In this document: positions 1 to 63,498 of the stretch, piece by piece
Layout of the letters: each line of letters begins with the position of its first letter
Numbering within the stretch: position 1 is the first letter of the stretch
Assembly: GCA_026023565.1 (NCBI GenBank)
Contig: JAPETS010000073.1
Coordinates: forward strand, 1-63,498
Length of the DNA: 63,498 nt
Direction: 5' to 3'
Source of the DNA: Cirrosporium novae-zelandiae
Lineage: Eukaryota
Notes under the pieces: model-generated
The model's database searches: none
Told to the model about the DNA's origin: nothing
Seen by the model: the letters and a program-made list of their open reading frames with translations, nothing else
Position numbers and translations under genes: made by a program

Positions 1-96
1 AAAAAAAAAAAATAAGACTTATCTTTTTATTGCACTCCCTGCTGGCTGGCTCTAATCCTCGACGGAGTTAGCATGCATGCTTGCACCTACCCCTTG

Positions 97-155
97 TTCT
101 TATTAGCTTAATGGTAGAACAGGATATACCTAATCTTTTTATTTAGGTTCAAGTC
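97..155 (+). pseudogene. Truncated tRNA-Arg paralog (anticodon position CCT), 3' part displaced by a GC hairpin element
   Basis: Closely matches trnR(TCT) at 6145 through the T-loop (ttcttattagcttaatggtag...ggttcaagtc), then is interrupted by gggccctccgctacctaagcagtaatgct. Confidence 0.75.
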
Positions 156-380
156 GGGCCCTCCGCTACCTAAGCAGTAATGCTTGCTATTTTTTTTTTT
201 GCTTGTGCCTAGGGGGGAGGGGATAAAGAATTACAAAATTTAATAATAATAATTTGTGAATTATTTTACCTAATTTTTTTTTTAACTGTAAACTTTAAAA
301 CACAGGGCGAACTTTTTCTTCTTGCCTGGCCTGTTTAAGGTTTTGTTTTTTAATTTTAGAACTATAAAAAAAAAATTTAG

Positions 381-1592
381 ATGATATATAGCCCAACTCT
401 TATTTCTATAATTGAGGTTTTATTAGTAACAGTCCCAGCCTTACTCTCTGTAGCGTTTGTAACTATTGCGGAAAGAAAAACAATGGCAAGTATGCAAAGA
501 AGACTAGGTCCTAATACGGTCGGATACTGAGGAATGTTACAAGCATTTGCAGATGCTTTAAAATTATTATTAAAGGAGTATATTTCCCCTGCACAAGCTA
601 ATTTAATTTTATTTTTCTTAGGTCCTATTATTACTTTAATTTTTTCACTGTTAGGGTATGCTGTAATACCCTATGGTCCTGGTTTAACTGCAGGAGATTT
701 AAACTTAGGTATACTCTATATGTTAGCTGTGTCTTCTTTATCGACCTATGGTATATTATTAGCCGGATGATCGGCTAATTCCAAATATGCTTTTTTAGGG
801 TCCTTAAGAAGTACAGCACAACTAATAAGTTATGAATTAATTTTAAGTTCAGCCATACTTCTAGTAATTTTATTAACTGGTAGCTTAAATTTAACTGTTA
901 ATATTGAAAGTCAAAAAACAGTTTGGTTTATAATACCTTTATTACCTATTTTTATTGTATTCTTTATAGGATCTGTAGCAGAAACTAATAGAGCTCCTTT
1001 TGATTTGGCCGAGGCTGAATCAGAGTTAGTTAGTGGATTTATGACAGAACATGCTGCGGTAATTTTTGTTTTTTTCTTTTTAGCTGAATATGCTAGTATT
1101 GTTCTTATTTGTACACTAACTAGTATTTTATTTCTTGGTGGTTATCTTTTGGATTTTTTTCCTTTATTGGTTATTGAGATTTATAACAACGTAGTGTATA
1201 ACCAGGTTAATCCTTACGATATTTATGCTTTATACCCATTTGATCTTCATTATTCCTTATATATCTTTGACTGCATGCGGAGCACAGTAGTAAATTCTTA
1301 TATAAATTTATTTAATAATTGTTTAATTGAAGGTACATTTTATAGTTTAATATTAGGAATTAAAGCTTGTGTTATGATTTTTGTATTTATTTGAACGAGA
1401 GCCTCATTCCCTCGTATCCGTTTTGACCAATTAATGTCTTTCTGTTGAACTGTTTTATTACCTTTAGTGATAGCCTTTATTGTATTAATTCCTTGTATTT
1501 CACACGGTTTTGAATCTATTCCTTCAAATGTTTCTTTATTCTTTGTACCCTTACTTATATTAAAGGATAAAAATGTTTCTTGCCCCCTCTAA
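381..1592 (+). CDS. nad1: NADH dehydrogenase subunit 1
   Basis: ATG at 381; motifs [48 protein letters not shown]; open with TGA=Trp to TAA at 1590-1592. Confidence 0.97.
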
Positions 1593-1617
1593 AGACTTCG
1601 ACCTTAAACACATAAAA

Positions 1618-2040
1618 ATGTCGGATGACGAGTATAATCAATGGTTAACAGGCTTCAAGCCCCCCACCAGCCCCCAATAAGCCCCCACTCGAAGAGTGGG
1701 GGCTTTGGGGGCTAGGGTGGGGGCTTGGTGAAGGTAATTTTTATATAGGTATTACAGATAAAGGTTCTATTAATTTTTCTTATACAATCAAGTTGCATAT
1801 CGATGACTTAAAAGCACTAAAGTTTATTTAATCTCAACTAAGCCTCCCCCCCACCACCAAGCCCCCACGAGCCCCCCAAAGCCCCCACTCTTCGAGCGGG
1901 GGCTAATGGGGGGCTTGTGGAAGTATACAAACACCTATTACAGAATCAGCAGCTTATGGCCCCCTTTTTTTTTATATAAAAAAAAAAGGGGGGATAGAGT
2001 AGGAGGAATAAATCAGCTGTGTGATATTATTATTCCTCTA
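1618..2040 (+). pseudogene. Degenerate LAGLIDADG homing endonuclease behind nad1
   Basis: MSDDEYNQWLTGF-[GC insertion]-GEGNFYIGITDKGSINFSYTIKLHIDDLKALKFI*, with further GC insertions. Confidence 0.75.
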
Positions 2041-2104
2041 ACCCCCCACCCTTGTTTTCTTTGCTTGTTTTTTTTTCTAAAAACCGCTCCGCAGAAAAAC
2101 ACAA

Positions 2105-2190
2105 GCACTTGTTTTTTTTTGTGCGAAGCACTTGTTTTTTTTGTGCGAAGCACAAAAAAACACTAAAACACTAAAACACTAAAACACTAC
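2105..2190 (+). repeat. GTGCGAAGCAC hairpin array with (A)AAACACT tail; further copies near 40180, 41490, 42895, 43705, 61430, 63000
   Basis: Tandem ttgttttttt-gtgcgaagcac units followed by tandem cactaaaa. Confidence 0.9.
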
Positions 2191-2527
2191 AGCCCAAGCA
2201 TCCTGCTCTTTTTTTTTTTCATTCCATGCTTTGTTTTCTCTTCACATGCCAGGCTGAAAGAAAAAAACAGGCGGGGGGGGTTGGATGTTTTTTCTGCGGA
2301 GCGGTTTTTAAAAACATTAGGAGAAAACAAGGCGGGGAAAGGAGTACTCCTCCCTCCCCTCCCCCCTCGTCCAATACAGGACTAGTCTTAATTGTGGGTT
2401 AATATAAATTCAACAACGAAGTATCCACGAAAGTAAACAAAATTAGTCAACTAAATAAAACAACCCTGAAAGACCCGCACATCCCCCCGCTCCTGGCTGT
2501 TTTTGTTTTTATAATTTTTGTTTTTAG

Positions 2528-2638
2528 CCCCCCGCTACCTCAGCAGTAATGCTGAGGAGCGGGGGGGGGGGGATAAAAACAAAGCGCAAGCATGAAAAAA
2601 AAATAGCAAGCATTACTGCTGAGGTAGCGGGGGGGCCC
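2528..2638. mobile_element. GC-rich palindromic element family A (ccccgct[a]cctcagcattactgctgagg[t]agcgggg), more than 15 copies in both orientations
   Basis: Copies near 5910, 16967, 25300, 26709, 31604, 33445, 34512, 41744, 43608, 50474, 59499, 62047, 63442. Confidence 0.85.
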
Positions 2639-3413
2639 AAAAAAATATAAGACCCTTAGGACGTAACTGTGTCCGAATCCTTTGTGTGTCCATAATAAAC
2701 TCGAAAAAAAAATCACGTATATCGCCTACATCTTAAAAAAGCCAGCGCATGTTTTCTCAACCCCCCATGAGTTTTCTCCAGCCCCTTTTTTTATTTTAAG
2801 GGGCAAGGAGAAAACATGCAACAAATTTTGGTATCACCTCCCCCCCCCCTTGTTTTCTTCCATTGGAGTTGCTAGGCCTCACGGCCCGTTTCATTTTTGG
2901 TATTCCTTTCACATAACACTGAAAGAATTTAAGGTCCGCATTGGATATTTTTAATATTAATGCTAATATGCGTTTTCACTCTCAATTTCCGCGGTGTCGG
3001 CATAACAAATCAGTGCATGCTTTATTTTTTTTTTTTATAAAAAAATATTAGCCCGCAGTGAAATTTTTCATAGTGTTAGATTAATTTATTGCTCTTGAAT
3101 TGGTTACACCCAGGACGCTACTTGTCCCTGGGCATGGTTCGCCACGTGTCTATGTACGACCACCTTCTTGTCTAGGTTCAGAGTGTAATTGTACCCACAT
3201 GTGTCTTACTGCGGAATTTGTTCATTAGCGTAATCCCGTGTATTGAGTTTTTTTATCAGGAAAAGCTCGCATACGTCGGTTTTCAGCTCAGATTTTATGG
3301 AGTAAGATACATAAAAGATAGATTGATTTTTTTTTACTCTTTTGTCTAAATTTTAACAATAACATTATTTGCTTGCTTCACCTATGAATAATTTAAAGCT
3401 AATTATATCGCAA

Positions 3414-3485
3414 GGGATATGTCGTATCTGGTGATACATTTGGATTGCAGATCTAAAATATGGAGTTCGATTCCCCCGTATCCCT
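3414..3485 (+). tRNA. trnC: tRNA-Cys(GCA)
   Basis: Acceptor gggatat/gtatccc, anticodon loop ttgcaga, T-loop gttcgat. Confidence 0.92.
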
Positions 3486-3610
3486 GATTCTTAAACCTGT
3501 GTTCACTTTTTTCTTGCTTTAAGCAATGCGTAGTAGATCAGCGTGTTTTTTTTTTCCTGCGGGTAACCCTTGTTTTTAGGCTGTCCTCTTACTTACCCCA
3601 CCTTCTCCAA

Positions 3611-3681
3611 TTCTTATTAGCTTAAAGGTAGAGCAGAATATTCATAATATTAAGGTTCAGGTTCATGTCCTGAATAAGAAA
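3611..3681 (+). tRNA. tRNA-Arg-derived paralog with CAT anticodon (function uncertain)
   Basis: Same acceptor, D and T stems as trnR at 6145; loop ttcataa; T-loop ttcatgt lacks A58. Confidence 0.7.
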
Positions 3682-3881
3682 CCTGGGCCCCGGGGTCTCT
3701 GCAGTAATGCAGAGACCCCGGGGGATAAGTAAACATTATTCTACAATAAGTTTCATCTAGCCCGGCAAGCAATTTTTGTGCTGTGATCCTTATGCCGTGT
3801 TTTAAAAAAAAGTAAAAGGGCTGATTAAATAATAAAACGATTAACTAGTATAAGGGCTCCTATCTATAAATATTTAAATAA

Positions 3882-4109
<228 letters not shown>

Positions 4110-4219
4110 TTTTAAATTTAACAGATTGAAATTTAATTTTAGATTTAAGTAATTTCTTATTTACAGAGTATCCTTTAGACACAGAGCTTCTTTTAGCTCT
4201 GTGTTTACCGGTTGGTATA

Positions 4220-4354
4220 GAATCCATACGAAAGGCAGCTAGTGCTATAAATTCTGATATAAAGACTTTATGTAGACGAGAAAAATCCCAATTAGAAAAG
4301 GGTATAAATACTCCCTATAGAAATAAATACATGATAATTATTAAAAGACATTAA
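4220..4354 (+). pseudogene. C-terminal remnant of a GIY-YIG homing endonuclease (copy 1)
   Basis: ESIRKAASAINSDIKTLCRREKSQLEKGINTPYRNKYMIIIKRH*, paralogous to the copies at 4545 and near 5830. Confidence 0.8.
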
Positions 4355-4475
4355 TTAATCATGTTAATTATTAATAACACTTAGTTTAAATATGCTTAGG
4401 TTCGTTTAAGTACACTGGTTACTAAAGAAAAACAGTGGAGGAGTGGGAGGTGAGGAAACGAACCTAAGCATTCAT

Positions 4476-4517
4476 TTTGCTTTAATGATGGCATTCTTAT
4501 TATTATATGTGGCTTAA
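4476..4517 (+). pseudogene. Displaced atp9 3' end 1
   Basis: [13 protein letters not shown] with synonymous differences from atp9. Confidence 0.92.
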
Positions 4518-4544
4518 AAATAAATTTTTATGATTTAAATCTTA

Positions 4545-4780
4545 TAAAAACTGCAGCGGCTAATAGGGTAAAACCCCCTGTACCAGGCTTAGAGGTAGAA
4601 AATACAGACCTTGAAACTAAAGTAACATCTACATATGAATCCATACGAAAAGCAGCTAGTGCTATTAATTCGGATATAAAAACTTTATGTAGACGTGAAA
4701 AGTCTCAACTAGAAAAAGGTATTAATACACCCTATAGAAATAAATACATGATAGTTATTAAAAGAACATCTATTATTTAG
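4545..4780 (+). pseudogene. C-terminal remnant of a GIY-YIG homing endonuclease (copy 2)
   Basis: KTAAANRVKPPVPGLEVENTDLETKVTSTYESIRKAASAINSDIK... Confidence 0.8.
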
Positions 4781-4890
4781 AGTATGTTAGTTATTAATAG
4801 CACTTAGTTAAAATAGGCTTAGGTTGTTTAAGTACATTTATTATTAAAGAAAATCAGTGGAGGAGTGGGGGGCGAGGAAACAAACCTAAG

Positions 4891-4932
4891 CTTGCGGTGA
4901 TGATGGCTTTCTTATTATTATACGTTGCTTAG
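4891..4932 (+). pseudogene. Displaced atp9 3' end 2
   Basis: [13 protein letters not shown]. Confidence 0.9.
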
Positions 4933-4939
4933 TTACTGA

Positions 4940-6100
4940 TGAAGGCCTTGCCTTATTAAATTCTATAAGTCCCGCAATAGTTTATATAGGTTTAATCAAA
5001 AGATTAGCTATAAATTTAGAAACGTGTTATGTGTATGGTTCAAATTCTACTGAATATTCTGAAAACTGCAGTTTTATGAGTAAAACCGCTGCTTATATCC
5101 CCTTAGAAGCTTATTCACAAATTCTGCTCGTATGCAAATTAGGTATTAAGACATATAATGATCTATTAATACCCGAGCTTTGATTCGTGATGATAAGCCC
5201 CCGCCGGGTAGTTTTCGAGCCCCTTTTTTTTTAAGGGGCTAGAAAACTCGCGGGGGCTTGGGAAAGTTGGAGTTTATTGTTGATTTAAGAAAGTTAATGG
5301 TAAATTATATATAGGTAGTGGTAATCCCTTATATCTGAGATTAAGTGATTATTATCAGGACTGGTATTTATCCAAACGTTCTAATCTATACATAATTAGA
5401 GCTTTAAGTAAATACGGAAGGTGTAATTTTTGTCTTGTTATTTTAGAGTACACTACTGGCGATCTCCTAGCCCCAACCAAAGGTTGGGGCTTGGGTGTGA
5501 ACAAAAAGAATTGATTTACTTAAACCCGAGTATAATATTAATCCTGTAGCAGGTAGCTCTCTGGGGTATAAATACACTATAGAAAGTAAAGCTAAGCTTA
5601 AAAAGTTAGCCTAGCCCCTGGGGCTGGAGAAAGTACAGTGAAAAAGTTAAACAACTTATGAGTGAATCACGTAAAGGTGTAAATAACAAATTTTACTCCC
5701 TGCGGAGTAAAACTCACACTGAAGAATCTTTAATCCTTTTAAGAGCTGCAGCAAAAAATAGAAAAAATTTTACCAGTTCCAGGTTTTGAAGTAGAAATTA
5801 CATATTTAAACACTAAAATTACTACTACGTACGAATCTATATGGAAAGCAGCTAGTGCCATTAATTCAGATATTAAATCATTATGTAGGCTCCGTAATGT
5901 TTTTTATATCCCCCCGCTCCTCAGCATTACTGCTGAGGTAGCGGGGGGCCCGAACAAAAACCGCTCCGCAGAGAAAAATCCCAGTTAGAAAAGGGTATTA
6001 ACACACCTAGCCCCCTTTTTTCTCCAGCCCCTTTTTTAAGGGGCAAGGAGAAAACAAGGGGGCTAGAGGTAGATATATGAGAGTGTTTAAAAGATCACAA
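4940..6100 (+). pseudogene. Degenerate GIY-YIG homing endonuclease (copy 3) with several GC insertions
   Basis: [45 protein letters not shown] segments with frameshifts. Confidence 0.85.
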
Positions 6101-6102
6101 TA

Positions 6103-6123
6103 TTTGCGTTAATGATGGCATTC
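6103..6123 (+). pseudogene. Displaced atp9 3' end 3 (truncated)
   Basis: tttgcgttaatgatggcattc = FALMMAF. Confidence 0.75.
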
Positions 6124-6144
6124 TATACAAACATAGCACTCCTA

Positions 6145-6215
6145 TTCTTATTAGCTTAATGGTAGAGCAGGATACTTCTAATATCTAGATCCAGGTTCAA
6201 GTCCTGAATAAGAAT
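6145..6215 (+). tRNA. trnR: tRNA-Arg(TCT)
   Basis: Acceptor ttcttat/ataagaa, anticodon arm ggata-cttctaa-tatct. Confidence 0.93.
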
Positions 6216-6604
6216 ATTCGGTTAGGTAATTATATATAAACAATGGATATATATGTTTTAAGACTATTTCATTTATTTTTTTCAAATCTTTTAATATTAT
6301 TACTTTTATTTAATAGAGCTGCGAAGCCAGCATACTAGACACATCGGCACTCCGTATAAAAAAAAAGTCGTAATTACGAAGCCTTAAATATATATTTTTT
6401 TTAGGGCTTGCTTGCTTGTTTTCTCTCTAATTAATTAGGCCGGCTCCGGTTTTTTTGTTCTTTATGCATGCATGTTTTATTTTTTTTTTTTTGCTTGTGT
6501 TTTTCTGCGTGTTTTCTAACTCCGTTAGGAGAGAAAACAACGCAGAAAAACAAGCGCTTCGCACAAAAAAAAAAATTATCCAGCCCAAAATAGAAATGAT
6601 CATT

Positions 6605-6654
6605 AAACATAATTTGCTCTAGAGATGTCTAGAGCGTAACTGATGAAGAAAATT
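6605..6654 (+). promoter_or_regulatory. Conserved 50-nt structured motif upstream of nad4 (second copy at 36587-36636)
   Basis: Collinear with the second copy; 8-bp hairpin with three compensatory pair changes. Confidence 0.6.
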
Positions 6655-6679
6655 GTTCTTAATTTATTATCTTTTTTTT

Positions 6680-8877
6680 ATGTTATATTTATTACTAATT
6701 ATCCCTGTTATAGCTCTATTGTTACTTGTTTCAGATGTATCCTTATTTACTAAAGGTCTAAAACTATTAAAAATAAAAAAGACTGTATTATCTTTTTTAA
6801 TTGCAGTTCTATTTTTTTCTTTTTTTTTTTTTTATTATGTATGATTCTAGTTTTGAGCAGTTTCAATTTGTTACAGATTGTTTAAATTTAAGCTTTTTAG
6901 GTTTTTTTTTAGGATTTGACGGTTTGTCTCTATATTTTTTTTTATTAACAGCTACAATAATGCCTATCGCTCTTATCTCTAATTGAATCTCTATAAGTGC
7001 AAAAGTAAAAATATTTCTTCTATTAATTTTATTACTTGAAATGTTATTATTGGCAGATTTTTTAGTTTTAGATATTTTATTGTTTTATATCTTCTTTGAA
7101 AGTATATTACCGCCTTTATTTTTACTAATTGGATTCTGAGGGTCTAAAAAGAGAGTAAGAGCTAGCTATTATCTGTTTTTATTTACATTATTCGGATCGT
7201 TATTTTTATTACTTTCTATTCTTACAATGTATTCTATCATGGGAACAACAGATTTCGAGGCACTATCTAAAATAAATTATGATGATGATACCCAAAATTG
7301 ATTATTTTGGGGTATTTTTATAGCTTTTGCTGTTAAAACACCGCTATACTTCTTAAATACTTGATTGTTAAAAGCGCACGTGGAATCACCTTTGATCGGA
7401 AGTGTGATATTAGCTGCTATCGTCTTAAAACTAAGTCTATATGGAATATATCGATTAATGTTGCCTTTATTATCTAGAGCTTCCTTAATTTTTTCATCTA
7501 TGGTATATGCTGTAAGTGTTGTTACTGTTTTCTTTGCTTCTTTTAGTACTTTAAGAACTATAGATGTAAAAGAGTTGATTGCTTATTCTTCTGTATGCCA
7601 TGCTGCTGTTTATTTAATGGGTAGTTTTAGTAACACAATTCAAGGAATAGAGGGTGCTATATCTTTAGGATTAGGTCATGGTTTTGTTTCATCTGGTCTT
7701 TTTATATCTGTAGGAGGTATTTTATATGATAGATCTCATACAAGATTGATAACTTATTATAGAGGTGTGGGGCAAATGATGCCTATATTTTCTATATTAT
7801 TCTTTATTCTTTGTTTAGCTAATTGTGGTACACCTTTAACATTTAACTTCCTAGGTGAATTTATGAGTCTTTATGGTTCTTTTGAAAGATTGCCTATTAT
7901 GGGTGCTTTAGCCTGTTCTTCTATTGTATTATCTGCAGCATACACTATGTATATGTTTAATAGAATTGTATTTGGTGGTGCTTTCTCTAAATACTTTAAT
8001 TTTAATATTCCTGACATTAATAAAAGAGAATTCTTTATAATATTACCTTTGGTTTTAGTAACTATATTATTTGGTATATATCCTGACCCTATTTTAAGTG
8101 GTTTACATTTCACTGTATCTCATCTAATTTATTCTTGCAGTTATCCTGGTGATGTTTCTCTCGCATTTCTACCCTTTATAATAAAATCTGCTTCTTGTAT
8201 GCGGAGCACAAAAAAAAAATTCAGATCACAAGCAGCAAAAGTCATAGATTACGTTAAAGGTTTTTTTTTTATTCATTTATCAACTATTATATATATTAGT
8301 TTCTTTATATATAGTTTTATAGAACTAACACAGACTATACTATTTTATTGTGATATTGCGACAGGTTTAATTACAATACCTCTTCTTACATATATGTATT
8401 TTTATAATAAAATAAAACAGTATTTCATTTCTTATTTTTTTTCTTTAGATATTGTTAAAATCTCTTTTATTATCTTTAAAGAAAATGGATTTGTTAAAGC
8501 ATTGCCAACTGTTTGTAGATATTTATATTATAGTATTTTAGATTTTATATATATTCATAGATATATTATAGTATTCTTATTTCTTGTTACTATTTATCGA
8601 ATTGTTTATTTTCCTGCGCAAGCGACTGATTTTTTTGTTTGGTTATTATTACTTTTAATTTGTATTTTATCTCTTTTTTCTGGGTTAATTTTATTAATTT
8701 ATGTTCTTTTTATTAACAAAAATTTAAAGAATAATCATCCTTTATTATATTTTGTTTGTATTATTACCTCTATATTTTTCTTAATTCTATCTGTTTTATT
8801 ATGATTCATATGTTTATCTTTACTAAAAAGAAAATTGAAATATCTTCTAAATGTAACCGGAGGAAATGCTCCAAATG

Positions 8878-8932
<55 letters not shown>

Positions 8933-9440
8933 TAATAATTTTGATTATTACCACAATGATCTTAATGGTCAAAATAATAATAATTCTAATTATAATCCCA
9001 ACAATAATAATAATAACAATAATAATAACCAGAATAATTTTACCGTGTCTTCAGAAACAACAGATAATCAAAGAAAATATAAATCGAGTGATGCTGACAG
9101 GCTTAGCGCCAAAAGATCTAAAGAAAGAGAACAAGCGAGTGATATGAACTGGTTAGAGGTGGCAACTTCTGGACTAAAGAGGGAGATTTTGGATGATGTA
9201 GTCGCAAGGATGGAAATCACCAGAAAGATGAAAAAAGAAATGGCGACGAGCGAAAGGTACCCTATTCCCAAGTGTAGTGATGATTTATTAAATCTTAAGC
9301 CAAGGGAGAAATTGGTTATCTTAGAGCATTTACAGACATTTCATCGGAATTCTGTGTATTTACGGCATGTAGCGGATCAAAGAAACTTCTGACGTGGTTT
9401 AAAGCTAACGGATGAATTTATAGATGTATTAAAAAAATAA
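6680..9440 (+). CDS. nad4: NADH dehydrogenase subunit 4 with an apparent frameshift in a T14 run (6820-6833) and a ~430-aa in-frame C-terminal extension
   Basis: LGFDGLSLYF, WLLKAHVESP, KELIAYSSVCH, NFLGEF; core ends near 8135 but the frame stays open (TGA=Trp) to TAA at 9438-9440. Confidence 0.93.
8878..9032 (+). repeat. (AAT)n microsatellites encoding poly-Asn in the nad4 extension
   Basis: About 20 consecutive AAT/AAC codons plus shorter runs. Confidence 0.95.
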
Positions 9441-10094
9441 TTGTTTTTTAACTAATAATGCTAAGAACATTATGTAATACTTTATTTCGGCTCCTTGTGA
9501 TACATTTAGATTGTAGGCAGTAAAAAAAAAGATATTTTTTTTTTTCTGCGTGCTTTTATCCCCCCCTGCGCTTCGCGCTCCAGCCCCCCACCTTTCCACG
9601 AGGATCACAGGCTGGCGGTAGTTTTTTCTTTTTTTTTTTCTTTTAGAAAACTAGGGGGGGGGGGGCTAGGATCACAGGCAGGTTCACAGTATTAAAGTGA
9701 TAGTTTCTATTCCTCTGGTTGCGGAGGACTCCGTAGGGAACCACCCTAGCCCCCCCCTAGCCACCTGCTCTTTTTTTTTCATTCCATGCTTTGTTTTCTC
9801 TCCACAAGCCAGGCTGAAAAACAGGGGTGGCTAGGGGGGGGGGGGGGCTTATTTAAGTGTGATAAGCATTACTCGGCGAAGCACACATTCTTATATAATC
9901 TTCAAATATAAAAAATATATATAATACAAAATAGATTCTATATATTTTTTTTTTACTTAGAAATAAGTGAAATGACCCGACAGTGTGAAGAGTGCAGGAA
10001 ACTTCTCAACAACTTATCTATGCTGAATAGCTTTTTATTTTAACTTAAAAGTTTTAGCTTTGCTCCGCCATGAAATTCTCTAGCTCCGCAACCA

Positions 10095-10166
10095 GAGACT
10101 TTAATTTAACGGTAAAATATGTGATTCTTAATCATCAGTATATGGGTTCAAATCCCGTAGGTCTTA
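10095..10166 (+). tRNA. trnK: tRNA-Lys(CTT), paralog of trnK(TTT) at 50253
   Basis: Nearly identical body; anticodon loop ttcttaa; substitutions keep the stems. Confidence 0.75.
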
Positions 10167-10499
10167 ATCTTTTTTTTTTTCGTTCGTGTTAGAGGGAGGT
10201 GTCTTAAAGTTATTATTAGTACTAAAAATCCTTAATTGTTTTGTAGCATTAGCCCCCCTATAAAAATCGGTGGTTCCTAGCTCCAGAGAGGCTGCTTGCT
10301 TGGCTCCGTCATCCAAAACAACCAAATTCTGGGATTTCAGTCCTCCCCTCTCTAACTGGCGGAGTTGGGGTTAGTCGGTCCCCCTCCCCCCCCTATGATA
10401 GGGATAAGGATAGTAACGTAAAGATTCCACTTGTTATGTCATCAAGTCTTAAGAAAAAGACTATTTCTATCTAGTCAATCAGAATTTCATTCACCGGGC

Positions 10500-10680
10500 A
10501 TTCCTTCTTCCCCCCCCCCCTGCTTCGCCTGCTTTCGCCTGCTTGCTAATTTTGTATTTCTGGGCCCCTGGCTCTGCAGCAAGCCCCCATTAGCCCCAAT
10601 TTTAATTGGGGGCTAGTGGGGGCTAGGGGGATATAAATAAAAACAAAAAATAAGGGACAGGCGAAGCAAGCAAATCTTGC
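10500..10680 (+). repeat. ~180-bp composite dispersed repeat (copy near 41075-41270, partial near 14570)
   Basis: Shared ccctgcttcgcctgctttcgcctgcttgctaattttg...gggacaggcgaagcaagcaaatcttgc. Confidence 0.85.
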
Positions 10681-11394
10681 AGGCCTTATGAAAAAAATTA
10701 GCCAGCAAAAAAAAAAAGGGAAGCCAACACGCAGGGTGCTTCGCCTAAAAGAATCCTGCGGCGTACAGAACTTTATAGAGGTAAAAACCTTTAGGTCTCT
10801 TTACCCTAACCCCCCCCCCTAACCCCCACCAGAGGTGGGGGGTTGGGGGGGGGGTTTCTGGATTTTATTATGATATATTGTATACAGTCTAATATAAGAC
10901 TTCTGGTTTTTTTTTTATTTAATAAGATGTCTGCTTATTTCTTAGTATGTTTTTTTTTATAAAAAAAAAACACAAGAAAAAGGAACGTTGCTTTTTTTTT
11001 TGCTCGCCTAGAAGCTAAGCCCCCCCCACCAAGCCCTAGCCCCCCAACCTTAGGTTGGGGGCTTATTCCTTAACTTCGTAGGATCTAGCAAAAAGAGATG
11101 CTGGGCTCCTGAACTTCGTAGGCTGTGCTAACTCCTTGCATGTGGTTGTTTTTTTTTCTTGCACTCCCTCCCTCCCCTCGGTACTCCGTACTCCGTAGAG
11201 GCGAGTCGAGCACAGGCTGCTTGTGCAATCCTTCGGCAGGAGTAAGAAAAAACACCACAGCACTCCGCAGGGAGCAAAAAAAAAAGGGCTTAAGAAAGAA
11301 AACACAGGGTTTTTTCTCCTTTAGTTTTTTCTAACAAACATCAAGAATAATAAATATTATATAAAAATAAAATTAAAAAAATTAAAAATAAAAA

Positions 11395-12618
11395 ATGAGA
11401 ATATTTAAAAGTCATCCTTTATTAAAAATGGTTAATTCATACTTAATAGATTCGTCACAACCTTCCAACATTAGTTATGCTTGAAATTTCGGTTCTCTAT
11501 TAGCATTTTGTTTGGGAATTCAGATAGTGACTGGAGTCACTTTAGCTATGCATTACAACCCTAGTGTATTAGAAGCGTTTAATTCAGTTGAGCATATTAT
11601 GCGAGATGTAAACTATGGGTGATTAATCCGTTATTTACACTCAAACACAGCCTCAGCTTTCTTTTTCTTAGTATATCTACACATCGGTAGAGGATTATAC
11701 TATGGATCATATAAAGCACCCAGAACTTTAGTTTGAACAATTGGAACTGTAATATTTATTTTAATGATAGGTACAGCTTTCCTGGGTTACGTTTTACCTT
11801 ATGGTCAAATGAGTTTATGAGGTGCTACTGTTATTACTAACCTTATGAGTGCGATACCTTGAGTTGGACAAGATATAGTTGAGTTTATCTGAGGTGGCTT
11901 TTCAGTTAATAACGCTACTTTAAATAGATTCTTTGCTTTACATTACCTATTACCTTTTATCTTGGCTGCTCTAGCTTTAATGCATTTAATAGCACTACAT
12001 GACAGTGCTGGGTCAGGGAATCCTTTAGGTGTTTCAGGTAATTACGATAGATTACCTTTTGCTCCTTATTTTCTTTTCAAAGATTTAATTACTATCTTTA
12101 TATTTATCTTAGCTTTATCTGGCTATGTTTTCTTTATGCCTAACGTTTTAGGTGATAGCGAAAATTACGTTATGGCTAACCCTATGCAAACTCCCGCAGC
12201 GATAGTTCCGGAGTGATATCTTTTACCTTTCTATGCCATATTACGTTCTATACCTAATAAATTATTAGGTGTTATTGCAATGTTTGCAGCAATCTTAATG
12301 TTATTAGTTATACCTTTTAGTGATTTATCTAGATCAAGAGGTATACAATTTAGACCATTAAGTAAAATAGCTTTTTGAATATTTGTTGCTAATTTCTTAG
12401 TTTTAATGATATTAGGGGCTAAACACGTAGAAACTCCATTTATAGAATTAGGACAAATATCTACTACTTATTATTTTGCACATTTTTTTATCATAATGCC
12501 CCTTATTAGTCTACTTGAAAATAGTTTAATGGAATTAGGGAGTTACCGTTTGATACGTTTAAATTTAAGTCAGAAAAAAAAACCAGATGCAAGACAAAAT
12601 CTAACACGGTGAACTTAG
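11395..12618 (+). CDS. cob: Apocytochrome b (no introns)
   Basis: [11 protein letters not shown] start; [27 protein letters not shown]; stop TAG at 12616-12618. Confidence 0.98.
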
Positions 12619-14252
12619 GCGAAGCCCTCAGTTTTAAGGATAAGGCAATAGATATTGGTTTTTATGTGCTATTGTTTTTAATATTAGGGGCTGCAATGAT
12701 TTTTCATATAGATGAGGTCCTCTTGCATATGATGCCGACAGGTAGCCAGAATGCTAAGAATCCAGGGGGTTCTACTACTCCATGGTATGATCCTAATTCA
12801 GAGACTAATTTTTCATGGTGTTATTCAAGGGAGTTTTATATAGGGGATTCTTTTTTTAATGATGGTTCTTCTACACCTGGGAATTTACCTGCTTCAGAAA
12901 ATTCTCTAGGGGATTCTACTAATCTAAGGAATTCTACTAATCCAAGGAATTTTGCTGTTCCGGGTAATTCTACTGCTCCAAGGAATTTTCTTACTTCAGG
13001 GTATTTTCCTACTTCAGGAAATTCACCTGTTCTAGGGAATTCTCCTATTTTAAGGTATTATCCTAATCCAATGAGTCCTACTACTCCAGGTAATTCTACT
13101 GTTCCAGGGAATTATATTCCTCAAAGGAATTCTCCTATTCTAAGAAATTTACCTAATTCAGGAAATTCTCCTACTCTAGAAAATTCTACTTTTTCAGGGT
13201 ATTATCCTAATCCTATGAATTCTACTGTTCCAGGTAATTCTACTGTTCCTGGGAATTATATTCCTCAAAGAAATTCTCCTATTCTAAGAAATTTACCTAA
13301 TTCAGGGTATTCTCCTACTCTAGGAAATTCTACTTTTTCAGGGTATAATACTAATCCTGGGAATTATATTCCTCAAAGAAATTCTCCTATTCTAAGAAAT
13401 TTACCTAATTCAGGGAATTCTCCTACTCTAGGAAATTCTACTTTTTCAGGGTATAATACTAATCCAGGTAATTATAATACTCAAAGGAATTCTCCTACTT
13501 TAGGGAATTCTACTATTCCAAGGTATAATAATAATCCAGGGTATTATCCTACTCAAATCAATTCTCCTACTCTAGGGAATTCTAGTCTTCCAAGGTATAA
13601 TACTAATCCTGGTAATTATAATATTCAAAGGAATTCTCCTACACTAGGGAATTCTGTTGTTCCAGGTAATTATACTAACCCTGGTAATTATACTACTCAA
13701 AGGAATTCTCCTACTCTAGGGAATTATGATGTTCCAAGATATAACACTAATCCAATGAATCCTACTATTCCTGGTAATTCTCCTACTCAAGGGAATTACA
13801 TTGCTCCTGGAAATTACCCTACACCAATGAATCCTAATATTCCAGGTAATTCTACTTCTCAAAGGAATTACACTTCACCAGAGTATATTTCTGCTCCATG
13901 GGATAATACTTTCCCAAGGACTTATATTACACCAGAGGAGTATAATCGAAGGTTAGTAGTGTCAGAATGAAAGCGTTCTATGCTTTATAATATTGGAGAG
14001 CGCTTAAGTATTATAAACGCAGAGGACGAAAAGAAGCCTTCATTCCCTGTTAGTACTTTAGGTGACACTCGTTTAGCCTTAAGTGACCAAGAAAAGGTAC
14101 TTGTAAAAGAACTTATGCTAAGAGAAAAAAAATATTTTGGCGGTGCAATTCGTCAATTAAATTCCGGACAAGGCGACAACTGACGTGTGGTTGTTAACAC
14201 TAAAAGATTACGGCAATTTTTAACAGAGCCTGCGCAAAATGTAGATAAGTAG
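12609..14252 (+). CDS. Orphan ORF (~547 aa): TM segment, N/S/P/T/G-rich repeats, C-terminal domain; overlaps the cob end in the -1 frame
   Basis: Track ORFs 12609..13970 and 13980..14183 join through TGA=Trp to TAG at 14250-14252; frame open from 12525; start uncertain. Confidence 0.75.
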
Positions 14253-14801
14253 TTTTTTCCAGGATTAGTTGCTTTACCTAGCTCCTTTTTCATTTCTTCT
14301 GCCTTATTTCCTCAACCCCCTTGTCTGATCTTCAGCCGCGACCCCTAAGATCTATATTATCTTTATTTCCCATAGATTTGTTATAACCTCCCCCCCGGGG
14401 CCATGGTCCTCTGCAGTATTGCAGAGGCCCATGGGCCTTTATCCCCCCCTTGCAGTACAAGTAGTAAAAAGACACTGCGGTATTTCGTTGTAGTTTGACG
14501 AAGAACTCTATAGATTTTTAAGTTTGTAACTAATATATGTACTTTTTAGATATATGAATGTGTATCACTTGTATTCCTTCTTTCCCCCCCCCAGCTTGCG
14601 CCTGCTTTCGCCTGCTCTTTTTTTTGCTTGCTTTCGCCTGCTCTTTTTTTTTGCTTGCTTGCGCCTGCAAAAAAAAAACAGTCTGTACCCCCCCCCAAAG
14701 CCCCCACTCTACGAGTGGGGGCTTGGACTGTTTTCTCTGTGGAGCGGTTTTTTATAAACACTAGGTAGGGGGCTTATTGAACTAAATCTTTTTTTTCAAG
14801 A

Positions 14802-15160
14802 TCATCCTTCTTTTTTGTTTTTTCTTGGTATGGAGCGCGCTATCCTCTCTTTGGGGGCCTAAAAAAAAAATCCTGACAATTAGGTCAGGAAGAATAAGAT
14901 GCTATTTTAGCTAGGATGTTACAAGAACAGGAGGAAGAGGAATTTATGACATGAAATCATATCCCTGCTTTAACACCCAAAGCAACAAAAGCCCGGCTGT
15001 TTTCTCTGCTGAGCGGTTTTTTATAAACACTAGGAGAAAACAAGGCGGGAGCTAGGAGGACAAACATAAAAACGACTCTGATGGCCCCCTTTTTTTTTTT
15101 TAATATAAAAGCCCCCAACCAAAGGTTGGGGGCTAGGGGGATATAGCAGGAGACGATTAG
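14802..15160 (+). pseudogene. Degraded tandem copy of the 15576..16217 ORF
   Basis: Matches ggagcgcgc, caggaagaa..gatgct..ttagctag..tgttacaaga and gcaggagacgattagtctttaaaaattgttgtc; has stops and GC insertions. Confidence 0.85.
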
Positions 15161-15328
15161 TCTTTAAAAATTGTTGTCTTTTTTTAAGTTATGGTTAGGT
15201 AATAATTTCTCTTTCTACTTTTCTTTTTTCTTGTTCTTTTAAAACAATCTACGTCCGAAAGCCGCTTTTCAGCATCTTAATGCCTGTATGGGGGTATTAG
15301 AAGATTTCGTTTAAACCGTTAATCTGCC

Positions 15329-15464
15329 CCCTAGCCCCCAAAGCCCCCACTCTACGAGTGGGGGCTTGGACTGTTTTCTCCTTGCCCCTTAAAATAAAAA
15401 AAGGGGCTGGAGAAAACAAGGGGGCTTATAAAAGCCCCCAACCAAAGGTTGGGGGCTAGGGGGA
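15329..15464. mobile_element. Composite palindromic element; inverted copy near 32900-33036, partial copies near 40546 and 42720
   Basis: Modules agcccccactc...gagtgggggct, ttttctccttgcccc...ggggctggagaaaac and agcccccaaccaaaggttgggggct in the same order. Confidence 0.85.
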
Positions 15465-15575
15465 TATGGTAAATCCAAAGCTTGTGATAAAAAATATAAG
15501 TACGAATATTATCTTGGGCATGTACTAAACAGTAAGGCTATACGTTGTCCTTATTTTTCTTTTTATAATAAAATA

Positions 15576-16217
15576 ATGCTAATAATGAATATATTTAATG
15601 TTAGAACTCCCTTAGGTTTATCTTTTACATATTGTGGTAGAAAATTTTCAACATCATCTTCTTTACTTGGAAAAGGTAAGGAGCGCGCCATAGACAATCT
15701 TCCTTTAGAGGAATCGGAGTCTATTAAAAAAACTCCTGAACAATTAGCTCAGGAAGAACATGATGCTCTTTTAGCTAGATTGTTACAAGAGGAGGAGGAA
15801 GAGGCCTTTATGACACGAGACTATAACCCTGATTTAACACCCAAACCATTAAAATCTAACGAGTTAGAAGGTTTTTATGACGAACATAAAGACAACTCTG
15901 ATCTTTATAATATAGATGACAAGGGTAGATTAATTAATTTTCCTTCCAGGAATACTTTTAAAGATTCTTCTCCTACAGAAGAAGGATCTTCTTCTGCTGA
16001 AGGATCTTCTTCTGCAGCTAAAGGTTCTTCTAGCGAGGGATCTTCTTCTGCAGCTAAAGGTTCTTCTAGCGAGGGATCTTCTTCTGCTGAAGGATCTTCT
16101 TCTGCAGCTAAAGGTTCTTCTAGCGAGGGTTCTTCCCTTTCAAAAGAAAGATCGTTAATAGACGATTATGCTGATGTTTCGACAGAATTTCCCGATTATA
16201 CAGCAGGAGACGATTAG
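15576..16217 (+). CDS. Orphan ORF213: basic/hydroxylated N-terminus, SSSAAKGSSSEG repeats, acidic C-terminal motif
   Basis: Intact ATG..TAG; ends SLIDDYADVSTEFPDYTAGDD. Confidence 0.75.
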   Translation: MLIMNIFNVRTPLGLSFTYCGRKFSTSSSLLGKGKERAIDNLPLEESESIKKTPEQLAQEEHDALLARLLQEEEEEAFMTRDYNPDLTPKPLKSNELEGFYDEHKDNSDLYNIDDKGRLINFPSRNTFKDSSPTEEGSSSAEGSSSAAKGSSSEGSSSAAKGSSSEGSSSAEGSSSAAKGSSSEGSSLSKERSLIDDYADVSTEFPDYTAGDD

Positions 16218-16290
16218 TCTTTAAAAATTGTTGTCTTTTTTTTTTTAAGTTATGGTTAAGTAATAATTTCTCTTTCGAGCGAAGCACCCT

Positions 16291-16428
16291 TTCTTTTTTG
16301 ATTTTAACCCCAAAGACTAGAACATTCTTTTTGGATTTTATCCCCAAAGACTAGAACAATCTTTTTGGATTTTATCCCCAAATACTAGAACATTCGTTTT
16401 GGTTTTACTCCCCATATACTAGAACATC
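16291..16428 (+). repeat. 34-bp tandem repeat, 4 copies, upstream of cox2
   Basis: Unit ttctttttggattttatccccaaagactagaaca. Confidence 0.9.
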
Positions 16429-16520
16429 TTCTAATACTCATCTAACGGTTTTAAACAATTAAATACAGCTCCTTTAAGGTTTAAAGACTTAAAAAGTCCC
16501 TTTCTTCTATATAATTAATC

Positions 16521-19500
16521 ATGTCTCGAATATTAAATACCCTAGAATTTTGTGATGCTCCAAGGCCCTGAGGTTTGTATTTTCAAGATAGCGCGAGTCC
16601 TCAAATGGAAGGAGTAGTAGAATTACATAATAATACTTAATATTTTTGTGTATAAGAGCCAAACTCCGGGGACCCCCTAAAGCTCTAGTAACCAAAGTTG
16701 TAAAGGAAACTTTGTAACCGGCCTGGTTAATGACTCAGGGTATGGTAATATCACTAGAGATGATGGAAACTGAAATGGGATATCGCGGATCTAAATCAGA
16801 CTATTTGTCTGTAAAAGAGCAACGAGCAGATGGTTCTTCAGGTTCATGTTATAAAATAACATGAAACTGTAAGGTGTGCTCTAGACGCTAAGAAATTAGT
16901 TTTTGAGTTAAATAGATTTTATACTTTACATTTCTTCAATCCCAGTTTATTTTATTTCAGATCCCCCACCCGCTCCTCGGCATTACTGCTGAGGACTCGG
17001 GGGGGGCCCAAAAAATAAAGAAATTAGCTGCCTCCGGAGAAAAAGACATTGAAATCAAATGTAGAAAATAAGTAGTAGGATTGAAAAAAAAATCACAACT
17101 ACTTTAAATATTTTTATATTTATGCCATAAAAACGTGGGGAAATTTCTTGTTGTAGATTATCTCGGTTTAATACTGTTTTTTAGGAAGTATATATTAATT
17201 ATACTTGAAATATTTCAGGTACTTTTTTTTATAACTTTGTAAAGTATTAGACAAATATATGGAAAATATTAAGAATATTCAACTAAATCTTAAACTTAAT
17301 CCATGGTATGTTACTGGTTTTTCAGACGGGGAGGCTTGTTTTCATATAGCTATTGGTAAAAACATTAAATATAAAAATGGCTTTTATGTAAATCCGGGCT
17401 TTTCAATAGTTTTACACAAGAAGGATAAAATATTACTAGAAAAAATCCAAGCTTATTTTGGGGGAATAGGAACATTGAAAACAAATGAAAAATTTGTTGA
17501 ATTTAGAGTATTTTCTATTAAGGATTTAAAAGTAATTCTTGATCATTTTGATAATTATCCTCTTAATACTAAAAAACAAATTGATTATCTGTTTTTTAAA
17601 GAAACTTTAGAATTAATAAAAAATAAAGAACATTTAACAGTAGAGGGTTTAAAAAAAATTGTAAACACAAGAGCCTCTATGAATAAAGGTTTACCGGAAG
17701 CATTAAAAAAAGCTTTTCCTAATGCTATTCCTAATACAAAACCTTTAGTTACAACACCAAAGGCAATGGATCCAAACTGAGTAGCAGGGTTTACTGAAGG
17801 CGAAGGGTGTTTTTTTATAAAAACACACTTAAGAAATAAAAGACTTAGTATTCAATTAGGTTGTCAAATTACTCAACATAACAGGGATATTATTCTCTTA
17901 AAAAGTTTAAGGGATTTCTTTGATTGTGGTAGATTAGAGCCAGCAGGAGAGTTCTCTCAAAATTTTTTTGTAACTAAACTATCTGATATCACTGAGATTA
18001 TTATTCCTTTTTTTGAAAAATATCCTCTAATTGGATCTAAAGCTAAAGATTTTAAAGATTGAAACAAGATCTCTGAATTAATGACATCAAAGGCTCATCT
18101 TACTAAAGAAGGATGTGAACAAATTCTTCAATTAAAATTAAGAATGAATTCATCAAGAACTTTAGAAAAATAATAGTTTTTCACTCCCACTCCCTCATTT
18201 TTTTTTTTTATATTTAATGTAGATAAATCCCAGTAGTTGTATTTAAGCAACTTAACCTAAAAAAAAAGAACTGTGTTAACATCATGGGTAAAGTTACTCA
18301 AAATTAAAGTTATAATCTAAACTTGTTTTTATCTTTACAATGAACTGTTAACAATTTGTTTATCTTATTACAATTAACAGTAAATAAAGGTTTCGCTCCT
18401 CGTTTTTTTTCTAGTAATTTCGAATATTTAAATTACGCTAAAAAAAAAAGGGTTATGCAAGGGAGTCCGACTAAAACAACAAGGTTGAAACGTTAGTCAA
18501 TTTTCCCCGAAGCCTGTAGATAAAATAAGACGGTAGAGTCGAATAATATAATGTTTTATTTAGTAATAATACTCTTTTCAGTCTCTTGAATACTTTTCTC
18601 TATAATTAGGAATTATAACCAAGAAAAGAATAAAATTTCACACAAGTATTTAAACCATGGTAAACAAAATGTGCCTACTCGAAAGTATTCTAATTTTAAA
18701 AGTAGCCCCTCAAATTATATAATATCTAACACTATACGTACTTATTCTACTTTACCTGAAAAAGAAAGTATCCCGGTTAAAGTCTATGAAGATGCTTATT
18801 CTATGAAAAAAGAAATTTTAAAGGAAAACATAGGCAAATCAGGGATTTATATGTGAACCAACAAACTTACAGGCGATATATACGTAGGACAATCATCTGA
18901 TCTCTCCAAAAGATTTAGAAAATATTTTACTGTTAGCTATATAAATAGTAAGAAAGGATTAAGAATCTCTAGAGTCTTAATAAAATACGGATATTCCAAT
19001 TTTTCTTTAACTATTCTAGAATATTGTAATATATCTAATTTACTTGAAAGAGAACAATATTATTTTGATAAATTAAAACCGCAGTACAATATATTAAAAA
19101 TAGCAGGTAGCTCTCTAGGTTATAAATCTTCGCCTGAAACTAGAGCTAAGATTAGTAAAGCTTTAAAAGGAATTTACATTGGAGAGAAATCTGCTCTTTT
19201 TGGTCGTTCACATATAGAAGAAACTAAGATAACAATGAGTTTAAAAAAAGCAGGTGAAAATAATCCTTTGTTTGGAAAAACTCACAGTGAAGAAACTAAA
19301 GATCTAATGAGACAAAAAGCTTTAGGTAGAAAACATTCTGATGAAACTAAATTAAAAATGAGCACAACACACGGAAATCCTGTAAACATATATGAGAAAT
19401 GTTCATCAGAAGGGTTTAAATTAATAGGTAGTTTTGTTTCAGCTAGAAGAGCTGCACTATTCTTAGGTATTAGTGGTAGTACTTTTATAAGATATATGAA

Positions 19501-20334
19501 TTCAGGGGCAATATATAAAAACAAATATAAATTTTCTTCTAAATAGTAGAAGAATATCTTAGAAAAACTACGAGTAAAATTTCACTATATGCTGGAAACT
19601 TCTAAAACCTGAGATACTATAATATAGTTTATATTATCAGTGAAAATTCTACAGGATGTAACAATGAACAATCAGCAGGAAACCAACGCATATTTATATG
19701 TTCTAGTGGGATCCTCAGAGACTACACGTGAAACAACCAGTTGTTAAATTTTCCTTCCCGTATACAGGAATCAAAAACAAAACGAGAGGTTGAAGATATA
19801 GTCCGTGAAACGACATTAATAGAATTAATTTGAACTATTACACCTGCATTAATTTTAATATTAATAGCCTTTCCATCTTTTAAACTTTTATATTTAATGG
19901 ATGAAGTTAGTGATCCTTCAATGGCAATTTTAGCAGAGGGTCACCAATGATATTGATCTTACCAGTATCCTGATTTTTTAAACAACGATGAAGAATTTAT
20001 TGAATATGATTCATATCTAGTTCCGGAAAGCGATTTAGCTGATGGTGCGTTAAGGATGTTAGAAGTCGATAATAGAGTTATAGTACCTGAGCTAACTCAT
20101 GTAAGATTTATATTAACAGCTGCAGATGTAATTCATAGTTACGCCTTACCTTCTTTAGGTATTAAGTCTGATGCTTATCCAGGAAGACTTAACCAAGCTT
20201 CTGTCTTTATTAATAGAGAGGGTGTATTCTACGGTCAATGCAGCGAGATATGCGGAATTCTACACAGTTCTATGCCAATTGTAGTAGAATCGGTATCTAT
20301 AGAAAAATTCCTTCTCTGATTAAATGAACAGTAA
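16521..20334 (+). CDS. cox2: Cytochrome c oxidase subunit 2; exons 16521-16628, 18542-18661, 19813-20334
   Basis: [37 protein letters not shown]; CuA motif [12 protein letters not shown]. Confidence 0.96.
16629..18541 (+). mobile_element. Group I intron (IC2-like), cox2 intron 1
   Basis: Exon ends in T, intron ends in G; core ggatatcgcggatcta, gagcaacgag, taaggtgtgctctag. Confidence 0.88.
17259..18173 (+). CDS. Double-motif LAGLIDADG homing endonuclease
   Basis: [13 protein letters not shown] and [12 protein letters not shown]. Confidence 0.93.
18662..19546 (+). CDS. GIY-YIG homing endonuclease in frame with cox2 exon 2
   Basis: [25 protein letters not shown]3-like repeats GKTHSEETK. Confidence 0.92.
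18662..19812 (+). mobile_element. Group I intron, cox2 intron 2
   Basis: Core atgctggaaac, aatcagcagg, tcagagactacacg, gaagatatagtcc; ends in G. Confidence 0.9.
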
Positions 20335-20732
20335 TGCATTTATTAAAAAAAAAAGGTTTAACGCACTTGGTCCCGCTTATAATAATCCAAGGTTTTTATT
20401 AGGGTCCCTACTTGCTGGCAGAAACTACTCTAATGTAGTCGAAATCCCTGAAAGATTAGCTTTAAACCACATGAATAAAAAGTAGTAGTATGTTTCTATC
20501 GTGCTGTACCAGAGTTTGAACTTTCTCCCGAAAAGGCCTTTAAAGCAGTAGCTCCGCTACTAAAAGCAAAAAGCTTGTTTTTCAGTCTCTGATCCGTATA
20601 TATTTGCGAACGTGGGAGAGGAATATTTGTTTATTAAAGCCCATGTACTACTTTTTATTAGTGTCTAAACTATCTAAGGTTGCATTCCTGAACTTCGTAG
20701 TACTCCGTAGAGAATTATTAGTTTGTTCGGTT

Positions 20733-20834
20733 TGTTCTGAAACCTGTGGAATCTTACATAGTTCTATGCCTATCGTTGTTGAGTCTGTTTCAATCGAGAA
20801 GTTTTTATCTTTATTAGCGGATCAAGAGGTATAA
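20733..20834 (+). pseudogene. Displaced cox2 3' end
   Basis: [33 protein letters not shown], synonymously diverged from cox2. Confidence 0.92.
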
Positions 20835-21229
20835 GTTATAGTAAAAGCTGTTATATATCTATATCTAAGCCTAAATATGGATATATTTCTTTGAGTTCTT
20901 CTTGTTTGTTAACCCTAAATTTATTTTCGGTGCGCGAAATGATTAGAGGTCCTCGTATATTTTTTACTTATACTGGTGGTAGAGCAAAACACGTAGATGT
21001 CGCCCCACGGCGCCCTGCAGAAAAACCAGTATTACCTAGCGTATATAAATCTGAAGCTTTGGCTTTACACTAGCCCGTCACCCCCCCCCTACACTCCTTT
21101 TTTATTATAACGTTTAACTATATTGCTCTATGTATAATCACATTATACTTTCTAAATCCTGTAAAACTTTATCTTTGATAAGATAGAAATGCATAATTTA
21201 GCATTAAAATATCTTTTTTTTTACAAAAT

Positions 21230-21376
21230 ATGCCACAATTAGTACCCTATTACTTTATAAACCAAGTTACATGTATTTATATCTTTCTAGCTTTTACAAT
21301 ATATATATTATCTAAATATTCCCTACCCCGATTTTTTCGATTGTTCTCTTTTCGGTTTCTTATGGGGCGAATTTAA
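21230..21376 (+). CDS. atp8: ATP synthase subunit 8
   Basis: 48 aa, MPQLVPYYFINQ...LSKYSLPRF. Confidence 0.95.
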   Translation: MPQLVPYYFINQVTCIYIFLAFTIYILSKYSLPRFFRLFSFRFLMGRI

Positions 21377-21664
21377 ACAAAAACTGAAAAACTTCTACAA
21401 GTTTCTATCTAATAGGATAGTAGTTTTTAAACAAAAGCTGAAAAACTTCTACAAGTTTCTATCTAATAGGATAGGAGTATTTAAACAAAAGCTGAAAAAC
21501 TTCTACAAGTTTCTATCTAATAGGATAGGAGTATTTAAACAAAAGCTGAAAAACTTCTACAAGTTTCTATCTAATAGGATAGGAGTATTTAAACAAAAAC
21601 TGAAAAACTTCTACAAGTTTCTATCTAATAGGATAGGAGTATTTAAACAAAAACTGAAAAACTT
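21372..21664 (+). repeat. 54-bp tandem repeat, about 5.4 copies (FKQKLKNFYKFLSNRIGV)
   Basis: tttaaacaaaagctgaaaaacttctacaagtttctatctaataggataggagta. Confidence 0.95.
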
Positions 21665-23546
21665 AGACAAATATCTAACTAATAAGCTAAAACATTGTAT
21701 ATGTCTTATTTGGGATTGTATACCTTCTTTTTTTATTCCTCGTTTACTTCCTTTTTTTTCTTGTCTACTGCGTAATATAAATACTGTAAAAGTTATATTA
21801 TTTATAGTGTTCTCTTTATATATGTGATATTGCTTTTTATATATAAAACCCACTCTATTTTTTTTCGTTGCTAAATCTTGAGTTAAGCTTTCAGAATATG
21901 TTGTTAATGCGGGTTGACAAGATTTTTTTGACTTTGACCATCCGGATTGGACAACAGGGAGTACACCAGGGAGTCCTAATAGTCCTACTCCTCCTAATAA
22001 TCCTACTCCTCCTAATAACAATTATCCTGTATTTGATCAAAACAATGATCAAAATGATCAATCTCAATTATACGGTGGTCAAAACAATCAGTTAAATAAT
22101 CAACACAATCCGTTAAATAATCCAAACAATAATCTGATTAATAATACGGACAATGCTCAAGACAATCAATCTCAATTAGATGGTGGTCAAAACTATCAGT
22201 TAAGTCAATCCCAACCGTTTAATTCAAACAATAATCAGTTTAATAATCAAAACAATGCTCAATACTATCCTTCTCAAATAAACGGTAGTCCAAACAATCG
22301 ATTAAGTCAAAACCAGCCGTTTATTTCAAACAATAATCAGTTTAATAATCAAAACAATGCTCAATATTATCCTCCTCAAAGAAACGGTAGTCCAAACAAT
22401 CGATTAAGTCAATTCCAACCGTTTATTTTTTCAGACAATAATCCGTTTTATCATCAAAATAATGCTCAATACTATCCGTCTCAAATAAACGGTAGTCCAA
22501 ACAATCAATTAAGTCAATCCCAACCGTTTATTTCAAACAATAATCCGTTTAATAATCAAAGCAATGCTCAATACTATCCTTCTCAAATAAACGGTAGTCC
22601 AAACAATCAATTAAGTCAAACCCAACCGTTTATTTCAAACAATAATCCGTTTAATAATCAAAACAATGCTCAATACTATCCTTCTCAAATAAACGGTAGT
22701 CCAAACAATCAATTAAGTCAATCCCAACCGTTTATTTCAAACAATAATCCGTTTAATAATCAAAACAATGCTCAATACTATCCGTCTCAAATAAACGGTA
22801 GTCCAAACAATCAATTAAGTCAATCCCAACCGTTTGATTCAAACAATAATCCGTTTAATAATCAAAACAATAATCCGTTAAACAACTCAAACAATTATCA
22901 AGCCAATAATCAAACCCAAATATACGATGGTCAAAATAATCAGTTAAATAATCAAGACAATCTATTTAATAATCAAAACAATAATCCGTTTAATAATCCA
23001 AACAATTATCAAGCTAATGATCAACCCCAATTAAACGATGGTCAAAATAATCAAAACAATAATCCGTTTAATAATCCAAACAATTATCAAGCTAATGATC
23101 AACCCCAATTAAACGAGGGTCAAAATAATCAGTTAAATGACCCTGTATCTCCGGTCCCTCAATATATACCGGAGGAAACTTTGCGAGCTATTAGTGGTGA
23201 AAGGACTCCTATAGAAAACTGAATATTCGAAAAAAGAGTTGGTAAAAAAAAAGTACCTTATTGTACTAATACTTTTCACGATGAACCCGTAAAAATATAC
23301 GTCAAAGAAGGGTGATGAGATACCTATCATCACACGGAACCAGCTCATCCGCTGCCACCTTGCAATGAAGTTATATATAAAGAAAGAGGGAATGGTTATG
23401 TTGTTTATGATCCACATACTCTTAATAAGAAAGAAGTCCCATTGTTTGTAAAACGAAACAACGGGGGGGAATATATACCTCTAAATGCTACAGTAAAACA
23501 ATCATCTTTACCAATTGTATTAAGACCAGGTAAAAGTAGTAAATAA
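21372..23546 (+). CDS. Orphan ORF (~725 codons, not in the ORF track): 18-aa repeats, hydrophobic segment, Q/N/Y/P-rich 34-aa repeats, C-terminal domain
   Basis: No TAA/TAG seen in this frame from 21291 to TAA at 23544-23546; first in-frame ATG at 21822; overlaps the atp8 stop in the +1 frame. Confidence 0.72.
22200..22872 (+). repeat. ~102-bp tandem repeat, about 6.5 copies (LSQSQPFISNNNPFNNQNNAQYYPSQINGSPNNQ)
   Basis: Recurrent caatactatccttctcaaataaacggtagtccaaacaat. Confidence 0.93.
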
Positions 23547-23797
23547 CTAATTTATTTCTTCTATATTAAGCCCCTTTAAAAAAAAAAGGGGCTTTATAAA
23601 TTTTGCTTTTCTTAGCAGAAAAAGAGTGCCCCCCCCCACCTTAAATTCGGTTCCTGAACTTCGTAGGCTGCTTTGCTCCCCCCCTTGCAGCAAGGGGGGG
23701 GGGGGGCGAAGCAGAATGCATGCTGATCCTCTACTACGGAGTCGAATGGGCACAACCAAAATAAAAGACACTCTTAAATAAAAAAAAAACAAAAAAA

Positions 23798-24067
23798 ATG
23801 AATTTATCTCTAATACTTTTTTTAATAGGAATCTTAGGGTTTGTATTAAATAGAAAAAATATAATTTTAATGCTTATTTCAATAGAAATAATGTTATTAG
23901 CTATTACATTTTTAATATTGGTAAGTTCACTTAGTTTTGATGATATATTAGGCCAAACATATGCTATATATATTCTAGCAATAGCTGGTGCCGAATCAGC
24001 TATAGGTTTAGGTATTCTAGTGGCTTTTTATAGATTAAGAGGAAGTATAACAATAGAATATAAATAA
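23798..24067 (+). CDS. nad4L: NADH dehydrogenase subunit 4L
   Basis: 89 aa, [18 protein letters not shown] overlap with nad5. Confidence 0.98.
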
Positions 24068-27000
24068 TGTATTTAACTTTAATTATTTTACCATTATTAG
24101 GATCAATAGTTTCCGGTTTTTTTGGAAGAAAAGTCGGAGTTAGCGGAGCACAATTAATTACAAGTAGTTCTGTAATTATAACAACATTTTTGGCAACTGT
24201 TGCTTTTTTCGAAGTAGGTTTAAATAACATACCTGTCTCAATTCAATTGTTTAGATGAGTTGATTCAGAGTCACTTAATGTCTTATGAGGTTTTCATTTC
24301 GATTCCTTAACAGTATCTATGTTAATACCTGTATTAATAGTTTCTTCTTTAGTACATATATATTCAATAGGATACATGGCTTCAGATCCTCACAATCAAA
24401 GATTTTTTAGTTACTTAAGTTTATTCACTTGATTTATGGTTATTCTTGTAACAGCTAACAATTATTTACTTATGTTTGTAGGTTGAGAAGGTGAACCAAA
24501 ACGCCTTAAATGGTTAAGCATGCCTAATAGCTTTAAATATTTAAGATATAAAACTAAAAAGAGTTGCGTTGTTTTCTCTCCGAGAAAACAAGCGCCAAAA
24601 TTTAAAAGATCTTTTTTTTCAAATGAATTAAAACCAGATCAAAGAATAGGAGCTCACAGTTTAGATATAATATCTATAATAATAGGTTCTTTATTTGGTA
24701 ATACATATATGGAAAAAAGAAAAAATGGTACAAGAATAGTATTTGAATTGTGTAATGATAATGTAGAGTATTTAATGTGATTACATAAAATTTTAGCCTT
24801 AAAAGGTTATTGTAGTTCTAAAAAGCCCAAATTATCTGTTAAGATAGCTAAAGACAATAAAGTCTTGTTTAAGTATTCTCTTAAAAGTTATACTTTTTCA
24901 AGCTTTAATTGATTATATGAGATCTATTACAAAGATAACATAAAAATAATTCCTCGTAACCTTGATAACTTTTTAACACCATTAGCTTTAGTTGTATGGT
25001 TTCTAAATGATGGTATAAATCTAGACAAAGAGAGTAAAAAGGTTTTCTTGTATAGAATAAGTAGTAATGATTTTGAATATTTATCTTGTCTTCTAAAAAA
25101 GAAATATAATCTAAATACTATAATTTCTTTCAAGGGCGAGGCTGAAAATAAAGGTAGTGCTATTAGTATAAAAAGTACTTCATATATTGCCTTTTCTAAA
25201 ATAGTAAAACCACATCTTTTACCTTCATTACATTACAAATTAAATAATGGACATAATAGATTATGCTTATCTAACAATACTTTTACTTACTCTACTCGGG
25301 CCCCCCTCCTCCTCAGCAGTAATGCTGAGGGGAGGGGGGATAATGTAAATGGTAAATTAAAGTTTAATACTAGACAGTATTCAATATATAAAGAAAACTC
25401 TAATGTAAAGTATACAGCTACATATAAAAAAGAATACTCTTTGAGTATAACTCAAAAAGAAGCTCTTATAGGAATTATTCTGGGAGATGGGTTTTTAGAA
25501 AGAAATAAAGCTACACATAATACAAGACTACGTGTAGAACAATCTTACCCTGAAAAAGAAGAATATTTAAAGAGTTTATTTACATTACTAGGGCCTTTAA
25601 CAGCTATGACTCCTGTTATTCTAACAAGAAAAGCAGATAAACGAACAGGTACAATAACTAAATCTTTGTATTTTAGAACATTAGCTATGCCTTGTTTAAA
25701 TTATTATTATGAATTGTTTTATAAGGAAAAAGTAAAGCATATTCCAAAAAACTTGGATGAATTATTAACTGCAAGAGGGTTAGCTTACTGAATAATGGAT
25801 GACGGAGGTAAATCAGTTTATAATCAAACTATTATTCATACTAGATCTTTTACTAAAGAAGATGTTATACTTGTTCAATACGTATTAAAAAAAAACTTTG
25901 GTTTAATAACTAGACTAGAAGAAAAGAAAAAAGACCAATGGGTAGTATTTATACCAGTTAAACAAGAAACAAAGCTTAAAGATATAGTAGGACCATTTAT
26001 GCATAAAAGTATGCTATATAAAGTATAGTAAATTAAGTGTATAAAAGCAAAACTAAAAAAAAAAAAATAAAGCTATTAGGATAATTTGCCATAGTTAATG
26101 ATTTATCGTTTATATTTAACCAATCAAAATAGTTTCTCATTTAATTAATTTTTTTTATGGTTATTAACTATAACTATAAATAGTTAATTAAAATAAAATG
26201 GGTCGCTGCTCTTTAGCAGCTACGTATTCCTTCGGCGAGAAATAAAGAATACTCTTCACGCTTGCTGTCCCCCCCATTCCCCAGCCCCCACTCGGCTCAA
26301 AGAGTGAGTGGGTGGTTTTCTCCTTGCCCCTTAAAATAAAAAAAGGGGCTGGAGAAAACTCATGGGGGGGAATTGGGGGGGGAGAAAGAGAATAAATATA
26401 GATTAATTTTTTTATGTATTATATATAAAAGGTTTAATCAATCATTAGCGACATCATTGAAAACGATCAACTAAATTAAGTTAATTTAAAGATCGTCGGT
26501 TATATTTTGAATCGCGATCGACTAGTACAATGGTGGGTGCCTGAGATGGTGCTTAATGCATAGTCAGAATATATATATTCTAAGCCCCTTTTTTTTTTGA
26601 AAAAAAGGGGCTTAGAGTATACCAGGGCCTTGAGTAAAACCTTCTAGGTATTAAAGGTACAGGAAATAAAAATTTAACTTTTAGTGTATAATATTTTATC
26701 TAGCCCGGGCCCCCCGCTACCTCAGCAGTAATGCTGAGGAGCGGGGGGGATATAAAAAAAAGGGCTTAGATACACTTATATTTTTATTTTTATATTTGGT
26801 TGGAGTTTGTTCATACCTTTTAATAAGTTTTTGATTTACTAGAATAGCTGCAAATCAAAGTTCCATCTCTGCTTTTTTAACAAATAGAGTGGGTGATTGC
26901 TTTTTAACTATAGGTATGTTTGCTATATTATGATCAGTTGGTAATTTAGATTATTCTACTGTTTTTTCATTAGCTCCATATGTTAATGAAAATCTTGTTA

Positions 27001-30000
27001 CTATTATAGGTATTTGCTTATTAATTGGTGCTATGGCTAAAAGTTCTCAAGTTGGATTACATGTCTGATTACCGATGGCGATGGAAGGTCCTACACCTGT
27101 TTCTGCATTAATACACGCCGCTACGATGGTAACAGCGGGTGTATATTTATTAATGCGTTCTTCACCTTTAATAGAATATAGTTCAACTGTATTAATTCTA
27201 TGTTTATGAATAGGAGCTATTACTACAGTATTTAGTTCTCTTATTGGTTTATTCCAACAAGATATTAAAAAAGTTATAGCTTATTCTACGATGAGCCAAT
27301 TAGGTATGATGGTTATTGCAGTAGGTTTATCATCATATAATATTGCTTTATTTCATTTAGTTAATCATGCATTTTGACCCTTTGTAAGTGCATGTAAAAC
27401 TCGACTATTTGCTGGAAAGTCCCGTAAATATCTTAAGACGGGAGAATCAGCAGGGAAGTACATCAGAGAACTTATTTTTAATCTATATTAGATATTTCTT
27501 ACGTACTCCTTCAACGATCAGACGCCGAGAATATTGTGGAGATGGGATATCAGAAAGATATATCTCTAGAATGTTATGATATGATCTAGACAAGTAAGTA
27601 ATTATTTGACTATTCGTATGCTTTGGTTCTTACCTTACTGTTTTTTTCATCGTGGATGTTGTAAGCCCCTTTTTTTTAAAAAAAAGGGGCTTTGAGCACT
27701 TCGTTGTTTATTTAATTTGTCTGCTTTACTTATATGTAGCGAAGATTAGGAGGTTACTTAAACCTATGTTAAATACACCTTTCTACCCTTTAGCTAGTAA
27801 TTCTAATAGGCTGGGCCCTTCCTTACGTGTAGTAAAAGGTTTAAACTCAAAACCAGGTCTTGTTTATACTAGATCGATTTCGCATAGATTGTATTCCACC
27901 TTGCGTAATAACGAGGATCATATCATATCTAATGGATTAAAGATACATTCTTCTTTTGCTTCAATATTAAAAAATGAATCAACAGGTGGTAAACTGCTTA
28001 CTAAATTAATATACCATATCCACGGACAAAATGTGTATAACATCCCTCTGTTTTTAACACCATTAGGGGTGAAAGCATCTCATGATTTAATAGAGATGAT
28101 AAACCTTTTACCTAAAGACTCTGGATCTGAGTTTAGGGGGGATAATATATTACTAGAATACTTGGATAAGCATCTTGAACCTGTTTTCAGATATAACATG
28201 GAATCATACTTGACAACCATTAGTCCCGTTAAAAAGTATAACATCCCTCTTCTTAACCAAAAAGTAGAAGATGGGGACTGTTCAGGAATTTACTGTTTTA
28301 TCCATACTACAGGTAAATACGGTATAGGTTCTGCTTTATCATGCCGTGACCGCCTGGTTGATCATATGAATAGTTTTAATGGCCACCGTCAAAGAACTTT
28401 CCTACATGACTGAATAATAGCCAATGGCGGCATTGAGTCTGTTAAATGGGCACCTGTTATAACATTTGATAATATTGTGCAAGAGTGATATAACAACAAT
28501 TACGCTTGTCCTTTAAGTCTTGGTGGAACTAAAATCTTACAGTGTTTTGGACAATATCCTGTTAGACTTTTAGAACAATGTCTGTACACTCAATTTAAAC
28601 CTTTTTTAAGCATGTTCGATGAACAACGCTCTATTATTTTTTTTAATATTACCTTTAAACCTGAAGAAATGTCATTAGGCTTGGATCATCTTCATGTGTT
28701 TCAAGCTTGAAGTGATAAGAAAAGAACAAAGCTAATAGCTGAGTCTCACTCTTTAAATTCTTTAGCAGATATATTAGGGTTAAGTATAGGTACGATTAAA
28801 AATAATATGAACTGGCATAAAGGCCTCTGTATTACAGATCGTGACACAGCTAAAAAGACTACTATCTATTTAGGTGAAAAAGGTGCACCGATTAGAACTC
28901 AAGCGATTGCTTCACAAAAATACCCTAAAGAGTTATATCCTAAAGTTGAGCTTATCAATAGAACACTTTCTGATTTAATTCCTGGGAGAATCCATGTTAT
29001 AAACATAGAGACGTTAGAGGATTTTGGTAACTACGCTAATCAGCGTGAACTTTGAATAAAATTAAACCCTAACTCTTTACAAGATTTTAACAGTCTAACT
29101 ACTTTAGCTAAACAGCGGATCTTTCTTGACAATAGGATAGGAAGATATCTTAATGTAGCCAAGCCTGGTGGCTTAACCACAGAGTTAGGTAACTTCTATT
29201 TTTGTAGACATCCGGATTTTTTACCTAATAATACTAAAACCGCTTCAGGGTTCTTTGGTGTAAACATAAAAACAGGTGTTGCTGAATATTTTGAAAATAA
29301 TTCTCAACCTAAAGACGATCGTCTTACTGTTAGAACACATAGAAAGAACAACACTGTCTCTAAAAGTGGGTTTAGATACATAGATAAAGACATATTTATT
29401 AAATATTTCCCTCTAGCTATACCTACGAAAGGGTCTACATATACTCTAAATAAAGAGCAACTAAGTAATCTGCCTGACAATAAATCAACATCTTAACAAT
29501 TATGTCCTTAAGATACGCAAGCTTTATATTTGCACGCATAAGAGACGGGGCTGTATTCTCTTCTCCTCCTCGGATCCTTCTCACAGCTGCCAGGCTCTTC
29601 TGCAAGATATTAGCAAGCATTTAAGGAGCGAGTAAAAGAAAGCTTGGGAACCTTTTAAGCTGATTACAAATAGTGGACGTTTACAAAGGGTTACTATTCT
29701 TAGGGGCAGGTGCGGTAATTCATGCAGTTGGTGATAACCAAGATTTTAGAAAATATGGTGGGTTAAGAGCATATTTACCTTTAACATATTCTGTTATGTT
29801 AATAGCTTCTCTTAGTTTAGTAGCTTTCCCTTTTATGACAGGGTTTTATTCTAAAGATCTAATATTAGAGTCTTCATATGGACAATTTTTTTTTTCTGGT
29901 ACTGTTGTATATTTTATAGCTACTATAGGTGCCATGTTTACTACCTTGTACTCAGTTAAAGTTTTATATTTAACGTTCTTAACTAACCCTAACGGACCTT

Positions 30001-31439
30001 TAGGTAGTTATAAAGCTTTACCTAACAATTTAAGGCCTTATCATGATTTATATTGAGATATAGTAAACCTTGTAATCAAATCTAAAGAATACCAGAAGGT
30101 TAGAGATGAAGCATTAGATAGAAGCAAGAGTATTACCAATTATGCTTCTGAAAAAATGGCAGAAGAATATAAAAAAATTCGTGATGTACGTAATGCGAAA
30201 GTTGCGCATGAAGGTGATATTTTTATGAGTTTACCTTTAATTATTTTAGCTGTTTTCTCTATTTTCTTTGGTTATATTACTAAAGATATATTTATAGGGT
30301 TAGGTTCAGATTTTTTCGCGGATAATGGTTTATTTATTCACCCTTCACATGAAATTACCCTTGATACTGAGTTTGCGGTCCCTACATTCTTTAAATTATT
30401 GCCTTTAATGCTTACTGTATCACTAAGTGCACTAGCTATAGTTTTCTCAGAATTTTTACCTAAAGTACTTATAGATTTCAAGTTTTCAAGGTTTGGTTAT
30501 AATATTTTTGGTTTCTTTAATCAGCGTTTCTTAATTGAACTTTTTTACAACAAGTATATTACTAACGTTATTTTAAATTTAGGTGGTCAAACTACTAAAG
30601 TTATTGATAAAGGTTCTGTTGAATTATTAGGACCTTTTGGTTTAGAAATAGGTTTGGTTAAATTAAGTAAAAGTATAGCTAGTTTAGAGACTGGTGTTAT
30701 TACATCTTATGCTTTATATATATTAATAGGCTTAATCTTTTATATCTTTTATTCTAATATATTTAATAATAGTTTATTATTATTAGTATTATTTGCTTTA
30801 TTTAGTTTAATAAAAGTAGCTAAAGACAAAAAACCTAGTAATTTAGTTTATATAAGAAAAGATATAGACTATATTACTCTTATTCTTAATAGTTTTAAAG
30901 AACTATATACTATTTATACGCCTACAATTGATTTACCTTTTTCTTTGCCTTCATGGTTATCAAATATGTATTCGCCTATGTGTGGTATAGTAATAGAAGC
31001 AGGGGTGAGACTTACGGTCCATCTCTTATCTACTGGGGCAGATATATCTTTTCTAGAAAATCGGTTAGAGGTTAACATAGATGATATAAATTCTTTAATA
31101 GGTGAAATTTATGATTCTATGCCTGAAATTCAGAATATATTTAGTGTTTATAATATAGGTATAGATGAACTTCGCCTCATTGATGTAAATAATGGTTTTG
31201 CTAGTCTTCCCACTCAGGTAAACCTGAGCCCTAATCAAATAGAAGGCCTTGAAGCTTATATCGAAGTATATAATAGATTAAGGGAAATAAATGGTGATAT
31301 TGATCATTTAGTCGAACAGGGTCACATTTTAGAGGACAGATTAGCAGGTCTGGTTAATGATTATACATCTAGGTTGCATGATGTTTTGCTTAGATTACAG
31401 AATGCACGTAATGCTTGATTAAGTTTAACAAATCCTTAA
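24067..31439 (+). CDS. nad5: NADH dehydrogenase subunit 5; exons 24067-24492, 26799-27372, 29680-31439; internal insertion and ~200-aa C-terminal extension
   Basis: [43 protein letters not shown]; stop TAA at 31437-31439. Confidence 0.95.
24493..26028 (+). CDS. Exon-fused ORF with two tandem LAGLIDADG (type 2-like) endonuclease units
   Basis: [11 protein letters not shown]...WFLNDG, then [11 protein letters not shown]...YWIMDDG; an in-frame GC hairpin lies near 25300. Confidence 0.85.
24493..26798 (+). mobile_element. Group I intron after nad5 nt 426
   Basis: Exon ends ggt, intron ends tttg; core-like gcgatcgact and aatgcatagtc. Confidence 0.87.
27373..29679 (+). mobile_element. Group I intron after nad5 nt 1000
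   Basis: Core ttgctggaaa, aatcagcagg, tcaacgatcagacg, tgatatgatcta; ends in G. Confidence 0.88.
27766..29496 (+). CDS. Large divergent GIY-YIG-like endonuclease (~576 aa)
   Basis: [29 protein letters not shown]; open with TGA=Trp. Confidence 0.75.
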
Positions 31440-31835
31440 TCTTTCTAATTAGAATTGTTGAGTATGTGCGTCGTCTAAGTCTAAACCTCTTGGTAGCTTA
31501 TATCCCAAATACTGTTTGTACTCCAGAAAAAGGATAGGCGAGCAATAGTCATTCTTTTATATCTCTAGTTTAATCTACCGGTTGTTTTCTTGTTTTTTTA
31601 TATCCCCCCCGCTCCTCAGCATTACTGCTGAGGAGCGGGGGGGGGGCCAAAAAAAAAAAACAAGAAAACAACGCACTACTCCGTAGTGAGGGGGATATCC
31701 AATATTTTTTATCAGAAGCCCCTTTTTTTTAACCCCCTGCTCTGCGTTGCTGAAGGGGCCAAAAAAAAAGGGCTTATACTACCTTAGTCTATTTAATATT
31801 TTTATTGATTTCAATTATTTAAGTATTCTAAACGA

Positions 31836-32609
31836 ATGATTTACTCTTTATTTATAGAAATACCTAGTCCACTAGATCAGTTCCAAATTAGAGATTTATT
31901 TAGTATAAACGCGCCTATCTTAGCTAATGCACATATATCTCTAACTAATATAGGTTTATATTTAAGCGTCGCTACTCTAGTTATCTTTTTCGTTAATTTA
32001 TTAGCTACAAATTTTAATAAATTAGTTACAAACAGATGATCTTTAAGTCAAGAATCTACATATGCTACTATACATAGTATAGTTATAAACCAAATAAACA
32101 ACTCCAAAGGACAATACTACTTCCCTTTAATATATGCATTATTTCTAACAATTTTAGTTAGTAATTTATTGGGGATGATTCCTTATAGTTTTGCTATTAC
32201 AAGTCATTTTATATTAACATTTTCTCTTAGTTTTACTGTAGTTTTTGGTGCAACTATATTAGGTTTCCAAAAGCACGGTCTAGAATTCTTCTCTCTTCTT
32301 GTACCGGCTGGTTGTCCATTGGGATTATTACCTCTTTTAGTTTTAATTGAGACTATAAGTTATACTGCTCGTAATGTTTCTCTTGGTCTTCGTCTTGCTG
32401 CGAATGTAGTTGCTGGCCACCTGTTATTATCTATCTTAAGTGGTTTTACTTTTAGTATTTTATTATCTAGTGCTTTTGTTTTGGGGTTAATACCTCTAGC
32501 TTTTATAATCGCTTTTTCTGCTTTGGAGTTAGGTATAGCTTTTATCCAAGCTCAAGTCTTCGTTATATTAACCGCTTCTTATATCAAGGATGGTTTAGAT
32601 TTACATTAG
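31836..32609 (+). CDS. atp6: ATP synthase subunit 6 (a)
   Basis: SPLDQFQI, SLGLRLAANVVAGH, IQAQVF. Confidence 0.98.
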
Positions 32610-33039
32610 TGAGAATAAAAACGACGATGTATAATTGTATGTCTAGAAACGTAAAAGAGCTTAAATTTGTATCTCCAGCCCCCAGGTTTTATTTTGGGGC
32701 TGGTGCTACTGAAGGAGCAGGCTCCTTTCCCCCATCTAAAAAAAAAAGAGAAAACTACCCCCTAACCATCCCACCTGCAAATCCTTCTATATACAAAAAA
32801 CTAGAAAAAAAAACAGGGGAGTAGGGAACAGGCGTGGTATCTTTATGATTAACCCAGCCCCCACTCTTCGAGTGGGGGCTAGTGTAGGTCTTTGTTCGGC
32901 CCCCTAGCCCCCAACCTTTGGTTGGGGGCTTTTATAAGCCCCCTTGTTTTCTCCAGCCCCTTTTTTTATTTTAAGGGGCAAGGAGAAAACAGTCCAAGCC
33001 CCCACTCGTAGAGTGGGGGCTTTGGGGGCTAGGGGGATA

Positions 33040-33122
33040 TTGAAACAAATAAACCCGAAAAATATTACCCTAATGCAGACACATGTAAACTAGATATTTT
33101 GGATGGTAATAAAGGAAAATCT
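33040..33122 (+). pseudogene. N-terminal remnant of a GIY-YIG endonuclease
   Basis: KPEKYYPNADTCKLDILDGNKGKS resembles the segment before GIY in the cox2 intron ORF. Confidence 0.6.
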
Positions 33123-33197
33123 TTGCTTCGCCCCCCTCCCTTTTTTTTTGATTATATCCCCCCTGCTCTGCATCGCTGAAGGGGGCCCTAGGGGGAT

Positions 33198-33299
33198 ATA
33201 GCATTCTCTGGTTTGGAAATTGGAATTGCTTTTATACAGGCACAGGTGTATGTAATTTTATCTTGCAGCTATATAAAAGATGGTTTGGATTTATATTAA
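33198..33299 (+). pseudogene. Displaced atp6 3' end
   Basis: IAFSGLEIGIAFIQAQVYVILSCSYIKDGLDLY*. Confidence 0.92.
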
Positions 33300-33443
33300 C
33301 AGTTATGCAGCTCTTGTTTTTTTTTTAGCTACTCCTGTTCCCCCATGAGTTTTCTCCAGCCCCTTTTTTTATTTTAAGGGGCAAGGAGAAAACTACCCAC
33401 GGCGAAGCATCCTGCTTTCGCCTGCTCTTTTTTGTTTCGACGA

Positions 33444-33685
33444 TCCCCCCCGCTCCTCAGCTTTATTGCTGAGGAGCGGGGGGGGGGGCCCAAAAAAAAC
33501 ACAAAAAAACAACACACTACTCCGTAGTGAGGGGGATATCCAATATTTTTTATCAGAAGCCCTTTTTTTTATCCCCCTGCTCTGCGTTGCTGAAGGGGCA
33601 AGCCCCCAAAAGAAAATTTTGGGGGCTAGGGGCTTATACCACCTTAGTCTCTTTAATATTTTTATTGATTTCAATTATTTAAGTA
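33444..33685 (+). repeat. Duplicate of the atp6 upstream region (31602-31825)
   Basis: Shared cactactccgtagtgagggggatatccaatatttt... and accttagtc..tttaatatttttattgatttcaattatttaagta. Confidence 0.9.
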
Positions 33686-33697
33686 AAACTTTGGATT

Positions 33698-34378
33698 ATG
33701 TTTAAATTTAATAACATATTGGACAAAACAAAGGTATTTCACCAAAATAAGGCAAAATGTGTATATAATCATTCGTTTAGATCTTTTTCTATGTCGTTTT
33801 CTTTAAAAGTAGATGGTGGCCTTTTGGATAGGATAGATAAACTTTTAAAGGAAAATAAGAATTTCGTTAAAAATTCTAGGTCTGACTTTCTTTTTAAAGA
33901 ACGTGAAATAATGGATCAAAAAGTTGATGATGCTAATCAAACTATGAAGGATTGAGTTAGTAAATGCTCAGAACATGCTGATAACAACAAGATGGAGCAA
34001 ATTAGGGAGACGAATGAGAAACTTATCTCTTCTATCTTTGAGAAAATAGGTAGTTTAGATAAAAACGATCCCTCTTTTGCTGAGAAAAGTTATAAATTAT
34101 ATATTCTAGCTAAAAACGCTAGAAACAAACACTTAGATCAATTAGAAGCTCTAACTTCTGAGGCTGTTAAAGATAACAGCAAACCTTGAGAACTTGATGT
34201 ATTTTTTAAATTAAGGTTAGAAATCCTTAATAAAAGGAAAGAAATTCTTGATAAAGATAAAGAATTATATTCCAAGGAAGTTGATTTTATTAAACAAAAT
34301 CCACAACCTTCATCTTTAGTTGAAGACTTTGCAGATCCTAATTTGGAGATGCCTGGATATATTGATCCAGAGGATTAA
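33698..34378 (+). CDS. Orphan ORF226, helical and charged, with acidic C-terminal motif
   Basis: Track fragments join via TGA=Trp; ends SLVEDFADPNLEMPGYIDPED*. Confidence 0.78.
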
Positions 34379-34664
34379 GGAGTTCCTTCTTTAAATTCTA
34401 CGAAGTAAAGCTTGCAATTATTAAGTTGAATAAGGGCTACTAGTCCTCTCGCCCCCACCTACCCCCCCCCCTGTTTTTTTTTTATGCTTGCGTTTATTTT
34501 TTTTTATATATCCCCCCCGCTCCTCAGCATTACTGCTGAGGTAGCGGGGGGGGCCCGTAAAAATTTAGAAGGGGGAGGGGCTCTGCAATAAAGCAGAGCC
34601 CCGCACTTCTAGCTCTCCTTGCAGTGGAGGGATCTTTAATTATGTTTTGTGTTACAAATTATGT

Positions 34665-34964
34665 GGGTGTCTAGTTGTAATTGTAATATTACAGGGCACA
34701 TGGAAAGTCCTTCGCTTGTTAAGTATATATATAGACTGAAAATTTACTTTTTAACTAGATATAAAAACCAAAGCCTTGGTTATTAGAAGAAACTTTAATT
34801 TACAAATTTATATATAAATATTGGCTTTGTTTTTTTTTAGCATGAGGATCACAGCCTAAAATTAGTCTATAAATTATAAAAACCGCGAGCTTTCAATCCT
34901 TTACATTGATTTTTTTTAGATGCATTCGTAAAACAAGACCAGGCTTATTTGTATCCAAACACCC
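34665..34964 (+). ncRNA. rnpB: Probable mitochondrial RNase P RNA
   Basis: CR I GGAAAGTC (34702) and CR V ACAAGACCAGGCTTAT (34933) forming P4; terminal gggtgt/acaccc pairing. Confidence 0.75.
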
Positions 34965-36001
34965 CTTAATAAACAGATAGAAAAAAATGAAGTTAGTCAA
35001 AGACAAAAATCAATAAAAAGATCAAAAAATTAGTAGTAAAATACTTTATAGATGGATGGATTCCATCTTTTCTATGAGAGTTGAGTTTGATGATGGCTCT
35101 GAGTGAACGCTGTCCAAATGCTTGACACATGCTAATCGTACGTCTTTGTTTTTAGAGATAAAGAAGTGGTGTACAGGTGAGTATATGATATTCTGGCTGC
35201 CTTAGAGTGAGGGAAAAGAAATCCCTTATAATAAAAGGATATATCAGAGTTCCGCTTTCTTTTCTCCCTTGTATGATGATATCTGAGAAATCCGCTTTAA
35301 GATGTATATTTATATCTCGGGAAAGGTAGTAGTCAAGCTAATACTTAGCTAGCCTGATTCCCGTAGTCGAGACTGAGAGGTTGATCGACCACATTGGATC
35401 TGAAAAAACTCCAATACGTCTAGTACAGCAGTGAGGAATATTGGTCAATAGCCTAACGGGCTGAACCAGCAACTTGGAAGAATGTATAGTTTAATCTAGT
35501 TGCATTAAAGATTCTTTAATGCAACATCGACAGTGTTGAATAAAGTTCTGGGTAGAAGAATGATAATGACAATTTTCTATTCATATGTCTTGACCAATCC
35601 ACGTGCCAGCAGTCGCGGTAATACGTGAAAGACTAGTGTTATTCATCTTTATTAGGTTTAAAGGGTACCTAGACGGAAAATTGCGCCGTAAAAGGGACGA
35701 ATTTTCTAGAGTTTTATGTGAGGGGGTAGTATTTTTGGAGTAGAGATGAAATGTTATGATACCAAAAAGACTGGTGTAGGCAAAAGCAACCTTCTATGTA
35801 AAAACTGACGTTGAGGGACGAAGGCCCGGGTAACGAATAGGATTAGATACCCTAGTAGTCCAGGCAGACAATTCTGAATGTCATACACTAGAGTTTACTT
35901 TAGTGTATAAATGAAAGTGTAAGCATTCCACCTCAAGAGTAACGTGGCAACGCAGGAACTGAAATCATTAGACCGTTTCTGAAACCAGTAGTGAAGTATG
36001 T

Positions 36002-37900
36002 GTGCGACGTGAAAGCGGATAATAGCAATGCGGTTCGAAGCCGCTAAGCCCGTTCTAGGCTTAACGCTAGTTGGACGTGCATATCAGCAATGGTGTGTTC
36101 GAAGCTCCAATGACAATGTAGCCCTTAAATGTAAGATTATTATAAGACTAAATAGTAGTTTATGTTAATCTTTCAGGGAGCTAGCGTGTATAAAATATGG
36201 GGAGCGAAAGCAAAGATAACCACGACGTTCCGTACTACTGGAATAAATTACTGCGGATTGGGGAAGATTTGACATACTAATCTTTTAATAGAACCATAAA
36301 ATCCGCCGGAGTAAAGTTATCCTCCTAAGTTTTAATTGGATGTGTTATTATCTGAACACGGTAAACCCTTATTTCTCCTAGGTAACAACCTTATTATAAG
36401 TGACCCTTTATAATACTATAAAGTTTATCTGAATAAAGGAGGTTATAAGGAGGCGTTCTATATTCATAAAAGAACGTATCGGAATGAGGGTAAAGGAGAA
36501 GTTAAAAAGCGAAAGCCAAAAGTGGGTAGTTTTTTTTGCCTCTGGGGAAAAACTCTAAACACTTTGGATAAAGTTTTAATTAAGAAAAACATAATTTACC
36601 ATAGAGATGTCTATGGTGTTACTCATGAAGTAAATTTTTATATATTACAAAAAAAAAATGAATAAAAAATTAAATAATAATACACTTATGCCTTGATACA
36701 TTACAGGCCTTGTAGATGGGGAGGGAAGTTGAGTAGTTTCCATAAACAAAGCTCCAAAGCGTCGATTAGGATATATCGTTACTGCAAGTTTTGAGTTAGG
36801 TTTAGATAATAAAGATCTAAATCTTTTAAAAGGCTTGCAAGCTTATTTTGGAGTAGGTGGTGTGTATAAAAATGGTCATGACATGGTTCGGTTTAAAGTT
36901 AGCTCTGTTCAAAGTTTAGTGGAAGTTATTATTCCTCACTTTGATAAGTATCCTTTAGTTACTCAAAAAAGAGCAGATTTTGAGCTATTTAAAAACATTA
37001 CTGCCATTATGTCTAGAGGACCTATTACACTCGAAGGTTTACAAGAAATTGTCAAACTGAGAGCCTCTCTTAATAGAGGATTATCTCCTGAACTATCTAC
37101 AGCTTTTCCAGGTATTATTCCCTTTAAAAGACAGTTCGTTAAGTTCGTAGGAATACCTGACCCTCTTTGATTAGTAGGATTTACTGATGCAGAGAGTAAT
37201 TTCGATATAGCTTTATACAAGAGCCCTAAACTTAATACAGGAAGGGCAGTAAGGTTAGGTTTTTCTATAGCACAACATTCTCGAGATAAAGATCTATTAC
37301 AGGGTGTTGCCGAGTTTTTGTCTTGTGGTTCTTATGTTCAACGTAAGGATAAACAAGCTGGAGACTTTAAAGTTTTTAAAATTAAAGATATCACTCAAAA
37401 AATTATACCTTTTTTTCTAAAATATCCTCTTATGGGTTCCAAATCTTTACAATTTAATACTTTCCGGCTTGTGGCAGAAATCGTTGAAAAAAAAGGTCAT
37501 TTAACTGAAGAAGGAATAAAGACTATACAAGATTTAAAATCAGGTATGAACAACTTAAATAAAATTAAATAGTTGTTTTGTTTTCCTAACCCCCTGTACG
37601 AAGTTACAAAGATGGGGCTTACTACGTAGGAAAATATCAAGCAACAGTAAGTGTTATAAACTTAAAATAAACACCAAAAGTGTAATAGTTCTCTTAATTA
37701 AAATAACTTGACCGAAAGGTAGCTGACTTAATATACGGCAGAAACTGACAAAAGATCCCTTGTATGTTAAAGGCGACTTTGTTTGCGGCGATGACCGCTA
37801 GGTTCATTAAACCAAAGATTTCTGTTTGAGCCGTGTGCGGGGAAACTCGCACGCACGGTTCTAAGAGGGGGAAAGTCCGAGAGGGCCTACCTATCTCGAC
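36002..37900 (+). mobile_element. Group II intron (S952-like position) carrying a LAGLIDADG ORF
   Basis: Starts GTGCG; domain V gagccgtgtgcggggaaactcgcacgcacggttc; ends ctatctcgAC. Confidence 0.93.
36658..37572 (+). CDS. Double-motif LAGLIDADG endonuclease
   Basis: WYITGLVDGEGSW and WLVGFTDAESNF. Confidence 0.92.
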
Positions 37901-38108
37901 TATATAATTCGTCGTTACGCGAAAAACCTTACCACATTTTGAATATTCTTATTACAAGTGCTGCACGGCTGTCTTTAGTTAATGCCGTGAGTTTAAGGTT
38001 ACGACCCTTAATTAACGTAAACCCTTGCTTTATTTATTTTTTTTTTTATAAAGTAGTTCTCCATCGAACAGGAAAGATAATAGGGATTAAGACAAGTCAT
38101 CATGGCCT

Positions 38109-39514
38109 GCCGAGCTTTTTGGGAAATTGCTCAAGTGGGTCGAACTATCAAATTCCGGGGACTCCCTAAAGCTTCTGATACCAAGCTATAGTCGAAAGAT
38201 TATAAGTGGCTGAACTAATTACTCAGGTATGGTAATAAGTCAGAAGATGAATGAAAATGAAATGGGATATCGCGGATCTAAGTCAGAGTTTAAATTCAAT
38301 CTTAAGAGAAATCTTATGTTAAATTCTGTAAAAGAGCAACGAGTAGACGGTAGTTGATACAATTTATCAAGATTGTATTTAAGGTGTACTCTAATGGGTT
38401 TTGAAAGAAACTATCGAGTCAAAATCCCTTCTAATCAAATAAATAAAGCACTATATTCTACTTCAATATCCAAATCTAAATTGAATAGTTGATTTTTAAC
38501 CGGTTTTTCAGATGCAGAAGCATCTTTCTCTATTTTAATACAACACAATGTTAAATATCAAACTAATTGAAGAGTAAAAGCTATCTTTGCCATAGGTCTA
38601 CACAAAAAAGATCTAGCATTATTAGAATCAATTCAATTATTTTTTGGTGTAGGTAAAATCCATATACATGGAAAAAACTCTATCCAGTATAGAGTCGAAT
38701 CGATTAAAGATTTACAAGTAATCATAAATCATTTTGACAAATATCCACTTATAACACAAAAATTGTGTGATTATCTTCTATTTAAACTTGCTTTTGGTAT
38801 TATTAAAAATAAAGAACACTTAACCATCGAAGGTTTAAATAAACTTGTAGGTATAAAAGCTTCTCTTAACTTAGGTCTTACTGATGAACTAAAGGAAGCT
38901 TTCCCAAAAGTTGTTCAGGTTGATAGACCGGAGTATACATTTAAAGGTATTCCTGATCCACAATGAATCGCAGGATTCAGTAGTGGAGACGGAAGTTTTG
39001 GAGTAAAAACTGGTAGCTCAACTACTACTAAATCAGGTAGTAGAGTTCAATTAAGATTCTCAATAGGATTACATATTAGAGACCTCGAGGTAATCAGAGG
39101 TCTGGTCGCTTTCTTTAAATTAGGGGCTTCAAATGTATCTAAAGCCCTGGATGCTAAAGAGGTTGACAATAAATATGTTTATATTAGAGATTACTCCGTA
39201 CACCTTCAAGTTACTAAATTTTCAGATATTCTAAACATGATAGTATTTTTTGAAAACTATTGTATACTAGGTGAGAAAAGCTTAGACTTTTCTTCTTTTA
39301 AAGAAGTAGCCTACATGATTGACAATAAAAAACATTTAACAACAGATGGTTATAATAGAATACTGGATATAAAATCAGGGATGAATAAAGGACGAATATA
39401 GTTATACTTACAACTTCTTGACGTAGACGTACCCACGGGCTTATGTTTATTTAGCACTACGCAGGGGTATGTGAAATTGTTTTATTTATTTGTATGATAA
39501 ATTTGATAGCTATG
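38109..39514 (+). mobile_element. Group I intron (IC2-like, near S1210)
   Basis: Splits catggcct|taatactg; core like cox2 intron 1; ends in G. Confidence 0.88.
38229..39401 (+). CDS. LAGLIDADG endonuclease whose 5' part overlaps the intron core (alternative ATG at 38394)
   Basis: WFLTGFSDAEASF and WIAGFSSGDGSF. Confidence 0.88.
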
Positions 39515-39926
39515 TAATACTGTGGGCTATAGACGTGCCACATATGCCTTTACAAAGGGATGCGAAATTGTGAAATTGAGCTAATCCCCTAAAATTGGAT
39601 AAAATATTAATTGTAGTCTGTAACTCGACTGCATGAAAAAGGAATTACTAGTAATCGTGAATCACCATCGTCACGGTGGATTTTATATCAGTTGGGTACT
39701 AACTACTCGTCAGGCGCCGAAAAAGGTGTGTGCAATAAGTTTGGTTATTATATTCTGAAATTTTAGTTGTTTAGATCTAAATATGTTTATAGGTAATCTT
39801 CGTATGCGTGACCTGGATTGGTGTTAAGTCGAAATATGGTTCGTGTAGTGGAAATTGCACGGAAATTATTGATATTAACAAGATACCAGATAGGTATATA
39901 CAAATTTATTTTTGTATATACCTCAA

Positions 39927-39997
39927 GCTTATACTAGGTGGTCTATTCAAAATATATTTATATTATATTTATTCTGGTTCGACTCCAGATATAGGCT
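39927..39997 (+). ncRNA. tRNA-like element (71 nt) just after rns
   Basis: Acceptor gcttata/tataggc, T-arm tctgg-ttcgact-ccaga, AT-only anticodon-like arm, reduced D arm. Confidence 0.65.
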
Positions 39998-40640
39998 CAA
40001 GATAAAAACACAAAAACATTTAATAAAATTTCTACGGAGTAGTCCTGCTTGTTAAAGCTTCTAAGCTTTTTCTAAGCCGTTTCTTTGGATGGATACTCTT
40101 TGCATACCTTACCACTCCTTTTCTAGCCCCTAGCCCCCAAAATTTTCTTTTTGGGGCTTAGTGCGGAGCTGCGGAGCTGCGAAGCACTTGTTTTTTTGTG
40201 CGAAGCACTTGTTTTTTTTGTGCGAAGTACTTGTTTTTTTGTGCGAAACACAAAAAAAACACTAAAAACACTAAAACACTAAAACACTAAAAAACAAGAG
40301 ACCCCACGGGGGCTAGGGGCTAGATGTAGAGTCTTTTGCTACTTATTCTCTTCTTCTTGCTCCTTATGCAGTTAGCTCATCAGAGTCGCTAGCTAGTTCT
40401 GAAGAAAAAACAACCGAGATACATACTTGTTATTTAATAGGGTTAAGCGAACCCTTAAAAATCTCTTTTTATGGCCACATTTACACTTTCAACTGTTAAA
40501 GACAATAGAAAAAGAAAAACAGACCGTCGTCTTCAACAAGACACTAGCCCCCCTTGTTTTCTCCAGCCCCTTTTTTTATTTTAAGGGGCAAGGAGAAAAC
40601 AGTCCAAGCCCCCACTCGTAGAGTGGGGGCTTAGGGGGCT

Positions 40641-40713
40641 TGGTTCGTGTAGTGGAAATTGCACGGAAATTATTAATATTAACAAGATACCACATTAAAT
40701 ATTTTTGTATATA
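40641..40713 (+). repeat. Duplicated rns 3' end
   Basis: tggttcgtgtagtggaaattgcacggaaattatt(g/a)atattaacaagatacca matches 39837-39888. Confidence 0.93.
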
Positions 40714-40758
40714 AAATACGTCTATTCTTACTAAAAAGATATATAAATTTTAGACATA

Positions 40759-40843
40759 AGGAAGGTTCCGTTATTGGTAAGACGGGTTGAGCTGTAAACT
40801 CAATAGCTTTATGCTTCTGAAGGTTCGAGCCCTTTTCTTCCTA
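40759..40843 (+). tRNA. trnY: tRNA-Tyr(GTA)
   Basis: ttgag-ctgtaaa-ctcaa, long variable arm. Confidence 0.93.
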
Positions 40844-41886
40844 ACTAAAAAAAAAAGACGATGGGATAGTATCTCTGTATAAATCTCTTTTTATTGCACC
40901 CCTCTAGAGGCGAGTCGAGCACTCCCCCCCCCCCTTTTTTCTTGTTTTTTTTTTCTTGTTCTTGCTTAAAGCAATGCACTCCATGAGGATCACAAGCAGG
41001 ATCACTAAAACAAGAAAAAAGACTCTCATCCTAGAACTTTTTTTTTTGGCTTTTTATTTTCGTCTTTTTTTTGTATTCCTTTTCCCCCCCCCCTGCTTCG
41101 CCTGCTTTCGCCTGCTTGCTAATTTTGTTTTTCTGGGCTCCCTGGCTCTGCAGCAAGCCCCACTCTTCGAGTACTCTAGCCCCCCAAGTTTAATAGGGGG
41201 CTAGGGGGGGGCTAGGGGGATATAAATAAAAAACAAAAAAATAAGGGACAGGCGAAGCAAGCAAATCTTGCTTCGCCCAAAGCACCCTTCGGTTTTTTGT
41301 GCTAAAGCATTTGTTAGAACGGATGTCTTTTGCTGCTCCTTCGACTACGGAGTCGAGCCAAAAACAAGCTCTCTTTTTCTGTACCAAAAACACTAAGATA
41401 CTTGCTAACTCCGTAGTGATCCCCCCCTGCAGCGCAAGCATGAAAAAAAAAACAGCAAGCATTACTACTGAGGTAGCGGGAGGCCCGGCTTGTTTTTTTG
41501 TGCGAAGCACTTGTTTTTTTGTGCGAAGCACTTGTTTTTTTGTGCGAAGCACAAAAAAACACTAAAAAACACTAAAAACACTAAAAACACTAAAACACTA
41601 AAACACTAAAAAAAACAACCGCAGGGCTGTTTTTCGAATGAAAAAAAAAAAATAACCAGCAAGCCCACCAACCCCCACCTCTGGTGGGGGTTAGGGCTAG
41701 AGAGGCGGGGGGGGGGGTCCTTCGTATGTTTTTTTTTATATCCTCCCGCTCCTCAGCATTACTGCTGAGGTAGCGGGGGGGGCCCGAAAAAAAACAAGAA
41801 AAACACGCCTTGTTCCCCCCCCCCCCTTGCAGCACGCCTTCGGAGGAATAAAAAAGGGCTCAAGTGAGATTTTTATTTATAATATA

Positions 41887-42591
41887 ATGTTTAAATTATA
41901 CTTGTTATCTGAATTTATTACAAATGGTTATATAGTCGAAGTTCTTGGTTTTATTTCTTTAGTTTCAATATTATTTGGTATTTTGGTTATTACTAGTAAA
42001 AACCCCATAGTGTCTGTTTTGTTTTTAATAGGATTATTTTTAAGCATCTCTTGTTATTTAATTATGTTAGGATTAAATTTTATAGGGTTGTCTTATTTAC
42101 TTGTATATGTAGGGGCTGTGTCTATTTTATTTCTTTTTATTTTAATGCTAATAAATGTTAGAATTTCTGAATTATTAAGTGACACTAGTAACAGTGTACC
42201 ATTAGCTATTATAGCAAGTATATCTTTTTATACTTATATAATTCGAATATTACCAGAAGATTCTTTTGTATATATTAGCAATTATATGAGAGATACTTTT
42301 TTTCTTGCGCTTTGATCCCCCCGCACTTCATGAGGATCACAGGTAGGATCACAGGCTAAAATTTTTTCCTTATATAAAAACTCTGAAATAGCTTTAGTTT
42401 CAACAAATAATTGAGAAGGTTCTCTAGCAGAAACTTCACATATTACTAGTATAGGTAATATAATGTATACTAGTTATTCAATCTGACTTATTATTACTTC
42501 TATAATATTACTATTAGCGATGATTGGGGTTATAACTATCGTGATTAAAAACAGTAAGGACAAGGTTAGTCCCACATATAAATCTAAGTAA
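41887..42591 (+). CDS. nad6: NADH dehydrogenase subunit 6 with an in-frame GC insertion near 42305-42357
   Basis: SKNPIVSVLFLI, LVYVGAVSILFLF, IGNIMYTSYSIWL. Confidence 0.95.
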
Positions 42592-43221
42592 TAAAGAAAA
42601 TTTCCTAACTCCGTCGTGATCCTCTTGCAGCGCAAGCATGAAAAAAAAAAATAGCAAGCATTACTGCTGAGGTAGCGGGGGGATATAAAAAAAAGCAGTA
42701 ACGGAGGGGGTTTCCTCTCCCTAGCCCTAGCCCCCAAAGCCCCCACTCTACGAGTGGGGGCTTGGGCTGTTTTCTCCTTGCCCCTTAAAATAAAAAAAAG
42801 GGGCTGGAGAAAACAAGGGGGCTTATTGTTTTGCACACCCCCATTCTGTTTTTTTCCTGTTTTTTTTTGCGGATTATAAAAACAAGAAAAAACACAAGCA
42901 CTTGTTTTTTGTGCGAAGCACTTGTTTTTTTTGTGCGAAGCACTTGTTTTTTTGTGCGAAGCACTTGTTTTTTTGTGCGAAGCACAAAAAAACACTAAAA
43001 ACACTAAAAACACTAAAAACACTAAAAACACTAAAACACTAAAACAATACAAAGCACAGCAGTAAAAAAAAATCCTACTGCTTGCTAATTTTATGCTTGC
43101 GCGCTGATTCCTTAAATTCGTAGGCTTGTTTCACCTAAGGCCCCTCCCTTAATTACGTAGGTTAGCTTTGCCTTAAACGTTCTTTTTGCTAACACGAAAA
43201 CATCCCAAACTATCATTTTAT

Positions 43222-43293
43222 AGTGTGTTAGTTTAATGGTAAAACGTTGTGACACGGACACAACGAATACAGGTTCAAGTCTTGTACACATTT
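43222..43293 (+). tRNA. trnR: tRNA-Arg(ACG), with atypical A32/C33
   Basis: ttgtg-acacgga-cacaa; complete cloverleaf. Confidence 0.82.
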
Positions 43294-43812
43294 GTAATAA
43301 ATTTAGATATTGTATCAAATTTAAAATAATTCTGATAATATAATTACCAATTTAACTATTTTTTTTTTGCTTCTTGGGGCGAAGCATCCTAACCCCTCCC
43401 CCCTAAGCCCCCACTCTTCGAGTACTTTGGGGGGATTACAGCCCTCACAGTTTAATTTCTGCAATGTCCCACCTTAACTTCGGTTCCTGAACTTCGTAGG
43501 TTTACTCCGTAGTAAAAGTTTCTTAGCTTATAACTCTAAGCCCCTAAAAAAAAAAAGGGGCTTAATAAACTAGTCTTGCTGTTTTTTTTTCTAATTTTTT
43601 TTTTCGGGCCCCCCGCTCCTCAGCAGTAATGCTGAGGAGCGGGGGGGGATATAAAAAAAAAATAAGCGCAACCATGAAAAAAAAAACAGCAGGGGGGGCT
43701 TGTTTTTTGTGCGAAGCACTTGTTTTTTTTGTGCGAAGCACTTGTTTTTTTGTGTGAAGCACAAAAAAAACACTAAAAACAATAAAAACACTAAAAAAAC
43801 AGGGAGGTAGTG

Positions 43813-43884
43813 AAGAAATTAGCTCAACGGTAGAGCAACCGTTTTACACACGGAAGGTTAGGTGTTCAAATCACCTATTTCTTA
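43813..43884 (+). tRNA. trnV: tRNA-Val(TAC)
   Basis: Cloverleaf, loop tttacac. Confidence 0.94.
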
Positions 43885-44073
43885 GTCCATTTTTCATCTT
43901 CTGGTGTGTAGCTCTTTCTTGTTTCTTTTTTTTAGCAGGAGGATTACAGGCTGGGTGTTTCGCCCATTTCGCTTCGCCTGTGATCCTCGGCGAAGCGCAG
44001 AAAAACATAAACACAGAGGTGCATTCTTTTTGCTGCATAGATGAAATCTATAAATATGGATAAAAAAAAAATA

Positions 44074-47000
44074 ATGACAAATTTAACAAGAAGTAATTTC
44101 CAAGCCCACCCGTTTCATTTAGTTTCACCTTCTCCTTGGCCTATATATACTTGTATTTCATTACTTACTTTAACAACTTCAGGTAAACCTTTTAATATGC
44201 CTGTTTCAAACCAAGCTATATGCTGGGAACTCCTAGGACTTCTGATAACACTAGGATTATCAGCAGGAAACCTATTAAGTCTGTACTTTTTAGGGATCTT
44301 CAGAGACTGTACGCTTGAATTTCTCTTTTGTGCTGCTTTGGTGTTTGTTTTTACATTGTTTTCTATGCTGGCTAATTTTTTATATAAAAAACAAAATAAA
44401 GCCACATATTTTGTTTTATTTAATAAAATACCAGAAACATCAGTTGATAATTCTGATAAGGACACTACTTGTTTTGTTAGCTCTTCGTGTTTTTCTTTAG
44501 AAAAACAAACCAAAGGCTGTGATATAACAAGTAATAATATCCCTTATAATAGAAATACTAGTATGCTTTCGCATTACTTAGCTGGCTTAATTGAAGCTGA
44601 TGGTACGATAATAGTACCTAAAACTGAAAGATCGCCCAAAGGTAGATTATATTACCCTTTTATTCAAATTTTGTTTGATTCGCGTGATATGTCTTTAGCT
44701 TTAATGATTCAAAGCACTTTAAGCCATGGTTCTTTATCTAAAAGAAAAGGAGCTAATGCTTATGTTTTGACTTTTAATAGTAAAGCTAGTGTTCTATTAA
44801 TTGTGTCTTTAATAAATGGAAACATGAGAACTCCTAAAATTAAAGCATTACATGCTTTAATTGACTGAATAAAAGTATCAGGATATGATAATACATTTAT
44901 TCCTAAATTGCCTGTAAATTCTGAACCTCTGGCCTCTAATCCATGATTAGCGGGATTTACGGATGGAGATGGCCATTTTACGGTCAGAGCTGCTTCTTCA
45001 AAAACTAAACGAAGCTACCCTGTAGTTGAATGTAGATTTGAAATAGTACAGAGACAAATATATCACAATGGTTTAAGTAATTATGATTTTATGTCTGAAA
45101 TAGCTGAATTTTTAGGTACTACACTAGGTGTTACAAGAGGTGATTCAGATCATCCTCAATACAGAGTCAGAACTCTAAATTTAGCTAGTAACATATTAGT
45201 GTCAAACTATTTCACTAAATATCCACTATTTAGTAGTAAACACTTGAATTACTTAGATTGATTAAAAGTATTAGAGCTTAAAAAAGCAAACTTACTTCAT
45301 ACCGGGGATGTAAATTATTTAAACAATGTAAGACAAATAAAAGAAGGCATGAATAACAGAAGAACTCTTTTCTTCTGAGATCATTTACAAGGCTTTTACA
45401 AATTAGAGAAATAAGATTTAGTCCTACCCAATACGTAAGTGTTGGCATATCTACCCTAAATGTGTTTAGTTTGGCAGCTTAATAATTAAGTGTTTGCCAA
45501 CTAATACTCTTTTTGAAGCCAGGTTACCGTATTATTCTATATTAAGTATGGACTTAAAATACTAACTTGTTGCTATGGGAGTCCATCCAGTAGATAAAAA
45601 AATCTTTGGTATTAACAATGCATGGTTTTACTAACGCATATAATTGTTTTTTCTTAGCTTTAATTTCCCTAGTAGGTTCTATGACATTCTGATTCCGTGA
45701 CATAATCTCAGAGGGTACTTCGAATTTTATTCGTAACACGAAATCTATTTATAATTTAAATATTGCTAAAGCTCTTACACCTGAAGAAATAAAAGTAGCT
45801 TTAGATAACTATAAAAAAGATGCTAATTGCTCTAGGTTATATATTGAAAATAATTTAGGTCATTATTTAGCAGGTTTATTAGAAGGCGATGGCCATATTT
45901 CTATATCAGCTCTTGGTAACTCCACATTAAATAGAGTTCTTAATCCTAGAATAGTGTTTACTTCACATATTAATAATTTAGGTGTATACGCATTTATTCA
46001 AGCAGAGTTAGGTAATATAGGACGTTTTCAAACTTCAGGTGTTAATGTTGTTCGTTATATTGTCGGAGATATAAAAGGTGTTTTATGTATTATTGATTTA
46101 ATACACGGTAAGCTTAGAACACCTAAAAATATAAGATTTAATGCTTTAATTAATATTATGAACACTAAATATTCTTTGAATATACCAGAAAGTTCATTAG
46201 ATATGACTGATTTTTCAAACAATAGTTGATTTACAGGTTTTACTGAAGCTGATGGACATTTTGGTATTAAGATTGTTGAAAGTAAACCTAAATCAGAAAC
46301 ACGTAAGAGATCTGTTAGTGAAAACATTAGTCTTAAATTTAGACTGGATCAACGTTTATACGATAAACCTACATCAACTTCTATGAAGCCTTTTATGGAA
46401 AGATTGGCTTCTTTTTTAGCTTGTAATCTTAAATCCTATATTAATAACACAAAGTCAGAGGTATTATCTGTAAGTGTATCATCTATGGATAATATAAAAC
46501 CTCTTATTGATTATTTTAATATATATCCTTTATTAGGTGTTAAGAATTATGATTATAAACAATGAAAAATAGCTTATAATATGATGGTATCTAAAGAACA
46601 TCTTACTAAAGAAGGAAGATTAAAAATTAGAGCTTTAAAAGCAAAAATAAAAAATTATAAATAAGAATTTTAGACAATTACCTAAGAGTGCCCTCTTAAA
46701 TTTTAACTGTATGCTGGAAACTTTTTGAATAATCAGCAGGAAACCAACGGATGTATAATTATCCCAGTAGGATCTTCAGAGACTACACGTTAAATTTTAA
46801 TACGTTAAATAGCAATATGCTTAACCTATTAATAAAGATATAGTCCAACAAAAAACAAAATTTTGACTTATTTAGGTAACCATACCCTCTCTGTACAGAG
46901 AGGTCTAAACATGGGTGTTGCTTTATTTATAGCATCTGAGGCCTTATTTTTCCTAGCTATATTTTGAGCTTTTTTTCATAGTGCTTTATCTCCAACTGTT

Positions 47001-49315
47001 GAATTAGGAGCGCAATGACCTCCTATGGGAATTTCGGCAATCAATCCTTTTGAACTACCTTTATTAAACACAGTAATTTTATTATCTTCTGGGGTAACAG
47101 TTACGTATGCACATCATTCTTTAATACAAGGAAACAGAAAAGGAGCTTTAAATGGTTTACTTTGCACAATAATATTAGCTATAATCTTTACTGCTTTCCA
47201 AGGTGTAGAATATTCAGTATCTTCTTTCACTATTTCAGATGGTATATATGCTACTTGCTTCTACTTCGGTACAGGCTTCCATGGGTTAACACATAAAGCC
47301 CCTACCAATCTTATTACATATTCTTTCATTAAAGGAAATATTACTCATTATACTAAGGATTTCTGTCGTTCATATTTAAAGACTAATAACGATACTAATA
47401 ATCAGAAAGACAAACTTATAGTTAAATTAAATAACAAAACTTTTGCTTTACATGTAAACTTTTTACAGTGGTTTGCAGGATTCACAGACGCTGAAGGTAA
47501 TTTTAACATCTCTTTACGTAATTTTAATGCTTTGGCTTCGCCACCTAAATATAATAGTTTTATCTTAACTTTTCAAATAGGTTTACATATTGACGATATT
47601 AATATATTAAAATCTATTCAAAAACGATTAAACTGTGGTCATATTTCTATTTCAGGATCTAGATGTAATTATTTTATTAATGATCAAGCTTCCTTGATAA
47701 ATGTTATATCACCTATTTTTAATTTTGTAGAGTTAAATAGTTCTAAGTATTATGATTATTTAATTTTTGAAAAGGTTGTTAATTTAATTAAAAATAAAGA
47801 CCATTTATCTCCTAAGGGTAAACTAAATATTATTAAATATTATCTTGAGATGAAAAATAAAGATCCAAGATCTCGACCTAACTGTGATATTAATATCACA
47901 GATTACTGACTCGGGGGGTTTACAGACGGAGAGGCTTCATTTTCTACTAATAAGCTTGTTCCTAGATTCAAACTTGAAAATCATATAAAAGAACTAGAAT
48001 TATTTTATAAAATCCAAGAGTACTTAAAATCAGGTAATTTAATTATTACTAAACCTCGTAAAGATAAATCAAATTCTAACTCCATGGTAGTTTTAGAATT
48101 TAATCAGATAGATGTTTTAAAAAACGGAATAATTAGTTTATTTTCTAGACATCTTTTTCAAATAAGCAAAGAAGGGTGACCTTTCTTATTTATAGATAAT
48201 AACGTCGAAATAAAACCAATAAGTTTTATGGAAGATAATAATTTTAGTCTCTTGCAAACAAAGAAAGTAAAAGACTTTTGTGATTGATCCATCATAGTGA
48301 TTATTGTTTTTTACGGTTATAATAGATTACCTCAGGGTATCTCTATTATTAATGATCTTAAAAATGGTATGAATAATTTTAGATTGACAACTAACTCTAA
48401 GTTTAAGACCCTTAAATTAGATAACCCTCTATCTATTTATTCAAAAGTATCGGATCTTTTTTCTTTACCTGCACCTTATGTTGTTAAAGATGGAATTAGG
48501 TAAGCCCTTTTTTAAAAAAAAGGGCTAGAGGTACTCAGAACTTAGTTTCTGAAAAATTAGCTGTAATCGCTATAGATAAAGACGGCAATAAAGAAAATTA
48601 TTCTAGTATAAGTGAATGCAGTAGAGCTTTAGGCTTTGGAAGAGTAACAATTAAAAATTGTTTGTTAACAGGTAATATACATAAAGGTTACCAGTTTGTT
48701 TATAATGTTTAATATTATGTTTTATTTAAACAAATTTGTTCCTAGCCTCCTAGCCCCCCCAACTCTTTGAGTTGGGGGGGCTTATGTATACCTGAATGTA
48801 ATAAGTTTGACAGAAAACAGAGTTAATTGCATGAAAAACCTATTTTTGTTGGATATAAAATCTAAGTATAGGAAAATATGCAGCCAACCATATATTACAA
48901 TAATCGAATTAACTCGTAATATATGTAGGTTTAACGACTAATAATTGAGTATGATCATACATATAAATAAACACGTAAATTCTGCAATAACAAACTAGCC
49001 CCCTTTTTCTTACGGAGTTAGCAAGCATAGCAAAAAGGGCTAGCCCCAACCAAAGGTTGGGGCTAGGGTTGTATTGAATATATAGTCTGAACAACAACGT
49101 GAGTTGTTGAAATAAGGATAAAGAGCCTTATGATAACAAAAATTGTACATGTGATGATTGGTACTGCTTTTTTAGCAGTAGGATTATGAAGAGTATTAGC
49201 ATACCATAGTACAGATAATCACCATTTAGGATTAGAAGCTGGGATATTATATTGACACTTTGTTGATGTTGTTTGGTTATTTCTTTTTATATCCATTTAT
49301 TATTGAGGATCTTAA
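44074..49315 (+). CDS. cox3: Cytochrome c oxidase subunit 3; exons 44074-44184, 45609-45716, 46866-47286, 49146-49315
   Basis: [45 protein letters not shown]. Confidence 0.95.
44185..45608 (+). mobile_element. Group I intron (cox3 intron 1) with exon-fused LAGLIDADG ORF 44185-45414
   Basis: [10 protein letters not shown] and [10 protein letters not shown]; core atgctgggaa, atcagcagg, tcagagact. Confidence 0.9.
45717..46865 (+). mobile_element. Group I intron (cox3 intron 2) with exon-fused LAGLIDADG ORF 45717-46664
   Basis: [10 protein letters not shown] and [10 protein letters not shown]; core aatcagcagg, tcagagactacacg, aagatatagtcc. Confidence 0.9.
47287..49145 (+). mobile_element. Group I intron (cox3 intron 3) with exon-fused LAGLIDADG ORF, stopped at 48503 by a palindrome insertion
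   Basis: [12 protein letters not shown] and [12 protein letters not shown]; a NUMOD1-like tail continues to about 48712. Confidence 0.88.
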
Positions 49316-49875
49316 TCTCTCTGTGGTCTTTATTAATTCTGATGAATCAGACAAAAACCCATCTTCTGATGAATCAGAAAAAAACCAGCTTCTGATGAAT
49401 CAGTTTTTAAAAAACCAACTATTCCAAATAAATGTAAAGCTGATCAATTAGACTCAGTTGAGGTTGATAAGCAAAATGAGCTAACCCGAAAAAAGGAATT
49501 GAAAGAGCTAAAAGAATGGTATGGTGATGAAATCAATGAAGTTAAGAAAGCTGATGCATAAATATATGCCTGATAACTCTAGGCCGCAGAATTCTCATTT
49601 AAATAGTCTTAAAGTATTATATCCAGATGCTTTTAAGGATAATCCAAGCGATGATTCTAGAGCTATGCAACAAATTAAAGATCAACTAGCCCCAGCATCC
49701 TTTTTTTTTGCTTCTTGTTTTTATTAAGCAAAACACTAAACCCCCAAAGAAAATTTGGGGGCTAGGGGCTAAGGGGAAAGAGGTGAGGTACATAAACGAA
49801 TAGAACAATTTGATTTTCAAGATTCTAGAGACGTAGTTGGTGATTCCATAACCTAGTTTTTTGGATGATCTATAA
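49316..49875 (+). pseudogene. Degenerate acidic orphan ORF overlapping the cox3 stop in the +1 frame
   Basis: SDESDKNPSSDESEK...NSHLNSLKVLYPDAFKD...EQFDFQDSRDVVGDS..FLDDL*, with frameshifts and a GC insertion. Confidence 0.6.
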
Positions 49876-50252
49876 TAAATATTTCTTTTACATTTTACGG
49901 CTATTTGATATAATACCGGCTCCTCTGCAGGATCCCCTACTAATTTTGTTTAGATCCCTTCCATTTTCATCTCCTGGTGTGCAGCTCTTTCTGCGGAGCG
50001 GTTTTTTTTAGTAGGAGGATCACAACAAAATAAATCTTTTTTTGTTAGCTTCTCAAATGGAAGGAGTAGCAGGGATGTTATTTGTTGATAATAGCGTTTA
50101 TATAATAGTTCTATTGTATAATATTTATATAAACATTAATATAAAGGCTATAAGGTTTTATTTCTTTTGAATAGTATTCATAAAGAGCTTTCTAAGCTTA
50201 TTGGTATTATTACAAGAATAAATTTTAGTCTTTTTGTATCTTGTATTATTAA

Positions 50253-50324
50253 GAGACCTTAGTTTAATGGTAAAATATGTGACTTTTAATCATCAGTATA
50301 CGGGTTCAAATCCCGTAGGTCTTA
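50253..50324 (+). tRNA. trnK: tRNA-Lys(TTT)
   Basis: Loop cttttaa. Confidence 0.93.
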
Positions 50325-50646
50325 AAGATCTTTTTCTGCGGAGCGCGGAGCGCGGAGCGATTGTAAAAAAATAACGCGGAGCACCTACCCCCCTTAGGCC
50401 CCACGGCGAAAGCAGTAAAAATTTCTGTTTTTTTTTTTTCGCTTCTATGAAATACTGCTCTTTTTTCGACGATCCCCCGCTCCTCAGCATTACTGCTGAG
50501 GTAGCGGGGGGGGGGGGGGGGGGAAAAAAAAAAAGGGTGGGGGTTTTTTTTTTTTTTTTTTTTTTTCTTTTTTTTTTTTTTTATATAATCCGCTCCGCAG
50601 AGAAAACAAGGCGGGGGGGGGGGGCTGGCCTAAGTTATGTTAAATA

Positions 50647-50717
50647 ATGGCTATAGGTTAATGGTAGACCGTTCGTCTTCCAAACGATTTGTGCCGATTC
50701 GAATTCGGCTAGCCTTA
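50647..50717 (+). tRNA. trnG: tRNA-Gly(TCC)
   Basis: Loop cttccaa. Confidence 0.93.
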
Positions 50718-50726
50718 GTATAAACA

Positions 50727-50799
50727 GAGTTAGTAACTTAATTGGTAAAGGACTTTCTTGTCGAGAAAGTAGATGTCGGATCGTAGCCGACCTAATTCG
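50727..50799 (+). tRNA. trnD: tRNA-Asp(GTC)
   Basis: ctttc-ttgtcga-gaaag. Confidence 0.92.
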
Positions 50800-50917
50800 A
50801 ATTATCACTCTGGAGGCGGCCCCTCCTTAACTTCGGTTCCTCAACTTCGTAGGCTAACTTCGGTTTCTGGCTAACTCCGTAAGGGACAAAAAATTTAAAC
50901 TAGTGAAAAGTGTTTTA

Positions 50918-50999
50918 GGAAAAGTTGCTATAGGTAAAGCAAGATATTTGCTAAATATTGTGTATTTAACACCTGGATGTTCGAATCATCTCTTTTCCG
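50918..50999 (+). tRNA. trnS: tRNA-Ser(GCT)
   Basis: Acceptor ggaaaag/cttttcc, loop ttgctaa, variable arm. Confidence 0.9.
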
Positions 51000-51009
51000 A
51001 TATTATATA

Positions 51010-51081
51010 AAGAGTATAGTTTAATTGGCAAAATCTGAAGCTTCAAACTTTATGTTCTCAGTTCAAGTCTGAGTGCTCTTG
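51010..51081 (+). tRNA. trnW: tRNA-Trp(TCA)
   Basis: Loop cttcaaa; consistent with TGA=Trp. Confidence 0.94.
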
Positions 51082-51089
51082 ATTGCTAA

Positions 51090-51280
51090 ATTTTTTTATT
51101 ATTTATTTTATTTTCTAATGCTGTCTCTTTGAGACGTGATAAAACTATCCTGTATTTTCGTACAGCTATTTTGCTGTTATTCTTCTTCACGTATTTTGCT
51201 TATTATAGCTTATATTTTGCACCTTTAAAGAAAGGGTTTGGTCTTTTCGGTGGTTTATTTCAAATATCTCCTTTTACACA
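51090..51280 (+). pseudogene. 5' fragment of nad2
   Basis: FSNAVSLRRDKTILYFR...KGFGLFGGLFQ matches the typical ascomycete Nad2 N-terminus; no ATG and no continuation. Confidence 0.8.
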
Positions 51281-51325
51281 ACACAGCAGAAATTTGTTGT
51301 ATTGTATACATATTATGTGTACTTA

Positions 51326-51397
51326 GGTTCCTTAGCTTAATAGGTAAAGCCTATTTTTGATAAAAATATGTTCAGCGTTCGAGTCGCTGAGGAATCA
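51326..51397 (+). tRNA. trnI: tRNA-Ile(GAT)
   Basis: tattt-ttgataa-aaata. Confidence 0.93.
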
Positions 51398-51471
51398 TAG
51401 CTTTTTATATTGTTGATTTAAGATATATATAGATATCAAAGAATATAATATTAGTAACAAAGGAATATAAA

Positions 51472-51557
51472 AGAGAATTGACCGAGTGGTTTAAGGTGGT
51501 AAGCTTGAGATTTATTAGGTCGTAATGACCACATCCGTTCGAATCGGATATTCTCTG
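51472..51557 (+). tRNA. trnS: tRNA-Ser(TGA)
   Basis: Loop cttgaga, long variable arm. Confidence 0.93.
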
Positions 51558-51563
51558 GGTATA

Positions 51564-51636
51564 CGGGTTAGAGCCGGGTTGGTTAGGCGCCTCTTTTGGG
51601 CTGAGGATTTGTTATGTTCGAATCATAATAACCCGA
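51564..51636 (+). tRNA. trnP: tRNA-Pro(TGG)
   Basis: Acceptor cgggtta/taacccg, anticodon tgg. Confidence 0.92.
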
Positions 51637-52318
51637 ATAAAAAGCAATAATAGCGCGTAGTACATTACAATAGTAATGTAATGATATGGAATGTATTATT
51701 TCAATATTTCAATTTTGAAATATTGGCAAGTATACAAAGAAACTATTATGGATATATTGCTATATATCAAAGATAGATTATACTTATAAGGTGTGTCAAA
51801 TCAGTTTAAACTACCTTAGTAAAATTCTTAGAGAAATTAAGAAAGAGATTAGTCCTTCTCTTTAATAAATTAAACAAAGTGAAAAGAAATATCTTATTAA
51901 CTTTAGGAAAAGAAATCAAACGAGTAATAAGCTAGAAAAGTAAATAGGGTAATTTATCTTCTTGAAAATAGGGGGACCTTCCTCTAAAGCTTAGTATGAT
52001 ATATAAGCGATAGTGAACAACTTCCGTGAGGGTGTATATAGTAAATAGTAGTTTTATAAGCAGCTCGAGTAAAAATAAGATTAAGATAAATTATAAAAGC
52101 GTACCTTTTGCATAATGGGTCAGCAAGTTAATATTAGATGCGAGCTATACTCTGTATATATGTTTAGACATAGAGTAGGCCTAGATAAACCAATTATGAA
52201 GTAATGAATAAGTATCTAAAATTAGACCCGAAGGCTAGTGATCTTACTATGATCAGGGTTATAAATGCCCGCACGGGTTATCGTTGTATAGATATCCGAT
52301 GAATCATGGTAAGTTGGT

Positions 52319-53892
52319 GAATTTTCGCCCAATTAAAAAGTAATTTCTAATTAGCATTTGGCTCATAGCGGTGAAGCCTAAAGCTTTTGGCTATGGTAAT
52401 ACCGCGGGAAGTTTATCAAGTCTCTCTTGCGGAATAAATAAACACCAGGAGAGAAGAAACAATCGAATTCTTTCGAGATAATAAGGTAATACCTTGCTTG
52501 ATATAACCCTGTAACGACTGAATCCGAAAGGAGAGACGATCTTGTTGTTATATACTTTAGCTTTGCTTCTTTTAATTATTAATTAATTGCAGGAGAAGAT
52601 AGAAGTATAACGCAATCGTAACACGCCAACACTTTACAGTTTCAATTTATGATGGTAACAAAAAAAAATATATCGTTTTATAGTTAAAGAATACGAGTAT
52701 GTAAGAATAAGTCAAAGTAAAAACAAAAATAAAACTAAATGAAATGGGTTTGGGTTTGGATATTACTTCAGATTATACTTGTTATTAAATTTTAATTAGT
52801 TTTATCAATATGAAAATAAATATGAATATGAATATAAACAAGAATTTTTATTTTTCAGAAGGATGGTTCAGTGGGTTTATTCAATCTGATGGTTGTTTTA
52901 CTATAACGTTTGAAACTAAAAAAACAGGTTTACTAATAAAACCTAAACCTATATTTGTTTTAACTCAAGATCGTTCTGAAGAAGAAATGTTCAGAGAGTT
53001 ACACAAATATTTAGGAATTGGTTATATAACAAAGAATAAAGAAAATGTGTCTTTATATATAACATCTTTATCTGCGCTAGAAAACAAATTATTTCCCATG
53101 TTAGATAAATATCCGTTAAGATATGGTAAGCTTACTGCTTATTTAATTTTTAAAACTATAGTTAAAAAAATGTTAAATAAGGAACATTTAAAACTAGAAG
53201 GTTTACTTGAAATTGTTTATGCTGGATTTCAGTTGAACCCTGATACTGGAAGACGGACAGAAGAATCAAAACAAAAACTGTTAGGCTTTTTAAAGAATAA
53301 ACATGGAGAATTACCCACAGTCCTTTTAGAAACACCCTCTCTACCTAATACACAAATGAAGTATTCTTTAGATTTCATAGCAGGGTTGATAGACGGAGAT
53401 GGTAGCTTTAATGTGTCTTTTCAGATTAAGCCTTATAAAAGAGTAAGAGTTAACTTCACAGTTGTTCAAGAAACTTCATGTAAAGAATTATTGAATGATT
53501 TAAAAGCTTATTTTGATTGTGGAAAGGTATATGATTTACCTTCTGCCGCCAGTCGTTATCAAGTTGAAAACGTTGATTTAATCTTGACTAAGATCAAACC
53601 TATTCTTGATAAAGTGTTATTTAACACTCAAAGAGCTGGACATTATGAAACAGCAATGGAGGTTAGTAAAATAATAAAAACTAAAGGATACAAATCTAAT
53701 GATACATTTAAAGAAATAATAGAATTAGCGTATGATAAGAATAAATTAGGTAAAAGACGTAGAATTCAAAAAAAAGAACTAATTGAAAAAATCGATTCAT
53801 TAACTAAATAAAAACATACAAAAAATTGTTACCTAATATAAAAGTAAAGTTGAATGTATAGTCTAAATTACAACTAAAGTTGTAAATATTTG
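52319..53892 (+). mobile_element. Group I intron (rnl intron 1)
   Basis: Splits gttggt|gaaagacaac; aatgtatagtct; ends in G. Confidence 0.85.
52810..53811 (+). CDS. Double-motif LAGLIDADG endonuclease
   Basis: WFSGFIQSDGCF and FIAGLIDGDGSF. Confidence 0.94.
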   Translation: MKINMNMNINKNFYFSEGWFSGFIQSDGCFTITFETKKTGLLIKPKPIFVLTQDRSEEEMFRELHKYLGIGYITKNKENVSLYITSLSALENKLFPMLDKYPLRYGKLTAYLIFKTIVKKMLNKEHLKLEGLLEIVYAGFQLNPDTGRRTEESKQKLLGFLKNKHGELPTVLLETPSLPNTQMKYSLDFIAGLIDGDGSFNVSFQIKPYKRVRVNFTVVQETSCKELLNDLKAYFDCGKVYDLPSAASRYQVENVDLILTKIKPILDKVLFNTQRAGHYETAMEVSKIIKTKGYKSNDTFKEIIELAYDKNKLGKRRRIQKKELIEKIDSLTK

Positions 53893-53921
53893 GAAAGACA
53901 ACACTGACTAGTATAGCTGGT

Positions 53922-55456
53922 AAAAAAATAGTGTAAGCTACTGTTTAGGCCAGTAAGTGGAAGTGAACCTTCTGCTAAAAACCATCAAATTGACGGGAAT
54001 CCCCTAAAGCAATCTCAACCAAGCAGACGTGGTAACACAGTTTGTGGCACAGGTAATGACTCGTGGTATGGTAAAATCGAGATTGATCTGCGAAAGTAAA
54101 TGGGTAATCCGCAGCCAAGCACCAACCCGTGTTTTCTTGTTTTTTTTTTTAACACTAAAACACGGGCTAGGTGTGCAGTTCATCGACTAAATGTTGGTTG
54201 GCGCATCAGTGAATACGGATGCGCTTAAGATATAGTCAAGCCTCACTCGAAAGAGTGCAGGATAATAAAGTACCTAATTCTACGGCTCCGCCGTTTTTTT
54301 TTTATCCTTGACCTTTTACCGTCATATTTTCTGTGCAGCCATATTCGTACTTTATTACCTTCAAACTGGTTAGGATTCACAAGATTTATCCTAGTCTTGT
54401 TTTGAATAATAGCAGACAAGTTATCACGAATAAATACCCGTAGCAGCTACAAGCAAGGTACACTGTAGAAAGGTACTCGGGCCTTAGGAAGGCTAGCACC
54501 CTAACCTTAAGATAGAATTGAAAGGATAATCTTCAAAGTCACTGAATATAATAATATATATAATAATAAAAGCTACAAATAAAAATTTCTTTCTACATAA
54601 TGGGCTTCGCCCTTTTTCATCCAAATCAGATGTTAATTCTTCTGAAATAAAGCCGATTGTTATATACTATAACTGTGATCTTCAAAAAGATCGGATTCTT
54701 AAAGAGAATAAAAACAAAGCTGTTGTATATCGTTGAGTTAATAATATAAATAAAAAAACCTATGTAGGTAGTTCAGTAGATTTAACTACAAGACTTTATA
54801 AATATTATAGTGTTAAACATCTAATGGAACATGATACACCTATACATAATGCTATTTTAAAATACGGATATTCAAACTTTAGTTTAGAAATTCTTGAATA
54901 TTGTGAAAGAGAAAATGCAGTAAGAGCAATTTTATTTTGATTTATTAAAACCTGAATACAATATATTACAAAAAGCAGGTTCATCTTTAGGATTTAAGCA
55001 TAACGCAGAAACTTTGGATTTTTTTAGGAATAAACGTAAAGTATGAAGAAACAAGAAAACACTTATCTTTATCCGCAACAGGTAGGGTTTTAACCGAAGA
55101 GGATAAAAAGAAAATTTCAGTTTCGCGTCTAGGAATTAAACTTTCAGATGAAACTCGTGCTAAAATCTCTGCGGCCACTACAACACTTATAGGTGTACCA
55201 GTTATAGTTAAAAACATTAATACTAACGTAGAAATAGAATATACAAGTTTAACTGAAGCAGCTAAAGCTATAGGTGTAAGTAGAACTGCTGTAAAAAAAG
55301 CAATTTGTTCAGGAAAAAGCTTACAAAAAATATATTATGTGGCCTGCTTCGCACAAAAAATAAATAAACACTTTATTATCTGTAAATGGATAGTTATCAA
55401 CTATTTAGGGAGAAGGACCTCAGCTTTGTCTTTAAAAGACTAAAGAGGTAGATCTG
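53922..55456 (+). mobile_element. Group I intron (IC-type) with a frameshifted GIY-YIG pseudogene (about 54600-55345)
   Basis: Core aattgacggg, aatccgcagc, gttcatcgacta, aagatatagtc; AVVYRWVNNINKKTYVGSS. Confidence 0.87.
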
Positions 55457-56904
55457 TTTCCGCGAAACCTATAGAAGTAGGTAATTCAAATTATATCTTA
55501 GTAGGTACAGAACTGTGATCTCAGGCAAAATCTCTTAATTTATTCTTGGCCCCCTGCTCTGCAGTAATGCAGAGCAGGGGGATTTATAAGATTAAAGAAA
55601 TAGTTTTGTATACATCGGGGGATCGTGATGGTTTTATCGGTGAGTATTTGCACTCGGAAGGGCAAAGATAAATATTGAATTCTCAGACATAGAACGATAA
55701 AGTTGTATGTCTAAAGGGAAACAGCCCAGAACAAGGGTTAATAAGGTTCCAAAATTATTGTTAAGTGAAATAAAGGAAGTTTTTATCATATACGACTAGG
55801 AAATAGGCTTAGAAGCAGCCATTTTTTGAAGACCTCGTAACAGAGCACTGGTTTAGTAAGTTATATTTATAATTTATAAAGATAACGGCACTTAAAATTT
55901 AACGGATCTAAATAATATACCGACACCTTGTCCATATATATTAATATATGTAATATGTTGTATATGTGGGGTAGCGGAACATTGGGGATATTTAAATATT
56001 TCTTTTTAAGATTAATATGAATAATAACCCAAGAGATAATGCTGACATGAGTAACGATAAAGGGAAAACCCCTCGCCTTAAGCTTATGGTTTTCTTAAGT
56101 AACGGCCTCTAAATTTTATAATTACCTAATGGTAAAAATGATGAGAAATCTCTCGATTACATAAACATAACCTTTATAATAATAAATATATAATTATCTG
56201 CAAGGAAAGGGAGCACATATTTTTGGATTATTATAGATAACTTTAGTTATCAAGAATAATCCAAATTTATCCTCCCTGCGGGGGATATATCTTTTGATTA
56301 TTAATTACAGATAACCTTAGTTATCAATTTAAAAAAGTGACTTCTGGAAAAAAGTGACGAAGGTTCTGGAAAAATATGTATAAAGAGACTTAAAACCCCA
56401 CCCCCCCAACCCCCCACCTCTGGTGGGGGTTGGGGGGGGGGTATAGTACCGTTCCTAAAATCTACCACAAGTAAGCAAGTAGAGTATACAAAGGCGTATG
56501 AGCTAACAATCATAAAGGAACTCGGCAAACTAACTTCCGTAACTTCGGGATAAGGAGAGCCATTTTTCCGGATTAATATCTGGTAAAAAGAGGAGGCATA
56601 GAATAGTGTTGTACGACTGTTTAATTAAAACAAAGCACTTTGCAAAGATAAAAATCAAAGTATTGAGTGTGATCTCTGCCCTATGTTGGCTGGTTAACGG
56701 ATTAGCTAGGTTGATTAGGTTTGGCTTTGAAGGAACCCCCAATAAATGGCGGCCTTATCTATAAGGGTCCTAAGGTAGCGGAATACCCTGGCCGTTAAAT
56801 GCGGTCTTGCATGAATGATGTAACGATACAACAGCTGTCTCTATGATTGGCTCAGTGAAATTGGAATAGCTGTGCAGATACAGTTTGCCTCTAGATAGAC
56901 GAGA

Positions 56905-58721
56905 GTGCGACTAGAAAAGTGCTTGATAGCAATGTGGTGAAAGCCCACCAAATAGCCCGTTATTTGAGCTCATACGGCATGCATTCGAAGTAATTCTTTT
57001 GTGTGAAGCCCGTTAAATTAACAGTAAGTTATTACTGTCCAACCTATCCTCCCTTACTCGAGCAAAGGGTGGATTCACATAGGCTGGTGAGCTAGATTAC
57101 TATGGATAGTTAACACGAATTCACGTTTGAAGCGTATAATCTAGGTGTTGAGAAAAATATAAGTTGATTGTAGAAAAGAGTTCTCGTTCTTTTCTTTATG
57201 GGTCTAATATCAACGTACGTATAGTGAAATCCTAATGTAGTCGTTAAGGTGTTATCAGGTAAACTAGGTAAGCCCAATATTGCCCATCTAATAAAAGATG
57301 GAAGTTTAGCTGTGAGGCTAAATATACAATAGTGGGTAAAGGAAGTTCTAAAAAGCAAAAGTTAATCTGTAATGGGTTGAATAGGATCATTTGATCTAAT
57401 TCGAAAGAATGCTGACTTGGAACAGGCGTTAATGAGTTTATACATATATTAAAAATAACCAAGTACAATAGAAAAAAAACACGAAGCAAGTAATCTTTGC
57501 ATTTTCAGATAAAATCGGTGTGAAGTTAAATTAAAGGAAAATTAACATGTCAGTACGCCCCCCAAAAACTACTTGTTAAATTTGTCATTCTTTTTTTTTT
57601 CTGAATATTAAAAATAAAAATGAAAATGAATAGGAAAGTAAAGAATTTCAATTTACAACCCAAATTAGTTGCTCCGTTGCTCCCTTCGCGTGATTTTGAA
57701 CTTGGTAATCCTGAAAAAAAACTTCATCCTCAATGAGTGACAGGTATAACTGATTCTGAGGGTAATTTTTCCATTTTTACACAAGAAACTAAAAATGGAA
57801 ATAAGTTTACTTTAGCTTTTAAAGTAACACAAAAAGAACACTCCAAAGGAATACTCTTGGATATACAAAGATATTTTGGTTGTGGTAATATCTATTTTGA
57901 CAATAAAAAAGAAAATGCTTATAAATTTAGCGTTAATAAGATAGATGATATTATAAACAACGTTCTTCCTCATTTCGATAAATACTCTTTACTAACGTCC
58001 AAAAACTTAGATTATTTAGATTTTAAAAAAGTAGCCTTACTTATGAAGGATAAATTACATTTAAATAAGGAAGTTAAGGAAGATATTATTCTTATTAAAA
58101 ATAATATGAATAGTAAGCGGTCTTTTGAAGAAAGATGGAATTATCTTGATAAATGTGAACCTATAAAATTAAACAATGAATGGGTTCAAGCGTTCATTGA
58201 TGGTGAAGGTTCTTTACAATTTGGTATAGCTAATGCTATGAGTAGAGGGAAACCTTACATAGCGTTGACCCCCACTCTAGAAATAGCTCAAAGTAATCAT
58301 GATGTTAAACTTTTAAAGGCTTTTGCTCAATTCTTTGGTTTTGGTTACATAAAGCCCAAATACGTTATAAATGACATAGAGGCTGCAAAAGCTTCACGTA
58401 TTGTTAATAGGTTTGTTATTAATCAACATTCTGTAGTAACAGAATTTTTTGATAAATATCCTTTATATACCCGAAAACATTTAGATTATTTGGACTGAAA
58501 AAGATTAATACAATTAAAGGCTGAGAGAGCACAAGATAAGCCAGAAGGATTACTCATGATGAAAGAAATAAAAGTTTCTATGAACAGAGGTAGAAGCTAA
58601 TATTTATTCCCAAAAATATTTGTATAAATGTTAAACATTAATGCTCGAGCCGTATGCGATGAAAGTTGCACGTACGGTTCCACGAGGGGGAGATTTTAGT
58701 AATAAAACGACCTATCTCAAC
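56905..58721 (+). mobile_element. Group II intron (L2059-like position) carrying a LAGLIDADG ORF
   Basis: Splits gacgaga|agaccct; starts GTGCG; domain V gagccgtatgcgatgaaagttgcacgtacggttc; ends AC. Confidence 0.93.
57620..58600 (+). CDS. Double-motif LAGLIDADG endonuclease
   Basis: WVTGITDSEGNF and WVQAFIDGEGSL. Confidence 0.93.
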
Positions 58722-59393
58722 AGACCCTATGCAGCTTTACTGTTGCTAGTAATTGAATATGATAGGATGGTTTGTAGTGTATAAGGTAATTGAGGGTCGA
58801 TTTTTTTTTTACAAAAGAATTGATGTATTATAATTGAAACACCTTTATTTAGTTTATCATATGGCTAAAGCATGTACTAACAATTGCTAGGTGGCAGTTT
58901 ATGCGGGGCACAGATCCCATAAAAAGTACCTGGGTATATCCAAATATAATTCTGTTTGATTGTAAGATTGCAATTAAATATGTGTAATTGTATGATATAA
59001 TTATACATATTTTTATTTTTTGTAATTAGTTGTAGATTATTCAACTAACTTAGTTATAGTTCTATTAAATTGGACTCGTTATTATTATTATACTTTAAGT
59101 AAGTTTTTAACTATATGGTAAATAGATGTAAAAAAAAATATTAATTAGCCTTGTATTTCATAGGCGACTAGCCCCTAGCTTAGGGGTGAATATAAAATTT
59201 AATAATAATATTTTTATTTGTATTATTAATTAAAAAAGTAATAAGACGATAGTTATTTTTATTATAAAAGTTTAATGGCTTTAACTTGCTATACTGTTTG
59301 ACCTACACGTCTATCAGTCGCGTAAGCGGGGCATATGATCACAAGATGCAGAAAGGAAAGGTCTTGGATTAATGAAAAAGTTACGCTAGGGAT

Positions 59394-61722
59394 TAAAGGT
59401 TAGTCCTCCAATAAAAAAAATCTATTGGTAATTATCTGGGTAAATTTCAAAAAACACTTTATTTCTCGCTTGCTTCGCTAACTCCGTAGCGGTCCCTCCC
59501 CCCGCTCCTCGGCATTATTACTGAGGTAGCGGGGGGCCAAAAAAAGATTTCTTTTTTTTCCTCCTGCTGTGCTGGCGGAGCATGCTTGCAGTTGTTTTTT
59601 TTTGTGCTAGGCTCTCTTTTTCATTCCTATAGCTAGAGCACAAAAAAAAACACGCAAAACACGCAAAAGTGGATTTGAAGCGAAACTTCTTTAAGGAATT
59701 AAATAAGAACGTTCAACGACTAAAGGTGAGTGTTTAACAATAATCCTTTTTTAACACCCAGCACCTTTATCTATATATAAATCTTTATAATAACTATAGT
59801 AAGTAAATTACGATTTAGTAAAATAGACTCTATCGAGCTTAGGATATGTCATACTGGATACAATCCTTTTTTATAGATAAATAAAGAACAAAAATGTTAA
59901 ATATTTTTAATGTTAAGCTTAACAATAATAAATCTAAAGTTATATCTGTAGAGAATAAAAATGAAAATTTAAACCAAATTATACCTTTTCCACCTGCTAG
60001 TAAAGAATGGTTTAATGGTTTATATGCTTTTAATAAAAATACAAGTAAATTAACACCTACGGCAGATAAATTAACATTTAAGTTAATTAAAAGTTATTTT
60101 AATATGTATAGTAAAGGATTGGAAAGAGAAAAAGAAATAGAATTTCAACGCCCTCGTCTAAAATTTAGAAGAAGGTCAATTCATAAGATTTATGTTAGTA
60201 AAGCTGAATTTAAACACACTAATAATAATGTTATTATTACTGTTTACCTTTATAATAAAGAAAAATATAATTTTCAAGATAAAATAAAGTACTTAGCATA
60301 TTTAAGTAATCCAGAATTTTTAATAAAAACAAAAAAACTAAAAGAAATAAGTAAAAAAATATTCAAAGAGGTAAAAATAGAAAAACATCTAATCCTAAAA
60401 AAATTTGAGGCTCCTTCGGCTCTGCGCAGAGCCGAGGATCACAGCCTTGCATACGGTTGTTTTTTCTCGCTTGCAACTCCTTCGCAGGCTGCTTGCGCAC
60501 ACGGAGTAAGAAAAATACCACAGCCTAAAAATAATTTAAAGGATTATGAAGGTTTATATTTTCAAGACTTCATTAAAATTTATTTAAAAAAAGAAATGCT
60601 AAAGGTTTTTTACAAAGAGATGATTCGTTTTAATAAATTTAAGTTTGAATATACATATTTAAAAGAAGTTGCTCCTTTAATAAAAAAAATTTATGGTAAA
60701 AATATAGAATTTAATTTAGTTAGTTTAAAACACCTATACTTAAATAGTGATATCTTTACAGAAGCTATAGTTAATAAATTAAGAAAAAAAAAAAGTAGAA
60801 TCTTAAAAGTCTTAAAGCTTTCTTTAGCTCTAGTAAAACTACCACCTTTGAATAAATATATATCTCTAGAGAGTGTGCCTTTGCTAAGATTAGAAAAAAT
60901 TAAAAATAGTAACATTAATTACTATCTATCTAGCGCAGATAAAGATAAAGATTCCTTAGATAAAATTTTCGATAATATATTTCTGCGTGCACCTTTAGGA
61001 TATAATAGTTTAAATGAAATTGACAAACAAATAAATGTCTTAAGATCTCTTAAATATAAGTATATAAGAGGTGTTAGATTAGAAGCTGCGGGGAGATTGA
61101 CAAGACGTAATACTGCTTCAAAAGCTATTTATAAAATTAAATATAAAGGTACTTTAAAAAATATAGATTCTTCTTATAAAGGTCTATCTTCGGTGTTATT
61201 AAAAGGTCACATAAAACCTAATTTACAGTATAGTCTAATAAATTCAAAAACACGAAGAGGATCCTTTGGTTTAAAAGGCTGAGTTAATAGTAATTAAAGA
61301 TTATCTCTAACTGAACCTTTAGCCGAAGGAGTGGATGTTTTCGTCTTATTTTGTTTTTATAAGGCCCCTTCCTTAATTTCGTAGGCTAGCTTCTGTGTTT
61401 TTAGTGTTTTTCTCTGCGGAGCGGTTCTTGTTTTTTGTGCGAAGCACTTGTTTTTTGTGTTTTTTTGTGCGAAGCACTTGTTTTTTTGTGCGAAGCACAA
61501 AAAAACACTAAAAAACACTAAAAACACTAAAAACACTAAAAACACTAAAACAAGAAAAAAAGAAACTGCTCCGCTGTTTTTTTTTATATAATAAAACAAC
61601 AAAACAAGAGAAGCTTATATTTCAAATTACAAATAATTTTTAGATAAAGGTGATGAAATAGTCTGAACCACTTTGTGAAAGGTGGAAATAAAAACATAAA
61701 AGTTTTTATGGTAACACGTTTG
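59394..61722 (+). mobile_element. Group IA intron (L2449/2450) containing rps3
   Basis: Splits ctagggat|aacaggct; ttcaacgactaaa and gatgaaatagtct. Confidence 0.93.
59894..61297 (+). CDS. rps3: Ribosomal protein S3, with an in-frame GC-rich insertion near 60408-60505
   Basis: FPPASKEWFNGLYAFN, SKAEFKHTN, GVRLEAAGRLTRR, GSFGLKGW. Confidence 0.95.
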
Positions 61723-62443
61723 AACAGGCTGATTGCGCCAGAGAGTACAAATTGAGTGCGCAGTTTGGCACCTCGATGTCGGCTTAGCTTATCCACATGA
61801 ATGCAGGAATCATGAAGGGTGTGACTGTTCGTCAATTAAAAAGCTACACGAGCTGGGTTAAATACGTCGTGAGACAGTATGGTTTCTATCTTCTAGGGGA
61901 AGTTTGAGTAAAATAAAGATGGCCCCCTCGTACGAAAGGAGTTGGGTATATTAACCTCTGGTTTACCTGTTGTTTATGTACCCTATATTAATAGAATATT
62001 TCTACTATTATAAGAAATAAATTCAGTTATCTGCATTTTTTTTTCGGGCCCCCCGCTACCTCAGCAGTAATGCTGAGGAGCGGGGGGATATATAAGGGTT
62101 TTGCTTTCACTTATGCAAATATATAGCATAGGCATGGCAGGAAAGCTACGTTAGTTAAAGATAAGTGCTGAATGCATCTAGGCGCGAAACTTACTTTAAG
62201 ATACTCTTAGATATACGTAGTTTAACACTACGACTGATTTTTGTTTTGAATTCTTTGCGCTTTGATTAACTCGCACTCCGTGAGGATCACAGCACTAAGA
62301 ATTAAGATAATAAATAGGCTTTAGTTGAAAGGATTTTGATGTTTTTAGGCATAAAGTACTAATTTTTAAATTACTAAATAATTCACTTATCGGTACATTT
62401 TCCATCTTAATTGTATTATAAATACAAAGTTAAAGATAGAAAA

Positions 62444-62514
62444 GCCTTGTTAGCATAAAAGTAATGCAATCGTTTTGTAATCGATAGAAGTAAGTGCAAT
62501 ACTTGCACAGGGTT
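62444..62514 (+). tRNA. trnT: tRNA-Thr(TGT)
   Basis: Cloverleaf, anticodon tgt. Confidence 0.92.
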
Positions 62515-62517
62515 AAA

Positions 62518-62591
62518 GCCCCAATAGTCAAGTTGGTTAAGACATAACATTTTCACCGTTATATTCAGGAGTTCGAGCCTCCTTTGGGGTA
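62518..62591 (+). tRNA. trnE: tRNA-Glu(TTC)
   Basis: Loop ttttcac. Confidence 0.92.
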
Positions 62592-62613
62592 TTTTAGTCT
62601 ATAATAAGTTTTA

Positions 62614-62684
62614 TGTGGGTTGGTGTAATAGTAACATAACTGGCTCATGCCCAGTAGATTTCGGTGCAACTCCTTAACCCGCAA
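62614..62684 (+). tRNA. trnM: tRNA-Met(CAT)
   Basis: actgg-ctcatgc-ccagt. Confidence 0.88.
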
Positions 62685-62687
62685 ATA

Positions 62688-62760
62688 AAGGCTATAGCTT
62701 AATAGGTAAAGCAAGCTGCTCATAATAGCTCAGATGAGTGTTCAAGTCATTCTAGCCTTA
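62688..62760 (+). tRNA. trnM: tRNA-Met(CAT), second copy
   Basis: agctg-ctcataa-tagct. Confidence 0.92.
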
Positions 62761-62763
62761 TTA

Positions 62764-62845
62764 GTCCGAGTGCTGGAATTGGTAGACAGGGCAAATTTAA
62801 AATTTGTTGATGAGAATCGTAAACGTTCAAGTCGTTTTTCGGATA
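62764..62845 (+). tRNA. trnL: tRNA-Leu(TAA)
   Basis: gcaaa-tttaaaa-tttgt, variable arm. Confidence 0.92.
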
Positions 62846-62859
62846 AAGGAAATAATTAA

Positions 62860-62931
62860 GGGGATATAGTTTAGATGGTAAAACTGCGATTTTGCATATC
62901 GTTATCTCAGGATCGAGCCCTGATATCTCCA
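62860..62931 (+). tRNA. trnA: tRNA-Ala(TGC)
   Basis: gcgat-tttgcat-atcgt. Confidence 0.93.
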
Positions 62932-63224
62932 ATATTAGTCAGATTGTACCAAGCCCTTTATATCCCCTTGCTCTGCATTGCTGAAGGGGTTGTTGTGTTT
63001 TTTGTGCGAAGCACTTGTTTTTTGTGCGAAGCACTTGTTTTTTTTGTGCGAAGCACTTGTTTTTTTTGTGCGAAGCACTTGTTTTTTTGTGCGAAGCACT
63101 TGTTTTTTTGTGCGAAGCACAAAAAAACACTAAAAAACACTAAAAACACTAAAAACACTAAAAACACTAAAAACACTAAAAACACTAAAACACTAAAACA
63201 AGACAACAAAAAAAAAGGGCTTAG

Positions 63225-63270
63225 GCTCGAGAAACTTAATTGGTAGAGCGGAACTCTGAAGATCCTACTA
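63225..63270 (+). pseudogene. Truncated tRNA-Phe(GAA) remnant
   Basis: gctcgag..aattggtagagcggaac.ctgaag 5' half at the position expected after trnA; no T arm. Confidence 0.6.
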
Positions 63271-63297
63271 CTTTGTTTCATAATATAATTTAAACAA

Positions 63298-63350
63298 TAT
63301 TGTTTAGTGTAACGGTAACACATCAGGCTTATGGTTTGATATAGTGGTTC
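63298..63350 (+). pseudogene. Degenerate tRNA remnant (possibly Gln-derived)
   Basis: D arm gtgt-aacggta-acac, anticodon arm tcagg/tttga, ggttc, then broken. Confidence 0.5.
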
Positions 63351-63498
63351 TCCAAATCTTGCTTCGCCCAGCCCCCCCCCCCCTCCAAGGCCCCACGTCG
63401 AAAGCAGGATGCTTCGTCTGCTCTTTTTTGTTTCAACGATCACCCCCGCTCCTCAGCATTACTGCTGAGGTAGCGGGGGGGGGTCAAAAAAAAAAGCA

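Follow-up and report, generated by a model that had tools for sequence, protein, structure and literature searches.

A 50-nucleotide hairpin element ahead of both nad4 and an rns intron endonuclease gene in the mitochondrial DNA of Cirrosporium novae-zelandiae

Introduction

Fungal Pet127 is a processive 5'-to-3' exoribonuclease that strong secondary structure partly inhibits, and the 5' end of yeast COB mRNA is set by a binding site for the protein Cbp1, which protects the transcript against Pet127 activity (PMC9014873). The LAGLIDADG-type ORFs of group II introns in fungal rns genes occupy intron domain IV or, in two families, domain III, and rns-788 and rns-952 are among the named families of such introns (PMC13190283). 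As far as the main text of that article goes, the terms upstream, promoter, translation, expression, hairpin, start codon and untranslated are absent (PMC13190283). Dispersed hairpin repeats of mitochondrial DNA, for which the repetitive hairpin-forming elements of sponges (PMC2800124) and the palindromic repeats of Fusarium (PMC7218506) serve as comparison cases, are a further class of short structured sequence relevant here.

The window analyzed in this study is a stretch of 63,498 nt of mitochondrial DNA from Cirrosporium novae-zelandiae, and both copies of the element described below come from this single genome. Mitochondria use mRNA-specific leaders and lack a general ribosome-binding site, and ORFs within rRNA introns have no upstream exon frame. 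Such an ORF would therefore need expression signals of its own. To our knowledge, the mechanism by which free-standing ORFs inside organellar rRNA introns are translated is largely unknown. Word searches of the open-access literature, which fall short of proving absence from print, found no description of a leader that a group II intron endonuclease gene has in common with a core gene.

Results

Gene content of the window

Genes were mapped with Pfam, ARAGORN, and Rfam under genetic code 4, and all those found lie on the forward strand (Table 1). The window does not contain cox1, nad2, nad3, or atp8. The best cob relatives are 89-91% identical; fusions of cob and cox2 are frequent among them, and those of these fusion proteins that bear a name come from Peltigera, which points to a probable lichen-forming ascomycete as the source. 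ARAGORN also reports tRNA-Lys(ctt) and tRNA-Ile(tat), at 10095-10166 and 39927-39998, beside tRNA-Lys(ttt) and tRNA-Ile(gat); the ctt and tat anticodons are unusual in a fungal mitochondrial tRNA set.

Table 1. Positions of the element copies, associated genes, and other features of the 63,498-nt window.
Feature	Positions	Strand	Remarks
nad1	381-1592	+	
tRNA-Cys, tRNA-Met		+	between nad1 and atp9 in the gene order
13-nt match to 3' part of element	4932-4944	+	0.14 matches expected by chance
Element copy 1	6605-6654	+	spacer between tRNA-Arg(tct), 6144-6216, and nad4; covariance model 77.5 bits
Copy 1 hairpin	6615-6636	+	arms 6615-6623 and 6628-6636; loop GAUG 6624-6627; outer pair U.G
ATG inside copy 1 (ATGAAGAAAATT)	6643-6645	+	read directly
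nad4	6680-9440	+	Proton_antipo_M, 1e-80
cob	11395-12618	+	
cox2 with introns; nad4L/nad5		+	after cob and before atp6
atp6 leader	31602-31825	+	224 nt; source or partner of second leader duplication; ends 10 nt before atp6 ATG
atp6	31836-32609	+	
Copy of atp6 leader	33443-33685	+	ends 12 nt before orf33698 ATG
rns with two introns	35075-39681	+	
Group II intron in rns	36049-37900	+	approximate extent; Rfam D1-D4 36049-36180, D5/D6 37826-37900
5' strand of stem closing ORF-bearing loop	36566-36586	+	pairs with about 37687-37714
Element copy 2	36587-36636	+	first 50 nt of ORF-bearing loop, rns group II intron; 76.6 bits
Copy 2 hairpin	36597-36618	+	arms 36597-36605 and 36610-36618; loop GAUG 36606-36609
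ATG AAG TAA inside copy 2	36625-36633	+	read directly
Double-motif LAGLIDADG homing endonuclease ORF	36658-37572	+	304 aa; two LAGLIDADG_1 domains
nad6; cox3 with introns; rnl with rps3		+	after rns

Two copies of a discrete 50-nt element

The original prediction described two gap-free 50-mers with nine differences, six of which make up three compensatory base-pair swaps, and both coordinates and sequences proved correct. The copies are identical at 41 of 50 positions (82%) and differ in columns 12, 14, 15, 28, 29, 31, 34, 38, and 45. The three double changes exchange G-C for A-U, U-A for C-G, and C-G for A-U. Each copy begins with a conserved single-stranded 11-mer, continues with a 9-bp hairpin (an 8-bp stem extended by an outer U.G pair) around an invariant GAUG loop, and ends with a conserved tail of 18 nt, which includes an AUG. 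The element is A+T-rich, with a G+C content of 28-32%. Predicted folding energies are -13.3 kcal/mol for copy 1 (z = -3.9; one of 200 dinucleotide shuffles equally stable) and -12.4 kcal/mol for copy 2 (z = -2.9; none of 200).

Resemblance at this level is not expected by chance. BLAST aligns the two copies with an E-value of 2e-9 over 53 nt, and a degenerate pattern for the element matches twice in the window against 0.00 matches expected from 100 shuffles. A covariance model built from the two copies and run unfiltered over the window on both strands returned these two sites only, both on the forward strand; it found no third copy, the next match having an E-value of 2. The flanking 25-30 nt are 20-33% identical between copies, compared with a background of 28 +/- 8%, and since identity inside the unit is 82% its edges must be viewed as sharp. 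Contigs assembled from a source-like DNA sequencing run, placed on window positions 1-20000, cover copy 1 without any listed difference. Contigs from DNA runs of two other organisms matched only conserved genes and tRNAs in the same interval, and none of them fell on copy 1.

The 3' segment had also been said to recur at position 4932, ahead of a remnant GIY-YIG gene. A 13-mer does match there, but as a third copy of the element the site was rejected as a probable chance match. Its first base doubles as the final base of the stop codon in the third copy of the atp9 3' end, and the match lies some 280 nt before the GIY-YIG remnant. Behind the atp9 gene itself (3882-4109), roughly its final 12 codons occur twice more, ending in stops at 4517 and 4932, and the remnant (5212-5523) that comes next is frame-broken and scores at the Pfam threshold. 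The atp9 3' repeats and the remnant together (3882-5614) are the trace left by an endonuclease gene's invasion of the atp9 3' end.

Base pairing is kept while the stem changes

When nine random substitutions were simulated in the element, 3 of 100,000 trials kept all nine pairs and also produced three or more double changes. Changes are concentrated in the stem, where 6 of 18 positions differ as against 3 of 32 unpaired positions (Fisher p = 0.044). A variable paired stem combined with a conserved loop and flanks is the pattern expected if the loop and flanks are read by sequence while the stem need only pair. A shuffle control for covariation, which has little power with two sequences, reached the observed value in 63 of 500 shuffles. 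An outer stem of AATTT and AAATT had been proposed to close both copies. The complementarity is indeed present at the two ends, with all five pairs invariant, but the stem was rejected: it never varies, and it is missing from the minimum-energy folds of all four segments folded.

Compensated stems are not confined to this element. At least 60 families of direct repeats are present in the window, and many consist of GC-rich hairpins found in both orientations. In one family, of the form GCCCCC-N4-loop-N4-GGGGGC, 11 of 14 copies are fully paired and show three types of inner stem, ACTC/GAGT (seven copies), AACC/GGTT (three), and AAAA/TTTT (one). Such compensation is thus normal among the dispersed DNA hairpins of this genome. 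Covariation alone therefore does not prove selection at the RNA level, and a cause at the DNA level is possible for the double changes in the element. Sites of this family include 1681, 14700, 15111, 32857, 33602, and 42739, with loops in both orientations, and a second GC hairpin family (CCCCCGCTCCTCAGCATTACTGCTGAGGAGCGGGGG) has 14 copies in the window. A long near-perfect palindrome at 6490-6575, 30 nt upstream of copy 1, carries repeat words from the GTGCGAAGCAC...TTGTTTTTT family. Matches to miRNA-like Rfam models near 6475-6576, far below cut-offs, belong to this neighboring GC palindrome.

Copy 1 precedes nad4

Copy 1 lies on the sense strand between tRNA-Arg and the nad4 AUG, and copy 2 lies on the sense strand ahead of the endonuclease gene. 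The original prediction put the ends of the two copies 21-25 nt before an ATG; we measured 25 nt to the nad4 ATG at 6680 and 21 nt to the endonuclease ATG at 36658, an A/T run following the element in each case. Read from ATG 6680, Nad4 has a normal N-terminus, similar in kind to that of a relative with 70% identity, which starts directly with M-I-L-F. No N-terminal extension is therefore needed. The ATG within copy 1 is 37 nt before ATG 6680, with a T8 run (6672-6679) between them, and that spacing puts it one base out of the nad4 frame.

The N-terminal frame that opens at ATG 6680 meets a stop, and the protein continues in the frame of ORF 6801-9440 after a poly-T run at about 6806-6838. This break may reflect a homopolymer error in the assembly, or the frameshift may be real; homopolymer lengths in this assembly are accordingly in doubt. 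Contigs placed on the window were reported as cut at 6804-6846, near the same run. The 3' part of the gene (8200-9440) encodes a C-terminal extension of about 400 residues, stop-free, in which hydrophobic segments occur along with long runs of Asn. Low-complexity ORFs of a similar sort lie at 12609-14252, built on 18-nt tandem repeats and overlapping the 3' end of cob by 10 nt, and at 21807-23546, with 102-nt repeats.

Copy 2 opens the ORF-bearing loop of an rns group II intron

A search with the endonuclease found 757 homologues, which share its two LAGLIDADG_1 domains; PF00961 is present in all 120 that were listed, and the best identity is 59%. The loop that carries the endonuclease ORF is closed by a stem of the form GG..AAGT / ACTT..CC. 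Duplex prediction finds this stem in the window and in six of eight related introns, the letters of the stem body differing between introns, and predicts a different pairing for the remaining two. Copy 2 starts at 36587, directly after the 5' strand of the stem ends at 36586, and it therefore marks the 5' edge of the ORF insert, not a ribozyme domain. Alignment with ten related introns shows core conservation stopping at ..TTGGATAAAGT, about 12 nt before copy 2, with variable sequence beyond. The original prediction would have fallen had the motif been an ordinary group II domain fragment copied next to nad4. That explanation is rejected, as copy 2 falls outside both the D1-D4 and the D5/D6 Rfam matches and beyond the conserved core. 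Nor does copy 2 pair with the intron segment downstream of the ORF any better than shuffled sequences do (148 of 200 shuffles perform at least equally well).

The ATG within copy 2 shares the reading frame of the endonuclease ORF, whose start lies 33 nt (11 codons) downstream. The TAA that closes this short reading frame is AAA in copy 1 (column 45), one of the three unpaired differences between the copies.

Search for relatives of the element

Endonuclease alignment was used to collect 80 homologous endonuclease loci from metagenomes. Fourteen of these were scanned with Rfam, and all 14 have a group II intron match and 12 an rRNA match. The covariance model that recovers both copies in the window gave nothing better than E = 6 in the 80 loci, and neither it nor short-word BLAST found the element at any of them. 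The element is also absent upstream of nad4 in the only nad4 relative found. That sequence belongs to a 21-kb contig titled as a Nocardioides MAG, which encodes fungal mitochondrial atp6 and nad4 and is mis-binned. Exact-pattern scans had no match in viral contigs (two patterns) or in contigs of prokaryote genomes, and endonuclease and nad4 queries found no relatives in viral contigs. The original prediction looked to homologues elsewhere for support; the 80 intron loci, the one nad4 relative, and the viral and prokaryote collections supply none. No close relative is among them, the endonucleases being at most 59% identical and the nad4 product 70%. Absence from such distant sequences marks the element as lineage-specific and does not mean that it is free of selection.

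A duplication of the atp6 leader

The sequence ahead of atp6 has also been duplicated (Table 1). The atp6 leader and its copy are 86% identical over 244 aligned columns, the copy containing an inserted GC hairpin. The ORF behind the copy, orf33698, encodes a hydrophilic protein of 226 residues that belongs to no Pfam family. A core-gene leader thus stands before an accessory ORF at least twice in the window, once in the atp6 and orf33698 pair and once in the nad4 and endonuclease pair, and the atp6 duplication fits a reading of the 50-nt element as a shared leader. We folded 17 gene starts, those behind the two element copies included, and by eye found no comparable hairpin module at the others.

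Discussion

The element is real and discrete, and it is probably constrained, with the level at which the constraint acts, RNA or DNA, uncertain. The original prediction of a selected, structured cis-element holds insofar as the unit has defined edges, is not a product of chance, and keeps its pairing; the covariation offered in its support is not diagnostic, as the GC hairpins of the same genome are also compensated.

The reading we put forward, although we would give it somewhat less than an even chance, is that the 50 nt form a 5'-leader module acting at the RNA level, which would mark or protect the 5' end of the mRNA or bring in a gene-specific factor, and which was copied between nad4 and the intron endonuclease gene. 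This reading draws on the near-equal sense-strand offset from two ATGs, the better conservation of the unpaired parts, the fact that copy 2 opens the ORF insert, and the comparable case at atp6. Both genes would be transcribed within long precursors, nad4 behind tRNA-Arg and the endonuclease gene inside the pre-rRNA or the excised intron RNA. Excision of the tRNA or release of the intron would come first, after which 5'-to-3' trimming by an exonuclease of the Pet127 type might halt at the module. The cause of the halt could be the hairpin, a protein that binds the conserved unpaired parts by their sequence, or the two together. A halt of this kind would set and protect the 5' end of the mRNA, and may hand the AUG to the mitoribosome. 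One copy would have been derived from the other through a short duplication, so that the selfish intron gene would use the same factor as nad4. A more specific version, in which a leader peculiar to nad4, serving nuclear factors as the binding or stop site for stabilizing and translating nad4 mRNA, was captured by the selfish endonuclease gene and expresses it by hijacking the host's nad4-specific control, is a speculative extension that we consider rather doubtful. On that version, the atp6 leader before orf33698 would point to leader capture as a general means for accessory mitochondrial ORFs to become expressed in this lineage.

The main rival is that the unit is a small, dispersed, A+T-rich DNA hairpin repeat with no role in expression, spread by insertion or short-patch recombination. 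Its complementarity would then be kept at the DNA level, through the needs of the copying mechanism or through templated correction of a quasi-palindrome, and it would be akin in kind, not in sequence, to the mobile palindromic elements of the genome. We regard this explanation as unlikely on the whole, while taking it seriously. Sharp edges on both sides, the 5-nt inverted repeat AATTT/AAATT at the ends, the wealth of direct-repeat families and GC-rich hairpins in the window, a GC family with three compensated inner-stem variants, and the lack of conservation in any relative examined all speak for such a repeat. It would, however, have to be a repeat with two copies in the window, where the GC families have at least ten, and with both copies in the same orientation 21-25 nt before a start codon, a placement that by rough estimate random insertion would give about 1% of the time per copy. 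Conservation is also higher in the non-palindromic flanks (11 nt and 18 nt) than in the stem, and no target-site duplication was seen at either copy. Were the unit a low-copy hairpin repeat after all, it would be another mitochondrial DNA hairpin that mimics RNA covariation, and a caution for motif scans.

Of two further explanations, a promoter does not account for the compensated hairpin, and a remnant start region does not account for its being kept. A mitochondrial promoter within the unit, which would include an internal rns-intron promoter driving the endonuclease gene, had been among the functions suggested. The core xTAGAGATGTC agrees at 9 of 11 positions with the Neurospora-type consensus TTAG(A/T)RR(G/T)(G/C)N(A/T) (PMC8979003), the unit stands upstream of two genes on the transcribed strand, and TAGAGATG occurs six times in the window, always on the forward strand, where 1.57 occurrences are expected. 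Against this, the other four TAGAGATG sites lie within coding or rRNA sequence, and the consensus is not enriched in the window (10 matches, with 18.5 expected). The looser core TAGARAKGK has 8 matches where 6.3 are expected, none of them before another gene start, and rns, rnl, cob, atp6, nad5, and cox3 all lack such a site upstream. Neither enrichment nor a family of such sites before other genes accompanies the match of the core, and we think a promoter very improbable. We are equally skeptical that the unit is what remains of an ancestral start region, the original 5' end of a mobile ORF (the hairpin, 6 nt, then ATGAAGAAAATT, encoding MKKI...) that an in-frame TAA has since spoiled in the intron copy and that lies beside nad4 by the accident of an old insertion. 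Related intron ORFs do begin MKK or MKN, and the ATG of copy 2 is in the endonuclease frame 11 codons upstream, separated from it by nothing but the TAA that reads AAA in copy 1. The ATG of copy 1 is a single base out of the nad4 frame across T8, in an assembly that has another frame break at poly-T. The nad4 N-terminus from 6680, however, aligns in kind with the M-I-L-F start of the relative, and copy 1 has no endonuclease remnant behind it.

If a core-gene leader module has been reused before an intron endonuclease gene, it would give a concrete and testable answer to the question of how intron ORFs are translated, and the module could serve as a handle for finding the cognate RNA-binding protein.

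Among known systems, the small self-cleaving ribozymes, another of the functions originally suggested, offer one likeness. Copy 1 has a hammerhead-like box, CUGAUGA, right after the hairpin, but in copy 2 this box reads CUCAUGA. Rfam scans of 6400-6800 and 36000-37950 place no family on either copy, with no ribozyme model matching the element at E <= 10 or at gathering scores, and a hammerhead or other small self-cleaving ribozyme is accordingly not supported. The intron that hosts copy 2 resembles the LAGLIDADG group II introns of fungal rns in having D1-D4, D5/D6, two LAGLIDADG_1 domains, and an ORF in a stem-closed terminal loop; it differs from them in the element, which none of the 80 related introns carries. 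With the dispersed hairpin repeats of mitochondria, including the GC families of this same genome, the element shares a short discrete unit, a hairpin, sharp edges, and compensated stems. It is unlike them in having two copies only, an A+T-rich composition, long conserved non-palindromic flanks, and a near-fixed sense-strand offset from ATGs. The Cbp1/COB-Pet127 system is like the proposed leader module in that a cis-element lies in the leader of a mitochondrial mRNA inside a polycistronic precursor, where structure or a bound protein could stop an exonuclease (PMC9014873). The proposed module stands much nearer its AUG (21-25 nt) than the yeast sites do, and whereas those sites are gene-specific, it is common to a core gene and an intron endonuclease gene.

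Follow-up and report, generated by a model that had tools for sequence, protein, structure and literature searches.

The nad4 gene of Cirrosporium novae-zelandiae has no stop codon at its usual end and the same frame goes on for 434 codons, while a second long frame, ORF547, overlaps the stop codon of cob. Both frames are much longer than chance permits. The DNA analysed was the 63,498-nucleotide stretch of contig JAPETS010000073.1, referred to here as the window, from a fungus placed by its source record in an isolated ascomycete class, Xylobotryomycetes. In our view the best reading of these appendages is that they are hitch-hiker ORFs under weak constraint, translated by way of nad4 and cob and probably of common origin, an interpretation to which we give a probability of about one half. 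Two long species-specific frames joined to nad4 and cob, with possibly related tails, appear to be unusual. As the case consists of one genome and a suggestive paralogy, we present it as a candidate for follow-up and not as a discovery.

Frames continuous with nad4 and cob

All ORFs were translated with the mitochondrial code (table 4). The nad4 ORF occupies 6801–9440 on the plus strand and encodes 879 residues, with its first ATG at 6837. Its conserved Proton_antipo_M core stops near residue 445 (nucleotide 8135; Pfam, 1e-80), and the further in-frame codons follow directly. The initial annotation had described some 430 residues past the normal end, made up of transmembrane (TM) helices, poly-Asn and a tail of about 100 residues, and an ORF behind cob with a TM segment, repeats and a similar-sized tail. 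Both descriptions agree with the features found, which are as follows.

6801–8135, + strand, nad4 conserved core (Pfam Proton_antipo_M, 1e-80), ending where the gene ends in other fungi
8136–8219, + strand, nad4 linker without a stop codon
8220–8873, + strand, TM-rich part of the nad4 extension, about six helices predicted by hydropathy scan (nad4 residues 485–670)
8874–9077, + strand, poly-Asn low-complexity spacer of the nad4 extension, an imperfect (AAT)n microsatellite
9138–9440, + strand, nad4-extension tail, 100 residues, basic (pI 9.1), predicted helical, stop TAA at 9438–9440
10095–10166, + strand, tRNA-Lys(CUU), the sole RNA-processing landmark separating the nad4 unit from the cob unit
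11395–12618, + strand, cob, without introns, 407 residues, stop TAG at 12616–12618
12574–12582, + strand, A9 run within the cob 3' extension
12609–12908, + strand, ORF547 N-terminal part, GTG start at 12609 overlapping the cob stop
12909–13871, + strand, ORF547 tandem repeats rich in N/S/P/T (placed by TRF at 12905–13870), about 320 codons, TRF periods of 36–144 nt, all multiples of 18 nt
13932–14252, + strand, ORF547 tail, 106 residues, basic (pI 9.5), two TGA-Trp codons, stop TAG at 14250–14252

The nad4 linker contains the only internal ATG (8199) together with an in-frame A10 run (8210–8219), after which the +1 and −1 frames close within 11–14 codons. The (AAT)n tract extends over 8874–9038 (TRF period 3, 51.7 copies over 8874–9028). 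Among 72 informative metagenome nad4 loci, 70 stop 0–13 codons beyond the residue aligned to 445, and the remaining two (L025 and L041) carry in-frame LAGLIDADG ORFs at the 3' end.

Cob has 31 residues beyond the conserved ...LLEN, compared with 9–19 in 30 of 32 other fungal loci. ORF547 (12609–14252, + strand, 547 codons) shares 10 nt with the 3' end of cob in the −1 frame, and neither a tRNA nor an intron lies between them; no introns were found anywhere in 8000–15000. A single TM helix is predicted in ORF547 at about 12654–12710. The first ATG (12696) falls within this helix and none lies upstream of it. The membrane tether that had been proposed for both proteins is matched by predicted TM segments in each, but ORF547 would be tethered only if translation begins upstream of ATG 12696. 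At the A9 run both frames are open, with cob continuing to 12618 and the −1 frame of ORF547 extending from 12525, so that a −1 slip there would fuse cob to ORF547; the run is a slippery homopolymer of the kind at which such slips occur. No stable stimulatory RNA structure was found 3' of it: the segment 12583–12680 folds at −16.2 kcal/mol (z = +0.42), as well as which 124 of 200 shuffles fold. We note that transcriptional slippage at this run would need no such structure. The junction regions of nad4 and cob show no similarity to each other (z = 0.8).

Coding character and origin of the frames

An average read-through would close after about 17 codons. Of 20,000 shuffles, none left the nad4 linker and TM part (8136–8873, 246 codons) open (Poisson 5e-7). 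For the nad4 tail segment 9078–9437 (120 codons), in which 6.8 stops are expected, the shuffles gave P = 5e-4, and for the ORF547 tail segment 13872–14249 (126 codons) they gave P = 3.5e-4. TGA encodes tryptophan inside both tails, so reading through them requires the mitochondrial code; since the core genes use all 62 sense codons, there is no hidden stop codon. That both frames are intact, as previously stated, is also the picture given by sequencing run X1, which covers the whole of 6801–14300 at very high depth. No indels were observed in X1 at the junctions, the A10 run or the A9 run, and the only indel listed over this stretch is a minority CA insertion at 10644. X1 is probably the source sample and hence lends no independent support to the sequence. 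The long A runs at both junctions might raise the suspicion of an assembly or annotation artefact, whether a homopolymer error at A10 or A9, a chimeric contig or mitochondrial DNA copied into the nucleus, the more so as the assembly is labelled a MAG and the contig was annotated by a nuclear-type gene caller. Against the X1 coverage, and given that an error in the A10 run would shorten the nad4 frame and not lengthen it, we regard this explanation as extremely improbable.

The coding signal differs between segments. GC contents at the three codon positions are 0.27/0.25/0.11 in the TM part of the nad4 extension (p = 7e-5) and 0.48/0.39/0.27 in the ORF547 segment 13872–14249 (p = 0.003), a coding-type deficit at the third position in each case. 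The nad4 tail has no such signature (0.43/0.34/0.38, p = 0.34; intergenic DNA is at about 0.40). By codon usage, frame 0 scores best in each segment, and the margin for the nad4 tail equals that of one intergenic control. Among the ORF547 repeat copies pN/pS is 0.85–1.2, with differences about equally distributed over the codon positions (94/88/81). Neither these repeats nor the nad4 tail give evidence of purifying selection, the absence of which the initial annotation had counted against its proposal.

The same observations bear on the possibility that the frames are evolutionary accidents without a stable protein, produced by loss of the nad4 stop codon and by expanding repeats and microsatellites. 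In that case functional Nad4 and Cob would come about in another way, for example by slippage at the A10 run, giving a short Nad4, by RNA 3' processing or by rapid degradation of the appendage. The open non-repeat parts of 246, 120 and 126 codons (P from < 5e-5 to 5e-4), well past the length of an average read-through, and the gene-like third-position GC of the nad4 TM part and the ORF547 tail lead us to consider this improbable. It does accommodate the missing signature of the nad4 tail and the pN/pS near 1 of the ORF547 repeats, and both the (AAT)n and the 18-nt repeats would mechanically keep a frame open. In this genome, moreover, A runs of at least nine are characteristic of intergenic DNA and 3' flanks, a hint that the linkers were once 3' flanks, and no homologues were found in the databases and loci searched.

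Among 1.84 billion representative proteins the sole counterpart was a gene model of the contig itself; the exhaustive search with the ORF547 tail returned just this model and two spurious repeat proteins. The initial annotation had regarded a match to an already characterised family as evidence against its proposal, and none was found among those proteins or in Pfam or NCBIfam. As it had also stated, there is no LAGLIDADG or GIY-YIG domain in the full nad4, the 434-residue extension or ORF547 (Pfam, E ≤ 1). No other domain was found in either ORF at Pfam E ≤ 1 or in NCBIfam. With the same Pfam library, LAGLIDADG or GIY-YIG domains are detected in L025, in L041 and in at least ten of the window's other ORFs. 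Matches of the nad4 TM part in Pfam and NCBIfam all lie below threshold and are to unrelated TM families. We rejected Pfam PFF1_TM (PF22251), which scores 31.2 bits (gathering cut-off 32.3); the unrelated AuxB model matches the same region with 25.8 bits (cut-off 300), and because unrelated models score there we attribute both matches to composition.

Homing endonuclease genes (HEGs) are abundant in the window. The initial annotation had described many of those nearby as decayed, which is true of the GIY-YIG fragments at about 4000–6000 but not of at least nine LAGLIDADG ORFs, which are intact. Downstream of cox2 there is a second copy of its 3' end. Such surroundings, and the in-frame 3' LAGLIDADG fusions in two of the 72 other fungal nad4 loci, could point to decayed mobile elements, either HEGs fused to the 3' ends of their hosts or plasmid-derived ORFs. 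We give this very little credence: besides the lack of any LAGLIDADG, GIY-YIG or other domain in the Pfam and NCBIfam searches, no similarity was detected to the HEGs of the window or of 947 kb of fungal mitochondrial loci, and the TM-rich architecture is unlike that of HEGs. Nor did tblastn against the window detect a displaced 3' end of nad4 or cob: the last 87–90 residues of each, for nad4 taken at the core end and at the junction, gave self matches only. Fragments of standard mitochondrial genes were likewise absent from the extension and ORF547 (tblastn, whole window, E ≤ 1).

Similarity of the two tails

The tails were said to be alignable by eye, which stands in part. Smith–Waterman alignment with shuffling, as had been proposed, gave a score of 46 against 28.6 ± 5.0 for shuffles, 12 of 2000 of which reached it. 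In local alignment the z score reaches 4.3 with BLOSUM62/45 and 5.3 with PAM250; with BLOSUM80 it is 1.8. With phmmer the pair scores 7.6 bits (p = 2.5e-4); tblastn and blastp do not detect the similarity. Pairwise p values range from about 2.5e-4 to 6e-3, and 20 of 95 aligned residues are identical. After correction for 55 orphan-segment pairs and several matrices we regard the similarity as borderline.

It could be that the appendages are translated while their tails are unrelated, the likeness being a chance one between basic, helix-prone sequences alike in composition that was noticed through many by-eye comparisons. The silence of BLAST and the low BLOSUM80 score fit such a chance likeness, and the phmmer score is at the noise ceiling, the best random matches in a database of 7,552 ORFs reaching 7.4 bits. 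The MAFFT and PAM250 alignments conflict over the last third, and outside the tails the two appendages differ in TM count (six versus one), in their unrelated spacers and in their dissimilar junctions. On the other hand, the tails are reciprocal best matches among 1,709 natural 106-residue windows (PAM250 score 79, next 63) and are the sole pair of the 55 with z > 3. They also form a collinear 95-residue alignment at the extreme C-terminus of two proteins of like overall architecture. For these reasons we hold unrelated tails to be rather unlikely, and the sequence comparisons lead us to lean, with some reserve, towards homology of the two tails, which we describe as suggestive.

AlphaFold models of the tails are of low confidence (pLDDT 46 and 54). 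Helix 1, helix 2 and the C-terminal helix lie at aligned positions in both, and the models differ between helix 2 and the final helix. A Foldseek search of the PDB returned no rows for the nad4 tail model; for that of ORF547 (pLDDT 54) the best E value was 1.6, with probability ≤ 0.16 and TM score ≤ 0.39, and MarR, ArsR, H1 and other winged-helix chains recurred among these weak rows.

The proposal of a diverged family accordingly keeps the suggestive homology of two tails, but it has two members only: neither the window nor the 80 fungal mitochondrial loci searched yielded a third copy. Similarly, both members do adjoin the 3' ends of respiratory genes, but the idea that they colonise stop-codon regions finds no sign of mobility, target duplication or copies elsewhere. 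We also note that ORF213 and ORF226, a further orphan pair with plainer kinship, have a common C-terminal motif (z = 8.4, 0 of 5000 shuffles), which indicates that orphan paralogy does happen in this genome.

Proposed expression and comparison with known systems

If the appendages are hitch-hikers, they would be two lineage-restricted coding regions directly behind nad4 and cob that use the expression of those genes, and ribosomes finishing the respiratory gene would also produce the appendage. At nad4 the product would be a C-terminal fusion, possibly cleaved later, as reported for cox1/2 fusion ORFs. At cob, ORF547 may be reached by re-initiation at GTG 12609 or by a −1 slip at the A9 run, during either translation or transcription. 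Both products would be anchored in the membrane, with TM helices, a fast-evolving Asn-rich spacer and, at the end, a basic domain of about 95 residues that is mostly helical. An old internal duplication is the somewhat favoured origin of the end domains. The weak constraint on sequence makes tolerated hitch-hikers more likely than essential new subunits.

A more elaborate scheme would make the appendages a new functional family of membrane-anchored, mitochondrially encoded proteins, with homopolymer slippage setting their dose. At the A10 run of nad4 the default would be the fusion, and a slip would give plain Nad4; at the A9 run of cob the default would be plain Cob, and a −1 slip the fusion of Cob with its passenger. 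A fixed fraction of complex I and III subunits would then bear a basic, possibly nucleic-acid-binding domain of about 95 residues. This seems to us highly doubtful.

If the hitch-hiker ORFs are translated, the fungus would produce a Nad4, and perhaps a Cob, that carries large additional domains, both membrane and soluble. This would bear on how new mitochondrial proteins originate and are expressed in a genome lacking free-standing promoters or ribosome-binding sites, and on the amount of added sequence that core subunits of complexes I and III can accept. The notion of an ORF riding on an essential gene, so far applied to HEGs and plant cytoplasmic male sterility (CMS) ORFs, would then take in a non-nuclease orphan as well.

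Transcriptional slippage and −1 frameshifting at long A runs are treated in passages of a review (PMC5009743). The A9 run at the doubly open cob/ORF547 site and the A10 run, where a slip gives Nad4 of normal length, resemble such systems. Unlike them, there is no stimulatory structure here, and A runs are common in the non-coding DNA of this genome. The X1 DNA shows no length variant.

HEG ORFs can become fused in frame to a mitochondrial gene, at its 3' end or to its upstream exon, a process that part of PMC10448965 describes as 'core creep'. There, as here, a foreign ORF lies in frame with a respiratory gene and is, or here would be, translated by host signals, and the nad4 3' end is so used in other fungi (L025, L041). 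In contrast to HEG fusions, there is no endonuclease domain, duplicated host 3' end or mobility sign here, and the passenger is a protein with TM, low-complexity and basic-tail parts for which no relatives were found.

According to passages of PMC5626475, cox1 and cox2 are fused into one ORF in Acanthamoeba, Dictyostelium and Stemphylium, and the Acanthamoeba ORF yields two products. In these fusions, and in locus L048, where the cob frame runs on into cox1, the stop before the next coding region is missing, as it is here, and separate products are possible. Here, however, the downstream partner is an orphan and not a standard gene.

Plant CMS ORFs are chimeras into which parts of known mitochondrial genes are built; as a rule they are found upstream of an essential gene or are co-transcribed with one. 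Like the frames described here, they are lineage-specific mitochondrial ORFs for membrane proteins, placed to share the expression of an essential gene. The present frames have predicted TM segments as well (about six in the nad4 extension, one in ORF547 if read from upstream of 12696), but differ in having no borrowed gene fragments.

Fungal mitogenomes carry non-conserved ORFs that lack an assigned function, as noted in parts of PMC3434094 and PMC4570212. Such orphans, common in large repeat-rich mitogenomes, are like the present frames in having no homologues or domains; an example is cob locus L047, with an orphan extension of 165 residues that includes a hydrophobic, TM-like stretch, as judged by eye. 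The two frames reported here differ in that they physically run on from respiratory genes, reach unusual lengths (434 and 547 codons) and are possibly paralogous.

Gene content and the frames behind nad4 and cob

The stretch is a contig of fungal mitochondrial DNA, for which translation follows code 4. A tRNA with the anticodon UCA lies at 51010, and the core genes use TGA 36 times as against two uses of TGG. A code change or a hidden stop codon was rejected: all 62 of 62 sense codons are used among 2,876 core codons, with CGG and CGC present at low frequency. Cirrosporium novae-zelandiae is placed taxonomically in the Xylobotryomycetes, an isolated class (PMC6712537). Every gene lies on the forward strand.

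Features of the contig in map order
381-1592, forward strand, nad1
3885-4106, forward strand, atp9
6801-9440, forward strand, nad4
10095-10166, forward strand, trnK(CUU), from ARAGORN
11395-12618, forward strand, cob
12609-14252, forward strand, ORF547
15576-16217, forward strand, ORF213
ending at 20334, forward strand, cox2, intron-containing
21807-23546, forward strand, ORF579
23795-24064, forward strand, nad4L
24067-31439, forward strand, nad5
31836-32609, forward strand, atp6
33698-34378, forward strand, ORF226
3' of ORF226, forward strand, rns, nad6 and cox3
3' of cox3, forward strand, rnl, with rps3
1679-1717, 14692-14724, 15329-15367, 32996-33034, 40606-40640 and 42725-42763, both orientations, copies of a GC-rich repeat of about 39 bp

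The repeat is dispersed, intergenic and partly palindromic. ARAGORN also reports a tRNA-Lys with anticodon UUU at 50253, besides the CUU form, and a tRNA-Ile with anticodon UAU at 39927-39998.

The nad4 frame comprises 879 codons, and both the Proton_antipo_M domain and the alignment with fungal nad4 stop at residue 445. The run past the normal end described in the initial annotation, with TM helices, poly-Asn and a tail of about 100 residues, is borne out as 434 further in-frame codons under code 4. These begin with a 28-codon linker containing an ATG at 8199 and a run of ten A residues (8210-8219). Next come about six helices predicted to be transmembrane, then an imperfect (AAT)n tract and finally a basic 100-residue tail. 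We compared nad4 with 80 metagenome loci that are 66-74% identical to it, in 72 of which the 3' end is visible; two loci without a C-terminal match, five with a partial match and one running off its contig end were left out of this count. The stop lies 0-13 codons past the residue-445 position in 70 of the 72, and the other two (L025 and L041) carry in-frame LAGLIDADG genes at the 3' end.

In cob, 31 residues follow the conserved ...LLEN, compared with 9-19 in 30 of 32 other loci. The start codon of ORF547 is a GTG at 12609, in the -1 frame relative to cob and 10 nt ahead of its stop; since this -1 frame is open from 12525, a run of nine A residues at 12574-12582 falls inside it. The ORF consists of one TM helix, within which its first ATG (12696) falls, about 320 repeat codons built on an 18-nt unit, and a basic 106-residue tail. 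Two other fungal loci have long frames continuing from cob. In L048 (15074-16876) the cob frame passes through a linker of 75-80 residues into cox1 (Pfam COX1, 1.5e-151), and in L047 (6986-7480) cob is extended by 165 orphan residues, which include a stretch that looks hydrophobic and TM-like by eye and end in a coiled-coil-like tail. The L047 extension has no significant match to either Cirrosporium tail when compared with all orphan segments of the window; its best match is the nad5 extension, with z = 3.4 under PAM250 only.

Sequence and coding support

Reads of DNA sequencing run X1, which may derive from the source sample, cover the full stretch at high depth with zero indels at the nad4 or cob junction. 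In runs X2 and X3, at a likeness of at least 80%, coverage is confined to trnK and the conserved cores of nad4 and cob, and neither appendage is covered.

The open frames of the appendages are not due to chance. The linker and TM part of the nad4 extension were open in none of 20,000 shuffles, and the corresponding probabilities are 5e-4 for the nad4 tail and 3.5e-4 for the ORF547 tail. GC contents at codon positions 1/2/3 are near 0.35/0.35/0.19 in core genes and about 0.40 at each position in intergenic sequence. Against this reference the TM part of the nad4 extension (0.27/0.25/0.11) and the ORF547 tail (0.48/0.39/0.27) are gene-like; the nad4 tail (0.43/0.34/0.38, p = 0.34) is not. Frame 0 scores highest by codon usage in all segments, the margin for the nad4 tail being no greater than that of one intergenic control. 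When the ORF547 repeat copies are compared, first, second and third codon positions contribute almost equally to the differences (94/88/81) and pN/pS is 0.85-1.2, which indicates that the repeats are free of amino-acid constraint.

An in-frame C-terminal extension of nad5 (30753-31439) reaches about 228 residues beyond NADH5_C, is acidic (pI 4.6), was open in none of 20,000 shuffles and has the strongest coding signature among the orphan segments (GC3 0.17, p = 7e-8). ORF579, located 3' of cox2, has a three-part layout similar to that of ORF547: a hydrophobic N-terminus, about 360 N/Q/P-rich repeat codons (102-nt unit, eight copies) and a unique 138-residue tail with a strong coding GC3 pattern (0.50/0.38/0.21). 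Its tail does not resemble those of the nad4 extension and ORF547. Directly 5' of it lies a tandem repeat (21371-21684; 54-nt unit, 5.8 copies, 96% identity). The coding end of the cox2 C-terminus is duplicated at about 20700-20831, some 400 nt past the cox2 stop, a pattern typical of past 3'-end replacement mediated by a homing-endonuclease gene (HEG). Decayed GIY-YIG fragments occur 3' of atp9 (4000-6200), with one C-terminal peptide block repeated in different frames.

Relationship of the two tails

The two tails had been aligned by eye in the initial annotation. Their likeness stands above shuffled controls, with a Smith-Waterman score of 46 against 28.6 ± 5.0 (reached in 12 of 2000 shuffles) and local z values of 4.3 under BLOSUM62 or BLOSUM45 and 5.3 under PAM250; it falls to z = 1.8 under BLOSUM80 and is absent from tblastn and blastp results. 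As a natural control we used 1,709 windows of 106 residues from fungal mitochondrial ORFs, among which the tails are mutual best non-self matches under PAM250 (79, next 63). With the nad4 tail as query, the ORF547 tail likewise comes first under BLOSUM62 and BLOSUM45; in the reverse searches the nad4 tail comes second. The pair is the sole outlier among 36, and later 55, pairs of orphan segments. A phmmer comparison of one tail with the other gives 7.6 bits (p = 2.5e-4 as a single comparison), where chance matches in a 7,552-ORF database reach 7.4 bits.

Over 95 aligned residues 20 are identical and 41 positive, and 13 of the 20 identities are encoded by different codons; MAFFT aligns the final third differently. 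Single-sequence AlphaFold models are poor (pLDDT 46 and 54), and at this low confidence they place the first two helices and the final one at aligned positions, with a differing stretch between. A by-eye similarity of the junction regions after the KKK tract was rejected (z = 0.8). In our view there is roughly a 60% probability that the two tails are truly related.

ORF213 and ORF226, which have presequence-like N-termini and strongly gene-like GC3, share a C-terminal acidic motif of 21 residues (Smith-Waterman 51 against 18 ± 3.9, z = 8.4, reached in none of 5000 shuffles; reciprocal in tblastn, E = 0.003). They form a second paralogous orphan pair in this mitogenome, clearer than the pair of tails.

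That the appendages might be HEGs is contradicted by Pfam and NCBIfam scans, which found no HEG domain in either, in agreement with the earlier observation that LAGLIDADG and GIY-YIG motifs are lacking; nor is there a displaced nad4 or cob 3' end. An intron behind either gene was likewise rejected, Rfam at gathering thresholds giving none in 8000-15000. Searches of Pfam, NCBIfam and the PDB assign the appendages to no known family, PDB sequence searches giving nothing below E = 0.3. A PFF1_TM match of the nad4 extension fell below the cut-off and was accompanied by an unrelated AuxB match, so both are read as composition effects.

No third member was detected by tblastn of the window or of the 80 loci (947 kb), or when an HMM built from the two sequences was run on 7,552 six-frame ORFs. 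Word-index protein searches, each within one length band, returned nothing at E ≤ 0.01 for the region of the ORF547 tail, that of the nad4 extension or the nad4 tail by itself, and Foldseek gave no match at E ≤ 0.001 for the two low-confidence tail models. An exhaustive phmmer search with the ORF547 tail yielded three matches among 1.84 billion representative proteins, none of them a relative: the sole true match (P0002) is the tail itself, in a gene model from the same contig that a standard-code caller had spliced around TGA codons, and P0003 and P0004 are repeat proteins with four matching stretches each, judged spurious. A search of the main texts of papers on Cirrosporium, on slippage, and on in-frame fusions or C-terminal extensions of nad4 gave no description of these ORFs.

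Possible expression and comparison with known systems

There is no tRNA punctuation between either host gene and its appendage, and both hosts run into their appendages without a physical break. Ribosomes reading nad4 and cob would be expected to translate the respective appendages also. For the nad4 extension a fusion protein would be the simplest route; ORF547 could be reached by re-initiation at the overlapping GTG or by a -1 slip on the run of nine A residues. Precedents are the cox1/2 fusion ORFs, for which two products are reported (PMC5626475), intron ORFs that gain expression by being joined to upstream exons (PMC10448965), the cob-cox1 frame of L048 and the orphan cob extension of L047. 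Slippage on long A runs is documented in other systems (PMC5009743). At the run of nine A residues it is a candidate route to ORF547; no frameshift-stimulating RNA structure was found downstream of this run.

Runs of at least nine A residues number 45 in the window, nearly all of them non-coding and often directly 3' of genes. Runs of 9-11 nt lie about 10-75 nt from the ends of cox2, ORF579 and nad6 (20345-20354, 23578-23587 and 42641-42651), and those at 8210-8219 and 12574-12582 are just beyond the conserved nad4 and cob cores. Runs of this length may be a 3'-flank feature of the genome, and may mark former 3' flanks that turned coding upon loss of the nad4 stop.

Among known systems the nearest are host genes with a fused HEG, neighbouring mitochondrial genes that have become fused, the ORFs of plant CMS and the ordinary unknown ORFs of fungal mitogenomes. 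What is new here is a passenger that is not a nuclease and combines TM, spacer and tail, its presence in two copies behind different respiratory genes, and the possible paralogy of these copies.

Follow-up and report, generated by a model that had tools for sequence, protein, structure and literature searches.

The window, that is, the whole 63,498-nucleotide stretch of Cirrosporium novae-zelandiae DNA analysed here, carries two free-standing open reading frames, ORF213 and ORF226, both recovered by translation with code 4. They and their parts lie as follows:

14863..15215, + strand, degenerate upstream copy of ORF213 (84% over 129 nt), with a shifted frame and stops
15576..16217, + strand, ORF213, a tail-bearing gene of the GDD subtype with a low-complexity body
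15576..15668, + strand, basic leader of ORF213 (residues 1-31), with a site of the R-10 type (MPP, then Oct1) at R22
15762..15797, + strand, D-x-x-L-A-x-x-L-Q-x-E-E stretch of ORF213, found in 1 of 166 bodies
15963..16135, + strand, Ser/Gly-rich 18-nt tandem repeats (repeat family D11) forming the ORF213 linker ahead of the tail
16152..16217, + strand, 21-residue tail of ORF213, GDD subtype, with its TAG stop
33698..34378, + strand, ORF226, a tail-bearing gene of the PED subtype in the helical-bundle body superfamily, with two TGA-Trp codons
33698..33808, + strand, basic leader of ORF226 (residues 1-37), with an R-10 type site at R28, disordered in the model
33815..34297, + strand, five-helix body of ORF226 (residues 40-200) in the predicted structure, pLDDT mostly 65-91
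34313..34378, + strand, 21-residue tail of ORF226, PED subtype, with its TAA stop

ORF213 contains no Trp codon, and its D-x-x-L-A-x-x-L-Q-x-E-E stretch is one that we take to resemble the ubiquitin-binding MIU motif. What remains of the upstream duplicate is just the end of the tail, a few codons long, and the 3' flank, interrupted by GC-rich palindromes. Both ORFs had been regarded as orphans in the sequence-only reading; this holds for ORF213, for whose body no homologue was found, and fails for ORF226, which sits in the helical-bundle superfamily and has body homologues of up to 39% identity (E 3e-30). In its predicted structure ORF226 is disordered through residue 39, shortly beyond the predicted cleavage point; its best fold comparison (Z 9.0, rmsd 2.6, 102 aligned) falls in the range of generic bundles, and Foldseek returned no match for it.

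The common feature of the two genes is their C-terminus. A BLASTP comparison of ORF213 and ORF226 is confined to the last 21 residues, of which 9 are identical, a score reached by 2 of 200,000 shuffles of one tail, and when ORF ends across the window were compared in 435 pairings, this one ranked first. The two ends are also the most acidic of 650 stop-to-stop frames, which bears out the earlier claim of a shared acidic end on otherwise unlike bodies. Both carry S-L-[LIV]-[DE]-D-[YF]-A-[DN]-x-x-x-E-x-P-x-Y with a stop 4-6 residues later, and the organism's own 31-Mb genome contains exactly two instances of the tail motif. The cox3-linked pseudo-ORF, once proposed as a further bearer of a looser tail, does not match the tail profile, for which ORF213 and ORF226 are the sole scoring sequences in the window.

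Whole-protein searches with ORF226 or ORF213 returned no relatives; these surfaced solely through the tail, which is matched by 289 clusters at 50% identity. ORF213 and ORF226 belong to a large group of mitochondrially made proteins that apparently has not been described before. The sequence-only reading had made its modular family with a common terminal peptide depend on enrichment of the motif at ORF ends elsewhere, and that enrichment is present: in 180 of 184 retrieved proteins the stop lies 4 to 6 residues past the tail Tyr, the distance being identical in 165 and off by one residue in 15. With a DNA pattern free of any stop, 18 of 21 matches still end exactly five residues past the Tyr. 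The tail has 21 positions, seven of them near-invariant, and is preceded by a disordered linker. Among 18 distinct DNA tails, Ser1, Asp21 and the stop, all outside the search pattern, are invariant in every one in the presence of synonymous change; third positions vary freely, Ser10 is encoded by both TCN and AGY, and TAA and TAG are both used. The tail pN/pS of 0.31 in this set is skewed downward, several residues having been fixed by the search pattern. Conservation of the tail acts on the peptide. No match to the tail was found among PDB sequences (profile), viral contigs (pattern), or phages and plasmids, and the two matches in prokaryote genomes are a fungal cox1-intron contig in a bacterial bin and one chance hit.

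The bodies ahead of the tail are fast evolving and exchangeable, mostly 150-315 residues long, and belong to acidic, mostly soluble proteins. Of the 161 bodies, 71, including ORF226, form a helical-bundle superfamily and 25 a zinc-finger family; the rest fall into 46 further groups, many of them singletons, ORF213 among these. Profiles merged some 77 seemingly unrelated bodies into 48 groups, the third round of merging having run with no decoy control, and no profile-profile link joins the helical superfamily to the zinc-finger family. Since many helical bodies are remote homologues, part of the tail sharing reflects common descent rather than module swapping. Pfam gave nothing above cut-off for ORF213 or ORF226, nor for any of 111 relatives at E 1e-4, and no LAGLIDADG, GIY-YIG or HNH domain was found in any of them by Pfam. 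Zinc-finger members score weakly, below cut-off, as B-box/RING-like, and a fold search with one such body ranks C1/RING-type domains first, again weakly (Z 3.6, rmsd 2.5, 46 aligned). The ESM Atlas held no usable match for ORF213 or for one zinc-finger member.

At the other end, the leaders carry R22-K-F-S-T-S in ORF213 and R28-S-F-S-M-S in ORF226. Both fit R-X-(F/L/I)-X-X-(S/T/G), the R-10 motif for MPP and Oct1 (PMC7996597), in the form that continues with X4 behind a basic leader, and the predicted mature proteins would start at G32 and V38, respectively. The presequence-type site noted earlier is real by motif, being present in 34 of 104 full-length relatives compared with 0.9 in shuffles and 1 of 104 in residues 71-140. 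About two thirds of the full-length-looking relatives lack it, a proportion to which gene calling that shortened some of them may contribute. The idea that nearly all members carry the motif was accordingly dropped, as was the idea that it is general to intron ORFs, given a similar site upstream of the domain in 1 of 23 endonuclease ORFs. Fungal MPP is known to cleave internal sites of composite precursors (PMC8847149).

The family is encoded in fungal mitochondrial DNA and uses code 4. TGA supplies 26 of 30 Trp codons in tail-bearing genes, compared with 140 of 150 in core genes, and the tail ORFs are therefore decoded in mitochondria; the same usage rules out cytosolic translation followed by re-import. 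No nuclear copy was found in the organism's own genome. Tail ORFs occur free-standing, as do both in the window, fused in frame to fragments of core genes (cox1, nad5, nad2, cob), or within cox1 introns, where they take the place of homing endonucleases. One cox1 intron site holds different bodies at three loci (L014, L020, L038), and some intronic ORFs stop 20-50 nt short of the 3' splice site.

There is about an even chance that ORF213 and ORF226 are widespread mobile accessory genes of filamentous-ascomycete mitochondria whose products are processed in the matrix and end in a tag that docks them to a host factor. In this scheme, genes written in the mitochondrial code would reside free, fused to core genes, or in self-splicing cox1 introns at endonuclease places, as their sequences indicate. 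From the motif, MPP and then Oct1 would cut the R-10 site, so that an acidic, soluble protein whose N-terminus is stable is freed from its leader or core-gene piece. As seen in the sequences, a swappable, fast-evolving body would then precede 21 constant residues bound to the C-terminus. The tail may act as a short linear docking motif recognised by a single conserved factor encoded in the nucleus, such as a chaperone or translocase, and this factor would deliver or protect whichever body carries the tail, and the bodies may be effectors diversifying under genetic conflict. Judged by genomic location only, the tail gene family is most likely selfish.

Several known systems share part of this arrangement. 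The Helotiales ORFs described in Phialocephala subalpina (ORF_01, PMC3434094) and Sclerotinia borealis (atp9-like ORF 0044, PMC4162613) are likewise core-gene fragments joined in frame to unrelated sequence, with no known function. Compared by description only, the accounts in PMC3434094 and PMC4162613 say nothing, in the parts considered here, of a common C-terminal motif, of a processing site or of a family. LAGLIDADG and GIY-YIG homing endonucleases occupy the same niche in cox1 introns, some being in-frame continuations of the upstream exon; unlike them, tail ORFs lack an endonuclease domain (none of 111 had a Pfam match), and endonuclease ORFs have no tail and mostly no leader motif. Plant CMS ORFs such as T-urf13, orf79 and orf138 resemble tail ORFs in being chimeric mitochondrial genes with core-gene fragments, fast turnover and plausible genetic conflict; their products, however, are membrane toxins not known to share a terminal tag, whereas tail proteins are acidic and mostly soluble. 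Polymorphic effectors and portable C-terminal tags (type IV and type VII secretion signals, the SSB acidic tail) likewise combine a variable body with a constant end, but no sequence relation to them appeared in PDB, phages, plasmids or prokaryote genomes.

A special case of docking, in which the tail is an export tag, is a doubtful possibility. Effectors made on mitoribosomes and trimmed by MPP/Oct1 would be exported by the tag, perhaps a mimic of the Rieske C-terminus handled by Mzm1/Bcs1, to act in the cytosol or nucleus, many being imported into the nucleus through a bipartite NLS directly ahead of the tag; all of this is offered tentatively. The motif KR-x(8-15)-K[KR]x[KR] lies no more than 60 residues ahead of the tail in 10 of 76 body-group representatives. 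Elsewhere in the same proteins it turned up in 1 of 152 windows, and in other mitochondrial ORFs in 1 of 352, this single match being an orphan ORF that bears a second kind of conserved tail; in a shuffle test 9 of 76 stood against a mean expectation of 0.23 (maximum 3 in 1000). Its spacer peaks at 11-14, and the classical bipartite NLS consensus is KR-x(10-12)-K[KR]x[KR]. The weak first rank of C1/RING-type domains for the zinc-finger body also favours export. Against it, the motif is absent from ORF213 and ORF226 and reaches only 5 of 48 merged groups, and since 15 of 19 cases fall in one superfamily it may have few origins.

The Rieske likeness is borderline. Aligned without gaps, the ORF226 tail is identical at 9 of 21 positions to the C-terminal segment of the host's own Rieske protein, which has A7, E12, P14, Y16, P19, E20 and D21 of the PED tail; E12 and D21 align with yeast Rip1 E201 and D210, named as Bcs1-facing (PMC12219900). 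The match has p 1.7e-7 per position, with an estimated ~0.07 expected by chance in the mitochondrial proteome and 0.8 in the whole proteome. It is partial, spanning the second tail half and leaving the first without a counterpart; the Rieske segment lies in a folded domain rather than at the very end, the GDD subtype fits poorly, and the full profile gives 1 bit. No Mzm1 was identified among the own-genome LYR matches. Bcs1 recognises a folded surface on which single charge reversals are without effect (PMC12219900), and its cavity accommodates about 126 residues (PMC7994207), fewer than most bodies have. The NLS and Rieske likenesses were both spotted by eye before being tested. We know of no route across the outer membrane for such proteins.

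A tail acting as a degron or anti-degron, setting through Lon, ClpXP or m-AAA the lifetime of unrelated and possibly toxic proteins, would suit a strictly terminal, portable peptide behind a disordered linker. It is nevertheless unlikely: a peptide of 21 positions, seven of them near-invariant, is more than C-terminal degrons are known to require, ClpXP is usually blocked by acidic DD ends, and the adjacent basic motif is left unexplained. It is distinctly unlikely that the tail acts while still nascent, inside the exit tunnel of the mitoribosome, to stall or adjust termination, for instance so as to link translation with intron splicing or downstream expression. The tail length matches the tunnel, and the uniform stop distance and the ORFs ending shortly before the cox1 3' splice site agree with such a role, but the stop is shifted in the 15 proteins noted above, both window ORFs are free-standing, and conserved folded bodies would be superfluous.

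Binding of the tail to passenger proteins of the same genome (core-gene extensions and repeat-rich ORFs), the partnership once suggested, is very improbable, though the two co-occur in this genome: none of five passenger sequences (the nad4 and nad5 extensions, ORF518, ORF574, ORF576) matches any of 19 tail-bearing loci with flanks of up to 6 kb, and a fast-changing partner would not preserve one unvarying tail in fungi that are distant from one another. A DNA or RNA element, such as a recombination site or processing signal in frame by chance, is scarcely tenable despite the mobile, shared AT-rich context, being largely refuted by the codon evidence (free third positions, the Ser codon-family switch, both stops), with no Rfam match at either window tail.

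Unassigned ORFs crowd fungal mitogenomes and are usually written off as debris. That hundreds of diverged proteins keep one unchanging tag means that many such ORFs are real, selected genes. If the export tag were true, mitochondria would send folded, genome-encoded effectors to the nucleus, for which we know of no established precedent in fungi, and this would matter for how mitochondria are inherited and for conflict between mitochondrion and nucleus. The constancy of the tag would imply that its bearers connect to a single conserved factor of the host, and the peptide offers a simple handle with which to find it.

ORF213 and ORF226 both read intact, and their C-terminal ends take the form that the sequence-only reading had described.

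15576-16217: ORF213, intact
33698-34378: ORF226, intact
49320-49880: acidic pseudo-ORF, frameshifted and broken by a GC-rich palindrome, immediately downstream of the cox3 stop

Alignment of the two proteins is confined to the last 21 residues, nine of them identical, a number reached by 2 of 200,000 shuffles, and the pair ranks first among 435 pairs of ORF ends. The tail motif occurs twice in the 31-Mb assembly, and its profile found nothing beyond these two ORFs on both mitochondrial contigs. The end of the cox3-linked pseudo-ORF, once proposed as a relative with a looser tail, gave no tail-profile match and could be of a different tail class. A decayed duplicate of ORF213 lies just upstream of that ORF.

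A degenerate DNA pattern (L-x-[DE]-D-[YF]-A-[DN]-x3-E-x-P-x-Y), placing no constraint 3' of the Tyr, retrieved 21 metagenome stretches. In 18, two of which are copies on one contig, the stop lies exactly five residues past the Tyr; the others are a stretch cut by a contig end, a pseudogene whose motif contains stops, and a GC-rich chance match. Fungal mitochondrial genes or tRNAs lie near most AT-rich tail loci. On a single 35-kb contig, one tail-ORF region stands twice in opposite orientation (L011 and L023), as an inverted duplication or an assembly artefact. Profile searches returned 61 proteins from one library and 289 clusters at 50% identity from another, 150 of these clusters being among the matches listed. 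Enrichment of the motif at ORF ends elsewhere was confirmed, with 180 of 184 distinct retrieved proteins ending at Tyr+4 to +6 (+5 in 165, +6 in 10, +4 in 5); of the rest, two are truncated, one runs on and one is a false match. Two subtypes dominate, ending in P-S-Y-x-D-P-E-D and P-D-Y-x-G-G-D-D, and Cirrosporium carries one of each. Searches of viral contigs, phages, plasmids and PDB sequences did not find the tail, and prokaryote genomes gave two matches, one a fungal cox1-intron contig within a bacterial bin and the other due to chance. That contig (L038: cox1 exons, nad4L, tail ORF) is fungal mitochondrial DNA contaminating the bacterial record. None of 111 members tested matched Pfam at E 1e-4.

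After removal of tail, linker and leader, 161 bodies formed 75 BLAST groups, reduced to 49 by two profile rounds without decoy links and to 48 by a third, run without decoys. The largest, with 71 bodies including that of ORF226, is a helical superfamily; a Cys/His zinc-finger family (25) comes next, and the remainder are small groups and 38 singletons, ORF213 among them. Profile-profile comparison found no similarity between the two largest. The tail thus reflects common descent in part and joining to unrelated folds in part. ORF226 is no orphan, as had been supposed, having five close body relatives (best 39% identity, E 3e-30). Its predicted model (mean pLDDT 69) has disorder to residue 39 and five helices to residue 200, and fold searches gave no specific match. 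The zinc-finger body yields a good predicted model, for which C1- and RING-type domains rank top but weakly (Z 3.6), and 6 of 18 members have B-box/RING-like Pfam scores below cut-off.

Members are free-standing, have copied pieces of cox1, nad5, nad2 or cob at their start or upstream of them, or lie within cox1 introns. Three different bodies occupy the cox1 intron preceding V-Y-A-M (L014, L020, L038), and at L018 a tail ORF is in frame with the cox1 exon at H-D-T/Y. In the Cirrosporium genome, endonuclease ORFs sit at or near cox1 intron sites used by tail ORFs elsewhere. These tail-bearing introns, for which Rfam gave no score, are probably group I, judging by sequence and terminal G. TGA encodes 26 of 30 Trp residues, a usage shared by core genes (140 of 150), so the tail proteins would be made in the organelle.

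The presequence-like character proposed for both leaders holds at the level of motif, as both match the R-10 motif of MPP and Oct1, R-X/(F/L/I)-X-X-(S/T/G)-X4/ (PMC7996597). Among 104 proteins that look full-length, 34 have a tighter form, [RK]-x-F-[SH]-x-[TSG], in their first 70 residues, compared with 0.9 in shuffles and with 1 of 104 for residues 71-140. Of 18 ORFs read from DNA, 6 have it, and net charge is basic before the site and acidic after it. An R-10-like leader was seen in just 1 of 23 intron ORFs and so seems not to be general among them. Fungal MPP cleaves internal sites within composite precursors (PMC8847149), and tail proteins may be cleaved at the R-10 site. The reading preferred here, given about an even chance, is that mobile, probably selfish accessory genes are expressed as proteins that MPP/Oct1 would free, the constant tail docking on a single conserved host factor and the body serving as an exchangeable effector.

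As a post hoc lead, the last exon of the host Rieske gene shares 9 of 21 ungapped identities with the ORF226 tail and holds seven of the most conserved residues of its subtype (PED); the match (p = 1.7e-7 per position) lies in the second half of the tail, the first half having none. Reportedly, the last 30 residues of Rip1 are enough for Mzm1 binding (Cui et al. 2012). Tail E12 and D21 align with yeast Rip1 E201 and D210, which face Bcs1; recognition by Bcs1 depends on a folded surface, and single reversals do no harm (PMC12219900). The Bcs1 cavity holds about 126 residues (PMC7994207), a size that most tail-family bodies exceed. Additional Bcs1 homologues, whose role is unknown, occur in moulds (PMC10672213), and only one homologue was found in the Cirrosporium genome.

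Export of the tail proteins to cytosol or nucleus is a less likely account. A second post hoc lead is a motif of classical bipartite NLS form, present in the 60 residues that precede the tail in 10 of 76 group representatives. Control windows gave 1 match in 152 taken elsewhere in these proteins and 1 in 352 taken from other mitochondrial ORFs. The motif's spacer peaks at 11-14, and it occurs in 5 of 48 merged body groups, mostly the helical superfamily; ORF213 and ORF226 lack it. The sole match among other mitochondrial ORFs comes from an orphan bearing a conserved tail of a second type, G-P-S-N-F-x-x-F-L-D-x-T, found in three orphan ORFs.

L011, oriented 646-750: second tail
L011, oriented 2331-2435: second tail
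L024, oriented 896-1000: second tail

In this tail that sequence leads into a helix, amphipathic or hydrophobic, which continues to the stop; the three bodies differ, one with the NLS-like motif followed by a Gly/Ser linker, which suggests that several tag classes exist. Action of the 21-residue tail as a degron is improbable, and action as a nascent peptide slightly more so.

Partnership of the tail with the passenger proteins of the same mitogenome is very unlikely. The window, one complete contig of the assembly, holds most of a filamentous-ascomycete-type mitogenome (code 4) with nad1, nad4, cob, cox2, nad5, atp6, rns, nad6, cox3, rnl, rps3 and 21 tRNAs; cox1, nad2 and nad3 are on a second contig.

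6837-9440, 12696-14252, 21822-23546, 29796-31439: nad4 and nad5 with long C-terminal extensions; ORF518 and ORF574
27766-29496: 576-residue ORF in a nad5 intron, with an R-x-Y-S-T site and a GIY-YIG-like G-I-Y...Y-G-I-G-S-A stretch
Contig C116 of the assembly G000, 1397-186 (L033), minus strand: in-frame extension of the cox1 last exon, ~220 extra residues
33201-33299 and 20740-20834: diverged duplicates of the atp6 and cox2 3' ends, downstream of the intact genes
21312-21743: 54-nt tandem repeat, six copies, directly after an atp8-like frame
37826-37900 and 58645-58721: group II intron domain V matches in rns and rnl, adjoining LAGLIDADG ORFs 36658-37572 and 57620-58600

ORF518 and ORF574 consist of tandem repeats rich in Asn and Pro and a short, unique domain at the C-terminus, and the extra parts of all four proteins matched no Pfam family above cut-off. 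The cox1 extension has hydrophobic segments and Gly/Ser repeats, ends in a charged helical part, and is a further passenger extension like those of nad4 and nad5. The 576-residue ORF, without a Pfam match, is possibly a diverged endonuclease. Together with a nad3 duplicate on C116, the atp6 and cox2 duplicates would be typical scars of endonuclease-gene insertion, and rns and rnl appear to contain group II introns bearing LAGLIDADG genes.

A conserved nucleic-acid element is scarcely credible: across 18 different DNA tails (16 from loci and two from the window; pseudogene, cut, chance and duplicate rows excluded), Ser1, Asp21 and the stop, none of them in the search pattern, never vary despite synonymous change; Ser10 is written with both TCN and AGY codons, and the pN/pS value of 0.31 is biased by that pattern.

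Chimeric core-gene ORFs have been described in Helotiales mitogenomes (PMC3434094, PMC4162613), in which no mention of a shared tail was found and whose supplements may hold such ORFs; PMC6140425 yielded nothing relevant. No description of the tail motif or a comparable system was found in the open-access literature. New here are the family size, body classes, intron niche, R-10 statistics, NLS-like motif and Rieske likeness, and the tail family, with its putative function, would represent a system unlike any named kind.

Follow-up and report, generated by a model that had tools for sequence, protein, structure and literature searches.

A gene-end passenger ORF of prion-like composition on the recoded 3′ end of mitochondrial atp8 in Cirrosporium novae-zelandiae

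A long reading frame that opens inside a core mitochondrial gene, out of frame with that gene and with no methionine codon in its first 176 codons, raises the question of whether it is a gene at all and, if so, how ribosomes would reach it. Such a frame lies across the end of atp8 in Cirrosporium novae-zelandiae, on a contig of 63,498 nucleotides (JAPETS010000073.1; hereafter the window, meaning the whole stretch of DNA that was analysed), which is one of 128 contigs in a genome of 31.4 Mb. The window is most of a fungal mitogenome of the Pezizomycotina type, the class label being assigned from gene content and order; it holds nad1, atp9, nad4, cob, cox2, atp8, nad4L, nad5, atp6, rns, nad6, cox3 and rnl with rps3, as well as 21 tRNAs and many intron endonucleases, and a second contig of the same genome (C116) holds cox1, nad2 and nad3. 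The ORF proves to be a gene-end passenger on a recoded atp8 end, that is, one of a set of accessory ORFs, mutually unrelated, attached to core genes at their 3′ ends.

Layout and coding character of the passenger ORF

Translated with NCBI table 4, the frame extends without a stop from 21294 to a TAA at 23544–23546, its six TGA codons being read as Trp (Table 1); the first in-frame ATG, at 21822, is codon 177 and lies in the middle of the membrane segment. A preliminary description of this DNA had reported a hidden ORF of about 725 codons overlapping the atp8 stop. That length is the count from the first repeat, the full extent being 750 codons from stop to stop, and the overlap is real, covering the last 28 of the 48 atp8 codons in the +1 frame. 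Much else in that description also holds: the hydrophobic segment of transmembrane strength, the linker of Pro/Ser/Asn type, the roughly 6.5 copies of a 102-bp repeat, the non-repetitive tail of about 130 residues (here 133) and the frame-keeping of the repeat units, one of which has a 3-bp insertion (a 105-bp unit, with an extra codon). The 18-residue units, each with five Lys/Arg and no acidic residue, had been described as five amphipathic repeats; five full units are indeed present, followed by a diverged sixth, but their amphipathic character is a consequence of composition, 21–35% of shuffles reaching the helical moment of the 18-mer. The asserted match to the nad4 and cob passengers is borne out in layout and not in sequence (blastp against the cob passenger, E = 0.29). 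A structure model from the single sequence draws the basic repeats as one helix of about 115 residues (pLDDT mostly >90; pTM 0.31), after which two helices span the hydrophobic part. The low-complexity region is N 32%, Q 17%, P 11%, S 9%, Y 5% and F 5%, and the hairpin beyond the stop is a possible 3′ processing or end signal.

Table 1. Features of the atp8/passenger ORF region and the tRNA that reads CGN codons (positions in the window)
Feature	Position	Strand	Description
atp8	21230–21376	+	48 codons; intact, canonical length and stop
Passenger ORF	21294–23546	+	750 codons stop to stop, code 4, +1 frame of atp8
Recoded last 18 atp8 codons	21320–21373	+	Codon-adaptation value 0.174
Candidate shift site 1	21332–21340	+	UUU_UUU_CGA, atp8 codons 35–37, made by Val36Phe; putative function
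Candidate shift site 2	21347–21355	+	UCU_UUU_CGG, atp8 codons 40–42, made by Ser/Thr41Phe; putative function
54-bp array	21372–21695	+	Five near-identical 18-aa basic units and a diverged sixth
Hydrophobic non-repetitive part	21666–21962	+	One transmembrane-strength segment, about residues 164–186
Low-complexity region	21960–23144	+	Pro/Ser/Asn linker, 102-bp array, 111-, 78-, 24- and 21-bp repeats
102-bp array	22200–22871	+	Six full units and about half a unit
Tail	23145–23543	+	133 aa, non-repetitive, coding-type codon bias
Hairpin	23568–23594	+	22 bases past the ORF stop; consensus match only
tRNA-Arg(ACG)	43222–43293	+	Only CGN reader found

Outside the repeats, the 408-bp tail was open in frame in none of 3000 dinucleotide shuffles and the 297-bp non-repetitive hydrophobic part in 0.23% of shuffles; in both, G or C is more frequent at the first codon position than at the third (68 vs. 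28 of 136 in the tail, p = 6e-7; 36 vs. 17 of 99 in the hydrophobic part, p = 0.004). Within the repeats, the period is a multiple of 3 in every one of the ten tandem-repeat rows that fall in the ORF. Homopolymer runs, which abound in non-coding DNA, are depleted along the ORF, those of G/C to 1 against 5.9 expected and those of A/T to 3 against 9.1 expected (p = 0.02 in each case). The 176 codons that stay open upstream of the first ATG are unlikely to have done so by chance, since shuffling leaves the 52 non-repeat codons among them open in 6% of trials and a single 54-bp unit in 12%. Openness outside the repeats, codon bias, repeats that keep the frame and the depletion of homopolymer runs, taken together, indicate that the ORF is, or recently was, a translated gene.

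Database searches assigned it to no family. For the tail, no credible homolog was found among longer proteins (111 candidates), metagenome contigs (58 pattern matches) or viral contigs (two), and the best match among PDB sequences had E = 0.99; the sole match among 1.84 billion representatives (E = 2.7e-5), an acidic repeat of a leafhopper BAH protein, was rejected as chance. Residues 1–260 had no homolog among 8000 scored candidates in a word-based search, a kind of search that is weak for fast-evolving ORFs; a likewise weak search for longer Atp8 fusions gave two candidates and no such fusion, and the pattern of the 54-bp unit had no match in viral contigs. Neither the ORF nor its tail gave a Pfam, NCBIfam or PHROG match above noise, and a free-standing homing endonuclease (LAGLIDADG, GIY-YIG or HNH) was set aside, no match of that kind to these collections being present in either. 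The tail and the hydrophobic part had no tblastn match elsewhere in the window; no second or nuclear copy of the passenger ORF or of atp8 was found, 21230–21376 being the sole copy of atp8 seen. The structure search on the tail that had been proposed earlier led nowhere: at E ≤ 0.001 Foldseek matched nothing, the best Z from VIA-align was 3.4, and the AlphaFold model of the tail, with a pLDDT of 37.5, makes fold searches uninformative.

The recoded host end among other gene ends

The host gene is colinear, codon for codon up to its stop, with 20 other atp8 genes. The Cirrosporium Atp8 is 46–58% identical to eight metagenomic Atp8 proteins that share 67–85% among themselves, and divergence is not confined to atp8, since atp6 and nad4 of this lineage are divergent too. 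At the 3′ end of atp8, nucleotide identity to the consensus is 54%, against 67–98% in 17 other atp8 genes, and the codon-adaptation value of the last 18 codons is the lowest of 443 gene ends (median 0.709). All four Arg codons in this end are CGA or CGG, against CGR at 3 of 60 Arg codons in the sampled core exons of the genome, a sample that takes in two short duplicated gene ends; in most relatives CGN is the ancestral state of codons 37 and 42 of atp8. A new, recoded 3′ end on the host is what an end-replacing mobile insertion would leave, and such insertions do occur in this mitogenome, as duplicated and recoded 3′ ends of cox2, atp6 and nad3 show; the ORF that follows the cox2 duplicate is decayed. 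No displaced original atp8 3′ end was found in the window or in C116 by nhmmer with an atp8 3′ profile, a search in which a 54-bp target is easily lost.

The 443 distinct core-gene ends, each with at least 600 bases downstream, came from the best 80 of 434 nad4L-bearing metagenome loci, 13 further loci and six whole contigs (1.24 Mb including Cirrosporium; 23 of 29 loci were used without extension to whole contigs), and nad4L accounts for 76 of the first 409. Ends were counted as fused when an in-frame run-on reached at least 100 codons and as overlapped when a non-core ORF continued for at least 120 codons. Thirty-four passengers were obtained, 21 of them fused and 13 out of frame (seven in −1, six in +1), with the cox1 of one locus (L053), which has both a fusion and a motif-free +1 ORF with an early Met, tallied as fused. 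A hydrophobic part, a low-complexity linker and a private tail make up the layout of many of these passengers; in the linker slot, Gly/Ser/Asn/Pro/acidic filler is seen in other passengers. Cirrosporium itself has passengers on nad4, nad5, cox1 (fused) and cob (−1) besides the one on atp8, for which no sequence similarity to other passengers was found. Among 21 atp8 loci, Cirrosporium is the only case of a coding-like passenger, the frame at a further locus (L100) looking non-coding.

Routes of expression and rival readings

The recoded end contains two candidate shift sites, both UUU_CGR dicodons in the zero frame of atp8, inside the overlap and with the +1 frame open from each. Site 1 arises from a Phe codon where 16 of 17 other atp8 genes have Val, and site 2, which resembles the UCC_UUU_CGU cassette, from one where all 17 have Ser/Thr. 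UUU_CGN is a documented +1 motif in influenza A PA-X and in plant amalgaviruses; for PA-X, the shift has an efficiency of 1–2% in reticulocyte lysate and the preceding UCC contributes to it (PMC5052127; PMC5009743). The dicodon occurs in 0 of 20 other atp8 genes and, within the last 30 codons of the 443 gene ends, only in this atp8 and in the cob gene of metagenome locus L091, which has UCU_UUU_CGU and is overlapped by a +1 ORF of 199 aa whose first Met is at 98. When this atp8 is left out, UUU_CGN is present at one of five ends having a +1 ORF vs. 0 of 437 others (Fisher p = 0.011), a value that rests on the single locus L091 in a set where many of the 443 ends come from related genomes. A UCN prefix stands ahead of only 3.5% of UUU codons. 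The recoded 18-codon end holds four UUU and four CGR codons, and shuffling the non-Arg codons of the atp8 end gives one motif in 79% of trials, two in 31% (p = 0.31) and UCN_UUU_CGN in 17%; because the shuffles recreate the motif so readily, the anomaly of this end lies in its codon make-up and not in codon order. No stimulatory RNA structure was found at the atp8/ORF junction (z = −0.52). The tRNA that would read the A-site codon, tRNA-Arg(ACG), has A32–C33 in its anticodon loop, where 20 of the 21 tRNAs in the window and all 13 other CGN-reading tRNAs have Y32–U33. The CGR codons that would occupy the A site are rare, and their decoding by this tRNA is probably slow; the sampled core exons still contain 11 CGU codons, so the tRNA must function to some degree.

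The reading that we favor, plausible yet held tentatively, is that the gene-end passenger is reached by +1 slippage and made as an Atp8 fusion. A passenger with no start codon of its own would most likely be entered by ribosomes that started on atp8, with which it is probably co-transcribed. Ribosomes would stall at CGA or CGG, decoded by the poor tRNA-Arg(ACG), and tRNA-Phe would re-pair from UUU to UUC in a +1 slip; most ribosomes would make normal Atp8, and a few per cent would yield the fusion, for which a slip at either site gives a computed product of 771 residues and about 90 kDa. This product would open with the membrane helix of Atp8; a long basic helix would follow on the matrix side, then another span through the membrane, and beyond that a disordered spacer rich in Q/N and, last, the tail. 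Such a topology is presumed from the known orientation of Atp8. The spacer may have grown by in-frame tandem duplication, and the likeliest role, by analogy to plant atp8 chimeras, would be that of selfish or near-neutral cargo touching ATP-synthase assembly at low dose.

Translation might instead begin at a start of the ORF's own, coupled to atp8 termination, either at a non-AUG codon (ATT 21318, TTA 21360 or CTG 21384) or at ATG 21822 (574 aa, 66 kDa), the odd codons then reflecting dual coding or a recoded end brought in by the element. In seven of the 13 out-of-frame passengers a Met is found no more than 28 codons after the frame opens, as this reading would lead one to expect, and recoding marks overlapped ends as a class (p = 0.03). 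Ends under passengers with their own early Met are also recoded, the −1 class having a median codon-adaptation value of 0.46 and CGR in three of its seven ends, so that the rare codons at the atp8 end need no frameshift to explain them. Recoding of atp8 begins at codon 31, just past the in-frame ATT at 21318 and five codons ahead of the first candidate shift site, and the duplicated ends of cox2, atp6 and nad3 show that end-replacing insertions are at work. A start at ATG 21822, however, would halve the membrane segment and leave 176 open codons unexplained, non-AUG starts are not known to be common in Pezizomycotina-type mitogenomes, and the L091 motif would remain unaccounted for; we consider an independent start rather unlikely. 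It is unlikely, too, that the ORF is a relic, formerly translated while its repeats grew under frame selection and now silent or dispensable with decay pending. Variation among the repeat copies is as a relic would have it, 4 synonymous vs. 13 non-synonymous variants among the 102-bp copies matching the neutral expectation (p = 0.37) and the 54-bp array having three synonymous and seven non-synonymous, and the missing start codon, found in several passengers elsewhere, points the same way. Strains of Neurospora crassa also show frameshifting indels in hypothetical mitochondrial ORFs (PMC3399107), a parallel that is weak because the indel table of that paper (Table 3) covers core genes as well. 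Yet 2.25 kb have persisted here with no stop or frame break and with homopolymer runs depleted, while the ORF behind the duplicated cox2 end decayed, and atp8 is colinear with its relatives to the stop and so bears no sign of an indel-broken fusion. The two frames might finally be joined before translation, or the break between them be unreal, through polymerase slippage at the T6 run (21332–21337), RNA editing or splicing, or a one-base assembly error. The one sequencing run that contains the region (X1) is probably the source sample and thus gives no independent check on the assembly, showing only that internal variants are absent; the codon-for-codon alignment of atp8 to a canonical stop, the X1 contigs, in which no indel and no alternative letter is listed, and the lack of any intron match in the atp8/ORF region make such joining quite improbable.

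The composition of the low-complexity region suggests a different kind of reading, in which a selected prion-like or condensate-forming Q/N/Y domain on a membrane anchor would underlie a heritable or stress-induced mitochondrial state. The preliminary description had pointed to a mitochondrially encoded protein composed like yeast prion-forming domains and to prion prediction as a check, and on composition it was right: Q+N reaches 51 per 80 residues, above a threshold of at least 30 per 80, and makes up 49% against 14% expected from base composition; there is almost no charge, Tyr/Phe are spaced through the 34-residue repeats, and a PLAAC-type score computed with approximate parameters ranks second of 651 ORFs in 1.24 Mb. 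The yeast prion domains of Sup35, Ure2, Rnq1 and New1 combine high Q/N and low charge with imperfect repeats bearing Tyr/Phe. The Cirrosporium region shares these traits but is mitochondrially encoded and membrane-anchored, with a proline every 5–11 residues and neutral variation among copies, and the likeness is one of composition only. The function proposed for it, aggregation or phase separation, finds no such backing. Selection on the wording of the repeats is not apparent in the variant counts given above; proline is frequent, with four per 34-residue unit and a longest proline-free run of at most 36 residues; a PAPA-type score of 0.051 is borderline, on approximate values taken without proline-cluster or disorder correction; the top PLAAC-type rank belongs to a simple stretch of poly-Asn, part of the Cirrosporium nad4 fusion; and other passengers carry other fillers in the same slot. 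Selection seems to keep the frame and not the repeat wording, and the Q/N region is read as a tolerated, expanded spacer; a selected prion domain we hold to be the least probable of the readings considered.

A wider form of the +1 slippage reading takes in the −1 passengers. Two of the three start-less −1 passengers carry an in-frame A_AAA_AAN, vs. 26 of 409 ordinary ends, and the start-less −1 ORF on the cox1 of L124 has no slippery heptamer; slippery heptamers occur in 85 of the 409 ordinary ends. It is possible, if on the doubtful side, that filamentous-fungal mitochondria express start-less passengers by programmed frameshifting as minor C-terminal extensions of respiratory-chain subunits, in +1 at UCU_UUU_CGN (this atp8 and the L091 cob) and perhaps in −1 at A_AAA_AAN (two cob genes). 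In Cirrosporium a crippled tRNA-Arg(ACG) would then set the rate, and Atp8 would gain a membrane-anchored, prion-like extension of 735 residues able to alter or cluster ATP synthase.

Comparison with known systems and significance

URFN of Neurospora crassa mitochondrial DNA, a subject of Burger and Werner in 1986, is reportedly a long ORF that overlaps the 3′ end of cox1 in another frame, and is said to have a hydrophobic first third, a hydrophilic and repetitive rest, atypical codon use and co-transcription with its host. The Cirrosporium ORF is like URFN so described in its position on a core-gene 3′ end and in its hydrophobic-then-repetitive layout; it differs in its host (atp8), in its Q/N/Y composition and in having no Met for 176 codons, and the protein searches with its tail and with residues 1–260 gave no sequence relative. 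Other 3′-end ORFs of Pezizomycotina have the same position and layout, but here the host end is the most recoded and no sequence is shared. In plants, chimeric ORFs of cytoplasmic male sterility (CMS) such as sunflower orfH522 and Ogura orf138 are tied to atp8, have their own AUG and produce a known phenotype. Like these, the Cirrosporium ORF would encode a membrane-anchored orphan linked to atp8 through its sequence or its transcript, and it may affect ATP synthase; unlike them it lacks an early AUG of its own.

Closer to the proposed shift are influenza A PA-X, the plant amalgaviruses and Zygosaccharomyces bailii virus Z, which likewise combine a P-site UUU, a rare A-site CGN and a long +1 ORF with no stimulatory structure (PMC5052127; PMC5009743). 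Those sites are cytosolic and conserved, and the PA-X shift has been measured, whereas the Cirrosporium site lies in a mitochondrial core gene and is a candidate recognized from sequence. Mitochondrial ribosomes are described as shifting or bypassing at rare codons, with +1 shifts in birds, turtles, oysters, ants and glass sponges and bypassing in Magnusiomyces capitatus (PMC5009743). In those cases, as proposed here, the frame is lost when the A site holds a codon that is rare or not used; the events described there repair inserts in core genes, whereas the zero frame of this atp8 gives a normal protein and a shift would add a foreign domain (PMC5009743).

Fungal mitogenomes commonly carry passenger ORFs on the ends of their genes, and most of these lack an explanation. 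Should the frameshift reading fail, the Cirrosporium ORF would simply add to the orphan ORFs, marked by a linker unusually rich in Q/N. The reading can be tested directly, through the exact peptides that it predicts across the junction and an Atp8 band of 90 kDa. The literature searched, outside which most subscription papers lie, yielded no account of such passengers and none of frameshifting in the mitochondria of filamentous fungi; if start-less passengers are reached by frameshift, this would be a use of recoding absent from that literature, one that adds a domain to a core subunit instead of repairing it.

Passenger ORFs at the ends of cob and nad4

In the window, accessory non-core ORFs (passengers) overlap the 3′ end of cob or continue nad4 in frame (table). 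The first Met of the cob passenger lies at position 58, and its overlap with cob contains an in-frame A_AAA_AAA that, judged from the sequence, is a possible −1 shift site. In the nad4 extension, several membrane spans are accompanied by a poly-Asn stretch and a tail that is helical; the PLAAC-type score of this extension is the highest among 651 ORFs.

Comparable overlaps were found in other fungal mitochondrial loci. In L091, cob terminates in UCU_UUU_CGU_AAA_AGA_UAA and the overlapping ORF has its first Met at 98; in L081, A_AAA_AAG lies in frame two codons upstream of the cob stop; at the cox1 end of L124, a slippery heptamer was looked for and none was found.

Coordinates of features in the window and in other mitochondrial loci
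Feature	Position	Description
cob passenger	window 12525-14252	575 codons, Asn/Pro/Ser repeats; −1 frame over cob end
nad4 fused extension	window 8100-9440	~433 codons in frame past nad4
cob end, L091	13813-14410	199-codon +1 ORF overlapping cob
cob end, L081	stop 9204	start-less −1 ORF
cox1 end, L124		start-less −1 ORF, 246 codons, first Met 239
Two free ORFs	window 15432-16217 and 33683-34378	
Duplicated recoded 3′ ends, cox2 and atp6	window 20703-20831 and 33198-33299	
Duplicated recoded 3′ end, nad3	G000:C116, second mitochondrial contig (L011 517-846)	
tRNA-Arg(ACG)	window 43222-43293	A32-C33
Two eroded tRNA-like stretches	window ~63225-63350	Phe-like, Gln-like, by position and by eye

Free ORFs, tRNAs and foreign assemblies

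Both free ORFs end in an acidic motif that appears shared; it was also seen at ORF ends in loci L013, L015, L034 and L047 and matched in L124. U33 is absent from only one of the 21 window tRNAs, tRNA-Arg(ACG). The two tRNA-like stretches received no ARAGORN call, and the two mitochondrial contigs (the window and C116) yielded no call for tRNA-Phe. Fungal mitochondrial contigs also occur within prokaryote assemblies and a viral-contig record (L102-L111, G001-G006), apparently through contamination or misclassification.

Gene order and duplicated gene ends

atp8 (window 21230-21376) sits between cox2 and nad4L, not at its usual site before atp6, and both Atp8 and Atp6 are unusually divergent. 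A decayed ORF lies behind the cox2 end copy. The recoded 3′-end duplicates of cox2, atp6 and nad3 are marks of end-replacing insertions.
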